From Novakomyces olei (Eukaryota), in assembly GCA_016906335.1 (NCBI GenBank), contig JADEYG010000009.1:744001-808000 (forward strand): DNA of 64,000 nucleotides. The letters are read 5' to 3'. A model generated the notes under the pieces. It saw nothing but the letters and a program-made list of their open reading frames with translations, was not told the DNA's origin and did no database searches. Positions 1-64,000 of the stretch are shown here, one piece after another. A program made the position numbers and the translations under genes. How positions within the stretch are numbered: the stretch's first letter is position 1; each line of letters opens with the position of its first letter.

Positions 1-2962
1 CTATCTGTACTTTTGCTATCCCGATCAAATTCGAGACGCTCGACTGTCCGTTTCGCGGAGACCGCCTAAGCGCAGTCTTTTCTCCCAGTATAGAGACAAT
101 GCCATCTACGGGCTGGTCAAGGCGTACGGAATTACTGCGTCTAATTTCGGGCTCAACTGCGCCAATCATCACAAGACATATTACGCAGACGATGTGGCCC
201 AGTCGCCTTTAGATTTGGCTGAATCCTATATGCAGCCAGAGCACCAGGACAAGGAGGGCACTCTCCACATGGCCCGCCGAGTCCTGGTGGATGAGATATT
301 CCATGATTTGAATGTACGTAAAGCAGTACGTAATGCGTTTGCCAATGGGGCGGTAGTTACTACAAAGCCGACAGCGTTGGGAGCGACAAGGATCGATATT
401 CACCATCCGTATTACTGTGTAAAATACTTGAGAGACCGTCCGCTATCAACCTTCCATGCGGAGCCGGAAAAGTTTATCCTTCTGGCCCGGGCAGAGGCAG
501 AGGCTCTGGTAACGGTGCAGGTAGAGCTGGAAAACGAAAAAGCCTTTTCCCAAGAGATGCTTGATTACATTCAGAGCGACAACATGAGTGAGGTAGCTAT
601 AATGTGGAACGTTGAGCGGCAGTACCTGCTTACTGATGCCCTGGCTTTGCTGAAAGAGCTCGTTATACGAAACTTGAAGGCCTCCTTTCAGGCAGAGATG
701 GAGGACCTTGTCGCCCGTGACACGAGAGCGGCAGCCCTGTCCCGGTTCAATCAAAGGCCCTACCGTCCCATCAATCAGCCACTTGGCGAAAAAGAGTTGC
801 CTAGCGTTGTTGCCGTCTCCAACGGCCGAGGCATCTTTGCCAGGGACGCAGTTGTGTGTGTGTATGTGGACGCCACCGGCCGTCCTCTCGACACGGTCAA
901 GTTCAATACCCTGCAGGAAGGGAGAGATTCGTTTGTAGAGTTTTTGAATCAGCATAACCCTAACGTTATTGCCATTGCTGGTTTCACAACCCTAACGGAC
1001 AAGCTGCGAGAGGATATCGACAGCTATGTGTCGCAAGAGCACTCACGGCCCATAGATGTTACTTGGGTCGCTGACGATGTGGCACGGTACTATCACAACA
1101 GCAAAGCAGCAGAGCAAGAGTTCCCTAATCTGCCTCCGCTGGCACGGTACTGTGTCTGCCTGGCACGTTACCTGCAGAGTCCTATAATGGAGTACATTGC
1201 TCTCGGCCCGTCTATCGTCTCTATCCCCTTTTATCCTCACCAGCACTTGATCGGGGAGGCGAGGCAGTGGTCTGCTATTGAATCTGCCCTGCTGGACGTG
1301 GTTGCCATGATTGGAGTGGATATAAACGAGGCAGCTCGTAGCGAGAGAACGGCATTGCTGCTGCCGTACATTGCCGGGTTTGGCCCTCGCAAAGCGCAGG
1401 CAATTTTACAGCGTATTAGAAACTCGGGAGGCAGTCTAGTCAATAGGACAGAGCTGATAACAAAGTCGATTATGACTCGCAACATCTTTATGAACAGTGC
1501 CAGCTTCCTTATTATCGATGCTGGCGAAGCTGCGGGAGCTGATGTGCTGGACACGACCCGTATCCACAACGAGGACTATGAACTGGCAAAGAAAATGGCG
1601 TCTGATGCACTCGACCTGGACGAGGAGGACCTGATGGACTTTGAAGAGCCCTCGGGTGTAGTTGCGCAGCTGATACACGATAAGGAGCAGGACAAGCTCG
1701 ATGATTTGGTGTTGGAGGAGTACGCTGACCAGCTGGAAAAGGCTTTCCACAGCCTCAAGCGCCGGACGCTGGAGCAGATTCGTCAGGAGCTTAAAGCTCC
1801 CTACGCAGAGCAGCGTCGGCCTTTCCACCAGCTGAGTGTAGACGAAATATTTCTCATGCTGACGGGAGAAACGGACGAGAGTCTTCGGCCTGGGTCGGTT
1901 GTGCCTATTGTCCTGAAAAAGGTGGCCCACTCGTTTGCAAGTGGACGTATGGGATCTGACCTGCTTGTTCATATTTCCAGCACTAATATCACGGACGACT
2001 ACCCTCAAACGAACCATACTGGTGACACTGGCCAAGATTATCAACAGCAGCAGCAGCAACAGCCCTCATTGTCTCCCGGACAGACTGTTCCCGGTGTCGT
2101 TATAGACGTCAGCAAAGACCGTTTCCTTGTTGACGCGGATCTGAGGACGTTTGCTATACAACAGGCACAGGTGGATGCTCGAGCACGGTTCAGTAGCTCT
2201 CCATTTTGGGACGCAGAACTGGAAAAGAGGACGGAAGATCGGCTGCTCAAGGCCACGATAAGAGCAACACGTCAGACACGTGTCATAAAGCACCCGCTCT
2301 TCCGTAATTTCACGTCACGTGAAGCCGAAGATTACTTGTCCAATATGCAAAGGGGAGATGTGGTTGTCCGGCCAAGTAATCGTGGGTCCGATCATATCGC
2401 TGTCACGTGGAAGGTTTCTGACGGCATTTACCAGCACTTGGACGTGCTCGAACTTGACAAGCCCAACGAGTTTTCTCTCGGCCGCATGTTCCGCATTGGA
2501 GGCAAATACTCGTACGCCGACCTGGACGAGCTGATTGTAATGCACGTCAAAGCGACGGCTAGAAAAGTAGAGGAAATGGTTCACCACGACAAGTTCCAAA
2601 AGGGATCTCGAGAGGATACAAACAAATGGCTCACGCGCTACTCTGAAGCAAACCCGCGCCGGTCTGCTTATGCTTTCTGCTTCGATAGGGCTCACGCTGG
2701 CTACTTTGATCTCTGCTTCAAGGCCAATGTGAACAGTGAGATTCACAGTTGGCCCGTGAAAGCAATCCCTAACGCTTTCCAGCTAAAGGGCAACGTCTAT
2801 GGCGATATGAATTCTCTGTGTAACGGGTTTAAACATTTGTTTGGAAGTGCTCAACGTGAAGCACAGCTGAGACAGGAGCAAGAGAGGCAGCAGCAGCAGC
2901 AGCAGCAGCAATTTTACCAAGTGCAGCCTCCTTTTGCACAGCCGCCCGTTTCGTACCATTAA
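1..2962 (+). CDS. SPT6: Transcription elongation factor / histone chaperone Spt6, 5'-truncated by the window edge
   Basis: 922-aa ORF with YqgF-like region, HHH motifs (LDTTRIHNEDYELAKKMASDALDLDEED), S1 region and tandem SH2 (RVIKHPLFRNF...GDVVVRPS); polyQ tracts. The start lies upstream of the window. Confidence 0.95.
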   Translation, partial: YLYFCYPDQIRDARLSVSRRPPKRSLFSQYRDNAIYGLVKAYGITASNFGLNCANHHKTYYADDVAQSPLDLAESYMQPEHQDKEGTLHMARRVLVDEIFHDLNVRKAVRNAFANGAVVTTKPTALGATRIDIHHPYYCVKYLRDRPLSTFHAEPEKFILLARAEAEALVTVQVELENEKAFSQEMLDYIQSDNMSEVAIMWNVERQYLLTDALALLKELVIRNLKASFQAEMEDLVARDTRAAALSRFNQRPYRPINQPLGEKELPSVVAVSNGRGIFARDAVVCVYVDATGRPLDTVKFNTLQEGRDSFVEFLNQHNPNVIAIAGFTTLTDKLREDIDSYVSQEHSRPIDVTWVADDVARYYHNSKAAEQEFPNLPPLARYCVCLARYLQSPIMEYIALGPSIVSIPFYPHQHLIGEARQWSAIESALLDVVAMIGVDINEAARSERTALLLPYIAGFGPRKAQAILQRIRNSGGSLVNRTELITKSIMTRNIFMNSASFLIIDAGEAAGADVLDTTRIHNEDYELAKKMASDALDLDEEDLMDFEEPSGVVAQLIHDKEQDKLDDLVLEEYADQLEKAFHSLKRRTLEQIRQELKAPYAEQRRPFHQLSVDEIFLMLTGETDESLRPGSVVPIVLKKVAHSFASGRMGSDLLVHISSTNITDDYPQTNHTGDTGQDYQQQQQQQPSLSPGQTVPGVVIDVSKDRFLVDADLRTFAIQQAQVDARARFSSSPFWDAELEKRTEDRLLKATIRATRQTRVIKHPLFRNFTSREAEDYLSNMQRGDVVVRPSNRGSDHIAVTWKVSDGIYQHLDVLELDKPNEFSLGRMFRIGGKYSYADLDELIVMHVKATARKVEEMVHHDKFQKGSREDTNKWLTRYSEANPRRSAYAFCFDRAHAGYFDLCFKANVNSEIHSWPVKAIPNAFQLKGNVYGDMNSLCNGFKHLFGSAQREAQLRQEQERQQQQQQQQFYQVQPPFAQPPVSYH

Positions 2963-3304
2963 GCATGTTCTACTACCATCTTTGTAATTGATCAATGGTT
3001 ATCTCTTAAATATTAGTTTCTTTTGCTTTTCAGAAAAGTTTTATAGATCAAACAGTCAGTGTATAACACTAAAGTTGTGGGCGGCTAGAGCTGTATTGCA
3101 AACGGGCTCATTGGCCCTCATGAAAGGTTTGCCAGCACGTTTCAAAAGCGGTCAACGTAGTGCCTAAGTACAAGTATTCATGGTTAGGGTTAGGGTCAAT
3201 AGGTTTATAATCCTGGTAATTATATTTGCCATTTATTTGACGTGGGCACAGTTCAAGTAATCTTTGTTGCCTAACCGCAGTCTTACTTAGCATTTCTTTC
3301 ATAT

Positions 3305-3320
3305 CACGTGACCGACGCGT
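3305..3320. promoter_or_regulatory. MCB element (ACGCGT, 3315-3320) and adjacent E-box (CACGTG, 3305-3310) in the MRC1 promoter
   Basis: Exact motifs about 60-75 bp upstream of the MRC1 ATG. MRC1 is a known MBF/G1-S target in budding and fission yeasts. Confidence 0.55.
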
Positions 3321-3379
3321 ACACGTAAATAAAGAGTAATTACATTTACGTATCGTCGGAGCCGCTACTGCCTCCAACA

Positions 3380-6300
3380 ATGTCAGAACCCGTCGGCTTT
3401 AGTGGAGGGCTAAAACTCTATGGCGAATTAACGCCGAGGTCCAAGATCCGTGCACTGCTGAACGGTAATCCTCAAGATGGCAAAGCGGAGACGGGCAAAG
3501 AGTCAGGAGACAGCGAAGAAAGTCTTTACGAGCGAACAAAGCGCAAACTGCTGGAAAGCAAAACCTTTGCGGCAAAAGGTGGTCCAGAATCGGATCGTGA
3601 AAATTCATGTAAAGCAAGCGGTCAATTGGAGGAGTCTAGAACGGCGCCGTCTTTTGTAACGGAAGCGGAGTCTCATCAAATGGGCTCTCGGCCGCAGTTG
3701 TTTAGTGATTCTGAAAGCGAGGACGAAGGTGGCAGCGAAAGCAGTGCGTCAAGGCAAAAAAAGGGGGCACATACGCTGGAAGATTTAGAGTTTGGAGGCT
3801 CGGAAGAGGACGAAGACTTTACAGAGACCAAAGAGTACAGAGAAAGACTGCAGAAATTGATTGAGCAAAGGACACAGATGCGGGAAAAGAGTCACAAGGA
3901 GAATGGATCAGATGCGGAAAAAGAGGATACAGAACATAGCCAAGATGACGAGATTGGCCACAGGCTTACACAGAGCACGGCCCGCGATTCCGGTAAAACT
4001 GCGTCATCTCGACCTGCGTTTGAGAGACTTCATCGTGAAACTGAACGTTTGACAAGAGGTATGCATGAATATAAATTAGATTAAATTTTAAATAAAATAT
4101 TCAATTTTTTGAATTATTGTTTAATTGGTTTTAATCATTCTACTGACAATTACAGAAATGGCACTTGCCCCGAAAACGTTTGTAAAAAAAACGTTCAGCA
4201 TGGCCGACTTTTTCTCAAGGATTGCGAAACAGCAGCCGCATAAATCTCTACATGAAAAAGGAAACGACACCCCGACAAGCCCTGATCGAGCAAAAGCTGG
4301 TTCGATTCCAGCCATGAATGGTCCTTCTTTTGATATTGAAGACGATGATTCGGCACGGAAAACCACGTTACACACTGTAACGACAGAGACAGAGACAGAA
4401 ACAGGTCTGCAGAAAGATTTACCCGACATGGCCTCTATTTTTATTGCTCCCGACGAAAACGAGTCTGCACAAAGCCCTCAGGCGCCTGAGAATGCTCAGG
4501 AAGCTCGAGCAATTCGTTCCGCAGACGAATCAGAGTCTGACTTGGAGATACTGGACGAGCCGAGCCTGAAGATTGACAGTTTCATGAAAGCCAATGCAGG
4601 AAAAAGGATGGATTTTTTGGCAGTGCGCGATCGAAAACGGCTTCGAAACTTGGCACAGCTGAACAGCTCAGTTGAAGAAACCAAAGGAGGAACTAAAGGC
4701 GACAGCGGTGTGCATCAGGTCTCTCAAAAGACACTGAACCAGCGACTACTGAAGGAAGCAGCTTTGAGAAACAAATTGGCCCGGCAGAAACGCGCAGAGG
4801 AACTCAAAGCTCTCGGTATTGATGTGGAGGCCATTGCGCAGAGTCACAAGCAGCAGCTCGAGGATGGTGCCGATCTATTGGAGCGAGCACAAAAAGAAGC
4901 CGAGGATATTCTGCGCAAGGAGCGTGAAGCTCGAGCGAAATGGCAGTCTCGTACTAAATTGGCAGAGTCGGACGACGACGAGGACGCGGAGTACGAGGAG
5001 GAGGAGGAGGAAGGTGAAGATGACAGTGACCATAATAACGACGACGCCGAATCCAAGGCGGATGATAACGAGGATTCAGAGCAATCAGATTCTGAATTAG
5101 ATGACGAGCAAGACGGGCCACAAAGCTCGGCAGAATCAGATTTGGAAGAGCCTGCAGTGCTTTTTGAAAAGATAAATCATGACAAAAATGACAAAAATGA
5201 CACTGATATGCCAATATTAAAACATGGATCTCGACACCGGCGTCGAATAATGCAAGACGACGATAATGACGGAGAACAAAAGGAAAACGAAACTCGTACT
5301 GAGTCAGCTGAAGCTCACAATATGGAGACAAATTCGGCGGACGACGATTCTTTAGATGAACTTTTTGCTTCGGCTATAAATAATCCCATGGTAGCGCCAA
5401 GCGAGAGACTCGAGTACATTTCTCGTGCTCAGCCAGTGGTGAGAAAGGTAAGCAGCCAGGCATTGTAATAAAATCTTTGATATTTGCCTCTCGTCATTTT
5501 ATTTATTTTATTTTATCAAGCTGAACTTTATTTTATTTAATTTGGGAAGAGTCTAATATCTATAGGACTGGCAAAAGGCTTCCAATCAAGAAAACAACAC
5601 TGCGTTTGACAATGATAGAATTGAAACTGGGCGAGGCCAAAGCTTTACACAGCATTCCCAATTATCTCAGTTTTCACCCGATGTTGTTTTCAAACCAAAC
5701 GCGGCCTTTACAGAATTGCGGAACAAAGCTAATATGGATGTTTTCCACTCACAAATGACCCAGGAAACGGTTGATGATTTGGAACAGCAAGGCACAGAAC
5801 CAGTAACTCTTCGGAAACTAAAAAGACGGGACCAAAAGCTGAAACCAGATCATGCCGAGAGGGAAAGGCAGACAAATGATGGATCAAGAGTAAAGTCTAC
5901 ACTGGACAATGACAGCATTCTAGACGACAGTGCTGTAGATAGCGACAGTGCTGTAGATAGCGACAGTGCTGTAGAAGACGACAGTTCTCTCGAAGACAAT
6001 TCCTCTGAGAATGGGGCAAATCAGGTGAATGGGCAGCAAAACGCATTTGCAGCTTTAGGATCTAGTCGGCGTTTAACGGAACGATATTCAACACAACAAA
6101 TGGAAGAACTCGGCAAAACTTATTTTGAAGATGAGGCAGAAGAGTCAGAAGATGAGTATGCAGGACTGGGCGGTGCTAGTGACGATGAGGCAGATGAACA
6201 TGAAACTAAAGAGCTACAAGCTATGATTGACGATAAAAAAGTTGACTTTGATTCAGAGGCGTTGGCCGCACATCATCATGAATTAGAGGCGGCCAGGGAC

Positions 6301-7254
6301 GATCAATACATCAAAGAGCTTTGGAAGGGAATTGGGAACGGCACACTGAAAAGAGGACGGGGTACCGGTATCCTATCCGATGACGACGAGGAAGACGATG
6401 AAGCTGAAGAGCGTCGACGACAGAGAAGAAAGAAAGAGCTCCGACTGAGGATGCTTGAAGACGAAAATCTTTCTCGTCTAGGTAATAATATAAATAGTAG
6501 TTTAATTTTTATTTTTATTTTTTTTAATTAATTATTTATTCATATTATTATTTTAATTCTAATCGCAGACAATCCCAAAAATCGGTCATTTTTGAGCACA
6601 GTGGAAGACAATGATACTTTAGATCATTGCTATATCCCGTTAGACGACTCTCTGCCCGATTCCGGGCTGGGATCTAGTCCAAGAACTGTTGTGGACGCGG
6701 AGAAACCAGAAGGAATCAAGACTTTAGAGCATCAGGACTCGGGGTCAGATGATGAGGAAAGTAGGCACGGCACAAAGGCTAAGCGCGTTTCGGACAGCAA
6801 GTCTGAAGAGTTTTTCCGGGATCTTTGCAAGCTGACAGAGGAGAACGAAGAATCAAAGGAATACCCGTACGAGGACGCGGAAGACGACCCTGATATCGTA
6901 TTGAGAAGGGGTCTTGACCAATGCATAACACGGTCTCGTTCAACGGCGGCAAGAGCTGTGTCAGGCACGCACAAAACGCGCAATCCAACGGCAATGTCTC
7001 AATTTTCAAAGGCTCTGCGAGTAGCATCTTTGCCGCTAACAAACACATCAAGCAAGCGAAAGGTTACGACAAGCGCATCTTTCTCTGAGGTCAAGTCTTA
7101 TGGCTTCCAGCGGGTCTCTGTGAACCAAAGACCTCCAGTGTCACTGCCTGTGACCAATTCGCAGTCGATGCTAAAGTCGCAAAAGGTACAAGAGCGCAAG
7201 CAGCATGAAGACTCGTACCGTAAGCGCAGCATTATCCAGCAGCTCTGTAAATAG
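3380..7254 (+). CDS. MRC1: Mediator of replication checkpoint Mrc1 (claspin-like), 4 exons
   Basis: N-terminal LTPRSKIRALL, acidic tracts and MRC1-domain motif YFEDEAEESEDEYAGLGGASDDE. GT-AG introns 4059-4155, 5448-5565 and 6482-6568 join the ORF fragments in frame. Confidence 0.85.
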
Positions 7255-7502
7255 GCAGTTTATATTATTTTTTTATACATACACGGGCCCCGTTCACGTA
7301 TATTCCATCTCAGCATAGTATAATGTATTCGATTAATCCTACGGTTGGCAGACGATTAAAAATAATATTATATTTATTAAATTTATTATATTTATTATAT
7401 TTATTATATTGGCGTGTTTATATAATTAATTCAATAAATATTGGATTGCAATATCTCATTAATCATTGATGCCACTGTCCAGTCGCTCTCCGTATCGTTT
7501 CA

Positions 7503-9937
7503 ATGGCGCGAAATGATGGAAACATTGCCGCGTTCGGTTCAGACGTGGCATTGCTCAAACGGAAAAAGGTAAAATCTCTATATTTTGTACATAACAAGGC
7601 TGATTGGTTAAAGGCACTACTCGTCGGCGCAGGAGGAATTGGGTGCGAATTATTGAAGAATCTATTGAAGGTTGATTTTGCAGAGGTCTACATTGTATGT
7701 GGAATTGCAGGGTTATGCGTCTAATTTGCAATAGATCGATTTGGATACTATTGATCTCTCAAACCTTAATCGGCAGTTTCTGTTCCGGCATCGGCATATT
7801 AAACGGAGCAAGGCACAGGTAAGTCGGGCTAGATAACAGCTACTCCGCGTCACTTTATCCGCACACTTTTTTCCCTTTGATAAAAAACACAAAACAAAGT
7901 TTCGGGTTACAAGTGTGCTCCAGCGTCTAACCTCGGGCAGGTGGCGGCCGAAACAGCAGCCAAATTCAACCCTAACGTAGAATTGGTACCGATTCATGGG
8001 AACATCAAAGAGCCAGAACGGAACTATGAATGGTTTCAGCAGTTTGATATTGTCTTTAACGCTCTTGATAATTTAGGTATTTACGCTTCAATTTAGGTTA
8101 GGCTCTTTAACTTTTCCAGACGCCCGAAGGCACGTCAATCGAATGTGTATCGCTACGGGCGTGCCTCTGATCGAATCGGGAACGACGGGATTTCAAGGGC
8201 AAGTTCAGGCTATTGTAAAGGGCGAAACTGAATGCTACGACTGTTTTCCAAAGGAAGTACCTAAATCGTTTCCCGTCTGCACGATACGGAGCACTCCGTC
8301 CCAACTTATTCACTGTGTAGTGTGGGCAAAAAGCTACCTATTGAGGTATTAAAAGTATTCGGCTGTTTCTAATAGTGCAGTGAGCTTTTTGGTGTGAGTG
8401 AGGATTCTCCCGACGTGGATACAACGGAAACTTCAGATAATGGTATGAATTTGTCATGTTGATCGAGGAAAGAAGGGTTGATATAATAAAGTGAAAATGA
8501 ATGAAGAAGAGTTAAAATAAAAGGGCAAACGAAGGAGAAAGACGGGCTAGAGATGATAGAGAAACATTTTGAAAAATAAAATGCAAAATAAATGCTGTGG
8601 GCATGTGCCAAGTCTAATGCCGTATTCTTCAATTCAAACGTTACACGTCTCATGCTAATATTAGCGGAGGAAATTCAAAATCTCAACCGTGAGGCTAGTG
8701 AACTAAAGGACATTCGTAACTCTATGGCCTCAGGCGGCTTTGCGGAAAAGGTTTTTGATAAAGTGTTTCACCGGGATATCGAAAGGCTTCGTTCTATGGA
8801 CGAACTATGGAAACACCGTGCAAAACCCGAATCTTTGCTGTACAATGAGCTAAAAAGTAAAAATAGTATCAAGATTAAAAATGATAAGCGAACTGTTGGT
8901 GATTTAGCGGATCAGTTTGCTGCTTTTATTGAAAGCGCAAACCGTCTTGCCGCGCGTTTTCAAGAATTGCAAGCAAAACAGCCAAACGCGATTATAGAGT
9001 TTGATAAAGACGACGACGATACTATGCAGTTTGTAGCTGCGACTGCGAATTTACGAGCTGCAGTGTTTGGTATCGAGCAAAAGAGTGAATTTGATATAAA
9101 GCGTAGGTTTTGATTATTTTATCATTCTTTAATTTTATTCATGTTCTTTTCCAAATCGTACGTTGAAAACGATATTAATTTTTCAGAGATGGCGGGCAAT
9201 ATTATTCCGGCTATAGCAACAACAAACGCTATCGTTGCTGGACTGTGTGCTATTCAAGGCGTAAGGCTACTACAAGGCCAATTATCACAATTGAAAATGG
9301 CAAGTTGGCATCATTTATCTTTGATTTATTCTAACTATATAAAGACGTTTTTAAGTCGTCGGCCGGACAAGATCATGAATTTTGAAAATTATCGGCCACC
9401 TAATGCCTTGTGTCCCATATGCAGTGCTGCTTATGCTCCCTTGCGCTGCAGTCCGAAATATGTAAAAATATCGGATCTTGTTTCCTATTCTCGAAAGCTT
9501 GGGTACGGAGACGAGATAAGCATCGTTGCTGATCGGCTATTTTACGATGCCGATTTCGAGGACAATTTGGATAAAAGTCTAGCAGATTTAGGACTTTTGG
9601 ATAACGCGTTTATTACGATTACCGATGAAGAAGATCGGGACTCGGGCATGAAACTGCAGGCTCTTATTCTGTGCCTGGTTAAAGAGTAAGATTATTTATT
9701 TGTTTACCAACACGATCTCTAATGTTTAGTGATTCTGTTCATGGGCTCATTGAGCCCGATGTTAAAGTTGCTCTTGTTGAGGCCCAGGTGGAGCAAGGAG
9801 AACCAGAGCCAGTTGCTCCAGTTCCGTCCAAACGGAAACTGAGTGATTCAGGCGTTAAAGAGCCCGAAGCAAAGCGAGCAAAAGAGGATGTGATTGATAT
9901 TGACGATGATGCGGATGGCGAGATTATCGTTGTTTGA
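7503..9937 (+). CDS. UBA2: SUMO-activating enzyme E1 subunit Uba2, about 10 exons
   Basis: [32 protein letters not shown], catalytic [32 protein letters not shown] and C-terminal SIM-like EIIVV. Nine introns, including a probable GC-AG intron at 9300-9344. Confidence 0.95.
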
Positions 9938-10364
9938 TAGCGTATAGCACTGCGTAAATAGAAAAAGCTTGGCAAATATATGTACAGTCCAGTATCGCGA
10001 GTGGGCCACATTATACTATTCTATGCGTGTCAACGAGACTATTCACGGTATCGTCACAAAATCGTTGAGACGCGGTATACTTTCCATAGTCAAGATGGGA
10101 GGTTACACAAACAACTCTCAAGACGCCGGCGTGTGGCACAGTCTATTGCTATTCGATTGTACATTGTCCATAATGTGTTGCACTGCCCATTCATTATCTA
10201 CACCACAGCTATACTCGACAAGCATTATAAACCCTAACCCTGTCGCGTGTGTGCGTCGGCCATTAGCCGGGCCAATAGATGACTATTGTTAGTTAATAAT
10301 AATATAATAATAATATTGCACAGCAATTGCTTTGCAATTGCTGTCTGTTTATTGCAAACTCGTC

Positions 10365-10548
10365 AAATAATAAAATAATAAAATAATAAAATAATAAAAT
10401 AATAAAATAATAAAATAATAAAATAATAAAATAATAAAATAATAAAATAATAAAATAATAAAATAATAAAATAATAAAATAATAAAATAATAAAATAATA
10501 AAATAATAAAATAATAAAATAATAATAAAATAATAATAAAACAATAAC
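10365..10548. repeat. (AAAATAAT)n minisatellite, about 20 units
   Basis: Direct reading; flanked on both sides by copies of AATATTGCACAGCAATTGCT. Confidence 0.95.
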
Positions 10549-10592
10549 AATATTGCACAGCAATTGCTTCTGTTTATTGCTTCAATTGCTAC

Positions 10593-13500
10593 TTACGGCT
10601 TCTCCCTGAGCACGAGACCGTTCAGAACGTTATCCAGCTCGTGGATATCCTTCCACCAAACGTGCCGCGGCCGTCGGAACTCGTGTTCCGTGTCGTGCAG
10701 CTCGAGTTCGTGAATCGGAGAGAAGGTGACAGAGGCTCCACGGATGCCGATAACAGCAGCGGACTGGGAGGCAGCTCCGAGCCCCTTGTCTGCGCAGTCG
10801 GTAATAAACTCTACGCATTTAAGAGCCAGTCGGGAGGCACGAGCCCGGTCCATAGGCGAAGGCGTCCCACCCTGCTGCACGTGACCCGGGACGGCAGTTC
10901 GGCTCTCGAACCTTCCTTTGGCCTCTTCACGGATGATATCGGCAATAACCTGAGTAGTGTAGACGGCGGAGGACTTTTCGTTGCGGATAATGAGCTTACC
11001 CGCCCTATTCATGCCCCTATCGATGGCAAAACTGCGTCGCAAATGGTCTATATCCTCCTCCAGCCGGCGCAAAGAGATCCCCTGCTCTGGCGTATAAACG
11101 GCAATAGCACCGACAATAAGACCCGCCATAACGGCAACGTACCCCGACCTGCCACCTTGAACTTCGCAGACAAAGACCCTTCTCCGGCTGGCACTGGCCG
11201 ACTGCTTTATAGCATCGCAGTACGTCATTATAGCGTTCAGGCAGGTATCGCTGCCGATGGAAAAGTCTGTGCCTGGAACATTATTTGAAATAGTGGCAGG
11301 AAGGCACACCATTGGAATCCTAAAGGCAGGGTAGTTTGTACGGGCCGAGTAGAGCTGGTAAAGGGCCGTGTACGCCTCAAAGCCGCCTACAATCATGAGC
11401 GCATGGAACCTGTGCTTTTGTACGAGCCAGGCGATATAGCCCAAGTCCATTTCGGGCAGAGCTCTGTTTGTGCCAATCTCGCTGCCTCCGTACATTGACC
11501 ATCCATCCGTACTCGACCAGTCCAATTCCCTCACTGCCTCCTCGTCGTGCCTCAGAAAGCCGGGGAACCCGTTGTTTACGGCAAAGGGACGGTGGCCCCG
11601 GGCAATAAGAGACCGGGCAGCTGCTCTTGTAGCTGCATTCATCCCACCGGCAGGAGCTCCAACGTGGATAATTGCCACCCGCAGCTGTCCAGCGTGTGGT
11701 GGGATGGCTCTGTCGTACCGCATCAGCGTCGTCTGCGTAAACGTGGCATAAACCTCGGCAAACTCGGGATCTCTCAGCCGCATTGCCTTTGCAAAATCTC
11801 GCTCGCTGATAGCGTCAGCTACACTTTTAGTCAGCTTCACTGACGTCATCAGGTCCTTGCGAGTAATCTTGTTTTCGTTGATGGCAATCATAGGACTCGG
11901 CGTGGCGGGAGTCGATTCGAGGACAGCGTGGACGGCTTCTACGCCCTGCAGAGTTGCCAGCATCCTGTCAAAGGCACAGGGCACTCCTCCACGCTGAATA
12001 TGGCCCAGAGTGGTCACTCTTGTATCGAGGTGCAGGTCTCCACTCAAAATATCTTTTATTCCCTCGGGCGTAATCGGCCTCAGCTCTGCGTCTATGGCGC
12101 CCTCTGCCACAATGACGATAGACTTGCGTTTGCCCAGCCGACGCTGGCTCAGCAGCGTCTCTGACAGCTGCTGACGCCAGTCGGCTCCAGGTGGGATTTC
12201 GGGGACAAAGACATAGTCTGCTCCTGTTGCCACTGCTGCCATCACCGCCAGCCACCCACAGTGCCGGCCCATTACCTCAATGACAAAGGCTCGAGAGTGG
12301 GATACTGCCGTTGAGGAGATACTGTCCACCGCCTCACAGATCCTGTGCAGTGAGGAAAAGGCTCCAATAGTGGCGTCTGTGCAGGACATGTCGTTGTCTA
12401 TCGACCCTACTGCCCCTACAATGGTCAGGTGCTTGAACCTCTCTGCCTCTGCCTCTGTTATTTCTCCTCTTTCCAGCAGCTCTTTCACAAGGCCGGGGTA
12501 CTCGCTCCGGAATATATCGGCCCCAGTAAGCGATCCGTCTCCGCCACACACTATCAGCGAGTCAATCCCAGCAGAGATTAGGTTGCGGGCCGCCCTCAGC
12601 CGGCCCGACCGCTCTTTGAATCCCATAGACCTCGCTGAGCCAATCAGCGTGCCGCCCTCAGAGAGCCAGCCACGTACATCCTCCCACGACATGCGCCGGA
12701 TAAGATCACCGCCCTGGATAAGACCCTCATAGCCCTCAAATATAGCATACGCGTCACAGTCCCGGAAGATTGCCATCCGCACTACTGCTCTCACAAAGGC
12801 ATTCATGCCGGGTGCATCGCCACCGCTCGTTAGTACTCCTATAGATCTCGTGGCCTTGTTGGGAGCTGCGTCTGCTTCACCAGACTGTGACTGTGACTGT
12901 AATTGCTCTTGCTCTGCCGGCCGCTTCGTCTCTTTGGCTCCGGGCTGCGTTTTGGCAAAGACGTTGAGCTTTGTCGTAAAGCCCACTATATTGCCAATTG
13001 GGTCTACCGTGTACACCTCCACCGGGTCGCCACTCGCTGACGACGACGTCTGGTGCGCCAAACCTTCTTTATCGAGCGTCGCGATTACATCCTGGAATTA
13101 GCCGCTGCATGAATGGAAGGTGCGTATAGTTGCCATCCTCGAAATAAATCGGACGAATTGAGTGGAACGAAATTGATGTGGAAATAAATTGATGTGGAAA
13201 CAAATTGATGTGGAACAAATTGATGTGACACAAATTGATGTGGAACAAATTGATGTGGAACAAATTGATGTGGAACAAATTGATGTGGAAACGTAAATCT
13301 TAAACGTATATCCTGCCAGTTGAAGATATGCAATAGGCATATGTAATAGGCATATGTAATAGTCAATGAAATAGTCGCAATAGTCAACGCACTAAAGCAA
13401 AAGTCATATAGAAATAGAAATAAATAGTCACACAGTGTCAACAAAACGCAAAAAAGCAGTCAAAGACAAAATCATTCAGCATTGGTACGTACATTTATCC

Positions 13501-13846
13501 TGCTGGTATATAGGCACACAGCCTGTGCACTCTCGCGGATATCCGTATGGTCAGAGATAACCGTCGGAGCCGTTGAGCATTTAGCGACCAGTCTCAGTTT
13601 AATTGTCAGACTCTCTCCGTTTGCGGATCCGAAAGAGTGCAGCCAGCGCTCCTTGCGGCTGTTGCGAGGAGCGTCTGGCCGCTGCTGAGGCCCACTGTCC
13701 TCGAAATCAAAGGCGGCAGTTTCAACCAGCCCAAACTCAATGTAGAATCGAACTGTGCGGAAAAAGGCATCCTCGTCGCTCGTCACTAGCGACACATACG
13801 AGACACCGTGCGTCAAGTCGCCTTTGTCCTCTTCGACGTTTGCCAT
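10593..13846 (-). CDS. PFK1: ATP-dependent 6-phosphofructokinase with N-terminal yeast-type extension, 2 exons
   Basis: [37 protein letters not shown] and the duplicated regulatory half. Exon 1 (13493-13846) joins via a GTACGT...CTAAT...CAG intron (13092-13492) to give ...[14 protein letters not shown].... Confidence 0.95.
13155..13292. repeat. 15-16 bp tandem repeat (AAATTGATGTGGAAC), 8 copies plus one degenerate, inside the PFK1 intron
   Basis: Counted directly; head-to-tail with no spacers. Confidence 0.9.
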
Positions 13847-14392
13847 TCTAACGTCTGCAGCGGCAAATGTTTCAGCAATGGCTCTTGGAAATGGCAGTTT
13901 ATCGAAATTTGTAAATGATTTGTCCGTTATACGAAATTATACTAATACGCTTAACGGCGTATGACAGACTGAATCCAACTATAATGTTGTACTAAATAGC
14001 CTGCATGAAATTGTATTATATAATTACGATTGTAATAATTACGATTGTAATAATTACGATTGTAATAATTATTGTAGTAATTATTCTAAATAATATATAA
14101 ATTGTTGTTAGCTAGAACTTGGTTACTATGAAGAGGTTAATCCTCAATATATATGTCGAGCTAACCCTAAACCTAAGTACTTCCAAATTGTTGGTGTAAG
14201 TAATTATTATAGCATGTAACAAATACCTCAACATAAATATTACATCACAAATAATTACTGTTATAAGCAATTACTATTATAAACAAATCCTACAGGGCTA
14301 TGTCTCAGTCTTTTATCTAAATTATACTAAATTGATGATAGAATAGATAAAATTCCAAAACTGCCGGTGAGCCACCGACTCTCTTTGCCAAA

Positions 14393-16092
14393 ATGGCCTT
14401 TACGGTCGGCATTATTGGTATGGGCGATATGGGCAAAATGTACGCGTGGCGTATTAGCCGCGCAGGCTGGCCCGTAGTAGCGTGCGATCTTCCGGACAAG
14501 CTGGAAGCTTTACGCGCAATGTTTGATGGTACGTTTTAGACAGAGTGTCTAGTCGACACGCAAAGCTGTGTCCGCCAATCGGCCCCTACTTATTCGTGCA
14601 GGCTCAGGTGTGGAAATCCTCGAAAATGGGCATTTGGTCTCGCGCAAGAGCGATTACACGATATACATGGTGGAGGCAGAGCAAATTCAGCGTGTAGTGA
14701 AAATGTATGGCCCATCCACAAAATGCAATGCAATTGTCGGCGGACAAACGTCCTGCAAGGCACCTGAAATGGAAGCCTTCGACTCCTTTTTGCCTAATGA
14801 CGTGTCTATCGTGTCCTGCCACACGATGCACGGGCCCAGTGTTGATCCTACTGGACAGCCTTTGGTCATTGTACCGCATCGCGCAAGCGAGGACCAGATA
14901 CTAAAGGTGGAGAGCATTTTATCCTGTTTCAATTCAGCAATGGTGCGGCTTTCGGCTCGAGAACACGATAAAATGACGGCTGACACGCAAGCTGTTATAC
15001 ACGCGGCGTTTTTGAGGTGAGCTGTCCCTCATCGTCTATTTGCTCACAGTTTACTTGCCTTACGATTTTCATTTTATTTTCTGCCAATTTTCGTACTTTT
15101 CAATTTCATGTTTTTTAATTTTCCTATTTTCAATTTTCCTACTTTTCAATTGTCTTGCTAATGCCAGCATGGGCAAAGCCTGGCAGGCTAATGGGCAGTA
15201 CCCTTGGGAACTACATCGGTTCGTTGGCGGGATTGAAAATGTAAAGATTAACGTCACATTACGTATCTTCTCTAATAAATGGCACGTGTACGCTGGCCTG
15301 GCTATCCTCAATCCTGCCGCACAAGACCAAATTCGGGAGTATGCAAAGTCTGTAACGGAGCTTTACACGCTCTTGCTCGAACGCAAGCACAGCGAGTTTG
15401 AAGAAAGGGTTCGAACCGCCGGAAACGCCGTCTTTCCTTTTGACGCAGACCATAAACTGCTTCTACGCGATCAAGTGTTGGACAGGTACAGTTTAAGTTC
15501 CATCCCAAAAGAAGCAAGAAAACCAAATAACCAGCTTTCCCTGCTGGCTATGGTCGATTGTTGGTGGAGGCTTCGTATCGACCCGTACTCACGCATGATT
15601 TGCTCGACTCCAGTAAGTAAACTGCAAAAGCGATAAAATAATAATAAACGTATACACATAGGGGTCAATACAAAAACATTAAAATAAAATAAAGAAAGAG
15701 GAATAAAAGAGGGGGCAAATGAAAAAAAAAAAAAAAAAGGCTAATTTGTTTAGCTTTTCCGGTTATGGCTTGGTGTGAGTGAGTACATTTTCCGTCAGTC
15801 TGCCGTACTGAATGAAACGATACACACAGCAGTGACAGACGAGTCGTTTAGAGCCGATGATTTGGAATTCACGATTGCTGCACGAGTAAGTACAACATTC
15901 TGTTTGACGATATCTAACCCATTTCTCCTTTGTTTCTCATAGGAATGGAGCACATGCGTCTCCAATGGCAACTTTGATTCGTTCAGAACGAGTTTTGAAA
16001 GCGCCCAGAATTACTTTGCGCCCAGAATTAAAGAAGCGAACCAAATCGGCAACGCCATGATCAAGACTATACTAGCCAAGACTCAATCATGA
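14393..16092 (+). CDS. TYR1: Prephenate dehydrogenase, 5 exons
   Basis: MAFTVGIIGMGDMGKMYA Rossmann motif, GGQTSCKAPE, CHTMHGP, HDKMTADTQAVIHAAF, GGIENVKIN. Stop TGA at 16090-16092. Confidence 0.93.
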
Positions 16093-16138
16093 GTCTATTC
16101 TCTCTTCAGATATCAGTTTGCCTGGCGTTAGAGAAATT

Positions 16139-17887
16139 CTAGTTGACACTTTCGCCGTTCGATTGAGAAATATCGTCTGCCGAGTCTGTTAAACTATGCG
16201 AGATTAGCTCGTTCTTATTTTTGCGCTTTACCTAAAAGTCTTCACTAGCGAACAATCACCGCCATGCTCGAAATTCATTTCGTATTGGTAAAAATATCCC
16301 GATTCTGTCGCAACCATCACGCTGGTTGGATTTCTATGATAATTAGTGCTTTTAGGTTCTCGTGTTGTTTTCGTTTTTTTTTTCTTTTCTTTTTAAATTT
16401 AATTCTTTTTTCAATAATGCAAACTTACTGCCCAATGGCAACAATACTCTTCTGATTGCTTTGACCCTGTGGCAGTTTCAAGGAGGCAAAGTCGCGTTCA
16501 GGCTCCCACATTTCCGATATGTGCGAGGGTAAATAGCCTCCCACTGCGCCGGCCAAACTGCGACCTAAGGACTGACTTGATTTCCGAATATATCGGCCTA
16601 AATTGCTGGGCTCTGTCCCAGATGGTGATTGAGGTGCCCGGTGATTTGGATATTGAGAGTTCTCCGGCTGCGCTGCGCTCTGCCGTCTCTTGGTCGGCAC
16701 TAGAGAGAATATGTGGATCGTATCCGTATCGGACGAAGCGCAGAGAAACTGAGATGATAAATCAAAGCTGAGAGAGAATATGCGTGCGGGGTAAGTTCCA
16801 CGGCGAAAATGAAACAGCCTTTGAGCCGAGGGCACCGAAAAGACTCGAATCACGGTGCCTTTGTCGGAAGAAGTAGCCATCATTGATCCATCCTTATTAA
16901 TGGCTATCATGCTCACTGGAGATTTGTGAGCTTGCAGCACATTAACAGGCTGCAGAGAAAGTGCATCAAAGATGGTAACATCGCCGGAAATTGTTTGCTG
17001 TCCATGATCGGGGGAGTGTAAAGATGGTCCTAAAACCGGACCAGACGAGGCAGAGGGATAAAGGAGGTAGCAGTTCTCTGAGGATGGTGAAAGAGAGCAG
17101 ACAGCTTTGAAATTTAGCAAGTGTTGGAGAAAAAAGATTGAACTGTAATAATTACAGAATAGGCAAGAGACTGGGGGAAAAATAGAATCACAATATAAAT
17201 TCCATTAATGACCGAAATGAACTAATTGAAGAAAATGTTTAAATTAAGTTAACACCGTAAACTAAAAAATATCATCAAAACCAAGTTCAAGAACAAAATG
17301 TAAAGCAAAATTTTTGCTTTTGGGAAAAAACGATACCTAAAGGGTTTGACGGCATTTGTATCGTATGCAAGAGACGCATGTTACTAATATCATACAGGTA
17401 TATTTGTTCCTCCAAAACAACAACGAGTCGCTTGCGATTCATCTTCACGCCCAAAACAGATGTAGGGAAAGTAAGCTCACATATCTTTGATTGCCGCTGA
17501 TTGAACTAGTAAGCCTTATTGCAATTGCTATCGACGAGGGGAAATAGGGCAATAATCGTCATAAACATGCATCAAATATAATACCTTTGTGTTTACAATC
17601 TGCAGGCGGCGCGGAGAGCCTGGTGAAATATTTACAAGCGCTACTAGAGACGTACAGAAAAGCATCTCCACAATCACACAGCCCTCGCATTCTGTTACAA
17701 CATTAGCTTGTCATTCTAAAATGGTGGGGGAGTACGTTTCGCATAACACTTGCCAAAAGGATCGCAGTTGTATATTTTGTAACCAAAATTGGTACCAACA
17801 GAGAGGCAGCTAGTTTGGTATTAGCAAAGGGTAAACGCATTCGACTTACCTAAAGTCCTGGTTGAATCCAAACACGAGCAGATCCAT
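16139..17887 (-). CDS. ATG18: PROPPIN / WIPI autophagy protein Atg18, about 7 exons
   Basis: Spliced N-terminus [48 protein letters not shown]3P-binding FRRG motif, MWEPERDFA. Confidence 0.93.
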
Positions 17888-17915
17888 GGCCAGGCATGTA
17901 TGTATGTGATACGAG

Positions 17916-18346
<431 letters not shown>

Positions 18347-18605
18347 CTACTGAGCACCTACATTTGGGAGTCTGCACAATCGAACATTTGATGTTCATAT
18401 CTGTTTGTGCTTGCCAGGTCCATGTACTCTCTATTGTCGATTTAAAGCCTCATTGCAGGCATATACATTATTAGTGTAAAAGACGTATAATTTTTGCACT
18501 GCCCAAAAACACAGAATTGGACGGGCGTTTCAGTAGATTATGCATATGATACTACAGCGAGATTCTCGCATCCAATAGAATGAATAACCCTTTGACCCAC
18601 GCTCA

Positions 18606-19010
18606 TCATTTTGCACGCTTGCGGTCCTTCTTTTTCTTTGAGCGATCGCGCTTTTTCAAACTAGTCATTGATTTTCGGCATATTTCTGAATATCGAGTGT
18701 AGAACGTTTCGAGGTTGTTGCGATCCACCAGCGTCGAGATCTTTACTCGACCCGTTTCTTTACCATCTGTCGCTCGTACTAATAGTTGGCGTGATTCTGA
18801 CGCTGCCGGGCGGCCCTCCGCTTCATGGGTATCTATTGGATCAGATAAAGGGGGACATACTTGGCGGGAAAAGCTTACATTGCTTCTGATTGATAAAAAC
18901 CGAGCCCCGTGATTCTTTTGACCCCAATAATCGTTCTAGTTCGGCTAAGAACTTGACTCGTCAGTATTGCAAACATAGATTTGCCTTACCTTATCAATGT
19001 CCAAAAGCAT
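18606..19010 (-). CDS. SRP14: Signal recognition particle subunit SRP14, 3 exons (absent from the ORF track)
   Basis: Spliced translation MLLDIDK|FLAELERLLGSKESRGSVFINQKQ|YTHE...LLVRATDGKETGRVKISTLV...FYTRYSEICRKSMTSLKKRDRSKKKK matches SRP14 hallmarks. Two short GT-AG introns. Confidence 0.92.
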
Positions 19011-19370
19011 TGTCCTCGTCGTGAATGATTTGAATGATTAAATGCTTCTGGTTGACTGTCGCATACAAGGATTTATACATAAAAAAGACTAAACTCGACA
19101 GAATTATACATGTGCTAGCTGTCGTATTATTTATTAATAAATTATACATCGTTATTTTCTTGTTCAATTATTAAAAGTTTGAATGTATATTGCTTTTAGA
19201 TGTCGAGTAATTCCGCAGCGCATAATACCATTTAAATAGACCCAATAAATCAATAATAAATTAATAATAAATAAAATCACGCCCCACTATAATCTCCGAC
19301 CCCAGAATAATTGCACAATATTCATAATTCTTTAGCATCGTCCGAGAACTGATACTTGAAACTGAAGCCC

Positions 19371-20499
19371 ATGAAAGGCGTCGCATTACTCGGAGCTGGC
19401 GCTTGGGTGCGCAATGAATATGTAGCGGCAATAACCGCAGCACGTGCACCATTGAAGGCCGTTTATAGCCGTTCGGAGCCCTCCGCAGTTGGAGTATACG
19501 AATCGCTGTTGTCCACCTACTCTGACCGCACGTACCCGATAGCCCTCTACTTCGACAAGACACGGGATGGAGCCCAGGGCAATGGAGGCCTCGGTGCCCT
19601 TCTTGATCGTGATGATATTGATACTGTTTTAATCGTATTACCGCTTGTTTTACAGCCTTCAATTGTAGAGCTGTGCTTGTCCCGAGGGAAGCATGTCCTC
19701 TCGGAAAAACCGGTCGGCCCGGATGAGCAAGTTGCTTCGGCTTTATACCAAACTTTTAAAGATCAATATGCTCCCAAGGGCCTATTATGGGGGTAAAAGA
19801 GATGCAAAATTAACTTGCTAACAAGTCAGTGTGGCGGAAAACTTTCGTTTCGAGTCTGCTGTGACGTACGCACACAAATTATTACAGCAAACGGCTATTG
19901 GACATTTACATTCCATAAACTTGCAGTATTGGGACATGTTCTCCACGGACAATCCTTATTATACTGATTGGCGCAAGAAACCAGAGTTTGCGGGTGGGTT
20001 TATTCTGGACGCTGGTGTTCATTATGCTGCAGTGGTATGGAGCTTGCGACTTATTTTGTTAAATCATCAGTTCTAACGAGAGCGTTAGATTCGGTATTTG
20101 GCTGCAGGAAACGTTTCTTCTTTATCCGCCGTTACGAACCGATGGTCAAAGCATTTACCGCTACTCGATGTAGCGAATGCAGTCATTAAATTTGACAATA
20201 ATGTGGACGGCAACTTTTCGTTGAACTTGTATTCGGAATGCAAGCGCTTTGAGGTTACATTACTGGGATCTGATGGCCATATAATAATCGATGGCCAGCC
20301 ACTAGAACATCATCGAGTCCGTGCTTTCAAGGCGGGAGAAGGCAACCCATTTTCCGAATGGAGCGGTCCAAGTGACGGAGTGAAGGTTGAAGTTTCTGCT
20401 TTCCTTGAGTCTGTTGATACAGGAAAATTAGACCCTCGACTTTCTCCGGACGAGGCGTATGCTGATCTGCTCAATATTTTGAAAATTGTACGGAGTTAG
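19371..20499 (+). CDS. Gfo/Idh/MocA-family NAD(P)-dependent oxidoreductase, 3 exons
   Basis: VALLGAG Rossmann motif, GKHVLSEKPV, VAENFRF, WRKKPEFAGGFILDAGVH. Confidence 0.88.
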
Positions 20500-21511
20500 T
20501 GCGACCTGGGAATGAAATAACGTGAGATGGATATGATCTATATGCCAGAGCTATGTTCAATGATTACCTAAGCCTAGAATGTAAAAAAGGCCAATACTTG
20601 TGGACTTTGAATAATGTGATAGATGCGGCCCTTTTTATACGAACTTTGTATTGGCGTTTGCTAATTCGAACGAGTAAAACTCAGTGAAACTAAAGCATCG
20701 TAAGTTAAGCCTCTACGCCAGTTGCCTTCCTTAAAACTCTTCCCCAATTTGTCTGTCCAATCACAGTGAGTAATGTAACTGCCTCCAATATATTCAGATT
20801 CCGCTGGATCTTCATTATTTGAATCAAAAGCAGCATCACAAGAAATTTCCATTGCAGCAAGGCTATCACAGTCATTGCCTTCATACCATACAAAGGAAGC
20901 CCTGCACTAAAAAACGCCAAATAAAACCTAAAAACGCCGCGGCAATACCGTCCTGGTACCATTGAGCCTGATTAATGTATAGCAAATACAACAGTCATGC
21001 AATGTTTCCCACACAATAGATCAAAGATTAGACTTTGGCGATTGGGCTGTTCGTTTTGTGCAAAATACTGACAAATACGCCTAAATAGGTAATCGGTCAC
21101 GAGGCAACCCACGCAAGATGCGGGTGAGGCGAGCGATCGCACAAAATTGACAATAGCGAATGGTGGGGAATCTGATAAAGCGCCGCTCGTACTAATTTGC
21201 CTGTCGCAAATGATAAAGACTATCGTTTGAATTTTGATTCAATCAAACGTTGTTTCAGATGTACTTGTGGAATGGCTCGTTATGACAGGGCAGTTTATCA
21301 TACCATCTTTGTATTATGCAAATATAGTATAATATTCTGCACCAAAATAAAAATATTGCAATCCCATATTGTATAGAATCAAGTCATGATAGGGGTGAGC
21401 GAACTCAACAGCCCACGATCCGTTAGTCTATGCGGCACTATATACACTGTTCAGAGGACCAAATAGTATTATATTCAAAAAAAACGAACTTTTACAAAGT
21501 AGAGCTTGGCA

Positions 21512-22287
21512 TTACGATAGAGCCTTAATAATCTCCTCAGCTAGAGGTTTACTGCTGGCCGGATTAGCGCCGGTGATAAGATTCCCATCATGCTCGACTT
21601 TAGGGCCCCAAGGCTGGTCATTCTTGCTGTAGATCGCGCCAAGCTTTTTCAGCTCAGTTTCAACCAGAAAAGGAACTTGATCAGTCATGTTGACAATTTC
21701 TTCCTCTTTATCCGAAAATGACGTCACGTGTTTGCCTTTTACTAGTGGCTCACCTGCCTTGTTTGTCGCGTGGAGCAGGGCAGCAGGTCCGTGACAAACA
21801 GCACTGATAATCTTTCCGGCTTTGTCAAAGTCGGTGATCAATGCCAAACTGGTCTTGTCATTCACCAGATCAAATAAGGGGCCGTGGCCTCCTATAAAGA
21901 ATATGGCATCGAAATCGTCAGCTTTCACGTCCGCTAATTTTCGCGTATTACTATAGACCTGTTTTCCCTCATTTAAAAAGCGGATCGAGTCCTCGTCCTG
22001 CTTGAATGCTTCAACGGATCCGGGGTCGAGCGGTGCTACGCCGCCTTTAGGTGAGGCAAACACCGTATTAAAGCCTGCCTGTTTAAACTTGTAATACGGA
22101 TGGGCCGCTTCCCTATCGTCTGTTGGTATTTGAATTCAATTTAAGGCTTTAAATTTGGGTTTCATTCATTTGTTCTTCATTATTTCAATTATTTTCAGGG
22201 AATTCCTTACGGTAAGAACCAGCCTGACTGTCTGCCATTCGGCAAATGGTCGTGCGAGGTCAAGATAAATAATACTGTTGGAGCCAT
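21512..22287 (-). CDS. DJ-1/PfpI (Hsp31-like) glyoxalase III, 2 exons
   Basis: MAPTVLFILTSHD...GWFLP|EAAHPYY, ASPKGG, GGHGPLFDL, nucleophile elbow AVCHGP, ITGANPASS. Intron 22113-22210. Confidence 0.92.
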
Positions 22288-22381
22288 TGATTCGAATTTC
22301 GGCGTTCTTATTGTAGAATAGCGCTGGCTGGCGTCAAGAATTAGCGTGATAATCACAGAGCTAACGATTGATATTTCGCGC

Positions 22382-22422
22382 TTTTATACTTATGCAAACA
22401 AAACCCATTGATGACGTCATCA
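22382..22422 (-). promoter_or_regulatory. TATA box plus perfect 14-bp ATF/CRE palindrome (TGATGACGTCATCA, 22409-22422) upstream of the DJ-1/Hsp31 gene
   Basis: TATAAAA on the minus strand at 22382-22388. The palindrome contains the ATGACGT (M26) Atf1/Pcr1-type site. Confidence 0.65.
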
Positions 22423-22523
22423 TTAGCAAATTGATGTTCGAACTTGTATTCAATGATACCTAAAGACTATGAATGCTGCTTAGACTAAATCACATGTGCT
22501 TGTGCAAAAACCACGGCTCTTAT

Positions 22524-23604
22524 TTAATAGTCACTGGGCCGATCACCGCTGGAGCCGCCGTAGCCCGTGTTTGACCGGTACGAGTCATTACCAGAGCCGT
22601 ACGAATCATCACGTCCAGAAGAGACATGGCCCTTTGAATGATGACCCTTAGAGCCAAACGAATCGTTTCCAGAACCATATGAATCATTGCCGCTCTGGCC
22701 ATACCCAGAGTTTCCTCCAGAGCCATAAGAGTCATTGCCTCTCTGGCCATATCCAGAGTTCCCTCCGGAACCATATGAATCATTGCCACTTTTGCCATAC
22801 CCAGAACTGCCTCCAGAGCCATATGAATCATTGCCACTTTGGCCATATCCAGAGTTTCCTCCAGAACCATATGAATCATTGCCACTTTGGCCATATCCAG
22901 AGTTCCCTCCAGAACCATATGAATCATTGCCACTTTGGCCATATCCAGAGTTTCCTCCAGAACCATATGAGTCGTTTCCACTTTGGCCATAGCTCGACTT
23001 TCCACCAGAGCCATATGAGTCGTTTCCACTTTGGCCATAGCTCGACTTTCCACCAGAGCCATATGAATCATTTCCACTTTGGCCATATCCAGAGTTTCCT
23101 CCAGAGCCATATGAGTCGTTTCCACTTTGGCCATAGCTCGACTTTCCTCCAGAGCCATATGAATCATTGCCACTTTGGCCATATCCAGAGTTTCCTCCAG
23201 AGCCATATGAGTCGTTTCCACTTTGGCCATAGCTCGACTTTCCTCCAGAGCCATATGAATCATTGCCACTTTGGCCATATCCAGAGTTTCCTCCAGAGCC
23301 ATATGAGTCGTTTCCACTTTGGCCATAGCTCGACTTTCCTCCAGAGCCATATGAATCATTGCCACTTTGGCCATATCCAGAGTTTCCTCCAGAGCCATAT
23401 GAGTCGTTTCCACTTTGGCCATAGTTCGAGTTTCCACCGGAACCATAGGAATCAGAGCCAGAATTACCTCTCCCGTCATTCCCGTAGGAATTGTCGGAGG
23501 ATCGGCCACCGCCTTGGTTGTTCAAGGCCTTCTCGGCCAGATTGGCTCTAAAAATGTTAGCTACATTTCACCAGATTCTCATACGCTTTGTCGAAGAGTC
23601 CCAT
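22524..23604 (-). CDS. Gly/Ser/Tyr/Asn-rich tandem-repeat protein (about 16 copies of SGGNSGYGQSGNDSYG), 2 exons
   Basis: ATG at 23604 and a 37-nt intron 23548-23584 (GTATGA...GCTAAC...TAG) give MGLFDKAANLAEKALNNQGGG.... The 48-nt DNA repeat varies largely at synonymous positions in this frame. Confidence 0.85.
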
Positions 23605-23651
23605 ACTGCAATTTGTGCTCTTTGAAACGAGCCCAACATTGTGCAATGAGC

Positions 23652-23689
23652 TATTTATACAGCTCGTTTAACCTTGGCAACGACGTCAT
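23652..23689 (-). promoter_or_regulatory. TATA box (TATAAATA) and M26/CRE site (ATGACGT) upstream of the GSY-repeat gene
   Basis: Minus-strand TATAAATA at 23652-23659 and ATGACGT at 23683-23689; same layout as the neighbouring DJ-1 promoter. Confidence 0.55.
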
Positions 23690-24215
23690 TTGTGGGGACC
23701 AAATAAGCCTCGAGTATTGGGTGCGTCCATCAATTTATGGTGCAATAATGAGCATTCCAAAAAAATAACAATGCAAGCAGGGGACGAGGGCGAACATACT
23801 TGCATAAAACACAAGAAATCAAATGCTCAAATAAAGAAACAGGAGACGTTGGAATTGGATAGAAATTCTATTCTGAGTTTATCAGCCGCACGTGTCTGCT
23901 TCGTGCTAGTATTGGTCATACATTGGCTACTCGGCTCGCATCGCGTCAGATACTATACATATTACTATGCGTGTCAGGGACCAATTACGGGAACGGGTAC
24001 CGTCTGCAGAATTGCATTACTAACAATGCTCTTCCCGTTTTCAATCTACTATCTTTGACAGCGGGGAATAATCGTTTGATAGTTGTTAGTCATTTCATTC
24101 AAATCAAACGTTGTTTGTTTACTCTAATCATTGGTAATAAGAATAATAATAATAATAAACACCACTATTTTTTAATTTATTTTATCCCAATTATCTTTTG
24201 TTTATTGTATATTCC

Positions 24216-25938
24216 ATGTCGGAGCCTGAGGCAGAAGCTTCATTTCCTTCAGGGCCAGGGCACGATTTTAATAGGCCAGTGGAGGACCAAGTCACTTTAA
24301 CGCCGTCGCGAGAAACATGGGATTTGAACGAGTACGGACCTCGTGGATTAGAGTCTGTTGAAGAAGAAGAAGATCGCTCATTGCCGAAGCCAGTTGGCCA
24401 TAAAGACCCTTGGCAATTATTTACCGTAGCATGGTTAACTCTGTTTTCATTTTACGGAGTTTTGGCCCGTGTCGGGTTAGATGCGCTCGAAAGTTATCCT
24501 GGTCAGCCTGTATTTGCACGCGTGTGGCCGCAGATTGTGGGCTGTATTGTGATCGGATTTATGCTTCAAGATCGCGCTGAAACGATTCGGCAGTACAAGT
24601 AAGTTTTGATTAAAGCTAGATACAAGAGCATTATGGGGCGCTTTGCCATTTGATATAGGTTCAAAAGAATAGATTTCAGCACGCTGATTAACGAAACTAA
24701 GCACAAAATGAACAAGAAATAAGGATAAAAAAAATAAGGATTAAAAAAATAGGGATTAAGAAAAAGGATTAAAAAAAATTAGATTGAACAAATAAAAGAG
24801 TAAACAAGAATGGACTAATCGTATGAGATCATTATCGCTATATGTTGGAATAACCACGGGGTTTTGTGGATCAGTTACCACCTTCTCATCATGGATGCTA
24901 GACACTTACTACGCAATGGCTAATCAGGCTGGATATCCTCGCGCTAAAGGTTACAATTTCCTCGCGTTAGTTTCTCAGGTCATGATAACGCTTCTGGCTG
25001 CGTTCGCGTCTATGCGCCTTGGAGCACGTGTCGCTCTCGCGCTTGAACGAAATAAGATTGACATAAAATCTTCAGGCGTGCAAGTTGTTGCTGTATATTC
25101 TGATTACCTGGCTCTTGCTTTCGCAGTATTACATTACATTGGAATCGCATTGGCCACCGCGTTTATGCCTGCTTACCGTGGAACCGTTTTATTTGCCGTC
25201 GTCTTTGGTCCGATAGGTACGACTCTTATCTGACTGTTTAATATCTTGCGTTCACTAGTGAATCTCCATTTCTTGTTCATAAATTGGTTCTTACAGCAGG
25301 TACACTACTACGATGGCAGCTGGCCCGGTTTAACGCCGTTCAACCTTCATTTCCTTTGGGAACATTCGCTGCCAACACGATCGGTTCATTGGTAGCCGCA
25401 GTGTGTATTCTGCTGCGGGCTGATGCAGGCCTCGATCGTTTACAATGTCAGGTTGTGAATGGAGTCGTGGATGGCTTTTGTGGTAATTGGTTCTCTTATT
25501 CAGTTCGTTCATTTTCCTCTATACATGATTATGTACCTGTTCACATATTTAACTATTTAATTATTGAGTTATTTATTTACAATTTCGTTTTATTTGTGAA
25601 TTTTAATATTCTCTTTTGCATTGTTTCTCAATCAAATTCTAACCAACCATAGGCTGTCTTACTACATTGTCTACTTTTATAATTGAAGTTGACATGCTTA
25701 AAGCTCGTCATAGCACCTTTTACGCTACAGTTAGTGTAATTACATCCTTCGTGTTGTTTGTGCTTGTCACAGGAGTAGAGGTAAGGTTTTCAAAAGTCAT
25801 TATACTAATAAAAAAAAATACTTTAATAGTGTTTATTTACACATCAATTTGTTCAACATTAGTTTTTCATTTCCATTCATTCAAAAGTTAACGTGATAGC
25901 ATTGGACTCAAGGGAAACCTCTGTGTGACTTTACTTGA
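24216..25938 (+). CDS. FEX1: Fluoride exporter FEX (two fused CrcB/Fluc domains), 5 exons
   Basis: GVLARVGL, GITTGFCGSVTTFSSW, GTLLRWQLARFN, FPLGTFAAN, DGFCG|CLTTLSTF. Stop TGA at 25936-25938. Confidence 0.9.
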
Positions 25939-25943
25939 TCTTT

Positions 25944-26900
25944 TCATTCTATTTGTCCCAATTTCACAGAGTATCCGTCCGGGTCAGTGACATCACCTTG
26001 CTGGCCCAATTGAGCCAGGGTTGCCTTCAAGTCAGGCACGATAATTCCGATGTGACTAAAGCCCTTTGGATCTGTGTTGCCGCTGTGGTAGCGCATGTTT
26101 GGATCATTCTCCGTTCCATAGTTGTGCGTGAGCTCGAGCAGCATTTCGTACTCGCCAAAAGGCTTTCCTGGACGATGGAACCCGAGAAAGTACAGGTCAA
26201 ATTGGGCCTGAGGCATAGGAAGTTTGCGCACAAGCTCCATACCAAGAGAGCGATAAAAGGCAATACTTATTTTGGGATCGCGTACGCGGATCATAGCGTG
26301 ATTGAACCGGTTTAAGTCACGATCCCATCCTTCGCCGGCGCTAGGCACACCCTTTACGAGTTCAATCCAGTAATTGTCCGGGTCCAGGGCAAAGGCAATA
26401 TCTAGCAATTAGTTTAGAAGTTCACGCAAAAGTCACATAACTAGATCATCTTAATTTCATTTATTTTGTATTTTAATCTTAATTAAAGAAAATACCTTTC
26501 TGACGGCCGTCTACCAATCGCTTTTTGAATTTGACTCCCTCTGACTCGAGTTGGTCACAGCATGCCTCAATATTGTTCACGGAGAAGCAAATGTGACCAA
26601 ACCCGCTTGGATCTCCATTTCCATTGTGATAAACGGCATCCTTTGCCTCCTGAATCAGCTCGAGCACTCCTTCCCTGGCGAACAAAGGCTTGCCTGCGTA
26701 AGCGGCTTTTGGACCGTTAAACGCCAAATAGTATAATGTTTGATCCGTACGGCGCTGCGTATCGAGAAGCGATAGGCCAAAATGACGCTCGTAAAACGCG
26801 ACAGACGCACGCGCGTCCCTTACGCGAAACTTTTCATTAGTCACCTTTTATTAAACTAAAAAATAAAGATTATTTCAGGTACCGATGCACGATTAAGCAT
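25944..26900 (-). CDS. GLO1: Lactoylglutathione lyase (glyoxalase I), fused two-domain fungal type, 3 exons
   Basis: REGVLEL, GFGHICF, DPDNYWIEL, FNHAMIRVRDP, LELTHNYGTEND, GFSHIGI, DPDGY. Introns 26830-26882 and 26402-26495. Confidence 0.92.
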
Positions 26901-27113
26901 GATTCTTAATTTTGGTTTTTCGGTTTTATTCTTGCATTATTTTATTCTTCAATCTTCAAATTATGGGGAATCGAGTTTATGTATGATCTCGGTCTATCCG
27001 CTCCAACTCTTTGAGAGATAACACGATTCTTATACATTTGTCTCTATCTGTTTATTGACGTAAATAATTAGTCGCACTAGATAGATAGCTATTGGTCCTC
27101 TACCAAGGGTTTC

Positions 27114-28378
27114 ATGGGAATCTTTACGGAGGAAAAGCCGTACACGGCCATATCGTCGCTAATTGGTAAGTGTCTTGGAGCGCGGGAAGAGCAAATTTTC
27201 TAATCTTTTAGACCGATACGCGACTCGAGATGTAAAGACGACATGTTCACGATCTTTTGCTTACATGTGTCTAGTTTGAAGAGGACGATATCTCGTGTGT
27301 GCCGGGGCTGAGCGAGCTAATTCGTAATCAGTCTGGCGGAACGGCGGAGGCAGTACGTGCGCTACGGAAAAAATGCAAATATGGGGATAAGCATACGCAA
27401 TTGCGAGCTCTTACTGTAAGTTTGGAATTAGGCGAATTTGCATTGGTGATTGTATACTCAAGATATTGTTTTAGCTTCTCGATTCTTTGGTGGAGAATGC
27501 TGGCCCGGAATTTCAACGACATTTTGGTGACGAGCAACTGCTAGATCGGCTGCGTACAATGGCTCAAGACCGAGAACTGGATCCTCATGTCAAGAGAAAG
27601 CTTGCTATAATGCTGCTTAATTGGAAAGGTCTGTTTGAGCACGAACCAGGAATGGATGAAGTTGCTACGCTCTACCGTAACCTGCCTTTGGTATGATTGG
27701 ATCGGCCGTGCTGAAATTTTATTATTGATCAGTTTTATTTATATTTATTTATTTTATCTTTGATTTCTGTTTCTGGGTCCTCTTCTCGTTACACATACTA
27801 AATATGCAAAGAAACGAGACCCAAAGAAAAGTTCGGGTGAGCCTGGTCGAGAACCCGGTCGAGAACCTAGTCGAGAAGCTGAGCACGACAACAGGCATAG
27901 TAATCGTGTGAGACGCAACGACTATGATGCGCAGCAGAGCTATCACCAAAGGAATGATTCTTCCGAGGGCCAAGGTCGGCAGCACGTGACTGTTATTCCT
28001 CTGTCAAAGGAATTACCACGTATCCGTGAGGCTCTGGTGGAGGGCAATCAGGCAGCGACAATGTTGTCGGACGCTTTGCAGCTTGTGAACCCGGAACGTG
28101 AACTGCCGTGTAATGTTCCTCGGGTTGTTGAGTGCCGTGAGAGAGCGCGTCAAGCACGTCGCCGTATATTGCGTTATATACAAATGATGGAGTCCGAAGA
28201 ATGGCTCAGTGTACTGATTCATGCAAATGAAGAGCTTATTTCCGTTCTGCAAAAATATGAGCTGATGAATCGAAGAGACGCCCAAGATGAGGCCGATTCT
28301 GATGACGAAGATGAATCGGAGCCATCCCCAGCGCCCCCAGCAGCAGAAAACCCTTTTGGAGACGAGCACATACTATAA
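27114..28378 (+). CDS. LSB5: VHS-GAT endocytic adaptor Lsb5, 5 exons including a 20-nt micro-exon
   Basis: MGIFTEEKPYTAIS, AEAVRALRKKCKYG...QLRALT|LLDSLVENAG, GAT region LIHANEELISVL, C-terminal NPF motif. Confidence 0.85.
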
Positions 28379-28838
28379 AAAGAAAGTAGTATGGCCTTGG
28401 ATAATGTTGTGTTGTATTAATTTTTAACTTGTACCTTGTGCGTTAAGTATTGTATGCGCGATTTTTGGGGGGCTTCTAGTTAGTTCTCAGTGTTTCATGT
28501 ATAGGTCTGGGTTGATTTTCTAGGATTGACGAGCTGTGTAAAATAAATGTATCATACATATTCTAGGTGGCTTGTCGCATTGTATAACGATTATAGCTGT
28601 ACGTGAATATAGAGAGTTCTACGAATTTTGTACTACGCATTTTGTACTTAAGTCAGTGCCGCAATAACGGGAGACTAGTTGTTCTCGACTTGGCGATTGT
28701 GAATAGTATTTCGGACGGAATGCCTGGACTGTCAACATATCATGGAGTAATATAGAACAAAGACCCACTATATTTATTTCATGCTGTATATATGCTGTAT
28801 AGATGCTGTATATATATTAACAAAATTGAAACATATTT

Positions 28839-28937
28839 GTCCTTCGGGACACATGGTTCATTTAAACTAAACAGAGAAGATTAGCAGTTGCCCTGCATAA
28901 GGATGACCCGCAATCAGTAGAGAAGTCACACGTTTTT
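28839..28937 (+). ncRNA. U6: U6 spliceosomal snRNA (intronless)
   Basis: 5' hairpin GTCC-TTCG-GGAC, ACAGAGA box 28871-28877, AGATTAGCA catalytic-triad region, ISL CCT-GCATA-AGGATGAC, oligo-T Pol III terminator from 28933. TATA-like TATATATATTA about 30 bp upstream. Confidence 0.95.
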
Positions 28938-29089
28938 TTTTTACAATTTTTTTTTTTACATTTTTGGACAATGCATCTTGTTTTGCTCAAATTTAGAGAT
29001 GTACTCTCCAATTAAAACTAACGCGTTTACAAGTGTGAAAGAAATTTCTGGCCTTCTGCAGCAGCGTATAGAGGACCCCCAGAAACCTC

Positions 29090-29100
29090 TGTTCGATTCT
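29090..29100 (+). promoter_or_regulatory. Candidate extragenic downstream B box for U6
   Basis: TGTTCGATTCT matches the GTTCRANYC core about 155 bp past the terminator; S. cerevisiae SNR6 uses a downstream B box. Confidence 0.55.
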
Positions 29101-30191
29101 CGGAGAACGTCAGTTTATAGTATAGCAGATACAGATTAATTCTAAAAATAACAAGTAATGGTATTATTTTGACCTCTTGTCTCGCTTGCTTGATTTACTC
29201 GTGGCTAGCCTCATCCCACTTAATCAAATATACTATACTTACCCCCACGCAAGAAATCTTGCACTAGTACTAATTTAGACGCTCAGTGACGGCAATGGTA
29301 GAAATAAAATGGAAGCATTATCTAAACTTAGCAAAACACAGAGGGGCTTGCTCTCAAATCAAATACGCGCGTAGACCGTCCCAATATTAGTCGACAAATA
29401 TAGCCGGTCCCGAGTGTTCTATACTTGCAGAATGCTCGGTAGTGTCTAATATTGGCATAACCTGACAGTTGGGAACCATGTGCACGGCTAGACTAATATT
29501 AAAAATCAATAGTTCCACACGCAATGAAAACAACTGGCACCAAACGCCTGGGGCTATCGATTTGCTCACGATAATTAGAGGCTTGATACCAAACCGAAAC
29601 GACTATTAAGATGAAATAAAAGCGACACGTATCAAGACTACAATCAAATGCGCGTGACATTATCATTAAACAAGAGTCGAACGGTCATTTCTGCGCCAAG
29701 ATACCAATGGTTTTACCAATGAATGGTAAAACCAATGGTATTAATAATTACTAGCTGGCATGGCATCGCGAACCGTGCTACTATGTCTCGCACGATGATA
29801 TATAAGCGATAATTCCGTATCACTGTTTTACCCATAGATTAATCTATCCTCGCGTGTGCGGTGATACCGCTTAAATTTCGACAATAACGATAATCTTTAC
29901 CAATTCTCCAAGTAATTTCGCTGTTACCTGCCAGGATAGAAACTGCCGTCGCCAGGCGCTTAAATCTGGGGACTTTGCGTATAAATCGACGGGTGCGCCG
30001 GTTGTTTGAAACGCTACACTCGCGACACGAATCAGTGCCGTATTCCTTACGGCTGCAATCAGACGAGAAAAAGACTTGTGCTCGCTGCAAGACTAGCACT
30101 GGACAATTAATCGACGCTAGCCGCTGCAAAGGTATAAAGACAAAGGTATAAAGACAAAAAGCAGACAGCGGACAAGTCTAGTACGCCCAAA

Positions 30192-31595
30192 ATGTCGCAA
30201 ACATACTTGACTATACAAAAATCTGCCGCCGAGGCGGATATGGCGCTTCACTTACACCCTCAAGCGAACCCGGCACAAACCGCAACTTCCGAGTCTATTG
30301 TATTTTCAAAAGGCGACGGAGGCTACGTCATTGATGTTGAAGGTAGACGGTACCTCGAGGCAGTTGCCAGTCTGTGGTGTGCTTCTCTTGGCTTCAACCC
30401 GCCTCGATTAGTTGAAGCAGCCACAAAGCAATTGAAAAACTTGTCGACTTACCACTGCTTTGGCCTTAAAACCAACGAGTGCATTGCTCAAGTTGTACAG
30501 CTGCTGGAACAGATCTCTCCCATTCCGAACCCACACTTTTACTTTACTAATTCCGGATCCGAGTCGAATGACACGGCGGTTAAATTGGTCTGGCATTACC
30601 ATTCTTCCATTGGGAAACCGGACAAGCGCCGGATTATTAGCCGTGACGGAGCTTATCACGGCTCAACTGTTATGGGAGCCGCTCTTTCCGGTCTGCCTCA
30701 TATGCATCACCTGTTCAATATCCCCACGCAGGATATACTCTACGCTGGCAAACCGCATTACTACCGGGAAGCATTGGACGGCGAGTCAGAGACCCAGTTT
30801 AGTGAGCGACTGGCCCGTGAGCTGGAAGAGATGATTGTCCGCGAGGGACCCGATACTATCGGCGCCATGATCGTGGAGCCTGTTATGGGAGCCGGAGGTG
30901 TCTATGTCGCACCGGACGATTATTTCCGACGCATTCAAAAAGTTCTGCGCAAGTACGATATACTGCTGATTAGCGACGAAGTCATTTGCGGCTTTGGCCG
31001 TACTGGCAACTACTTTGGCTGCCAAACTTATGGTTATGAGCCGGATATCATCTCCACAGCCAAGGCTATTTCCGCTGGTATTTTGCCTTTTGGTGCAGTT
31101 TTCATCGGGGAACGTGTGTACAAAGGAATCACCAAGGGATCTCAGCAAGTGGGTGTCTTTGGACACGGGTACACGTACTCTGGCCACCCGGTAACTGCCG
31201 CTGTAGCAGCGGAAACACTCAAAATCTACCAGGAAATGGATTTGATTAGCAAGTCGCGTAAACTGGGAGAGCGTCTAATGGAAGGACTGCATAAGAAAAT
31301 CGCTCCTCATCCTCTAGTGGGCAATGTGCGGGGTAAAGGGTTCGTTGCGGCGGTAGAAGTCGTGGCCAATAAGGCGACAAAGGAGCCCTTTGATCCTTCA
31401 ATGGCCGTGGGGAAGAAGATTGATGCTGTATGTACCAGCAAGGGACTGATTATTCGTCCAATGAAGGATTCAATTGCCCTCTGCCCGCCTTTTATTCTGA
31501 CCGTCGAGCAGGTTGATGAAATCGTCGACACGCTCAAGGCCGCGCTGGACGAGGTGGCGCCTCAAGTCTTGCCCCAGTCGGAGAGCATCCTTTAA
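30192..31595 (+). CDS. Class-III PLP aminotransferase (omega-amino acid / polyamine:pyruvate type), intronless
   Basis: YLEAVASLWCASLG, FTNSGSESND, AYHGST, EPVMGAGG, ISDEVICGFGRTG, PDIISTAK (PLP lysine), FGHGYTYSGHP. Confidence 0.93.
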   Translation: MSQTYLTIQKSAAEADMALHLHPQANPAQTATSESIVFSKGDGGYVIDVEGRRYLEAVASLWCASLGFNPPRLVEAATKQLKNLSTYHCFGLKTNECIAQVVQLLEQISPIPNPHFYFTNSGSESNDTAVKLVWHYHSSIGKPDKRRIISRDGAYHGSTVMGAALSGLPHMHHLFNIPTQDILYAGKPHYYREALDGESETQFSERLARELEEMIVREGPDTIGAMIVEPVMGAGGVYVAPDDYFRRIQKVLRKYDILLISDEVICGFGRTGNYFGCQTYGYEPDIISTAKAISAGILPFGAVFIGERVYKGITKGSQQVGVFGHGYTYSGHPVTAAVAAETLKIYQEMDLISKSRKLGERLMEGLHKKIAPHPLVGNVRGKGFVAAVEVVANKATKEPFDPSMAVGKKIDAVCTSKGLIIRPMKDSIALCPPFILTVEQVDEIVDTLKAALDEVAPQVLPQSESIL

Positions 31596-32039
31596 CTTGC
31601 ATTGTAGTAAATAGGGGTTTGTACGTTTGATGCTTTTAATTGCATATGTATTTTTCCACTTGTGTCCGAGTAGACAGTCAGCGCGCTTGACGGAGATTGA
31701 ATGTTGGCGGTAAAATGTAGGACATAAACTGTAAATTGTAAATTAAATCTAAATCATAAATCATAAATCATAACTCATATCATAGATCATAAAAAGAAGA
31801 CATAAAGTTAAATTAGTAAATTATAACGAGCAGTCTCAGCCCAACAATCAAGTAACCTAAATGTAAAGCGATAATAAAAAGAGCGTACTTTATGTGAGCA
31901 AGCAACAGGGGAATTGGGTGGGCTGGCGGTTTATCGTTTGGTATAATAATCACGATAGAAATAATACGCGGGCTGGTATTAGATAACGATGCGATCAGTC
32001 ACACTTTGTCCGGCAGTTTAATGTCGCCCCATTGGTGTC

Positions 32040-33245
32040 ATGGGCGAGGCTACTGCCGCCGATTCGCAAAGTATAAGCAAAAGGCAGCAGCGCAATGTGC
32101 AGGACTCGGCGCTTAATAATTCTGTCAGAAAAAATGGCCCGTTAGTGCGACGCGTGTGGGAAACAGCACTGGAGCAGTGGCTGCTGTGGCTGCTCGGTAT
32201 TGCAATCCTACTGGCTTACTTGTTCCCCTCAGTCGGCAAGGATGGTGGTGCCGTACAGGCTCAGTACTCTGTTACTTTTGGTGCCGTTTGCGTCATCTTT
32301 GTCGTGAGCGGGCTGTCAATTCCCTTTGGCAAATTCCGGCAGGAAGTATACAATATTAAGCTGCACTTGATCGTACAAATTACGTCTTTTTTCATCGCGT
32401 CCAGTATCACTTTTGCCCTCGTGGCAGCAGTGGCAAGGGCACATAATCCTCAAATCGATGATGTCATCTTGGCGGGGATGATTATTTGCGGATGCCTGCC
32501 CACTACGATCAGCTCAAACGTTGTTATGACACGACAGGCCGGCGGTAATGATGCTGCTACTATAGTGGAAGTCACCCTGGGCAATTTTGTTGGGCCATTT
32601 TTGAGCCCAGTGCTTATTAATAAAGTTTACTTGTCTGCCATTCCTCGATTTGCTCGCTTGCTGCCGCCTCACCATGACGATTTTCAGACTCTGTACAGAC
32701 GCGTGTTTTTCCAACTCGGTCTCACCATTTACGTGCCTTTTACCGTCGGGCAGGTCATACGGTACTTGTTTGAAAAACAGGTTCAATACGTTTTTAATAA
32801 GTTTTACATCGCTAAACTGTCGGGAATCTGTCTCGTTTTGCTCATGTGGAGCACTTTTTGTAACAATTTCGCGGAGCGTACGTTTGAACACGTTTCACAT
32901 CAAAGTATTATTATGCTCTGCTTTGCCAATGTGCTTTTGTACCTCCTATACTTGGCAATTTCTTTTACGCTCGCACGTCCGCCTGCCTGCAGATTTCTAT
33001 GGAAAAAAATGTCGCATGTCGACACGATTTCCGTCTGTTTCTGCGGACCCGCAAAGACTCAGGCTCTCGGCATTCCTCTTACTGCGGTCATCTGGCAGAA
33101 CAGCCCTGCAGATCTACGTGCAGTCCTTCTTGTGCCGGTTGTACTCTTCACAGCCGAGCAAATTACATTAGGTCAGATCTCTGTGCTTTTTTTTCGTCGC
33201 TGGCGTGAAAAGGCTGAAAGACAAGAGCAAGTAGAGGAGACTTGA
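32040..33245 (+). CDS. Sodium/bile-acid symporter-like (SLC10A7/Rch1 family) membrane protein, intronless
   Basis: Multiple TM helices; CLPTTISSNVVMTRQAGGND, EVTLGNFVGPFLSP, FCGPAKTQALGIPL. Confidence 0.85.
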   Translation: MGEATAADSQSISKRQQRNVQDSALNNSVRKNGPLVRRVWETALEQWLLWLLGIAILLAYLFPSVGKDGGAVQAQYSVTFGAVCVIFVVSGLSIPFGKFRQEVYNIKLHLIVQITSFFIASSITFALVAAVARAHNPQIDDVILAGMIICGCLPTTISSNVVMTRQAGGNDAATIVEVTLGNFVGPFLSPVLINKVYLSAIPRFARLLPPHHDDFQTLYRRVFFQLGLTIYVPFTVGQVIRYLFEKQVQYVFNKFYIAKLSGICLVLLMWSTFCNNFAERTFEHVSHQSIIMLCFANVLLYLLYLAISFTLARPPACRFLWKKMSHVDTISVCFCGPAKTQALGIPLTAVIWQNSPADLRAVLLVPVVLFTAEQITLGQISVLFFRRWREKAERQEQVEET

Positions 33246-34190
33246 TCAGTTTAGCTAGAATTTAGTTCTTTTGTTCCAGATGGCTAGAGCCGCGTTGTGG
33301 ATAGACTGTGGTTTTACGATAATATACTTTAGTGATGAGATTTTTATACAATATCCGTGTTATTGTACTGATTTATTTTTATGGGAATTTTGGCCGTTGG
33401 CACGTAGTGTCTGATCCCGGTCAAATGCTTCAATTCACGCTCCATTTGAGCTCTAAAAGGACGTAGGTTTCTTTATTCGCTTGCGCCACTTTTGAATATT
33501 CATAGGCCAATGTCAAAAAAGACTGTGATAAATAATTAAACTTGATACATGTATTACGTGATGTAACTAGGGTAGTATAGGTAACCCGTGAATCGTATAA
33601 AATGTGTTTTTCTTATTTGCCGACTAGTTGCGCGTCGGTAAAGAACCAGTCAAGTTCTAATCATCATGACAAAAATGCGATAATTTGAGACGCAATGCCC
33701 ACAATATTTAGTCTGTATGCCCTTGTCAGCAACAATATTTCGGACACGTATACCACTTTCAAAAGCACCTGACTTGCGTATTTCAATTTTTGATATTTCA
33801 TTTGTGATCAAGGGAGACCCCTTGCTAAACTTGTGAGTCTTATTCGAGTTAAGCTAGACTTAAAGGCAATTATTAGTACATCAAATTGCTCGCAGCATTA
33901 TTTGGCACGTCAAATTTTTACTCTAATTCATTTTTTTTTCCCATCAGCTAGTGGCAAGCATATTGCCATTATCAATGTTAGATATGATGAAACTTTCATG
34001 ACTCAAAAACACTCATGATTCATTCATTTCATTAAACACAAGAAACGCAGTGGAACAGCTGTTCTTAAACAAAAATCATAACGAGCGCTTTGATTATTTG
34101 ATAACCCTCAAACTAAATCCTCGTCTTGGCGATTGCATTTTTCACAAATCATTAAAGAAAAAGAATCGTGCATGAAACTTGTAATTGATG

Positions 34191-35277
34191 TTATAGCGGT
34201 GCATCTTTGAGTCCAACGTATCGAACTCCGAAGAGCTTTTCCTTCTTCACACTTCCATCCAATCCTTTAGTGACAAGGTACATATATTGCTCGCTGCCGT
34301 ACAAAGAGTTCAGGCCAGAAGAAGTAGAATCTTCCACGGGTATAAACATTCTTCCTCCGGGTGCTAATTGATCCACCAACTCCTTATGTAATTCACTCGC
34401 TGCCGCACCTACATGAATAGCGTCGTATGGTGCTGAAATGTAGTCAGTATCAGGATTGAAAATGAAAACAAAAAGAATCGAATTCAATATATAAACTAAA
34501 CAAAAAACCAAGAAAAGAAAATCTAATTTTTTCTTGCAAGCAAACCACAGACCATTCTCTTTAAAGCCTTTGCGGCCATCACCTAGCACCACTTGCAAAC
34601 GCCCTTCTTGCATTAATTGTGCCATCTCCGGGTCCTTGTTAAGATTTCGCCTCCCAAGTTCCACTAGAGCCGTTATATGTTCGACACCTGTAACACTGCC
34701 ACCCGGTGAGACCTAACACCAATTAGAAAAAGTGCAGATAAATGTTTCTTCTACCATGCGGGACAATACTGCAGTTAGGTATCCACTGCCGCTTCCTTGA
34801 TCTATTAACATTCTCGACAAAATACAATAAGATACGATCAAAAAAAAAATGTATTTAAAAAGAAGAAACAATAAATGAAGCAAAACAAAAAAGCTTCATA
34901 CCAACATCGAGTACACTATTACCAGGCTGCAAAGCTGGTTCCAAGTACTCGGCCGAGTGACCGTGCATATGAGGTGCAGATATAGTAGCATCGTGCCCAA
35001 TATACTAAGCATTTAGAAAACAATATGCTTTAAATTCTAACAAAAGTACCTGCGGAGAATCTTCATAAGGCTGGTACGAGCAGAAATTTGCACGATCCGT
35101 TTTCGTCATGGCATCGATAACGCGTCTGCACTTTTTAGATCAGTATAAGCGTCTTCGTATTGCATACCGTTATAATGCCGTTATCACGCAAGTTTTGTAT
35201 AAGCTCCTGGTTCGTTCGACCCGTACACAGCCATGCTATTTATGTATTAGCGCTAATATTGATGCCGACGAACCCAT
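34191..35277 (-). CDS. PCM1: Protein-L-isoaspartate O-methyltransferase (PIMT), about 7 exons
   Basis: Spliced [76 protein letters not shown]. First coding exon is only ATGG. Confidence 0.92.
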
Positions 35278-35697
35278 TGTTCAAAGCTTGCTTCACAAAG
35301 TCAGCTGTCGATTTCTGTGGGGAAGATTGCAATCACTAATTATAATTATAATTATAATGTTAATATATATAATTGATAGATAATGGGTTTGTTTATTGGG
35401 CCAATACGCGGACAGGGCCCATAGAAATTCATACATTACGTAATTTTTCTGTTAATAAGAGCAATTTCAAATAATAGAGGAATAAATCACAAATTTATGA
35501 TATTCCTTTTGGAAAATTTTCTGTCCCTTGTGCTAATATGAAAGCTGCACGAATAGCGCGTGCATTTAGCGACGTAAATAATTCCATATCCACACTAAGC
35601 TATTGTAACATTAAGACAAGCTAACGACCGACAAAAAGATACTAAAAAAAAGCGAGGAAAAAAAGGGAAAATAGAAGGCGCCATTAACAAGACATTC

Positions 35698-38246
35698 TTA
35701 TACGGCAGGCTCCGGGATATAATGCTTGCCGCCATTTAACTTTGATACACTGTCGCCATATTCTATACTGTCAACTTCGGAAACGTCCTGCTGATCGTAT
35801 CCCATACTCTCCGAGTCAGACTCGACATATTCCTGGGACAGTTGCTGCATAAAATAGCGGCTATTCTGTAAATGCCGCTGATCATGGGCACTATTATGGT
35901 GTGGATCGTGGTGTGACGGACCTGATGGCTGTGAGGTTGAGGCATCATTCATAACATCAGCTTTAGCGCCCACAGCAAGATGAGCTGAAGGGTCCCTTCC
36001 ATCCCCCAAGTACTCGCTACCATCACCCAAATCATGGAAAGAATGACTCATTTCACGTTTTGGTACAGAAAGCCGCTGCGTCTTTGTACGCACAAGAGCG
36101 CTCTCTGGAAGCTGCCGTAAATCTTGAGAAATATAAGCCAATTTGGCACGGAAATCATTTTCAGCGCCAAAAGTGGAGGGAGTCGTGCGGATAAGGTTGA
36201 CCATCTCGTTCCTAATCATTTCTTCCGGCCATATCTTGTACTCGAGCTCAATCTTTTTCCAGTCTATTTCATTCAAACTCTCATAATCATCGTTAATCAA
36301 ACTAGTAGTTGGTTAGATACTTTATTCGCAAATCACAAATAAATTGAATGGGCAATTTAACAAAAATAGTGAAAGTAGTATAAGAATGAAAACAAAAGAC
36401 AATTGATAAAACAAACACTCAAACAAACAAAAAAGAAGTTTGATCCGATAAACAGATAAATAAGTAAACAATTAACAAATAGACGGGTTATTACGATTCT
36501 GCAATCCATAAGCGATCGCCTGCTTTCATTGGTGGAATGCGGGAGTAGTACTCCTCTCGACGAGCCTTGGCCACTTCTTTGTCCAAGTTTCTCAATCGTA
36601 CAAGGCATTGTAAGCGAGAACGCGTCCCTAGGGCTTGAGAAATCAAGCTCATATTGGGCGGCTCTCCCGGGTGCATTTCCTCGTGCTCAGCCAAAAGCTG
36701 CTGGAAATGTGCATCCTCCTCTGGCGTCCAGCGGCCTTTCTTTTTATCTCTAGATTGAACAATCGACCTGTATCTATCCCTAATATCCTCGGGCATACGG
36801 CCCAGGATTTTAGACAGCTTGGCCCATTGCTGACCGTGTTCTGCTACTAGTCTACAGAGAAAGTTAGTATATCAAATTGAGCAAACACATTTTAATGCTT
36901 ACTCAACAAGCTGCTGTTTCTCAGCCGGCGACCACGAGCCACGGCGGTCGAAATAGTGGTAATATCTCCGAATGTAATTGTAAATACTACGAGGCTGGCG
37001 ATCAGGCAGACGAGATTCTGTACAGTTAGACATATAAAATAAAGTGATAATTAAACCAGGGACAAAGTAGTTTTCGAGAAGTAGTCTAGACAGACAACCG
37101 AACTAGACCAAGGACAAGGAGGCAAAAATAATTTAGGTAGCAAACCAAAACTATATTAGAACGAGAAAAACGAATTTGAAAAAGGCGCATACGTATTCGA
37201 GGTATCAATTCTTTTGTAACAAATTTCGAACGAGACTCTTCCCATACACGTCGTCGTAATTCAGCTTCCTTCATACCGCTCTCAATAAGGTACAGGCGCA
37301 CTTCTTCTTGTAAGATCATAGCTTCTTCGTGGGTATAATGCCCCCCCACACGATTATCGTGAGGGACGCGTGGCATATGTGCTTGATCGTGCAAGTTATG
37401 ATGCTGGTGATGATTATGCTGATGATGCTGATCAGGTCCAGCGGTCAGATCATCACGGCCCATAGCGCCGCCCAAGCTGGCTGCAACGTGCCGATCATGA
37501 TCTGTACTATCATCAATTGGAACAACTCCTCCAACTACGGATCCAGCTGAAGGCTGAGACCGAGCAGTTGGGCCAGACATTGTCTGCGCAGCCGCTACGG
37601 CAGCTGCATTTGTGGCAGTAGTTGCAGAGGCACTTGTGTCCGGAGCCATATTGAAAATTGACTCGGCTGTAACATCGTGCTTGGTGATATCATCGTTATC
37701 CTGGATCGTATCCTGAAGATGTTGCTGTAACGCGTCCTCTGCTGTTGGTGATATTCCGCTTTGTCGTTCTTTGTGTGCATCAACGACCATGCGCGCTTGT
37801 GAAAGTGTGAATCCGGGAAAGTGCGCTCCTACAACATTAGAATTTGATCACCAAAAGTTTGACGTAAAGAGCCATTTTATTTTATTTATTATTTACTTTT
37901 ACTTTTATTTTATTTTTTAATTTTTTGATAGTTTCACATACGAAGATCCTTTAGCAAAAGGTCCACAATCAGTCGCGAATCATAGTCGTCGTTGCGAATA
38001 GCCTGCCGCAGCTGAGTTTTCGAGAGGGAATGAGTCTGTTTATTAAGTTAAAAAAGTGAAAACAGATAAGCAGGAGAAGGAACTACCAACGAATTGGTGA
38101 TTTTCCCAAACAAAAAAAATAAAATTGTAAAAAAGAAGCGTGGCTGAATCTTTTACCTTTCGAAATTGCCGTACGATTTTACGGCTGTCGCTGTTTACGA
38201 TATCCTCCAACTCCGGGTGGTGAGGATCTCGTAGTATCGTCTCCAT
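35698..38246 (-). CDS. Myb/SANT-repeat DNA-binding protein (Reb1/TTF1/DMP1-like), multi-exon
   Basis: RGSWSPAEKQ, RMPEDIRDRYR, KKGRWTPEED...ISQALGTRSRLQC, EIDWKKI. The start at 38246 was assigned by eye. Confidence 0.75.
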
Positions 38247-38735
38247 TAGCGACAGCAAAAAGAGCTCAACCGGCGGTAATTGCGGCGGCGCGCAGTAAGC
38301 AAATGCGGCAGATGAGTCGTCTGCCGCAGCGAGATAATCAGTAAAAGCAGCAGCGCAGGTATACGCGAGCTTTTAAATTGCACAGGGCGTAAGGATTAAA
38401 CCCGTAACAATTCGTGCAGCCAAATCAAAGTCAGCCGGCTTTTCCTGAATGGAAACGGTGTTCAATGTACGCGCTATGGAGTTCCGCAAACCGTCTTCAA
38501 AACAGTCGATCCTGCCTCGTTGTAAGAGGTCGAGGAGCTGATGTTGTGATTGACGAGTGATTGATTGATTGATTATATTTGCTTTATTTACTGGAAATAT
38601 TTGAATAATTATGGAATATTGATCATTTCGTTTTTCAAGTAAATTGTCGCTACAAACACGACTGCGCAGCGTATATTATACCAGACAAACCGTACCGTAT
38701 CTTTAAATGTGTGAATAACATTAAAATGTAAAAAC

Positions 38736-41700
38736 TGTTGGAATATGTTGAAATACATCTAAATATGGGCCAAACCTAATTATTATTTATGCAACTTATA
38801 CACACTATTGCTTATGAAGCCTATACTCACATACAATTATTTATATAGGTTGTAGCTAGAATTAGTAAATTTAACACAAAAGTTCAACAGGTTATGAGCC
38901 TGGATCGTTAGCCTTCAGAGCCAACAAAAATTTTTTGCTATCCAAAAAGCACTATCGTTTAATTAATTCTGTTCTCCCTTATCACCTGACAATCCTGTCA
39001 TAATGGAAACAGACGCACCACTGAATATGCCTGCTCAGCCTCAAGGAAATAGCAGCTACTCTGCTCAAACAGCCCCTACGAAAATCTCTTTTCAGAAGCT
39101 CCGAGGCTCTGAAAACTACGATATATGGGCGCAGAACATGAAGGCCCATCTCAATGGGCTTGGCTTGTTTGGTTACGTCTCTGGCCGAATTAAGGAGCCA
39201 GAGAAGAAAGTCAAGGAAGTGAAGGACGAAAAGACGGCCGAGATCGAGGACGACACGGCGTCTATCCTCTCCGACGACGATTACGAGGATGTAAGCGATG
39301 AGCTAGCCACCTGGAAGCGCAACTGCTCCCTAGCTCTAAGCTACATCTTGAGTAATATATCTGTTGAAATCAACAGACGTGTGAAAAGACTTACAAGTCC
39401 CAAGGAAGTTTGGAGACTTTTGAAAAGGGAATATGCGCAGGCAGGTTTCTCCTACGTCGGTACTTGCTACCAAAATTTCTTCAGCCTGAGACTCCCCAGT
39501 GAACAGGCTAGAACTCCAGAGGAGTACTGCCGTAAGTTCGTCGACCGCCTAGAAACCTTTGAGTCTGCAGGGGAAAAGGTCGGAAGATATACACAAATTT
39601 ATACTTTCCTTACTGGTATAGAAATGGAGTATAGTCAGTTTGTCCAAATACAAAAAGACACCTACGACGTAAAGAACCCACTAGACCTTGACGTGATAAT
39701 AGAACGCTTTCTAAATCACAGTCGTGGCCGGGTTGCAGACTCCGAATTGGCATTAGTCGCCAAAGGAGCCAACTACAAGAAAAGGGACCAGTGCAGTTTC
39801 TGCAACAAGACTGGACATCTCTCGGAAAATTGTTGGAAAAGGTTCCCCGAAAAGAGACCAGGAGTTACAAAAAGGGGGCCGAAGGAGGCGACCAAGACGT
39901 TTGTTGCCTCTGCGCAAGTTTCTTCTTTTACGGCAGTGCCAAATACAACGGCATGGATTGTGGACTCAGGTGCTACACAGCACATGTGTAACAGTCCAGC
40001 TTGGATTACGAACCTTAAGCCCACGAACAATCAGTGGGTGGAGACGGGGTCAGGCAAGACTCCGGCCCTAGGAGTTGGCAACGTCACACTCAATGTGCGC
40101 AAGCCAAGTGGTGTGGTAACGCAACTCACATTTGGCAACGTACTTTATGTGCCAGCTCTGCCCATCAATCTTCTCTCCATGACAATACTTGTCGAGCGAG
40201 GTCTGAACTTTGAGATACGCTCTGAAGGGCCTTTGGTCAGACACGCAGGAGAAGATGAGGTACTTACGAAACTAATCAGTTATAAGGGCCACTGGATGTT
40301 GGATTGTATTGGTCAACCGACAAGCAAAAACCAGTCCAAAGACGAAGCAACAGCCCTTATCGTAGCCACAGAGAATGTCTGGCACAAGCGTTATGGTCAC
40401 GCTTCGGCCAAAACAATCTCTCAGACGGCAAACCATGTTATAGGCATGGACATTGCCCCGGCATTAGAGCCGGAGGGTGCATGTACAGTCTGCGAACTCT
40501 CCAAGTCGCACAGGACAGTACATCGCCAGACACTGGAGCGAGCTACCGAGAAGCTCGACCGAGTCTACATGGACTTAATGGGTCCAATGAGCCAAATATC
40601 CAGAGACGGATACCGCTACGTAATCATCTTGACCGATGAAGTCAGTCGTTTTCGCTGGATCATACCTTTGACCTCGAAAACAGCTAGCTCAGTTCTTTCG
40701 GCAATAAAGCTCTGGACTGAATTCATCAAGAATTACTTCAAGGCAATGCCAAAGTCCATTCGCACAGACGGCGGTCTTGAATTTACCTCTGCTCAACCCT
40801 GGCTTACATCACTGGGAGTTAAAATTGAAAACACCGTGCCATATACGCCTGAGCAAAATGGAATGGCAGAGCGTAGCAACGGGCTAATAAGTGAAAAGGC
40901 CAGGGCACTCAGCATCGGAGGATGTTTGAAGGAAGACATGTGGTATGCAGCTATGGAGACAGCTACATATCTCCTCAACGTACAATTCACCAAAACGCTG
41001 AACATGACACCTCATGAAGCACTTTATGGGACACTGCCACGAGTGGACCACATTAAAGTGTATGGATGCAGAGTATATGTCCACATCCCACATGAAAAAC
41101 GTGTCAAAAGCGACAAACTAGGCAGTCGTGCACAGATTGGCAAGCTGGTTGGTTACGAAAGCCATACCATTTATAAAATCCAGCTGCCAAGCGGCCAAAC
41201 GACACGGTCAAGTCACGTCAGGTTCGATGAAAACACCATCGATGACTACACCGGCAACAACATCAGCAGCCCACCAAACTTTCAGGTGCCTGATGAAGAA
41301 AATGCTGCCTTGTCCCCACTCCTGACACCGCTGCCGTTGCAGCAGCCGGAGGGTGAGGACAGTGATAAAGTCACTATCACCGAAGGGCCGCCGACAACGA
41401 CAGCAGCGGACAGGAGTGAGGAGGACTCATCAAACAATGAAAAAATCCAACAAGCTAGCAACACTCACGCTGAGCCGGAGCAAGCTAACAACACTCACGC
41501 TGAGCCGGAACAGCAACTGACAATAATTAGTGAAGCACCTGTGCCGAGCCTGCGTCGGTCAGCACGTCTAAACGAAACGCAGAAGTCTCTACTTACTGTT
41601 GCTCATGCAGTTTACATAGAGCCGCAGACTCTCCGAGAGGCACTCGAGTCCCCACAAGCTCGGGAATGGACCGAAGCTTGCCATGCGGAACTCAAGTCGT

Positions 41701-43390
41701 TAGACAAAAACGAGACCTGGACGTTAGTGAACAAGTCCGACATTGAAAAGGGCAAGCACGTCTTAAAAGGCAAATGGGTCTTTAAAATAAAGAGAGACAC
41801 AGAAGGCAATGTGCAAAAATACAAAGCAAGATGGGTTGTAAAAGGTTATTTGCAAAAGGAAGGAATTGATTACCAAGAGACCTTTGCGCCTGTAGTACAT
41901 ACCGCGACGTGGAGAATGGTATTGGCCATTGTCGCATTCAAAGATCTGGAATGTGACCAGATGGACTTCGAAACCGCTTTTCTGAACGCACAAGTACAAG
42001 AAGAAGTGTACGTCGAACAACCTGTCGGCTTCGAAACCGGAAAGGACCAAGTATGCAAGCTTCGCAAAACATTGTATGGACTAAAACAGTCTCCACGCGA
42101 GTGGTACAAATGTCTGCGCCAGATGTTCAGGCAGCTTGGGTTCATTCCCCTTAAATCCGATAACTCAGTATTCGTCCGGGACGAGAATGAAATAATTCTC
42201 GCCCATACAGACGATTTGCTGGTCATCGCAGCTACAGAATCAAAGTTAGCTGACATTAAAAAGGAAATTAAAACGGCTTACGTAGCCAAGGACCTCGGTC
42301 CGGCGAACCTTTTCGTCGGAATACAAATTGTACGAGACAGAAAGCATAGAAGCATAGAGCTTAAACAAGAACACTATGTCACTAATATGCTTGAACGCTT
42401 CGGAATGATGGACTGCAAGGCCATCGAAACCCCAATGGCCGAGGATAGAGAGGCCATTGGTGGACAGCCCGAGTCAGAGCCGACCAAAGAGATGCAAACG
42501 CAGTACCAGCAACTCATAGGTTCGCTGCTCTTTGCGTCGACTCAGACGCGACCCGACATAGCCTACGCGGTTAACACCCTGGCTCGACATATGCACCGGC
42601 CAAGTGAAGAGCACTTGACTGCTGCCAAAAGAGTCTTGAGATATCTAAAAGGAACAAAAACTTACAGTATCAAGTATAGATTCAGCAAGGACAACATGGA
42701 CCTAAAGGTCCATACGGACTCGGACTGGGCAGGCGACCCAGACACCAGACGGTCATGCTCTGGTTTCATACTCTTGGCCGGTGGAGGACCTGTGTCGTGG
42801 AGATCAACTCTCCAAACGACAGTGGCTCTCTCCTCCACTGAGGCCGAGTATGTTGGCTTGTCGATCAGTGGCCAAGAGGTGCTGTGGGCCCAACAGCTCC
42901 TCTTGGAACTGAACTACAATGAGGACGACAGATTGCCTATGATTGTCCTGGAGGACAACCAAGGCGCTATCGCCCTCGCCAAGAACCCGCAATTTCACCG
43001 AAGGACAAAACACGTAGCCATCCGATGGCACTTTGTCCGTGAGCTAACGGAGTCAGAAAGAATAAAAATCAAGTACATACCAACCGCTCGTATGGCAGCT
43101 GACGGCCTTACAAAACCGCTCCGCAAGCTACTGTTTAAAAACTTTACAAAGTTAGTTGGAGTGAGCGAATAAAGTAAGTAACCTTACCACGTGATCCGCG
43201 CATACAGGCTTACCGTGCCCGCCGCCTGGGAGGGTGTGTTGGAATATGTTGAAATACATCTAAATATGGGCCAAACCTAATTATTATTTATGCAACTTAT
43301 ACACACTATTGCTTATGAAGCCTATACTCACATACAATTATTTATATAGGTTGTAGCTAGAATTAGTAAATTTAACACAAAAGTTCAACA
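38736..43390 (+). mobile_element. Full-length Ty1/copia LTR retrotransposon (4655 bp)
   Basis: 154-bp LTRs 38736-38889 and 43237-43390 (TGTTG...CAACA), identical by eye; 5-bp TSD AAAAC on both sides; PBS GGTTATGAGCC 38890-38900; PPT GGGAGGGTG 43228-43236. Confidence 0.98.
39003..43172 (+). CDS. Gag-Pol polyprotein (Gag, zinc knuckle, protease, integrase, RT, RNase H; copia order)
   Basis: CSFCNKTGHLSENC, WIVDSGAT, WHKRYGH...CTVC, RTDGGLEF...EQNGMAER, LYGLKQSPREW, HTDD, DSDWAGD. One uninterrupted 1389-aa ORF. Confidence 0.97.
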   Translation: METDAPLNMPAQPQGNSSYSAQTAPTKISFQKLRGSENYDIWAQNMKAHLNGLGLFGYVSGRIKEPEKKVKEVKDEKTAEIEDDTASILSDDDYEDVSDELATWKRNCSLALSYILSNISVEINRRVKRLTSPKEVWRLLKREYAQAGFSYVGTCYQNFFSLRLPSEQARTPEEYCRKFVDRLETFESAGEKVGRYTQIYTFLTGIEMEYSQFVQIQKDTYDVKNPLDLDVIIERFLNHSRGRVADSELALVAKGANYKKRDQCSFCNKTGHLSENCWKRFPEKRPGVTKRGPKEATKTFVASAQVSSFTAVPNTTAWIVDSGATQHMCNSPAWITNLKPTNNQWVETGSGKTPALGVGNVTLNVRKPSGVVTQLTFGNVLYVPALPINLLSMTILVERGLNFEIRSEGPLVRHAGEDEVLTKLISYKGHWMLDCIGQPTSKNQSKDEATALIVATENVWHKRYGHASAKTISQTANHVIGMDIAPALEPEGACTVCELSKSHRTVHRQTLERATEKLDRVYMDLMGPMSQISRDGYRYVIILTDEVSRFRWIIPLTSKTASSVLSAIKLWTEFIKNYFKAMPKSIRTDGGLEFTSAQPWLTSLGVKIENTVPYTPEQNGMAERSNGLISEKARALSIGGCLKEDMWYAAMETATYLLNVQFTKTLNMTPHEALYGTLPRVDHIKVYGCRVYVHIPHEKRVKSDKLGSRAQIGKLVGYESHTIYKIQLPSGQTTRSSHVRFDENTIDDYTGNNISSPPNFQVPDEENAALSPLLTPLPLQQPEGEDSDKVTITEGPPTTTAADRSEEDSSNNEKIQQASNTHAEPEQANNTHAEPEQQLTIISEAPVPSLRRSARLNETQKSLLTVAHAVYIEPQTLREALESPQAREWTEACHAELKSLDKNETWTLVNKSDIEKGKHVLKGKWVFKIKRDTEGNVQKYKARWVVKGYLQKEGIDYQETFAPVVHTATWRMVLAIVAFKDLECDQMDFETAFLNAQVQEEVYVEQPVGFETGKDQVCKLRKTLYGLKQSPREWYKCLRQMFRQLGFIPLKSDNSVFVRDENEIILAHTDDLLVIAATESKLADIKKEIKTAYVAKDLGPANLFVGIQIVRDRKHRSIELKQEHYVTNMLERFGMMDCKAIETPMAEDREAIGGQPESEPTKEMQTQYQQLIGSLLFASTQTRPDIAYAVNTLARHMHRPSEEHLTAAKRVLRYLKGTKTYSIKYRFSKDNMDLKVHTDSDWAGDPDTRRSCSGFILLAGGGPVSWRSTLQTTVALSSTEAEYVGLSISGQEVLWAQQLLLELNYNEDDRLPMIVLEDNQGAIALAKNPQFHRRTKHVAIRWHFVRELTESERIKIKYIPTARMAADGLTKPLRKLLFKNFTKLVGVSE

Positions 43391-43754
43391 AAAACAATAT
43401 TAAAAAGTACAATAATATTAAAAAGTAAAATAATATTAAAAAGTAGAACAATACTTACGAGGCAGATTAATGTACGGAGACATACCTAGAACATGTATAG
43501 GGAACTTTGAAAATAAAATAAAAAATAATAAAGTACGTATTCAAAGAAACACGTACAAACTAACCGTGCAGTCCAGTCCAAAGGCCACACCAGTCCTTCC
43601 CCTTCAGCTACTGTGTGGCAATTGCGAGGCAATTGCGAGTTTGACTCGCAATCCCGGACAGAAAAGTCTCCTTGCCGTGGTCGCAGTTGGATACGAGAGA
43701 CTAGAAAAGTTTTCAAGTTGGTTCAAGTCTTAGTTTCCACCTACTGGCAGCGAC

Positions 43755-46640
43755 ATGACCGACCTGCCACCTGGGCCGCAGGATGGCACTGCCGCTGCTC
43801 CAGCGGCAGTGCCTCACGCGTCCGCCCGACGCCCTCGACGGCAATATGCTCACGACCAATTCGATCTTACTTCTGGCGCTTATCCCCAGCAACAGGACCC
43901 TTCACTGGCCGCTGCTCCTGGCTACAATGCGGCTCCTATGCCTGAGCCAAGCCAGTTCCAGCCACAGCCAATTCAGCCTGGGTACGGGCAGCCTGGAGTG
44001 CAGGCTGGAGGCCAGCCTGCTTACGGGCAGGCGCAGTTTAGTTCTCTCGCCGACGGAATGGCACGAATGAACGTTAATATGGGGGTAATTGAATTTATTA
44101 AATTATTTTTCATTGTCCACTTGCCATTGCCCTGCTAACTCGACAGTCGCGTCTGAACCAGCTAGAGCCTATTGACCTGATTAATCAGCCTCCTGATATG
44201 AGCCAGATTAATGCTCCGCCGCCGGCACTAATCTTACCAGAGAGGGTATGTTTGCTTAAAGCGTTTGCTCCACTGGATTTCGGTAGCATTCGCCGTTAAA
44301 TAAATAAAGCAATGACACATGAAGCCAATTGAATAATGAAAAAGAAATAATTTGCTTAATCAACTACTTGTCAACATCTTTTTCAGCAATCTAACAAAAC
44401 AGGCGGCGGCTACTCCGTCAGAGAACGCCAACGGCTCGCCAGACTACGTTCGCTGCACGCTTAACGCTGTACCCACAACAAACGGTTTACTTAAAAAATC
44501 TAAACTGCCGTTTGCCCTTGTCCTGCGCCCGTACACCGCACTGCGAAACGAAGACGAACCCGTCCCCGTCATCACGGATCAGCTCATCTCCCGCTGCCGT
44601 CGCTGCCGGGCCTATATTAACCCCTTCTCCACCTTTATTGAAGATGGCCACCGATGGCGATGTGCTCTCTGCAACCTGATAAACGACGTGCCCCAGGGCT
44701 TTGACTGGGACCTTATTGCAAACAAGGCTAAAGACCGATGGGCTCGGGCAGAATTGAACCATTCTGTTGTTGATTTTGTAGCACCGCAAGAGTATATGGC
44801 CCGGCCGCCTCAGCCTTTGGTCATTGTATTTGTTATTGATGTGTCTGCGGCTGCAGTGCAGTCTGGCCTTGTTGCTACTACTGCACGTACAATCCTGGAG
44901 TCGCTGGACCGGATCCCCAATTCTGACGGGAGGACGCGGCTGGCCATCCTCGGCGTAGACTCTTCCCTCCACTACTTTGCCATGTCTCCCAGCAGCGACA
45001 ACGACACTAGCTCTGAGCAGAGTACACAGATGCTGGTGGTCTCTGACTTGGACGAGCCTTTCCTGCCGACGCCGGTAGACCTTTTGCTCAATCTGAAAGA
45101 GTGCCGTTCAGGTATCGAATCATTGCTCGAACGCTTTAGTGATATGTTCCAGCACACGCACGATACGGGCAGTGCTCTGGGTCCAGCATTAAAGGCTGCC
45201 CACAAGATGATTGCTAATGTTGGAGGCAAAATAATTGTGCTAACTGCCTCGCTGCCCAACAAGGGCGAAGGCAGGTTGGAGGTACGTGACGATCATAAAG
45301 CCTGGGGCACGAGTAAGGAGGCCAGTCTTTTGCAGACACAGTCGTCCTTCTACAAGAGTTTTGCAGTAGAATGCAGTAAGCAGCATGTGTCTGTCGATAT
45401 GTTTACGTTTGCCTCTGGCTACCAGGACGTTGCCTCCCTCAGCTGTCTGCCAAGGTACACGGGTGGCCAAACGCATTACTACCCCGGGTGGAGTGCCATT
45501 GCTACTGAAGACGCAGTTAAATTTGCACGTGAACTGAGTGAGCATTTAAGTATGGAGATTCAGCTCGAGGCAGTTATGCGGATCAGAGGCACTTCTAACC
45601 TGCGAATGCAAACTTTTTACGGTAATTTCTTCAATAGATCTTCCGATCTATGCGCTCTGCCGGCTTTCCCACGGGATCAAGGTTATGTTGTTGAGGTGGC
45701 CATTGACGATAACCTGACAAAGCCCTTTGTTGTACTGCAAACTGCCGTTCTGCATACAACTTGCCACGGAGAAAGAAGGATCCGGACAATAAACATTGCC
45801 ATCCCCACAACGGACAAATTGGCAGAGGTATATGCTGCTGCTGACCAAGTAGCAATCACCACCTATCTTTCGTACAAGGCAGTAGAACGCTGCCTTACCT
45901 CTGGCAGCGATTCTGCTCGCGAGTTTATCGTGGAGAGACTTGTTGCAGTGATGGAAACGTTCCGCAAACAACTGACGGGTCAAAATACGGGGGCCTCATT
46001 GCCCTTGCAGTTGAGCAAAAACCTGAAGCTCCTACCTTTCCTCTGTCTTGCACTGACAAAGCACGTTGGCTTCCGTAAAGCACAAATTGCCTCGGACGTT
46101 AGATCAGCTGCTTTAAATTACTTGTCCAGTTTCCCTCCGGCCCGACTGATTCCGTACATTGTCCCACGATTTTTTGGGCTGCACAATATGCCCGACGATG
46201 CTGGTGTTCCAGCGCCTGAGCAGGGCGGCAGTATTGCGCTGCCGCCTCAGCTAAACTTGACTTTTGCCAACTACGAGTCCTATGGGCTCTATCTGTTTGA
46301 TGATGGATTAGTGCAAGTGCTCTGGCTGGGTAAAGACGCAGTGCCTTTACTGCTGCAGGACGTGTTTGGTGTACAGAGCCTGCAGCAGCTCAAGGGCGGT
46401 AAAACCGTGTTGCCTGTGCTGGAAGACTCGCCCATGAACCAGCGAGTACACAATATACTGGCTAAACTGCGGTCTGCTGATAAGGGGTCGATTGTTTCTC
46501 AGCAGCTTTGGATCGTGCGAGGCGACTTGGATCCTGCTCTGCAGAAGTGGGTGCTGCTTATGCTGCTGGAAGACCGGACGGACGCTCAGCCCAGTTACCA
46601 CCAGTTTATTACCCAGCTCAAGGAGAAGGTGAATGCTTGA
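43755..46640 (+). CDS. SEC24: COPII coat subunit Sec24, 3 exons
   Basis: RCTLNAVP...KSKLPFAL, zinc finger [12 protein letters not shown]...CALC, vWA trunk [16 protein letters not shown]. Introns 44085-44146 and 44246-44402. Confidence 0.96.
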
Positions 46641-47330
46641 GAGGGGCAGGTAGACAGGTTTACAGGTGCAGTTGGCCGTGCAAGATAAAAAATGATATCA
46701 TTCACAGTATATCGTGTTTGTATTACAATTATAGCGTGGTACGTACCAAGCCACCACGCGCCTTGTAGGCCGTTGATCTAACCGTATTCTTGTCCTTGCA
46801 TTATTATTCAAAAGCTGACTCTGACAAGGGGTGATCGATATATGAGAGCGGTGCTATATAGTAGAATAACATTTTATTTCGAAAATACGCTCCAATTAAT
46901 TTTTGTTTTTCAAGATTAATTGTATATATTACGTAGTATAGTATTTTACGTGTTTTATAGAGAAACCTGTTGTACAATATAACATTTTATATACGTTGTA
47001 CAATACGCACTGTATACTGTATACGTTAACGTGTACAATATACACCGTATACCGTACCTAATCGTCTCCTTACTTGATTTGACTCACAAGTAACCGTATC
47101 AGTTGAATGCGCGCCTTGTAATTAATTCTTCCTTCATTGTCCCTCCCTTCTCGGCTTGAAGGTTCCTTTGCTTTACTTTTGCTCCCGATTCGTATAAAAA
47201 GCACCTTTTCCCGCAATCGTTTCCCATTGTAATCCATCGTTTCTTTGCTGGCATATTCAATTGCAATTGGAGCCAATTTGTACTTTTTTATTAGTGCATA
47301 TCATCGGTGTTTACTTGCTCCACGCGAACA

Positions 47331-48779
<1,449 letters not shown>

Positions 48780-49501
48780 TTTGGAACTTTTACGTCGTTT
48801 ACGCTGGGCGTATAATGTCGATACTGGATGGGATACATTGAACGATGATTGGGGCTTTGGTACCTTTCGTCTAGTATGCCTTTATCAATCTTGGCTTATT
48901 GGATTTTATTGGTCTTGGAACAGCTGGCAGGCGGCCTGCAGAGTTGTCGTTATTGTTGGGATGCTTTCTTTGTTGTCTTGTTTTTTGTGCTTTTTTGCAT
49001 TGCATATTCTAGAATTGTTATTTGAGAAGTTTGCTTGTGTATTGTATTTCTGTTTAATACTTTTCTTGCATAGTCTATTTGCATCCAGATTCTTTGCATT
49101 TTATTCTTTCCTTGTTTGAGTCTTTTAGTATATTGTCAGCTGCCTTATAGCGCTCTTAAGATAGGCGACCTGGCTGAAGTAATTCAACCAAACTATTCTT
49201 GTGATCAAGCCAATAAAAATAATAATTATCATAGATTCAGTCGATGGACATGTGTAGTCTTATTTTATGTGTTTTAAATAAATAAACTCGCGTTGCCGTG
49301 TATCACACTGCCGACGTAGTTGACAGACAAAATAACCGACCCATCGAGATCAGCCAAGAGCAATCCGCCTCCTTATCCTTCCAAGCTGTGAATACTTGTA
49401 TTATGCCCTTGTGTATAGTTGGTATTGCGGCCACGTGTAGATAATGCAGCGACGTGTACGCCCATAGCCGTGAGGATATAGTCGGTGTAGACAATCAATA
49501 C

Positions 49502-49618
49502 TCAGGCAGATTTTGCATTGCGTTCATTGACGGCGATATAGTGGTAAACGACGATGCCAATCATCATTGTACAGCCGAGGAAGAGCGTAAGAGTATTGAG
49601 CTGAGCGTCAGTGATCAT
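49502..49618 (-). CDS. OST4: Oligosaccharyltransferase subunit Ost4 (38 aa; below the ORF-track cutoff)
   Basis: MITDAQLNTLTLFLGCTMMIGIVVYHYIAVNERNAKSA* fits the MI[ST]D.QL...G..M...IV.YH pattern of Ost4. Confidence 0.92.
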   Translation of the reverse strand: MITDAQLNTLTLFLGCTMMIGIVVYHYIAVNERNAKSA

Positions 49619-49642
49619 TGTCGTTGAATTTGCGTTTGTGTA

Positions 49643-49788
<146 letters not shown>

Positions 49789-49828
49789 ATTGCACGGCTC
49801 GAGCCTGCCAGCCTTTTCCATCAGCGTC

Positions 49829-50528
49829 ATGTCTACGATTTCACGTAGTTCCTTTGACTCACAGTCGAGGAATCCGCACTACGCGCAATCTGAATCGAGT
49901 TTTGCTCCTAGCAGTAGTTGGATTGGTGGTGGCACTGTTACAAGCTCCACAGCAGCTGGAGCCGATTCTTCGAGTCGGCGCAAGGCTTTACGTGCCTTTT
50001 ACGGACTGAAAAGCCGTGGGCTAACGGGCGAAGATGAATTAGCCTCTCCCGAATTTAATGCCCAATCTTATGCGGATACTCTGGTGCATACTATGGGAGT
50101 GAAGCAGCTGATGAGGAGAAAAATCCAACTTGTTCATGGTAATGTCTAATAGATCGCGTCCCTTGAGTAGAACTGACCTTTGCAGACACACAGACTATCG
50201 AGGCCGAACGGAAGGCTCTTGTGTATGATAATTACACAAAACTAATTCAGGCTTCAGAGACAGTTAGCAAGGTACTCTTGGCAGCTTAGATAACTTTATT
50301 AATGCTCTATAGATGAGATACGACTTGGAGCAGTTGCGGCCAGGGCTGGAGCGGGTACAGCCACTGCTCGCCGAGATTAAACGTGTCTCCAAGTCACTTT
50401 GCAATGAATCAGAAGTAAAGGAAGAACCAGACTCGAAAGGAGAGCCAGACTCGAAAGAAGAGCCAGACTCGAAAGAAGAGCCAGCTTCGAAGGAACCAGA
50501 CTCGAAAGAAGAGCCGGACATGAAATAG
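49829..50528 (+). CDS. VPS51: GARP complex subunit Vps51 (short form), 3 exons
   Basis: RRKALRAFYGL, LASPEFNAQSY, EAERKALVYDNYTKLIQASET; C-terminal KEEPDS repeats. Confidence 0.85.
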
Positions 50529-50744
50529 GGCTCGGCCAGCTGATAGACCTGCCAATGGCCTCGCTGATCCATCATTCTACCAATCTTTGAAACTACTTAT
50601 CTAAAGTCAGGTTTTTAATTGCCTCAGCCCAAGGTTATCCTATTTGATATCGCACACTACATTTCGTGCTTGATATCCCTACTACACCTACGATTACATA
50701 CGATTACATTCGATTACAGGACACATCCTTGATCAATTCAGTGA

Positions 50745-51851
50745 TCACGCGAGCTCCAAAGGATCTTTATCCTTTGCGCTAACTATCACTGTGCACTGCG
50801 GTAATACTGCAGCCAACTTGCCCTGCATTGTCTTCAAGTATCCACGCTCCGAATTTGAATGGTTACATACAACAACCGAAGTACCGGCGGCCACCATTGC
50901 CAGCAATTCGTGATGTGCCATTTCACCAGTAACACATAGTTCAGCAGTTCCTGGCCGTAATAACGATGCACCTGAGCCAGCACACACAGCCAGCGTTGAA
51001 AACCTGGCGTCCTTTTCCCGGTGCCGATCCGCAAGTGCTACTTGCACGTACTCGAGATCAAGAGCTTTTTTAACATTTTTAATTGCTTGCTGTACGGGGA
51101 AGGGCATCTGCAATTCAGTACGACGGCCCATACCTCCGTTTTCATGGCCGACGACACTGGTCGGTTCAATCGGGGACCGATTTGATTCTTTAACTGCATT
51201 TTGTAGAGTCGCATCGACCAGCCAATCGTTTACGCCTCCTACTGCTGCATCTACTGCAGTATGCGGCGAATAAACGGATACACCTGCAGCAGCGAGTCGC
51301 AGCAACGTTAGCTGCTGTGGATTGCTGCGCGTCAGTGACTTTAGCCCACGAAAAATAATAGGATCTGGTGCTGTTAGTATTTCTTGACGACTAGACCGAA
51401 AACATTGATATTATGATAATTCAAATTTTAGTGTTTGAATAGCTGAGACTAGTCTTTAAACAATTGTAGTACACATTGACTGTCGACAAAACAAAAATAT
51501 TTAAATAAAATTTAAATAAAAAAGAAAATGGGTGAACTAAAGTGCCGTAATTGAACGATGAAATCAATTCGAGAATAAGTCTGTAAAAAGCCCAAAATTG
51601 TTCAAATCCAGGGGACATAGTTCAGCAAAACACGTACGATAAGCGACAACAAGACCGACGTCTGGCGTATCCAAAGCTTCATCGGCGACGGCAGTTGTCA
51701 GGTCAATAGCGAGTAATAAAGACCGGGCGTTAGACCGTGTAAATGGCGCCTCCAGCAGCAAGCCGGTATTGTCCCATGCTGAAGCAGCCAAAGCACGTGG
51801 ATATACGGACTCAATGGCCCGAACTGCTGTTGCACACCAGCCGTTGCTCAT
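50745..51851 (-). CDS. NIF3: NIF3/YbgI-family dinuclear metal protein, 2 exons
   Basis: AWDNTGLLLE, LLAIDLT, VAY|HPIIFRGLKS, YSPHTAVDAAVGGVNDW, AVCAGSG, TGEMAHHE, HSNSERGYL. Confidence 0.93.
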
Positions 51852-52243
51852 ACTAGAATTGACGAACGTTAAGTTTATCGGTCACTGTTAATAATACATG
51901 ATAAGAATTGCATTAGATTAAGATTGTAATTTATATAATATAGCTATGACGACGATCGCGCCTATAATTTGCTAATTAGATTTAATTAATTATTACTCTT
52001 TAAATTTAATTAATTATTACTCTTTAAATTCAATTAATTAATACTCTACGCTACCTTATTATCACGAATTATTATATCGTCTGGTTTTTTACACTGATCA
52101 CCAATTTCAAATTTTTCTTTAAACGAATAATTAACCAATTTTTCTACTTTTGATAGCAAAGAGTTTTACATTGCATTGCAGTGTGCAAAAGTACGGTGGG
52201 TGCTGCGACCGTACGTGGTGGCCGGAGGAGGATTGCAAACGTC

Positions 52244-53925
52244 ATGGAGGACGATATTGAGGTATACTTTTGCGCCTATTGTTTTTTTGACTTGAAAATC
52301 TAATACTGTCCAGGGCCGTCTGCGCTCGCATAATCATGCGTTTGAGAATCTGTTATCATTGATCCCTTCAAACATGTATTATGCAGAGGACACATCGGTA
52401 GGTTTGCAATGCAAGTTTTATGTTTATTATATTGTTTAGATATTTGGTTGTCTGAAGTGCTTGTCACCGCAGGTTACCGCAGGCTTTTACCATTTATCTT
52501 GTTCCTTTGATTCAATCTTGCTGGAATATTTAAATTTAAATTTTTAATTTTTATATTCATTTTTATATATTGCAAACATGACTGTCGCTTACAAGCATTC
52601 AGAATCAATGGCGGAAACGACGGCAATCAAAACAGGCCAAAAAGGCGGCCAAGAAAGCCCGTCTTGACCCGGACGGAGGAGACGGATCTGCACTGGATAC
52701 TCGTCGAAAGCAGCAAGTCCAGAAAATCCAGACGGAAAGCGAAGACGATGGTGATGATAAGAGACAAAATGGTGTTGATGGCGGGGGAAATGGGGACGTG
52801 CAGGCTAACAAAAAGCAAGAGCTTAGTGTCAAGGAGCCGGAAACCCCCGTACAAAATGGTGTCTCTCCCGCGAAGAACGTTTCTGCTTCGTCACAGGATA
52901 CAAACAAAACAAAGCCTGTATTACAATCAAAACGAAAACATGAAAGAACGCAATCTAATACGAATGGAGAACAAGTGCCAAATAAACGCACAAGCCAGAA
53001 TTTTTCTAATGAGGATAAATCGGCTAATAAGAATAATAAGAATATAAACAGTGAACCCCAAAATTTTGTTGAAAACGGTGCAGAAACTGAAGATGTTTCT
53101 CAACCGCGAGAATCTGAGGCTGACGAAACCAAAACTATTGATTCAGACACAGCGCAACAAGAAAACTCGAGACCTGGTATTGCAGAGCTGCGGGAGCGAC
53201 TAGCACAAAAAATTGCATCACTACGAGCTGAGCGTAAGGCTCCCGCTAGTTCTCGTTCGGGCGACACGAATGCGTCTCAACAGACACGTGAAAGTATTTT
53301 GGAAGCTCGTCGCTTAAAATTGGAGAGGCAAAAAGAACGACGAAGACAGGAGAAGAAAGAGGCGGCCGAGAAGGCTCAAAAGACCAAAGAAGAGCAAGAA
53401 GAGTCTTTTAAACAAGACGAATCTCAGTCTTCTTCAAACAAAGACCGAGACAAGGCCGATCATTCTATTTTGTACGGTCGATTCACAGACTCTGAATCGG
53501 AACAGAAGAAGACGCGTCGCAATCCAGTTGATGCTAAAGGCGCCCTTAAATCAGTTCAAGCAAACAAAGAAAGAGTAGCAAAGTACGATGCAGAAAAACA
53601 GGCTCAAATACGGCAGTCTGACGCATGGCATTCTGCCCTATTAGCAGCTCGGGGGGACAAAGTCCGTAACAACGAAACATTGTTGAGTAAAACAGTACGG
53701 CGTAAGGAACAGCAAAAGCGCAAAAGTGAGAAACAGTGGGCTGAGCGTTTGGAGCGTGTAGAACAAGGGAAACAGAGCCGTCAAAGGCGGAGAGACGAAA
53801 ATTTGCAAAAAAGGAGTGACGCTAAAAAACGAGGAGTTCCTGACAATCGGGCTTCAGCCAAAGCGACGACTGGGAAAAAGCGTGCGCCTAGAGCTGGATT
53901 TGAAGGATCGATGAGGACACGTTAG
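52244..53925 (+). CDS. RRP14: Ribosome biogenesis protein Rrp14/SURF6, 3 exons
   Basis: RLRSHNHAFENLLSLIPSNMYY, KKARLDPD, LRERLAQKIASLR, GDKVRNNETLLSKTVRRKE, terminal RAGFEG. Confidence 0.9.
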
Positions 53926-54150
53926 CGGCATATAGAATGGTTTCTTTGGATCTTGTATTCATCATACGAGTAATATTATTATGTGGACATAATTATATTA
54001 TATTATGCAGATAATAAATAGTCGAGATTGTATTGATATGGATATTATAATCACAAAACATTTACGATTACCGATGATTCTGTGTGCACAATCGCGATAC
54101 TATTAACTGAATTTTCTCCATTTCCAATGAACGCCTTTTAAACATCTTTT

Positions 54151-55811
<1,661 letters not shown>

Positions 55812-56154
55812 TATGGCGTGTGCTTGCGCGTCTACGCTGACGGCAATTTAATTCAATTAAATTATCAGACGCACAGAATAACAATTTATTCGAATTATTG
55901 TGCCAGTAAATATAATATAGCTCAAATATAATTTATAAAAAAAAAAGGGAAAAAAGGGGGGAAAAAAAAAAGAAAGAAGGAAGGAAAAAAAGATCTAATT
56001 AAGCCATACTAATACAATCATTGTACTACTAATAATCCATTTAGTATATGTACGAAAAGTACGAGTTCGCCTACAAACTGCCACGGCGCGTGACAAACGC
56101 GACATGTACAAGTGCTAAGCGTTAATTGATGCATAACCTACGGCCTCCGTCCTA

Positions 56155-56757
56155 TCATAAAATCCCCTTTGCGTGTAATATATTTCGTAAACTGCGAGCT
56201 GTAAAGCCCAGGTACTCTGCAGTATCCTGTGCCGCAGTATCAGCGCGCTCCAAATCGTTTAAACGATTATCCAGAAAAGTGTAGGCTTCGGTCGGATTGG
56301 AAAGTAGCAGTTCTGCCCCGGCATAAGCACCGCCGAGAGCTGCAACTCTCGAGCAGTTAAGTACTGATGGAGAAGTAGAAAGTCCAGCCAATCGCAGCAT
56401 CAATGCACTCTGAAAAGACAGTTCGCGAGCAGCTCGTGGTACGTTGTGTGGCTGAGCCATGTGCGCAAGAGCTTCAGGCCAATGTGCTGCATATCGAGCG
56501 GTACCATCAAGGCGAGCCCTACAGATTTCGTGTAGTCGGGGGTACGACACATTCGAGGATGGAGGAAACTTTGCGATGAGAGAGTGCTGTTGCTCCGTCC
56601 AAAAGTGCTGAATTAAAGCGGCTGCCGGGTCTGGGAAAAGATGCTGCGTCACTGAAAGGTAACCTGAATCCCGGCATCCATTACGTATAGCGGCAGCTGT
56701 AAAGCCGCACGCATCTACGTGCCTTAGAGCGGCTTCTAACACGGTGCGTTTGATCAT
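56155..56757 (-). CDS. COQ9: Ubiquinone biosynthesis protein Coq9
   Basis: VLEAALRHV..CGFT..AI..G..DSGY, WPEALAHMAQPHNVP; fungal Coq9-like C-terminus. Confidence 0.78.
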   Translation of the reverse strand: MIKRTVLEAALRHVDACGFTAAAIRNGCRDSGYLSVTQHLFPDPAAALIQHFWTEQQHSLIAKFPPSSNVSYPRLHEICRARLDGTARYAAHWPEALAHMAQPHNVPRAARELSFQSALMLRLAGLSTSPSVLNCSRVAALGGAYAGAELLLSNPTEAYTFLDNRLNDLERADTAAQDTAEYLGFTARSLRNILHAKGIL

Positions 56758-56872
56758 TGTGTGGCACTAACCCAGAGATTTGCGCGACAATGAACAGAAT
56801 TTGCCTTATAGGGTTATATACCCAAAACTTTCTATTTCCTATTATTTTCACGCTCGATATAGTCTATTAGAA

Positions 56873-56970
56873 GCAGGTATGTTCCGAGTGGTTTAAGGAG
56901 TTGCACTTAAGGTTTATCCAGCTATGCAATGCTCGTTAAGAGTTCGTGGGTTCGAACCCCACTGCCTGCA
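56873..56970 (+). tRNA. tRNA-Leu(UAA) with a 12-nt intron (56912-56923)
   Basis: Acceptor GCAGGTA/TGCCTGC, anticodon arm TTGCA-CT-TAA-G^A-TGCAA, long variable arm GCTC/GAGT, T-loop GGTTCGAACCC, downstream T-run. Confidence 0.93.
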
Positions 56971-58743
56971 TCATAATTTTTTGTTTTTTCAATTAGGCAA
57001 TCGTTTGTGGATAAAACTATTGGGTTCAAAAGGGTTGGAGCTAATTAGATGTGTTTGCAGAATGCCTCTATATAACGCAGCAATAGCCACTAAACTCAAC
57101 AAGCGCCTTAATCAATTGTGCATAACACAATTGGTTCATTTGCCTCAAAAATTGCGAACAAAAAATGGTTGTTCTTTAACTACTGGATATTTATATCCAC
57201 TAAACGCAAATGCAATTCAGCGTCTATCTCTCTGCGCTTATAAGTCGTTTAAAACACGTCACTACTAATTGTCCATTGATCGGTGAATACTTTCGAATAA
57301 CGTAATAAAACATAAATAATGGTCCAATCTCACGCTACGGAGTAGAAACGCGTATGCGATTAGTAGGAGAATTTTAAATTAGCGTAAATGGCTTGGCCTA
57401 TGGAATCCAATCACAACAGACAGGCAAAGAGCACGGATCACGGGAATAAAGCACGTTGGCCGTCGACTTTTGTGGTACACCGCATACTTTTCTGCAGTGT
57501 ATAGGCGACAAAAGGTTGCACACACACCAGTATATGAAAACCGCGGAGTTGTGAGTCAGGCTACATAGTACGTACATACGGCGGATAGTATTATATAGAA
57601 GAACAGAAATTTCAAATTCATTTAAGCTCGTTCAGACTCATCCACGTAATTGCAGCTGCGTATGAGGCACACCGACCAATCTACAATCAATAGCGACAGA
57701 GTGACTCCGCTCTGCTTGGCAGCAGTGGCACGAAACTTTGGTTAAACCCTAACCCCATACATCAGTGACCACTCGTGTCCGGCAGTAGCATAACTTGTAA
57801 CGCAGGCAAGGGGAACACAAATCTGTGCTGGCAGCGTTACGCACATGTTATACGCAGTACTGTCACGCACACAATAATTCTGCAAGCGCAAGAGTACTGC
57901 TGCATCCATCAAAAGTAGGAACAAAACCTTTTATGACGGCCGTTCGAGTGTGACTTTTAAATTGTTGTTGGAGTCTGTTTGCTGACCTTTATCGCTGCTG
58001 TCCCTTGGGTGTGTGCGGGTACTTTGGTGTTTTGTGTGTGTTTGCCTGTTCCTTTTCCCTGATCCATCACTCTTCTCCGATCAAGTTCCCACTGCGACTC
58101 CCGCAGCATTCGGGCACCGAATAGGATAACGTCAGTTCGAAACTGATCTTGTGCCGGCAGCGTTTGATTCGTGTTGCCTCTTGTCCCAGGGTTTTCTCAG
58201 TGTCCTTTATCCCGTTTGCCTGCTGTTGCTGTAAACGAGGGAAAAAGGGATAGATCGGTGAGAGAGCCTCATTCAGCTGAATCATATTCCTCTCTCCTCT
58301 GAACAGCACCGTTCACCAACCCCGCCTCTCCCTCGGCCGGATCGGAAACAGTCGACAGTACGAGTCGTCGAATCCTCCGCCGTTTCAAGGGGTTATATTT
58401 ACGTATTGCGCTTTGATCCTTTTCTTTAAAGACAAGATCTACTTCACCTTCTTTCCGCTCGTCTCCGCGGCCGTTTAGATCGCCGCCTACGACTGCCGCC
58501 AACACGACGACTTCTTCCCGTTGGCGCCGACGCTCGCGATCTCGTTCGCGTTCTCTTTCTCGATCGCCTCCTCCTTCTCGACGGGCTCCTCGTTCCAGAT
58601 CGCCCTCTAGACGATCTCCTCCTAGAGCTTCTTCTCCTAGAGATTCTTCTCCACACGGGTACTCTTTTCGTCGCCGTAGATCTTCTTCTTCTTCCAGATC
58701 TCCTCCTCGAAGACGCCAATCCTTTTCACGCGCTAATCGTGAT

Positions 58744-59931
58744 ATGTCTTCCTCCACCCGTGAACCTTCCCAGCAAGACCGACGCGTCTATGTCGGCAAT
58801 TTGTCGTATGACGTTCGCTGGCAGCATTTGAAAGATTTCATGCGCCAGGCCGGTGAAGTCCTTCACGCAGACGTTCTTACTCTGCCCAACGGCATGAGCA
58901 AAGGCTGTGGTATCGTGGAATACGCTACTCCATCTGAGGCTCAGCGTGCTGTTGAGACTCTGAGCAATCAGCCTTTCATGGGCCGCCTCGTTTACGTCCG
59001 TGAGGACCGTGAACAGGAGCCCAGGTTCGGTCCTACTCAGGGCGGCGGAGCAGCTGCAGGAGGCAGTTCCCGATCTGCTGGAGCAGGCGGATCTTCTGCT
59101 GGAGGATTCACCGGCAGCTCTTACCGTGGAGCCGCTTATTCCTCCTCTGCTCACAGCGCTCCCTCTGCTGGAGGAGACTCTGTTGCTGGCCGCCAATTGT
59201 TTGTACAGAACCTGCCTTACTCTGTCGGCTGGCAGGATCTAAAGGACTTTTTCCGCCAGGCTGGGCAAGTTGTTCGTGCAGACGTTCACTCTGGACCTGA
59301 CGGCCGCTCAAAGGGATCCGGAATTGTTCTCTTTGATTCTGCTGCCGATGCTCAAAATGCTCTTTCTACTCTCAACGGAGTCGACTGGCACGGACGGCCG
59401 ATTGAAGTCCGTGAAGACCGGTTTGCCTCTGGAGCATCAGGCGGATCCTCCTTCCGCTCTGACCGAGGCGGATCCAGTTTCCGTGGCGCCGGCGGTGCAG
59501 GCTCTAGTTACAGAGGCTCCGCCAGCGGCTATGGCCGTGGAGGCCCTGCAGTTGAGCAAAACGAGTTTACTGACGATGCCTTTGGCGGAGGAGAGCCTAG
59601 TGATACTATCTTTGTAGGCAATTTGCCCTGGGCTACTAGCAATGAGGACCTGGACGATCTTTTCCGTACTGTCGGCCAAATTGTTCGTGCAGAGATCCAG
59701 CTGGAGCGCAGTGGCCGTTCTCGCGGATCAGGCGTTGTCCGTCTCGGCGATCCTGCAGCTGCCCAGCACGCAATCACCCGCTTTAATGGATACGTATACG
59801 GGAACCGTCCCCTTAGTATCTCGTTTGTAAGGTACGGTGGAGCTGGACCTGCTGTAGGAATCCCCCCGTCGGCTCCTGCTGCCGAACAGGCTACAGATTC
59901 TGCTTTGGATGGCAATGCTATGGTCGAGTAA
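58744..59931 (+). CDS. GBP2: Three-RRM SR-like mRNA-binding protein Gbp2/Hrb1 (AUG-initiated form; frame open further upstream)
   Basis: RRVYVGNLSYDVRWQHLKDF, LFVQNLPYSVGWQDLKDFFR (pseudo-RRM WQDLKD), TIFVGNLPWATSNEDL...YVYGNRPL; RGG-like linkers. Confidence 0.9.
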   Translation: MSSSTREPSQQDRRVYVGNLSYDVRWQHLKDFMRQAGEVLHADVLTLPNGMSKGCGIVEYATPSEAQRAVETLSNQPFMGRLVYVREDREQEPRFGPTQGGGAAAGGSSRSAGAGGSSAGGFTGSSYRGAAYSSSAHSAPSAGGDSVAGRQLFVQNLPYSVGWQDLKDFFRQAGQVVRADVHSGPDGRSKGSGIVLFDSAADAQNALSTLNGVDWHGRPIEVREDRFASGASGGSSFRSDRGGSSFRGAGGAGSSYRGSASGYGRGGPAVEQNEFTDDAFGGGEPSDTIFVGNLPWATSNEDLDDLFRTVGQIVRAEIQLERSGRSRGSGVVRLGDPAAAQHAITRFNGYVYGNRPLSISFVRYGGAGPAVGIPPSAPAAEQATDSALDGNAMVE

Positions 59932-60405
59932 GCGTTTGCAAATGAAAAGAAAAGGGGCACAAATGGCCCTTGTTCGTTGTCAAATCTTGAATCAAGTTTT
60001 GCTCTAGTTTAATTTTGTTGGTAATTCCTGCACCTATTTGTTTCAAATGCAGGTTTATCGTTATTATTACGCTTTTATTTCAATCTCAATAACTGCTCTT
60101 TTTGTTTTTGTCCTGACTGATTTCAATTTTACCTCTTAAAACAATTACCTTAACCTACGTTTGACAGAGTACGAAAAGAAATAGTTTTTATGTTTTCCAA
60201 ATCGTCTTGCCAATAGACCGTAAATTGGGGGTAAATCATGTAATCAAATATATAATTAATCAATCGATAAACTACTTCAAACTGGGCACGGCCAGTGGCC
60301 AGCCGTAAAATAAGTGATAAATTTAAAAACATAAAAAATAAATAATAATATATAAAGAACCCACTCAAACTACTCCCCAAAAATGCTCAATATGCAGTCA
60401 TAGTA

Positions 60406-62011
60406 TCACGATTGAAACCGGTCGGGCAGTAATACGGGCGCAACACAGCTCCAAATATAAAGAGCATGACAAACCCAGGCGCTTAGGGCTTTGACCCAAA
60501 CAACAGCAAAGCTTCGACCAATAACAACAAAAGGCGAATTGTCATTGTCGTCACCGCCAGTATTAGGCTTGCGATTGCCATTGTCCCGGTGCAATACGTT
60601 CCACCCCGTCAGCAAGGCGGCCACGTAGCAAGTGGCCAGAAAGAAAACTACGTGGAAAAGAGAGTAATGGTACTGGACATGGCCCTTTTCATCATCAACA
60701 ACATCGTCGCTTGCCTCCTCATCATCGTCTTGGTCACCAGAGGAAGACTGATGGCTGTTTAGAGCAGACGCCGGTAAAGCTCCGCTCTCAATTGCTGCCA
60801 ACAAGGCTTCCTGCCGCATACGAGCCCGCTCTGTCGGCTCTGACGTGACGAGATCATGCTGGTTCGAATCATCAGCAGCCAGCGATCTTTCTGGCCCTTC
60901 CAGACGAATAGCACTGCCTGTAGTGGCGGCCCGGGTAGTTGAATAAGCAATAGCAGCAAAAGTGAAGAGGGCGCCGACCACGGTAGTGGCAGTCTGACTC
61001 GAACGCGTTATGGGATTGCAGGTTCTGTAGGGCGGAGCACTCGACAGAGCAGAAAGGGTCAAATACGTAGTGTAAATGCAAACCATCCCAGACTGTGCGA
61101 TACCTGAGGCCGGATTGAATTCCTGCACTATTGGGTGGATGCTAGTGCCGGTGGAAACAATGCAGAGAATCAAGTTTATTGTAACAAAAGCCTGGTTCAT
61201 GCTGCAGCTTTTACGGGCAAAAAACACGTAGAGAAGGACTGTCATTGTCAGGGCGCCGGCATACATGCCCAGTGTCGATCCGACAAGGGCAATTTGCCAG
61301 CGGCGGCTGCTGCTGCTGCCGCTACTGGCCTCAATCCGCCGAAGGCAGTTTTCTGCCCACGAGTGAGCGCAGTCAATGAGCAGGAAAAGGCCAAACAGAA
61401 TAAAGAGGACAGATCCAAGTATAGCGACGTAGTTTCCCCAGAAGATGAAAAAGCCGTTAGGGATGAAGAAGGAGACGACTACCAGCAGTGCCCACAGCAC
61501 GAGCTTCGGGCCCCATAATCCATTCTGCAGGGAAGCCCGCTTGTCCCTGCTCGTGTATACTCCAACAAGCGTTAGGGCTAGGGTTAAGTGGAGCATGCCG
61601 AGGGCGAACCCGAACCGCTGCACTGCCAGCACTCCGTAGCATTCGCCGCGCGGGCATTTTACGTGCAGGTACCCTCGCATTATCGACTCGAGCTGCCGTA
61701 CGGCCCAGCCAGAGAGCATTATCCAGGAGACAATACTATTAAAAAGCAGTAGTAGCGCATAAGCGGCCCTCGTCATTACAGACGAGGCGCCGACTACGCG
61801 GCCGAGTCCGCCGCATGATTTGCAAAGTGCAGTGCACTGTGAATTAGCGTTGGCAGATCTAAAAAAAAGAAAGAAAAACGAAAAAAAAAAAGAACGATAT
61901 GAGGCAGTGCTGGAGACTTACAGCTGCCGCTCCACAAAACGAGGCGACCCAACTTCCTGCGGCCGTTGCTATAGGCAGCGCTAACGCTGGGATAGATAGT
62001 GCGAGGCCCAT
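60406..62011 (-). CDS. TMS1: Serinc/TDE family membrane protein Tms1, 2 exons
   Basis: MGLALSIPALA...SFCGAA, TRAAYA, ECYGVLAVQR, QNGLWGPK, LLIDCAHSWAE, WSCVAPVLLPDRF. Confidence 0.93.
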
Positions 62012-62469
62012 CGAGTGTAAGCCGATGTTGTAATGCCGTAATTTATATTAACCATTTAATTTGTATAACTTTAGCCATAATATTGGGGATGGAAAGGTTG
62101 GTATATGATTTAGATGAAATGATTTAGAGAGAATGATACAGAGAAAATAATAGAGAAAATGATACAGAGAGAAACTATACAAGAACAGTTTACAATAAAC
62201 AGTCAAAAACTAGATTAAGGCGGCGGCGTTCAAGTGACGTACGAGCCGGTTACTGACCTTTAAATTCGATTTTACAACATTTGCTGCGAGTTTCATTCGC
62301 AAGTTATATAAGAACATAGACAGAATATAGATGTATAAGAATATATAAGAATATAGAGGGTCAAAACTGTAAAACTGGTACAATCCAATTGGACCGAATA
62401 CTAACTGTAATAGACGTAATGCTCAGATGTACAACGACCACTTTTCAGTACGGGGCGAAATACAATAAT

Positions 62470-62568
62470 TAAAAAAATAAAAATAAATACAAAATATAAA
62501 ATATAATAAAATATAATAAAATAAAATAAATAAAATAAAATAAAATAAAATAAAATAAAATAAAATAA
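62470..62568. repeat. (AAAAT)n-rich tract in the TMS1-CBP6 divergent intergenic region
   Basis: Direct reading. Confidence 0.85.
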
Positions 62569-62678
62569 TTCTGGTATTTGCCTACAACCAACATATTGAA
62601 CAGTTACTAAATATTAAACATTTAAATAAATATTAAACCGTCAAATCATTTTGATCCCCATATCAACCGTTGATTCCG

Positions 62679-63023
62679 ATGGTGCGAGCGGTATCACGAG
62701 AGTTTGTGAAACAGTGCCGCGCACTGCTCCAGCAATGGCCGCACGACGCTGTTCGGCCTTCAGTGCAGTTTGGCGAAATAGTCGGCAGAGGCTTAGGCGA
62801 AGGAGGCGCCGGTGAATTATCGCCTTTGGAAAAGCGACAATTGAAATCGCTTACTGTCCTTGCGTCTTCAAAGTACTACGCGCGTTACCGATTGTCCGAC
62901 AGGATGTTGCACCCGCCGTCTTACCCAGAGTATTACTCTGATATTATTACAAAAGTGCGTCCTGCGAGGGATACGAGATCAGTTTGGAGCAAAGTGCGTG
63001 AGGCTTTACGGTGGACTGAATAA
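62679..63023 (+). CDS. CBP6: Cytochrome b translation/assembly factor Cbp6 (UQCC2-like)
   Basis: Small basic protein with WPHDAVRP, QLKSLTVLASSKYYARYRLSDRMLHPPSYPEYY. Confidence 0.72.
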   Translation: MVRAVSREFVKQCRALLQQWPHDAVRPSVQFGEIVGRGLGEGGAGELSPLEKRQLKSLTVLASSKYYARYRLSDRMLHPPSYPEYYSDIITKVRPARDTRSVWSKVREALRWTE

Positions 63024-63331
63024 GGCGTTTCCGGACAAAGTGGGGTTGCCCGTTACCGGGTTAATTGATCTTTCTACAAATGCTTTTGCACTTGTTGTAA
63101 CTGCAGTCTAGTGCATATCTTGAGCGTTTTCCATTACATGCAGTCTATGGTACTCTGCAATAGTATTATATAATGTCAAAAGACACAGAGTAGACGATGA
63201 ACGGCCAAATCGATCTTACTCGCCTACGCCTACGCGTCCATAGACTCTACATTCAATGATTATTTTCACAGACTATACTATATAGTCGCGGTGTATATGC
63301 TCCATTATGTGTATTTACAAGCAAACGTTCA

Positions 63332-64000
63332 TCAGTCAGTAGAGTGCAGATTCTCGCCCTGTTGCAGGCCCTGCTGCCACAGCCAAAGCGCCTCTGTAGC
63401 ATGGGTGCGTACGCCAAGGTGTAGTGTAGCCGACTCGTCAGCCGCTTCTGTGAGCGAATCAACTACTCTGCAATCCAGAGTCAGAGACCGCAGCAAAGCG
63501 GATACTTCGAGTCCAAAAGCCTGTGATCCAATCCTAAAAAGCACTCTTCCCAGAGTGCGTATAGCTAGAGCCCGCTGAGCCGGAAAGCGGCTGCGTGACA
63601 GGTGCGCTAGCTCTGGTATTGTGTAACCAGCCGCCGCAGGAGCATCAGCGTGGTGGTGTAACCCTTCCGTGGTCGCCACTTCTCGGCCTTTTCGTGGTGG
63701 AAGAATATTCCCTGCAAAATCAAACCGAACTGCACTCGGCGCAACCTCACGCATATCCGGATGGTATTGAGACTCATCTTCTTCTATGCTGATAGGCTGC
63801 ATCCACGCTAGCCGGGTGGGATCGTGTTCGAGCTGGGGAAAATATTTATCATGAAGCTTCTCCAAAAAATCATCGGCACCAGGATCATCCTGCTCCACCT
63901 CCTCTGCATTCGGTGGAGCAGCAAAATGAACTCTGACGTTTGGCTGCTCTTGGTCAGGCTCAGATTTTTCACCCGGCTCGGGCCGTTCGTCCAAGGTACT
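63332..64000 (-). CDS. RBA50: RNA polymerase II-associated protein Rba50/RPAP1, 3' part
   Basis: LHDKYFP, RFDFAGN, GLHHHADAPAAAGYTIPELAHLSRSRFPAQR (RPAP1 C-terminal motif). Continues beyond the window. Confidence 0.88.
   Translation of the reverse strand, partial: STLDERPEPGEKSEPDQEQPNVRVHFAAPPNAEEVEQDDPGADDFLEKLHDKYFPQLEHDPTRLAWMQPISIEEDESQYHPDMREVAPSAVRFDFAGNILPPRKGREVATTEGLHHHADAPAAAGYTIPELAHLSRSRFPAQRALAIRTLGRVLFRIGSQAFGLEVSALLRSLTLDCRVVDSLTEAADESATLHLGVRTHATEALWLWQQGLQQGENLHSTD

Follow-up and report, generated by a model that had tools for sequence, protein, structure and literature searches.

N-terminal extensions known to arise from non-AUG start codons in fungi mostly add mitochondrial or peroxisomal signals. 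In yeast ALA1, tandem in-frame ACG codons (ACG ACG, with an A at position -3) are described as giving rise to two isoforms by leaky scanning (PMC2909995). An in-frame near-cognate extension within a long leader is likewise described for the ACG codon NCC8 of N. crassa cpc-1 (PMC5487733), and peroxisomal isoforms of 6-phosphogluconate dehydrogenase are reported to depend on a fungal near-cognate N-terminal extension (PMC7214817). The terms Gbp2, Hrb1, and RRM have no occurrence in the main text of PMC5487733, and we found no relevant report in the literature combining Gbp2 with non-AUG initiation. As to Gbp2/Hrb1-type proteins, nuclear localisation of the Fusarium graminearum (F. graminearum) orthologue, Sgh1, is described as needing its RS domain (PMC9605648); S. 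cerevisiae HRB1 is reported to contain an intron (PMC2839277), and start-codon introns form a described class (PMC1626468).

In the DNA that we analysed (hereafter the window, 64,000 nucleotides in length), one uninterrupted frame of 504 codons, of the GBP2/HRB1 type, runs on the + strand from 58417 to a stop codon at 59929-59931, and the first in-frame ATG of this frame lies at 58744. The locus and its 5′ boundary comprise the following features:

56873..56970, + strand: tRNA gene, flanked by the divergent gene upstream and by the GBP2/HRB1 locus, bounding the promoter region (Rfam RF00005, 39.1 bits versus a gathering score of 29)
58414-58416, + strand: in-frame TGA, which ends the upstream extension unless the candidate intron 58358-58431 is spliced out
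58417..58743, + strand: in-frame extension of 109 codons 5′ of the first ATG
58504..58743, + strand: 80 codons encoding an RS domain, homologous to the one at the N-terminus of Gbp2/Hrb1 orthologues
58744..59931, + strand: ORF that begins at the first ATG and encodes 395 aa, among them three RRM_1 domains, before its stop

The tRNA gene was not called by ARAGORN, and Rfam returned nothing besides it in 55500-60500. The best matches of the neighbouring aminotransferase gene are bacterial.

Pfam placed the RRM_1 domains at about 58780-59010, 59191-59421, and 59602-59835 (3 stretches, E 3.7e-55), and full-length alignments to orthologues gave the three RRMs the order and spacing of the Gbp2/Hrb1 family. 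The SQQDRRVYVGNL block before RRM1 is conserved and, in alignment A1, invariant except for a few positions. The best 120 protein matches were almost all fungal, with E-values down to 1e-122 and some of them named Gbp2 or G-strand binding protein; the best database matches were fungal orthologues with 50-65% identity. Protein searches with the full 504-aa frame and with its first 191 aa gave no match that exceeded ~65% identity across two or more domains. The nearest of 79 metagenome loci, L067, is 85% identical in RRM1 only and its 5′ end is missing. Two proteins, P0023 and P0132, share lineage-type residues with the window, and neither has DNA among the 79 metagenome loci. We take the locus to be the single Gbp2/Hrb1-type SR-like protein gene of a fungus, in all likelihood an ascomycete.

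The 80 residues before Met 58744 include 26 R, 26 S, and 11 P, with 20 RS/SR dipeptides, and over the 240 nt of 58504-58743 the RS frame runs without a break into the RRM frame. In BLASTP and MAFFT alignments, the residues upstream of Met 58744 align with orthologue RS domains: RRAPRSRSPSRRSPPRAS... aligns with the Pneumocystis-like P0001, and window residues 32-109 align with P0009 from residue 4 of the latter onward. The RS extension can be aligned to orthologues from Pneumocystis, Orbiliomycetes, Dothideomycetes, and Sordariomycetes, the low-complexity composition weakening the alignment. Met 58744 itself corresponds to the conserved internal ‘MM’ of orthologues, in the motif ‘..MMxxxRExSQQDRR’. 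Since the RS stretch aligns and the first Met falls on a conserved internal Met, we take the upstream domain to be real homologous coding sequence, and conclude that the coding sequence of the gene most likely starts upstream of the first ATG at 58744 and includes the RS domain. A preliminary description of this DNA had held that no stop interrupts the frame between 58417 and the ATG at 58744 and that it encodes an RS-rich domain there; the reading-frame check agrees with the former, and the latter is borne out by alignment with orthologue N-terminal RS domains that begin at a true Met.

The open frame alone is weak evidence of constraint, because most of the RS stretch, which is A-poor, is also open in one other + frame and two - frames. 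The second open + frame translates to Leu-rich nonsense. Codon usage, tested over the RS stretch and over the pieces upstream of it, did not discriminate between frames, and Pfam, at E up to 0.01, found no family in seven ORFs in 56897-58784, the antisense ORF across the RS stretch included.

The candidate start of the RS domain, and the sequence in which it is embedded, are as follows:

57936..58743, + strand: 808 nt without ATG in any of the three frames, probably comprising the 5′ leader and the RS-coding region
58495..58503, + strand: GCCGCCAAC, immediately before the first ACG and giving it A at -3 and -2 and C at -1
58504..58509, + strand: tandem in-frame ACG ACG, candidate non-AUG initiators, whose position matches orthologue N-termini and for which ALA1 offers a precedent

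The ACG at 58504-58506 had already been proposed as a start codon, preceded by GCCGCCAAC, adding 80 residues and lying in a context close to Kozak. The sequence check agrees on the preceding letters and on the length; the A at -3 fits the starts in the window, of which five of the seven likely ATGs have an A at this position (typically CA(A/C)A), and the location fits orthologue N-termini, whereas use of the ACG as a start is itself no more than plausible. A second in-frame ACG (58507-58509), which directly follows the first, was missed in the preliminary description. Within 58417-58743, the only in-frame near-cognate codons are AAG 58429, ACG 58489, ACG 58504, and ACG 58507. The P0009 alignment begins three residues from P0009's own Met and therefore places the N-terminus at the ACGs at 58504-58509. 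From ACG ACG to the ATG at 58744 there is no ATG in any frame, and no stop occurs after 58416. RNA structure downstream of the ACGs did not differ significantly from that of shuffled sequences (z = -0.12; z = -1.57 over 329 nt).

The preceding + strand ATG lies at 57933, and our scan confirmed the earlier statement that 57936-58743 is free of ATG in every frame of the + strand. No other ATG-free gap on this strand of the window is as long as these 808 nt, the second longest reaching 484 nt, although such a gap is not unique in the window, since the - strand also has one, of 799 nt (59435-60239). When the 808 nt were simulated with a first-order Markov model, 6.2 ATGs were expected (P(0) = 0.0016), and in the stretch itself the remaining permutations of A, T, and G appear 6-19 times each. 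The 568 nt before the ACGs (57936-58503) hold 0 ATGs versus 6.0 expected (P = 0.003); just 0.25 is expected in 58504-58743 because of its composition, and the depletion therefore lies outside the RS part. The GC content of the ATG-free stretch is 0.42-0.58 per 100 nt, like that of the 100-200 nt before the starts of other genes in the window (0.36-0.53). Six of the seven window introns that we read by eye have a GC content of 0.10-0.38, and the remaining one, of 33 nt, has 0.52. The start ATG of the genomic orthologue locus L076 immediately follows 1129 nt devoid of ATG, where 7.6 would be expected (P 0.0003), from which it follows that in the Gbp2/Hrb1 family the start codon comes after an AUG desert. 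In the window, the AUG desert runs directly into the RS frame, and no such desert precedes any candidate upstream ATG.

In our view, the RS domain owes its translation to a tandem ACG start or, alternatively, to a distant first exon. A tandem ACG start behind an AUG-free leader, yielding two forms of the protein, is our best explanation, which we hold tentatively and at somewhat less than even chances. The mRNA would have a long AUG-free leader, encoded by a single exon or interrupted in the gene by two short introns. Part of the scanning 40S subunits would initiate at ACG ACG (58504-58509), in its strong context GCCGCCAAC, to make a 475-residue form bearing the RS domain, while others, meeting no AUG in any frame over the next 240 nt, would begin at AUG 58744, to make a 395-residue form without it. 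The ratio of the two forms would set the nuclear versus cytoplasmic pools, because the F. graminearum orthologue needs its RS domain for nuclear localisation. By analogy, the RS domain may carry nuclear-import and kinase-target functions. A fuller proposal, likewise drawn by analogy and held with slightly less confidence, is that the entire RS domain is made only via the tandem ACG, that the eIF1/eIF5 balance and stress might set the ratio of RS-bearing nuclear to RS-less cytoplasmic protein, and that an ancestral AUG exon was lost in this lineage. Initiation at ACG is normally less efficient than at AUG, and most of the product would therefore be without the domain that orthologues need for nuclear localisation.

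Alternatively, a short far-upstream exon might supply an AUG and be spliced onto the RS exon, giving the protein an ordinary initiator Met and making most of the ATG-free stretch intronic. We regard this as rather unlikely, even though it accords with what is seen in relatives. The elements on which it could draw are:

57534..57556, + strand: ATG followed 17 nt later by a consensus donor, GTGAGT (phase 2), with T at -3; speculative first exon
57933..57953, + strand: nearest upstream ATG, opening a 6-codon ORF (MTAVRV, then stop), with T at -3; candidate first exon or short uORF
58443..58478, + strand: second possible 3′ splice region, in phase 2 and made up of TTCAC, a pyrimidine tract, and TAG, to which a distant ATG exon could be joined

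The first exon would begin at ATG 57933 (plus 15 nt, donor GTGTGA, 484-nt intron) or at ATG 57534 (plus 17 nt, donor GTGAGT, 0.9-kb intron ending at 58436 or 58478), and the acceptor would be 58431 (phase 0) or 58436/58478 (phase 2). In 11 of 55 orthologous loci, the N-terminal motif is preceded by a branch site, a pyrimidine tract, and AG, and not by ATG; the RS exon lacks an ATG there because the start codon is on an upstream exon (ATGG/GT..., the slash marking the junction). Two loci, L023 (spliced, ...cacaggATGGACTCTGCAGG) and L021 (...ccctaccagACTCTGCAGG), have a common downstream sequence and diverge exactly after ATGG, and in L076 an ATGG/GTAAGT lies 738 nt upstream of the acceptor, the joined exons reading MADSGDTYRP, as in P0009 and L006. 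The 738-nt intron of L076 is pyrimidine-rich and ATG-poor (2 ATGs versus 5.8 expected, P 0.07), and the start-codon introns of the 11 loci, this one among them, make a distant AUG exon a habit of the family. The Pneumocystis models P0001 and P0125 diverge just before ‘APNPRW’, which hints at a 5′-proximal intron in Pneumocystis too, and the intron reported for yeast HRB1 (PMC2839277) counts toward an upstream exon as well. At the locus itself, usable acceptors lie just before the RS run (58431 and 58478), and a consensus donor follows ATG 57534.

However, the required intron would be at least 484 nt long, whereas the seven window introns read by eye span 33-173 nt, and it would have an exon-like GC content of 0.50 and 0 ATGs versus 6 expected (P 0.002-0.003). 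The family signature, ATGN/GT, does not occur: of the 12 ATGs in 56980-57935, each of which opens 4-50 codons only, not one is followed by N and GT, and the two cases of ATG/GT, at 57165 and 57319, have poor donors (GTTGTT and GTCCAA). The donors in the 57933 ORF, GTGTGA (phase 0) and GTGACT (phase 2), are weak. ATG 57933 and ATG 57534 both have T at -3, against the A of five of the seven likely window starts, and, unlike the start of L076, neither has an AUG desert before it. There is no phase-1 acceptor between the stop and the RS run; the 3′ splice candidates before the RS run, 58431 (TTGAT...AAG) and 58478 (TTCAC...TAG), are weaker than the CTRAY/YAG signals of the seven by-eye introns. 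Lenient rules allowed 48 splice paths from an ATG to the RS run, none of which was singled out.

The preliminary description had itself offered an upstream exon as an alternative, reached through two short introns. Given the 11 of 55 loci, the general idea is stronger than was held there, but these two introns alone bring no AUG. They, and the exon between them, are:

58258..58306, + strand: candidate intron of 49 nt, GTGAGA...ACAG (heuristic donor score 2.1, acceptor score 2.1)
58307..58357, + strand: candidate exon of 51 nt, open in the RS frame (HRSPTPPLPRPDRKQST), with no ATG
58358..58431, + strand: candidate intron of 74 nt, GTACGA...TTGAT...pyrimidine tract...AAG, phase 0, which would remove the TGA

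The signals of both introns are acceptable. The donor hexamer of 58358-58431 also occurs in the by-eye intron at 25217, and its acceptor (AAG) and branch (TTGAT) depart from the consensus of the seven (YAG and CTRAY, respectively). The exons that the two introns join hold no ATG, and the introns alone therefore cannot supply an AUG. An AUG formed across a splice junction was rejected, the candidate junctions reading TCG/CAC and ACA/ACA. The seven window introns read by eye served as our splice reference throughout, an ORF-junction intron finder being too noisy.

We think it quite improbable that the RS stretch is now untranslated, or accidentally so, an ancestral ATG having turned into ACG through loss in this lineage or strain or through a sequencing error, with the protein starting at Met 58744 and having no RS domain. 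The ACG is one T-to-C change from ATG and stands in a start-like context; the conserved Met 58744 is the start of the orthologue model P0036, while P0011, P0016, and P0087 start at another internal Met, and P0132, a 327-aa relative, starts directly at ‘MSNSQQDRR’. The other open frames of the A-poor RS stretch also leave its own openness short of proof of constraint. Nevertheless, 240 nt have no frameshift, and similarity is kept up to the Met (PPRRRQSFSRANRDM versus GPPRSYEERAxAKExMM). In F. graminearum, moreover, the RS domain is described as required for nuclear localisation and full function (PMC9605648). Going by the ALA1 report (PMC2909995), an ACG in such a context would still initiate somewhat, and a lost start therefore grades into a tandem ACG start.

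Least probable is a coding sequence that begins further upstream at another near-cognate within 58168-58257 (e.g., TTG 58216), with both short introns in coding phase and a Ser/Pro/Arg-rich N-terminus: with both introns out, the RS frame meets no stop in the 71 codons between the TGA at 58165-58167 and the ACGs (chance ~0.09, a rough composition-based estimate), the 51 nt of the middle exon are divisible by three, and the junction ...NEGKRDRS/HRSP... recalls the orthologues' ...QRDRSPRR..., but the introns 58258-58306 and 58358-58431 were picked partly for keeping frame, the AAG acceptor and TTGAT branch differ from the YAG and CTRAY of the window, TTG 58216 has C at -3, the similarity is of low complexity only, and BLASTP/MAFFT alignments found no homology upstream of residue 30.

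If the tandem ACG start is real, the locus would be a natural case of a non-AUG start deciding whether an SR-like protein has its RS domain, and a two-codon mutation would be a simple handle on RS-less Gbp2/Hrb1 function. If an upstream exon supplies the AUG, the locus would be ordinary, and the useful result would be the conserved start-codon intron of the Gbp2/Hrb1 family. In either case, gene callers that require an ATG begin at the conserved internal Met and omit the RS domain; the public orthologue models P0011, P0016, P0036, and P0087 begin at internal Mets and look truncated likewise.

Among the known systems, cpc-1 and 6-phosphogluconate dehydrogenase, as described, resemble this locus in having an in-frame extension from ACG or another near-cognate and a long leader, and differ in that their near-cognate codon is conserved across many species, against one sequence here. 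With the start-codon introns of Pezizomycotina, the locus has in common a genomic RS exon without its own ATG, and the first intron there can be long and pyrimidine-rich (738 nt, L076); the window differs in having neither the ATGN/GT signature nor a phase-1 acceptor, and its upstream sequence is wholly ATG-free and GC-rich relative to window introns. S. cerevisiae Gbp2 and Hrb1 and F. graminearum Sgh1 are SR-like shuttling proteins with the same layout of an N-terminal RS/SR domain and then three RRMs, but in these an AUG stands before the RS domain, whereas the window has no AUG ahead of it within the 808-nt gap. ALA1 has been proven by experiment, while the ACG start of the window locus is predicted from sequence, and the ALA1 extension is described as a 23-codon mitochondrial presequence, in contrast to an 80-codon RS domain that we take, by analogy, to be a nuclear-import signal. 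In both, nevertheless, a tandem ACG ACG with an A at -3 lies upstream of the AUG, neither an AUG nor a stop intervenes between the ACGs and that AUG, and the extension holds a segment that determines localisation or, for the window locus, would do so by analogy with the F. graminearum orthologue.

The Gbp2/Hrb1-type gene lies in a three-RRM frame on the + strand that is open from 58417, just after an in-frame TGA at 58414-58416, to the stop codon at 59929-59931 (504 codons), and in which an ATG first appears at 58744. As the preliminary description had stated, and a sequence scan confirmed, the frame is open from 58417 to this ATG, and ATG is absent from all + frames between 57936 and 58743 (808 nt). 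Elsewhere on the + strand of the window, such gaps reach at most 484 nt, so that this one is the longest; its length is not unique, because the - strand has an ATG-free stretch of 799 nt (59435-60239), the longest of that strand, antisense to the 3′ part and 3′ flank of the gene. Under a first-order Markov model, 6.0 ATGs are expected in 57936-58503 and none is observed (P 0.003), and only 0.25 is expected in the RS part (58504-58743), owing to its composition. The remaining orderings of A, T, and G each occur 6-19 times in the 808-nt stretch. The depletion of ATG is genuine and is located outside the RS part.

The open frame alone is little proof of coding, since three further frames are open across most of the A-poor RS stretch, and a codon-usage test on that stretch did not distinguish the frames. 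The 80 codons from the first ACG of a tandem pair (58504) specify 26 R, 26 S, and 11 P residues and 20 RS/SR dipeptides, and run without a break into the RRM frame, whose product carries three RRM_1 domains (Pfam). In database searches the top matches are fungal Gbp2/Hrb1 orthologues (50-65% identity), many of which have an N-terminus 40-120 residues longer than the 395-aa product of ATG 58744, beginning with the RS domain. BLASTP and MAFFT alignments extend across the ATG of the window: residues 55-109 align with P0001, a Pneumocystis-like protein, over its RS region, and residues 32-109 with P0009, starting at its residue 4. The Met encoded at 58744 corresponds to the conserved internal "MM" of "..MMxxxRExSQQDRR" in orthologues. 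The RS domain that had been noticed in frame upstream of the AUG is thus borne out by homology to the N-terminal RS domains of orthologues; judged by these alignments the hidden domain is real, and it is highly probable that the stretch is coding now or was so until very recently. Several public orthologue models (P0011, P0016, P0036, P0087, P0156, and P0157) start at conserved internal Mets, either "MTG.." after the RS domain or "MM" before RRM1; they probably lack the RS exon or first exon and would then be truncated annotations.

Other features of the neighborhood and of the window are as follows.

30192-31592, +, intronless class-III aminotransferase gene
38967-43172, +, uninterrupted copia-type ORF of 1401 codons with gag, integrase core, and RVT_2 domains
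52582-53922, +, SURF6-domain gene, located 4.8 kb 5′ of the GBP2-like gene and in the same orientation
start near 56757, -, ORF without a Pfam match, upstream of the gene
56873-56970, +, tRNA gene of 98 nt (Rfam, 39.1 bits; not called by ARAGORN)
downstream of the gene, convergent, Serinc/TMS1 gene

The tRNA gene is probably intron-bearing, given its length of 98 nt, and is followed by a T-run at about 56977. The copia-type ORF is seemingly an intact Ty1/copia retrotransposon. The best 120 database matches of the aminotransferase are alphaproteobacterial or unnamed metagenome proteins (49-56% identity), none with a fungal name, and by this similarity the gene may be of bacterial origin. In P0048, an 829-aa Pneumocystis oryctolagi model, SURF6 is fused to the Gbp2/Hrb1 orthologue, which, together with the nearby SURF6 gene, suggests a conserved neighborhood shared with Taphrinomycotina. 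P0048 has "LQGNEHL" in place of the "MGNEHL" of the related P0001, a difference suggesting that the P0048 gene has a splice site, or lacks an ATG, at its start.

A metagenome scan yielded 79 loci, none close to the window. The motif QDRRVY[VI]GN was found in 57, and an RS run upstream of it in 55 of these, L028 and L037 being left out for an overly short upstream frame. Of the 55 loci, 38 have an in-frame ATG ahead of the RS run and 17 have none; six of the 17 have a contig end inside the RS domain. The remaining 11 (L001, L003, L004, L015, L018, L021, L027, L039, L076, L078, and L079) carry, by eye, a CTAAC or CTGAC branch site, then a pyrimidine tract and an AG, before the N-terminal motif "(A)D..(D)xYRP". 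L023 (and L053) reads ...cacaggATGGACTCTGCAGG and L021 reads ...ccctaccagACTCTGCAGG, with identical sequence downstream; the start codon therefore lies on a first exon ending ATGG. In the genomic locus L076, 738 nt separate the first exon, ATGGCCATGG/GTAAGT, from the acceptor downstream, and the joined exons give MADSGDTYRP, like P0009 and L006. Its C-rich 738-nt first intron (2665-3402) is mildly ATG-depleted (2 versus 5.8 expected, P 0.07) and is followed by a 27-nt micro-exon. The yeast HRB1 intron lies close to the 5′ end of the gene. In Dothideomycete-type loci (MSYE.DNY.QRDRSP) the ATG is contiguous with the RS exon. An intron is reported in yeast HRB1 (PMC2839277). Across these sequences an ATG-less RS exon is one of the normal states in the Gbp2/Hrb1 family, so the upstream exons that the preliminary description gave as its alternative have to be taken seriously. 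Among "MAD..YRP"-type orthologues, contigs keeping intron 1 (L001, L003, L004, L015, L018, L021, L027, and L039) are about as common as spliced ones (L002, L005, L006, L008, L023, L024, L030, and L053), and those of L018 and L027 start at the donor GT or within one base of it. If the contigs are transcripts, the start-codon intron may frequently be retained.

Of the readings of how the gene starts, we tentatively prefer initiation at the tandem ACG, and regard an AUG on a distant upstream exon, spliced onto the RS exon, as rather unlikely. The distant exon has the precedent of the 11 of 55 loci with acceptor signals before an ATG-less RS exon, and candidate first exons begin at ATG 57933 (donor GTGTGA, 484-nt intron) and ATG 57534 (consensus donor GTGAGT, 0.9-kb intron). 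However, each of these two ATGs is preceded by T at -3; of the 12 ATGs in 56980-57935, none is followed by N and GT, and each opens just 4-50 codons. From the in-frame stop to the RS run, AGs occur at 58431 (phase 0) and at 58436 and 58478 (phase 2), with none in phase 1, and lenient rules allow 48 splice paths, no one of which is preferred. Seven window introns read by eye span 33-173 nt (GC 0.10-0.38 in six), unlike the would-be intron stretch, which has a GC of 0.50, similar to the 100-200 nt before the starts of other genes (0.36-0.53), and zero ATG. Overall, the window does not fit the structure of those 11 loci well.

It is improbable that the ACG stands for a former ATG, through recent loss or a sequencing error, and that the protein now begins at the conserved internal Met: the two codons differ by one transition, but the intact RS frame and the similarity kept as far as the Met speak against a long period of disuse. 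This possibility grades into ACG initiation, because an ACG in such a context would still initiate somewhat. That coding begins upstream at another near-cognate codon is very improbable; it might do so because two short candidate introns at 58258-58306 and 58358-58431 leave the RS frame open as far back as 58168, but its basis is low-complexity similarity only.

For the tandem ACG, the in-frame near-cognate codons before ATG 58744 are AAG 58429 and ACG 58489, 58504, and 58507. The ACG proposed earlier as the start (58504-58506) is indeed in frame, and in fact opens a tandem ACG ACG, directly preceded by GCCGCCAAC; A is found at -3 in five of the seven likely start ATGs of the window, typically as CA(A/C)A. 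Two points weaken the case for ACG initiation: ACG is usually a weaker initiator than AUG, and RNA structure downstream of the ACGs is not beyond that of shuffles (z -0.12; z -1.57 over 329 nt). In L076, the true start ATG is immediately preceded by an AUG desert of 1129 nt (1526-2654; 0 versus 7.6 expected, P 0.0003), and by analogy the desert of the window would be a scanned leader that ends, on its 3′ side, in the start, at the position of the tandem ACG. Since no AUG occurs in any frame between the ACGs and 58744, ribosomes bypassing the ACGs would initiate there, and a shorter, RS-less form is also expected. In F. graminearum, nuclear localization of the orthologue Sgh1 is reported to require its RS domain (PMC9605648), so the two predicted forms should differ in cellular location.

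Among the matches listed, judged by title, our literature search found no paper connecting Gbp2 with non-AUG initiation, and the main text of a study reporting ACG starts of cpc-1 conserved across Pezizomycotina mentions neither Gbp2, Hrb1, nor RRM (PMC5487733). The arrangement of the candidate start is the same as that of yeast ALA1, with two consecutive in-frame ACGs and A at -3, where the pair is reported to outperform a single ACG in initiation and the A at -3 to be most important (PMC2909995). If the gene does start at its tandem ACG, it would join already known cases of non-AUG starts such as ALA1 and cpc-1.
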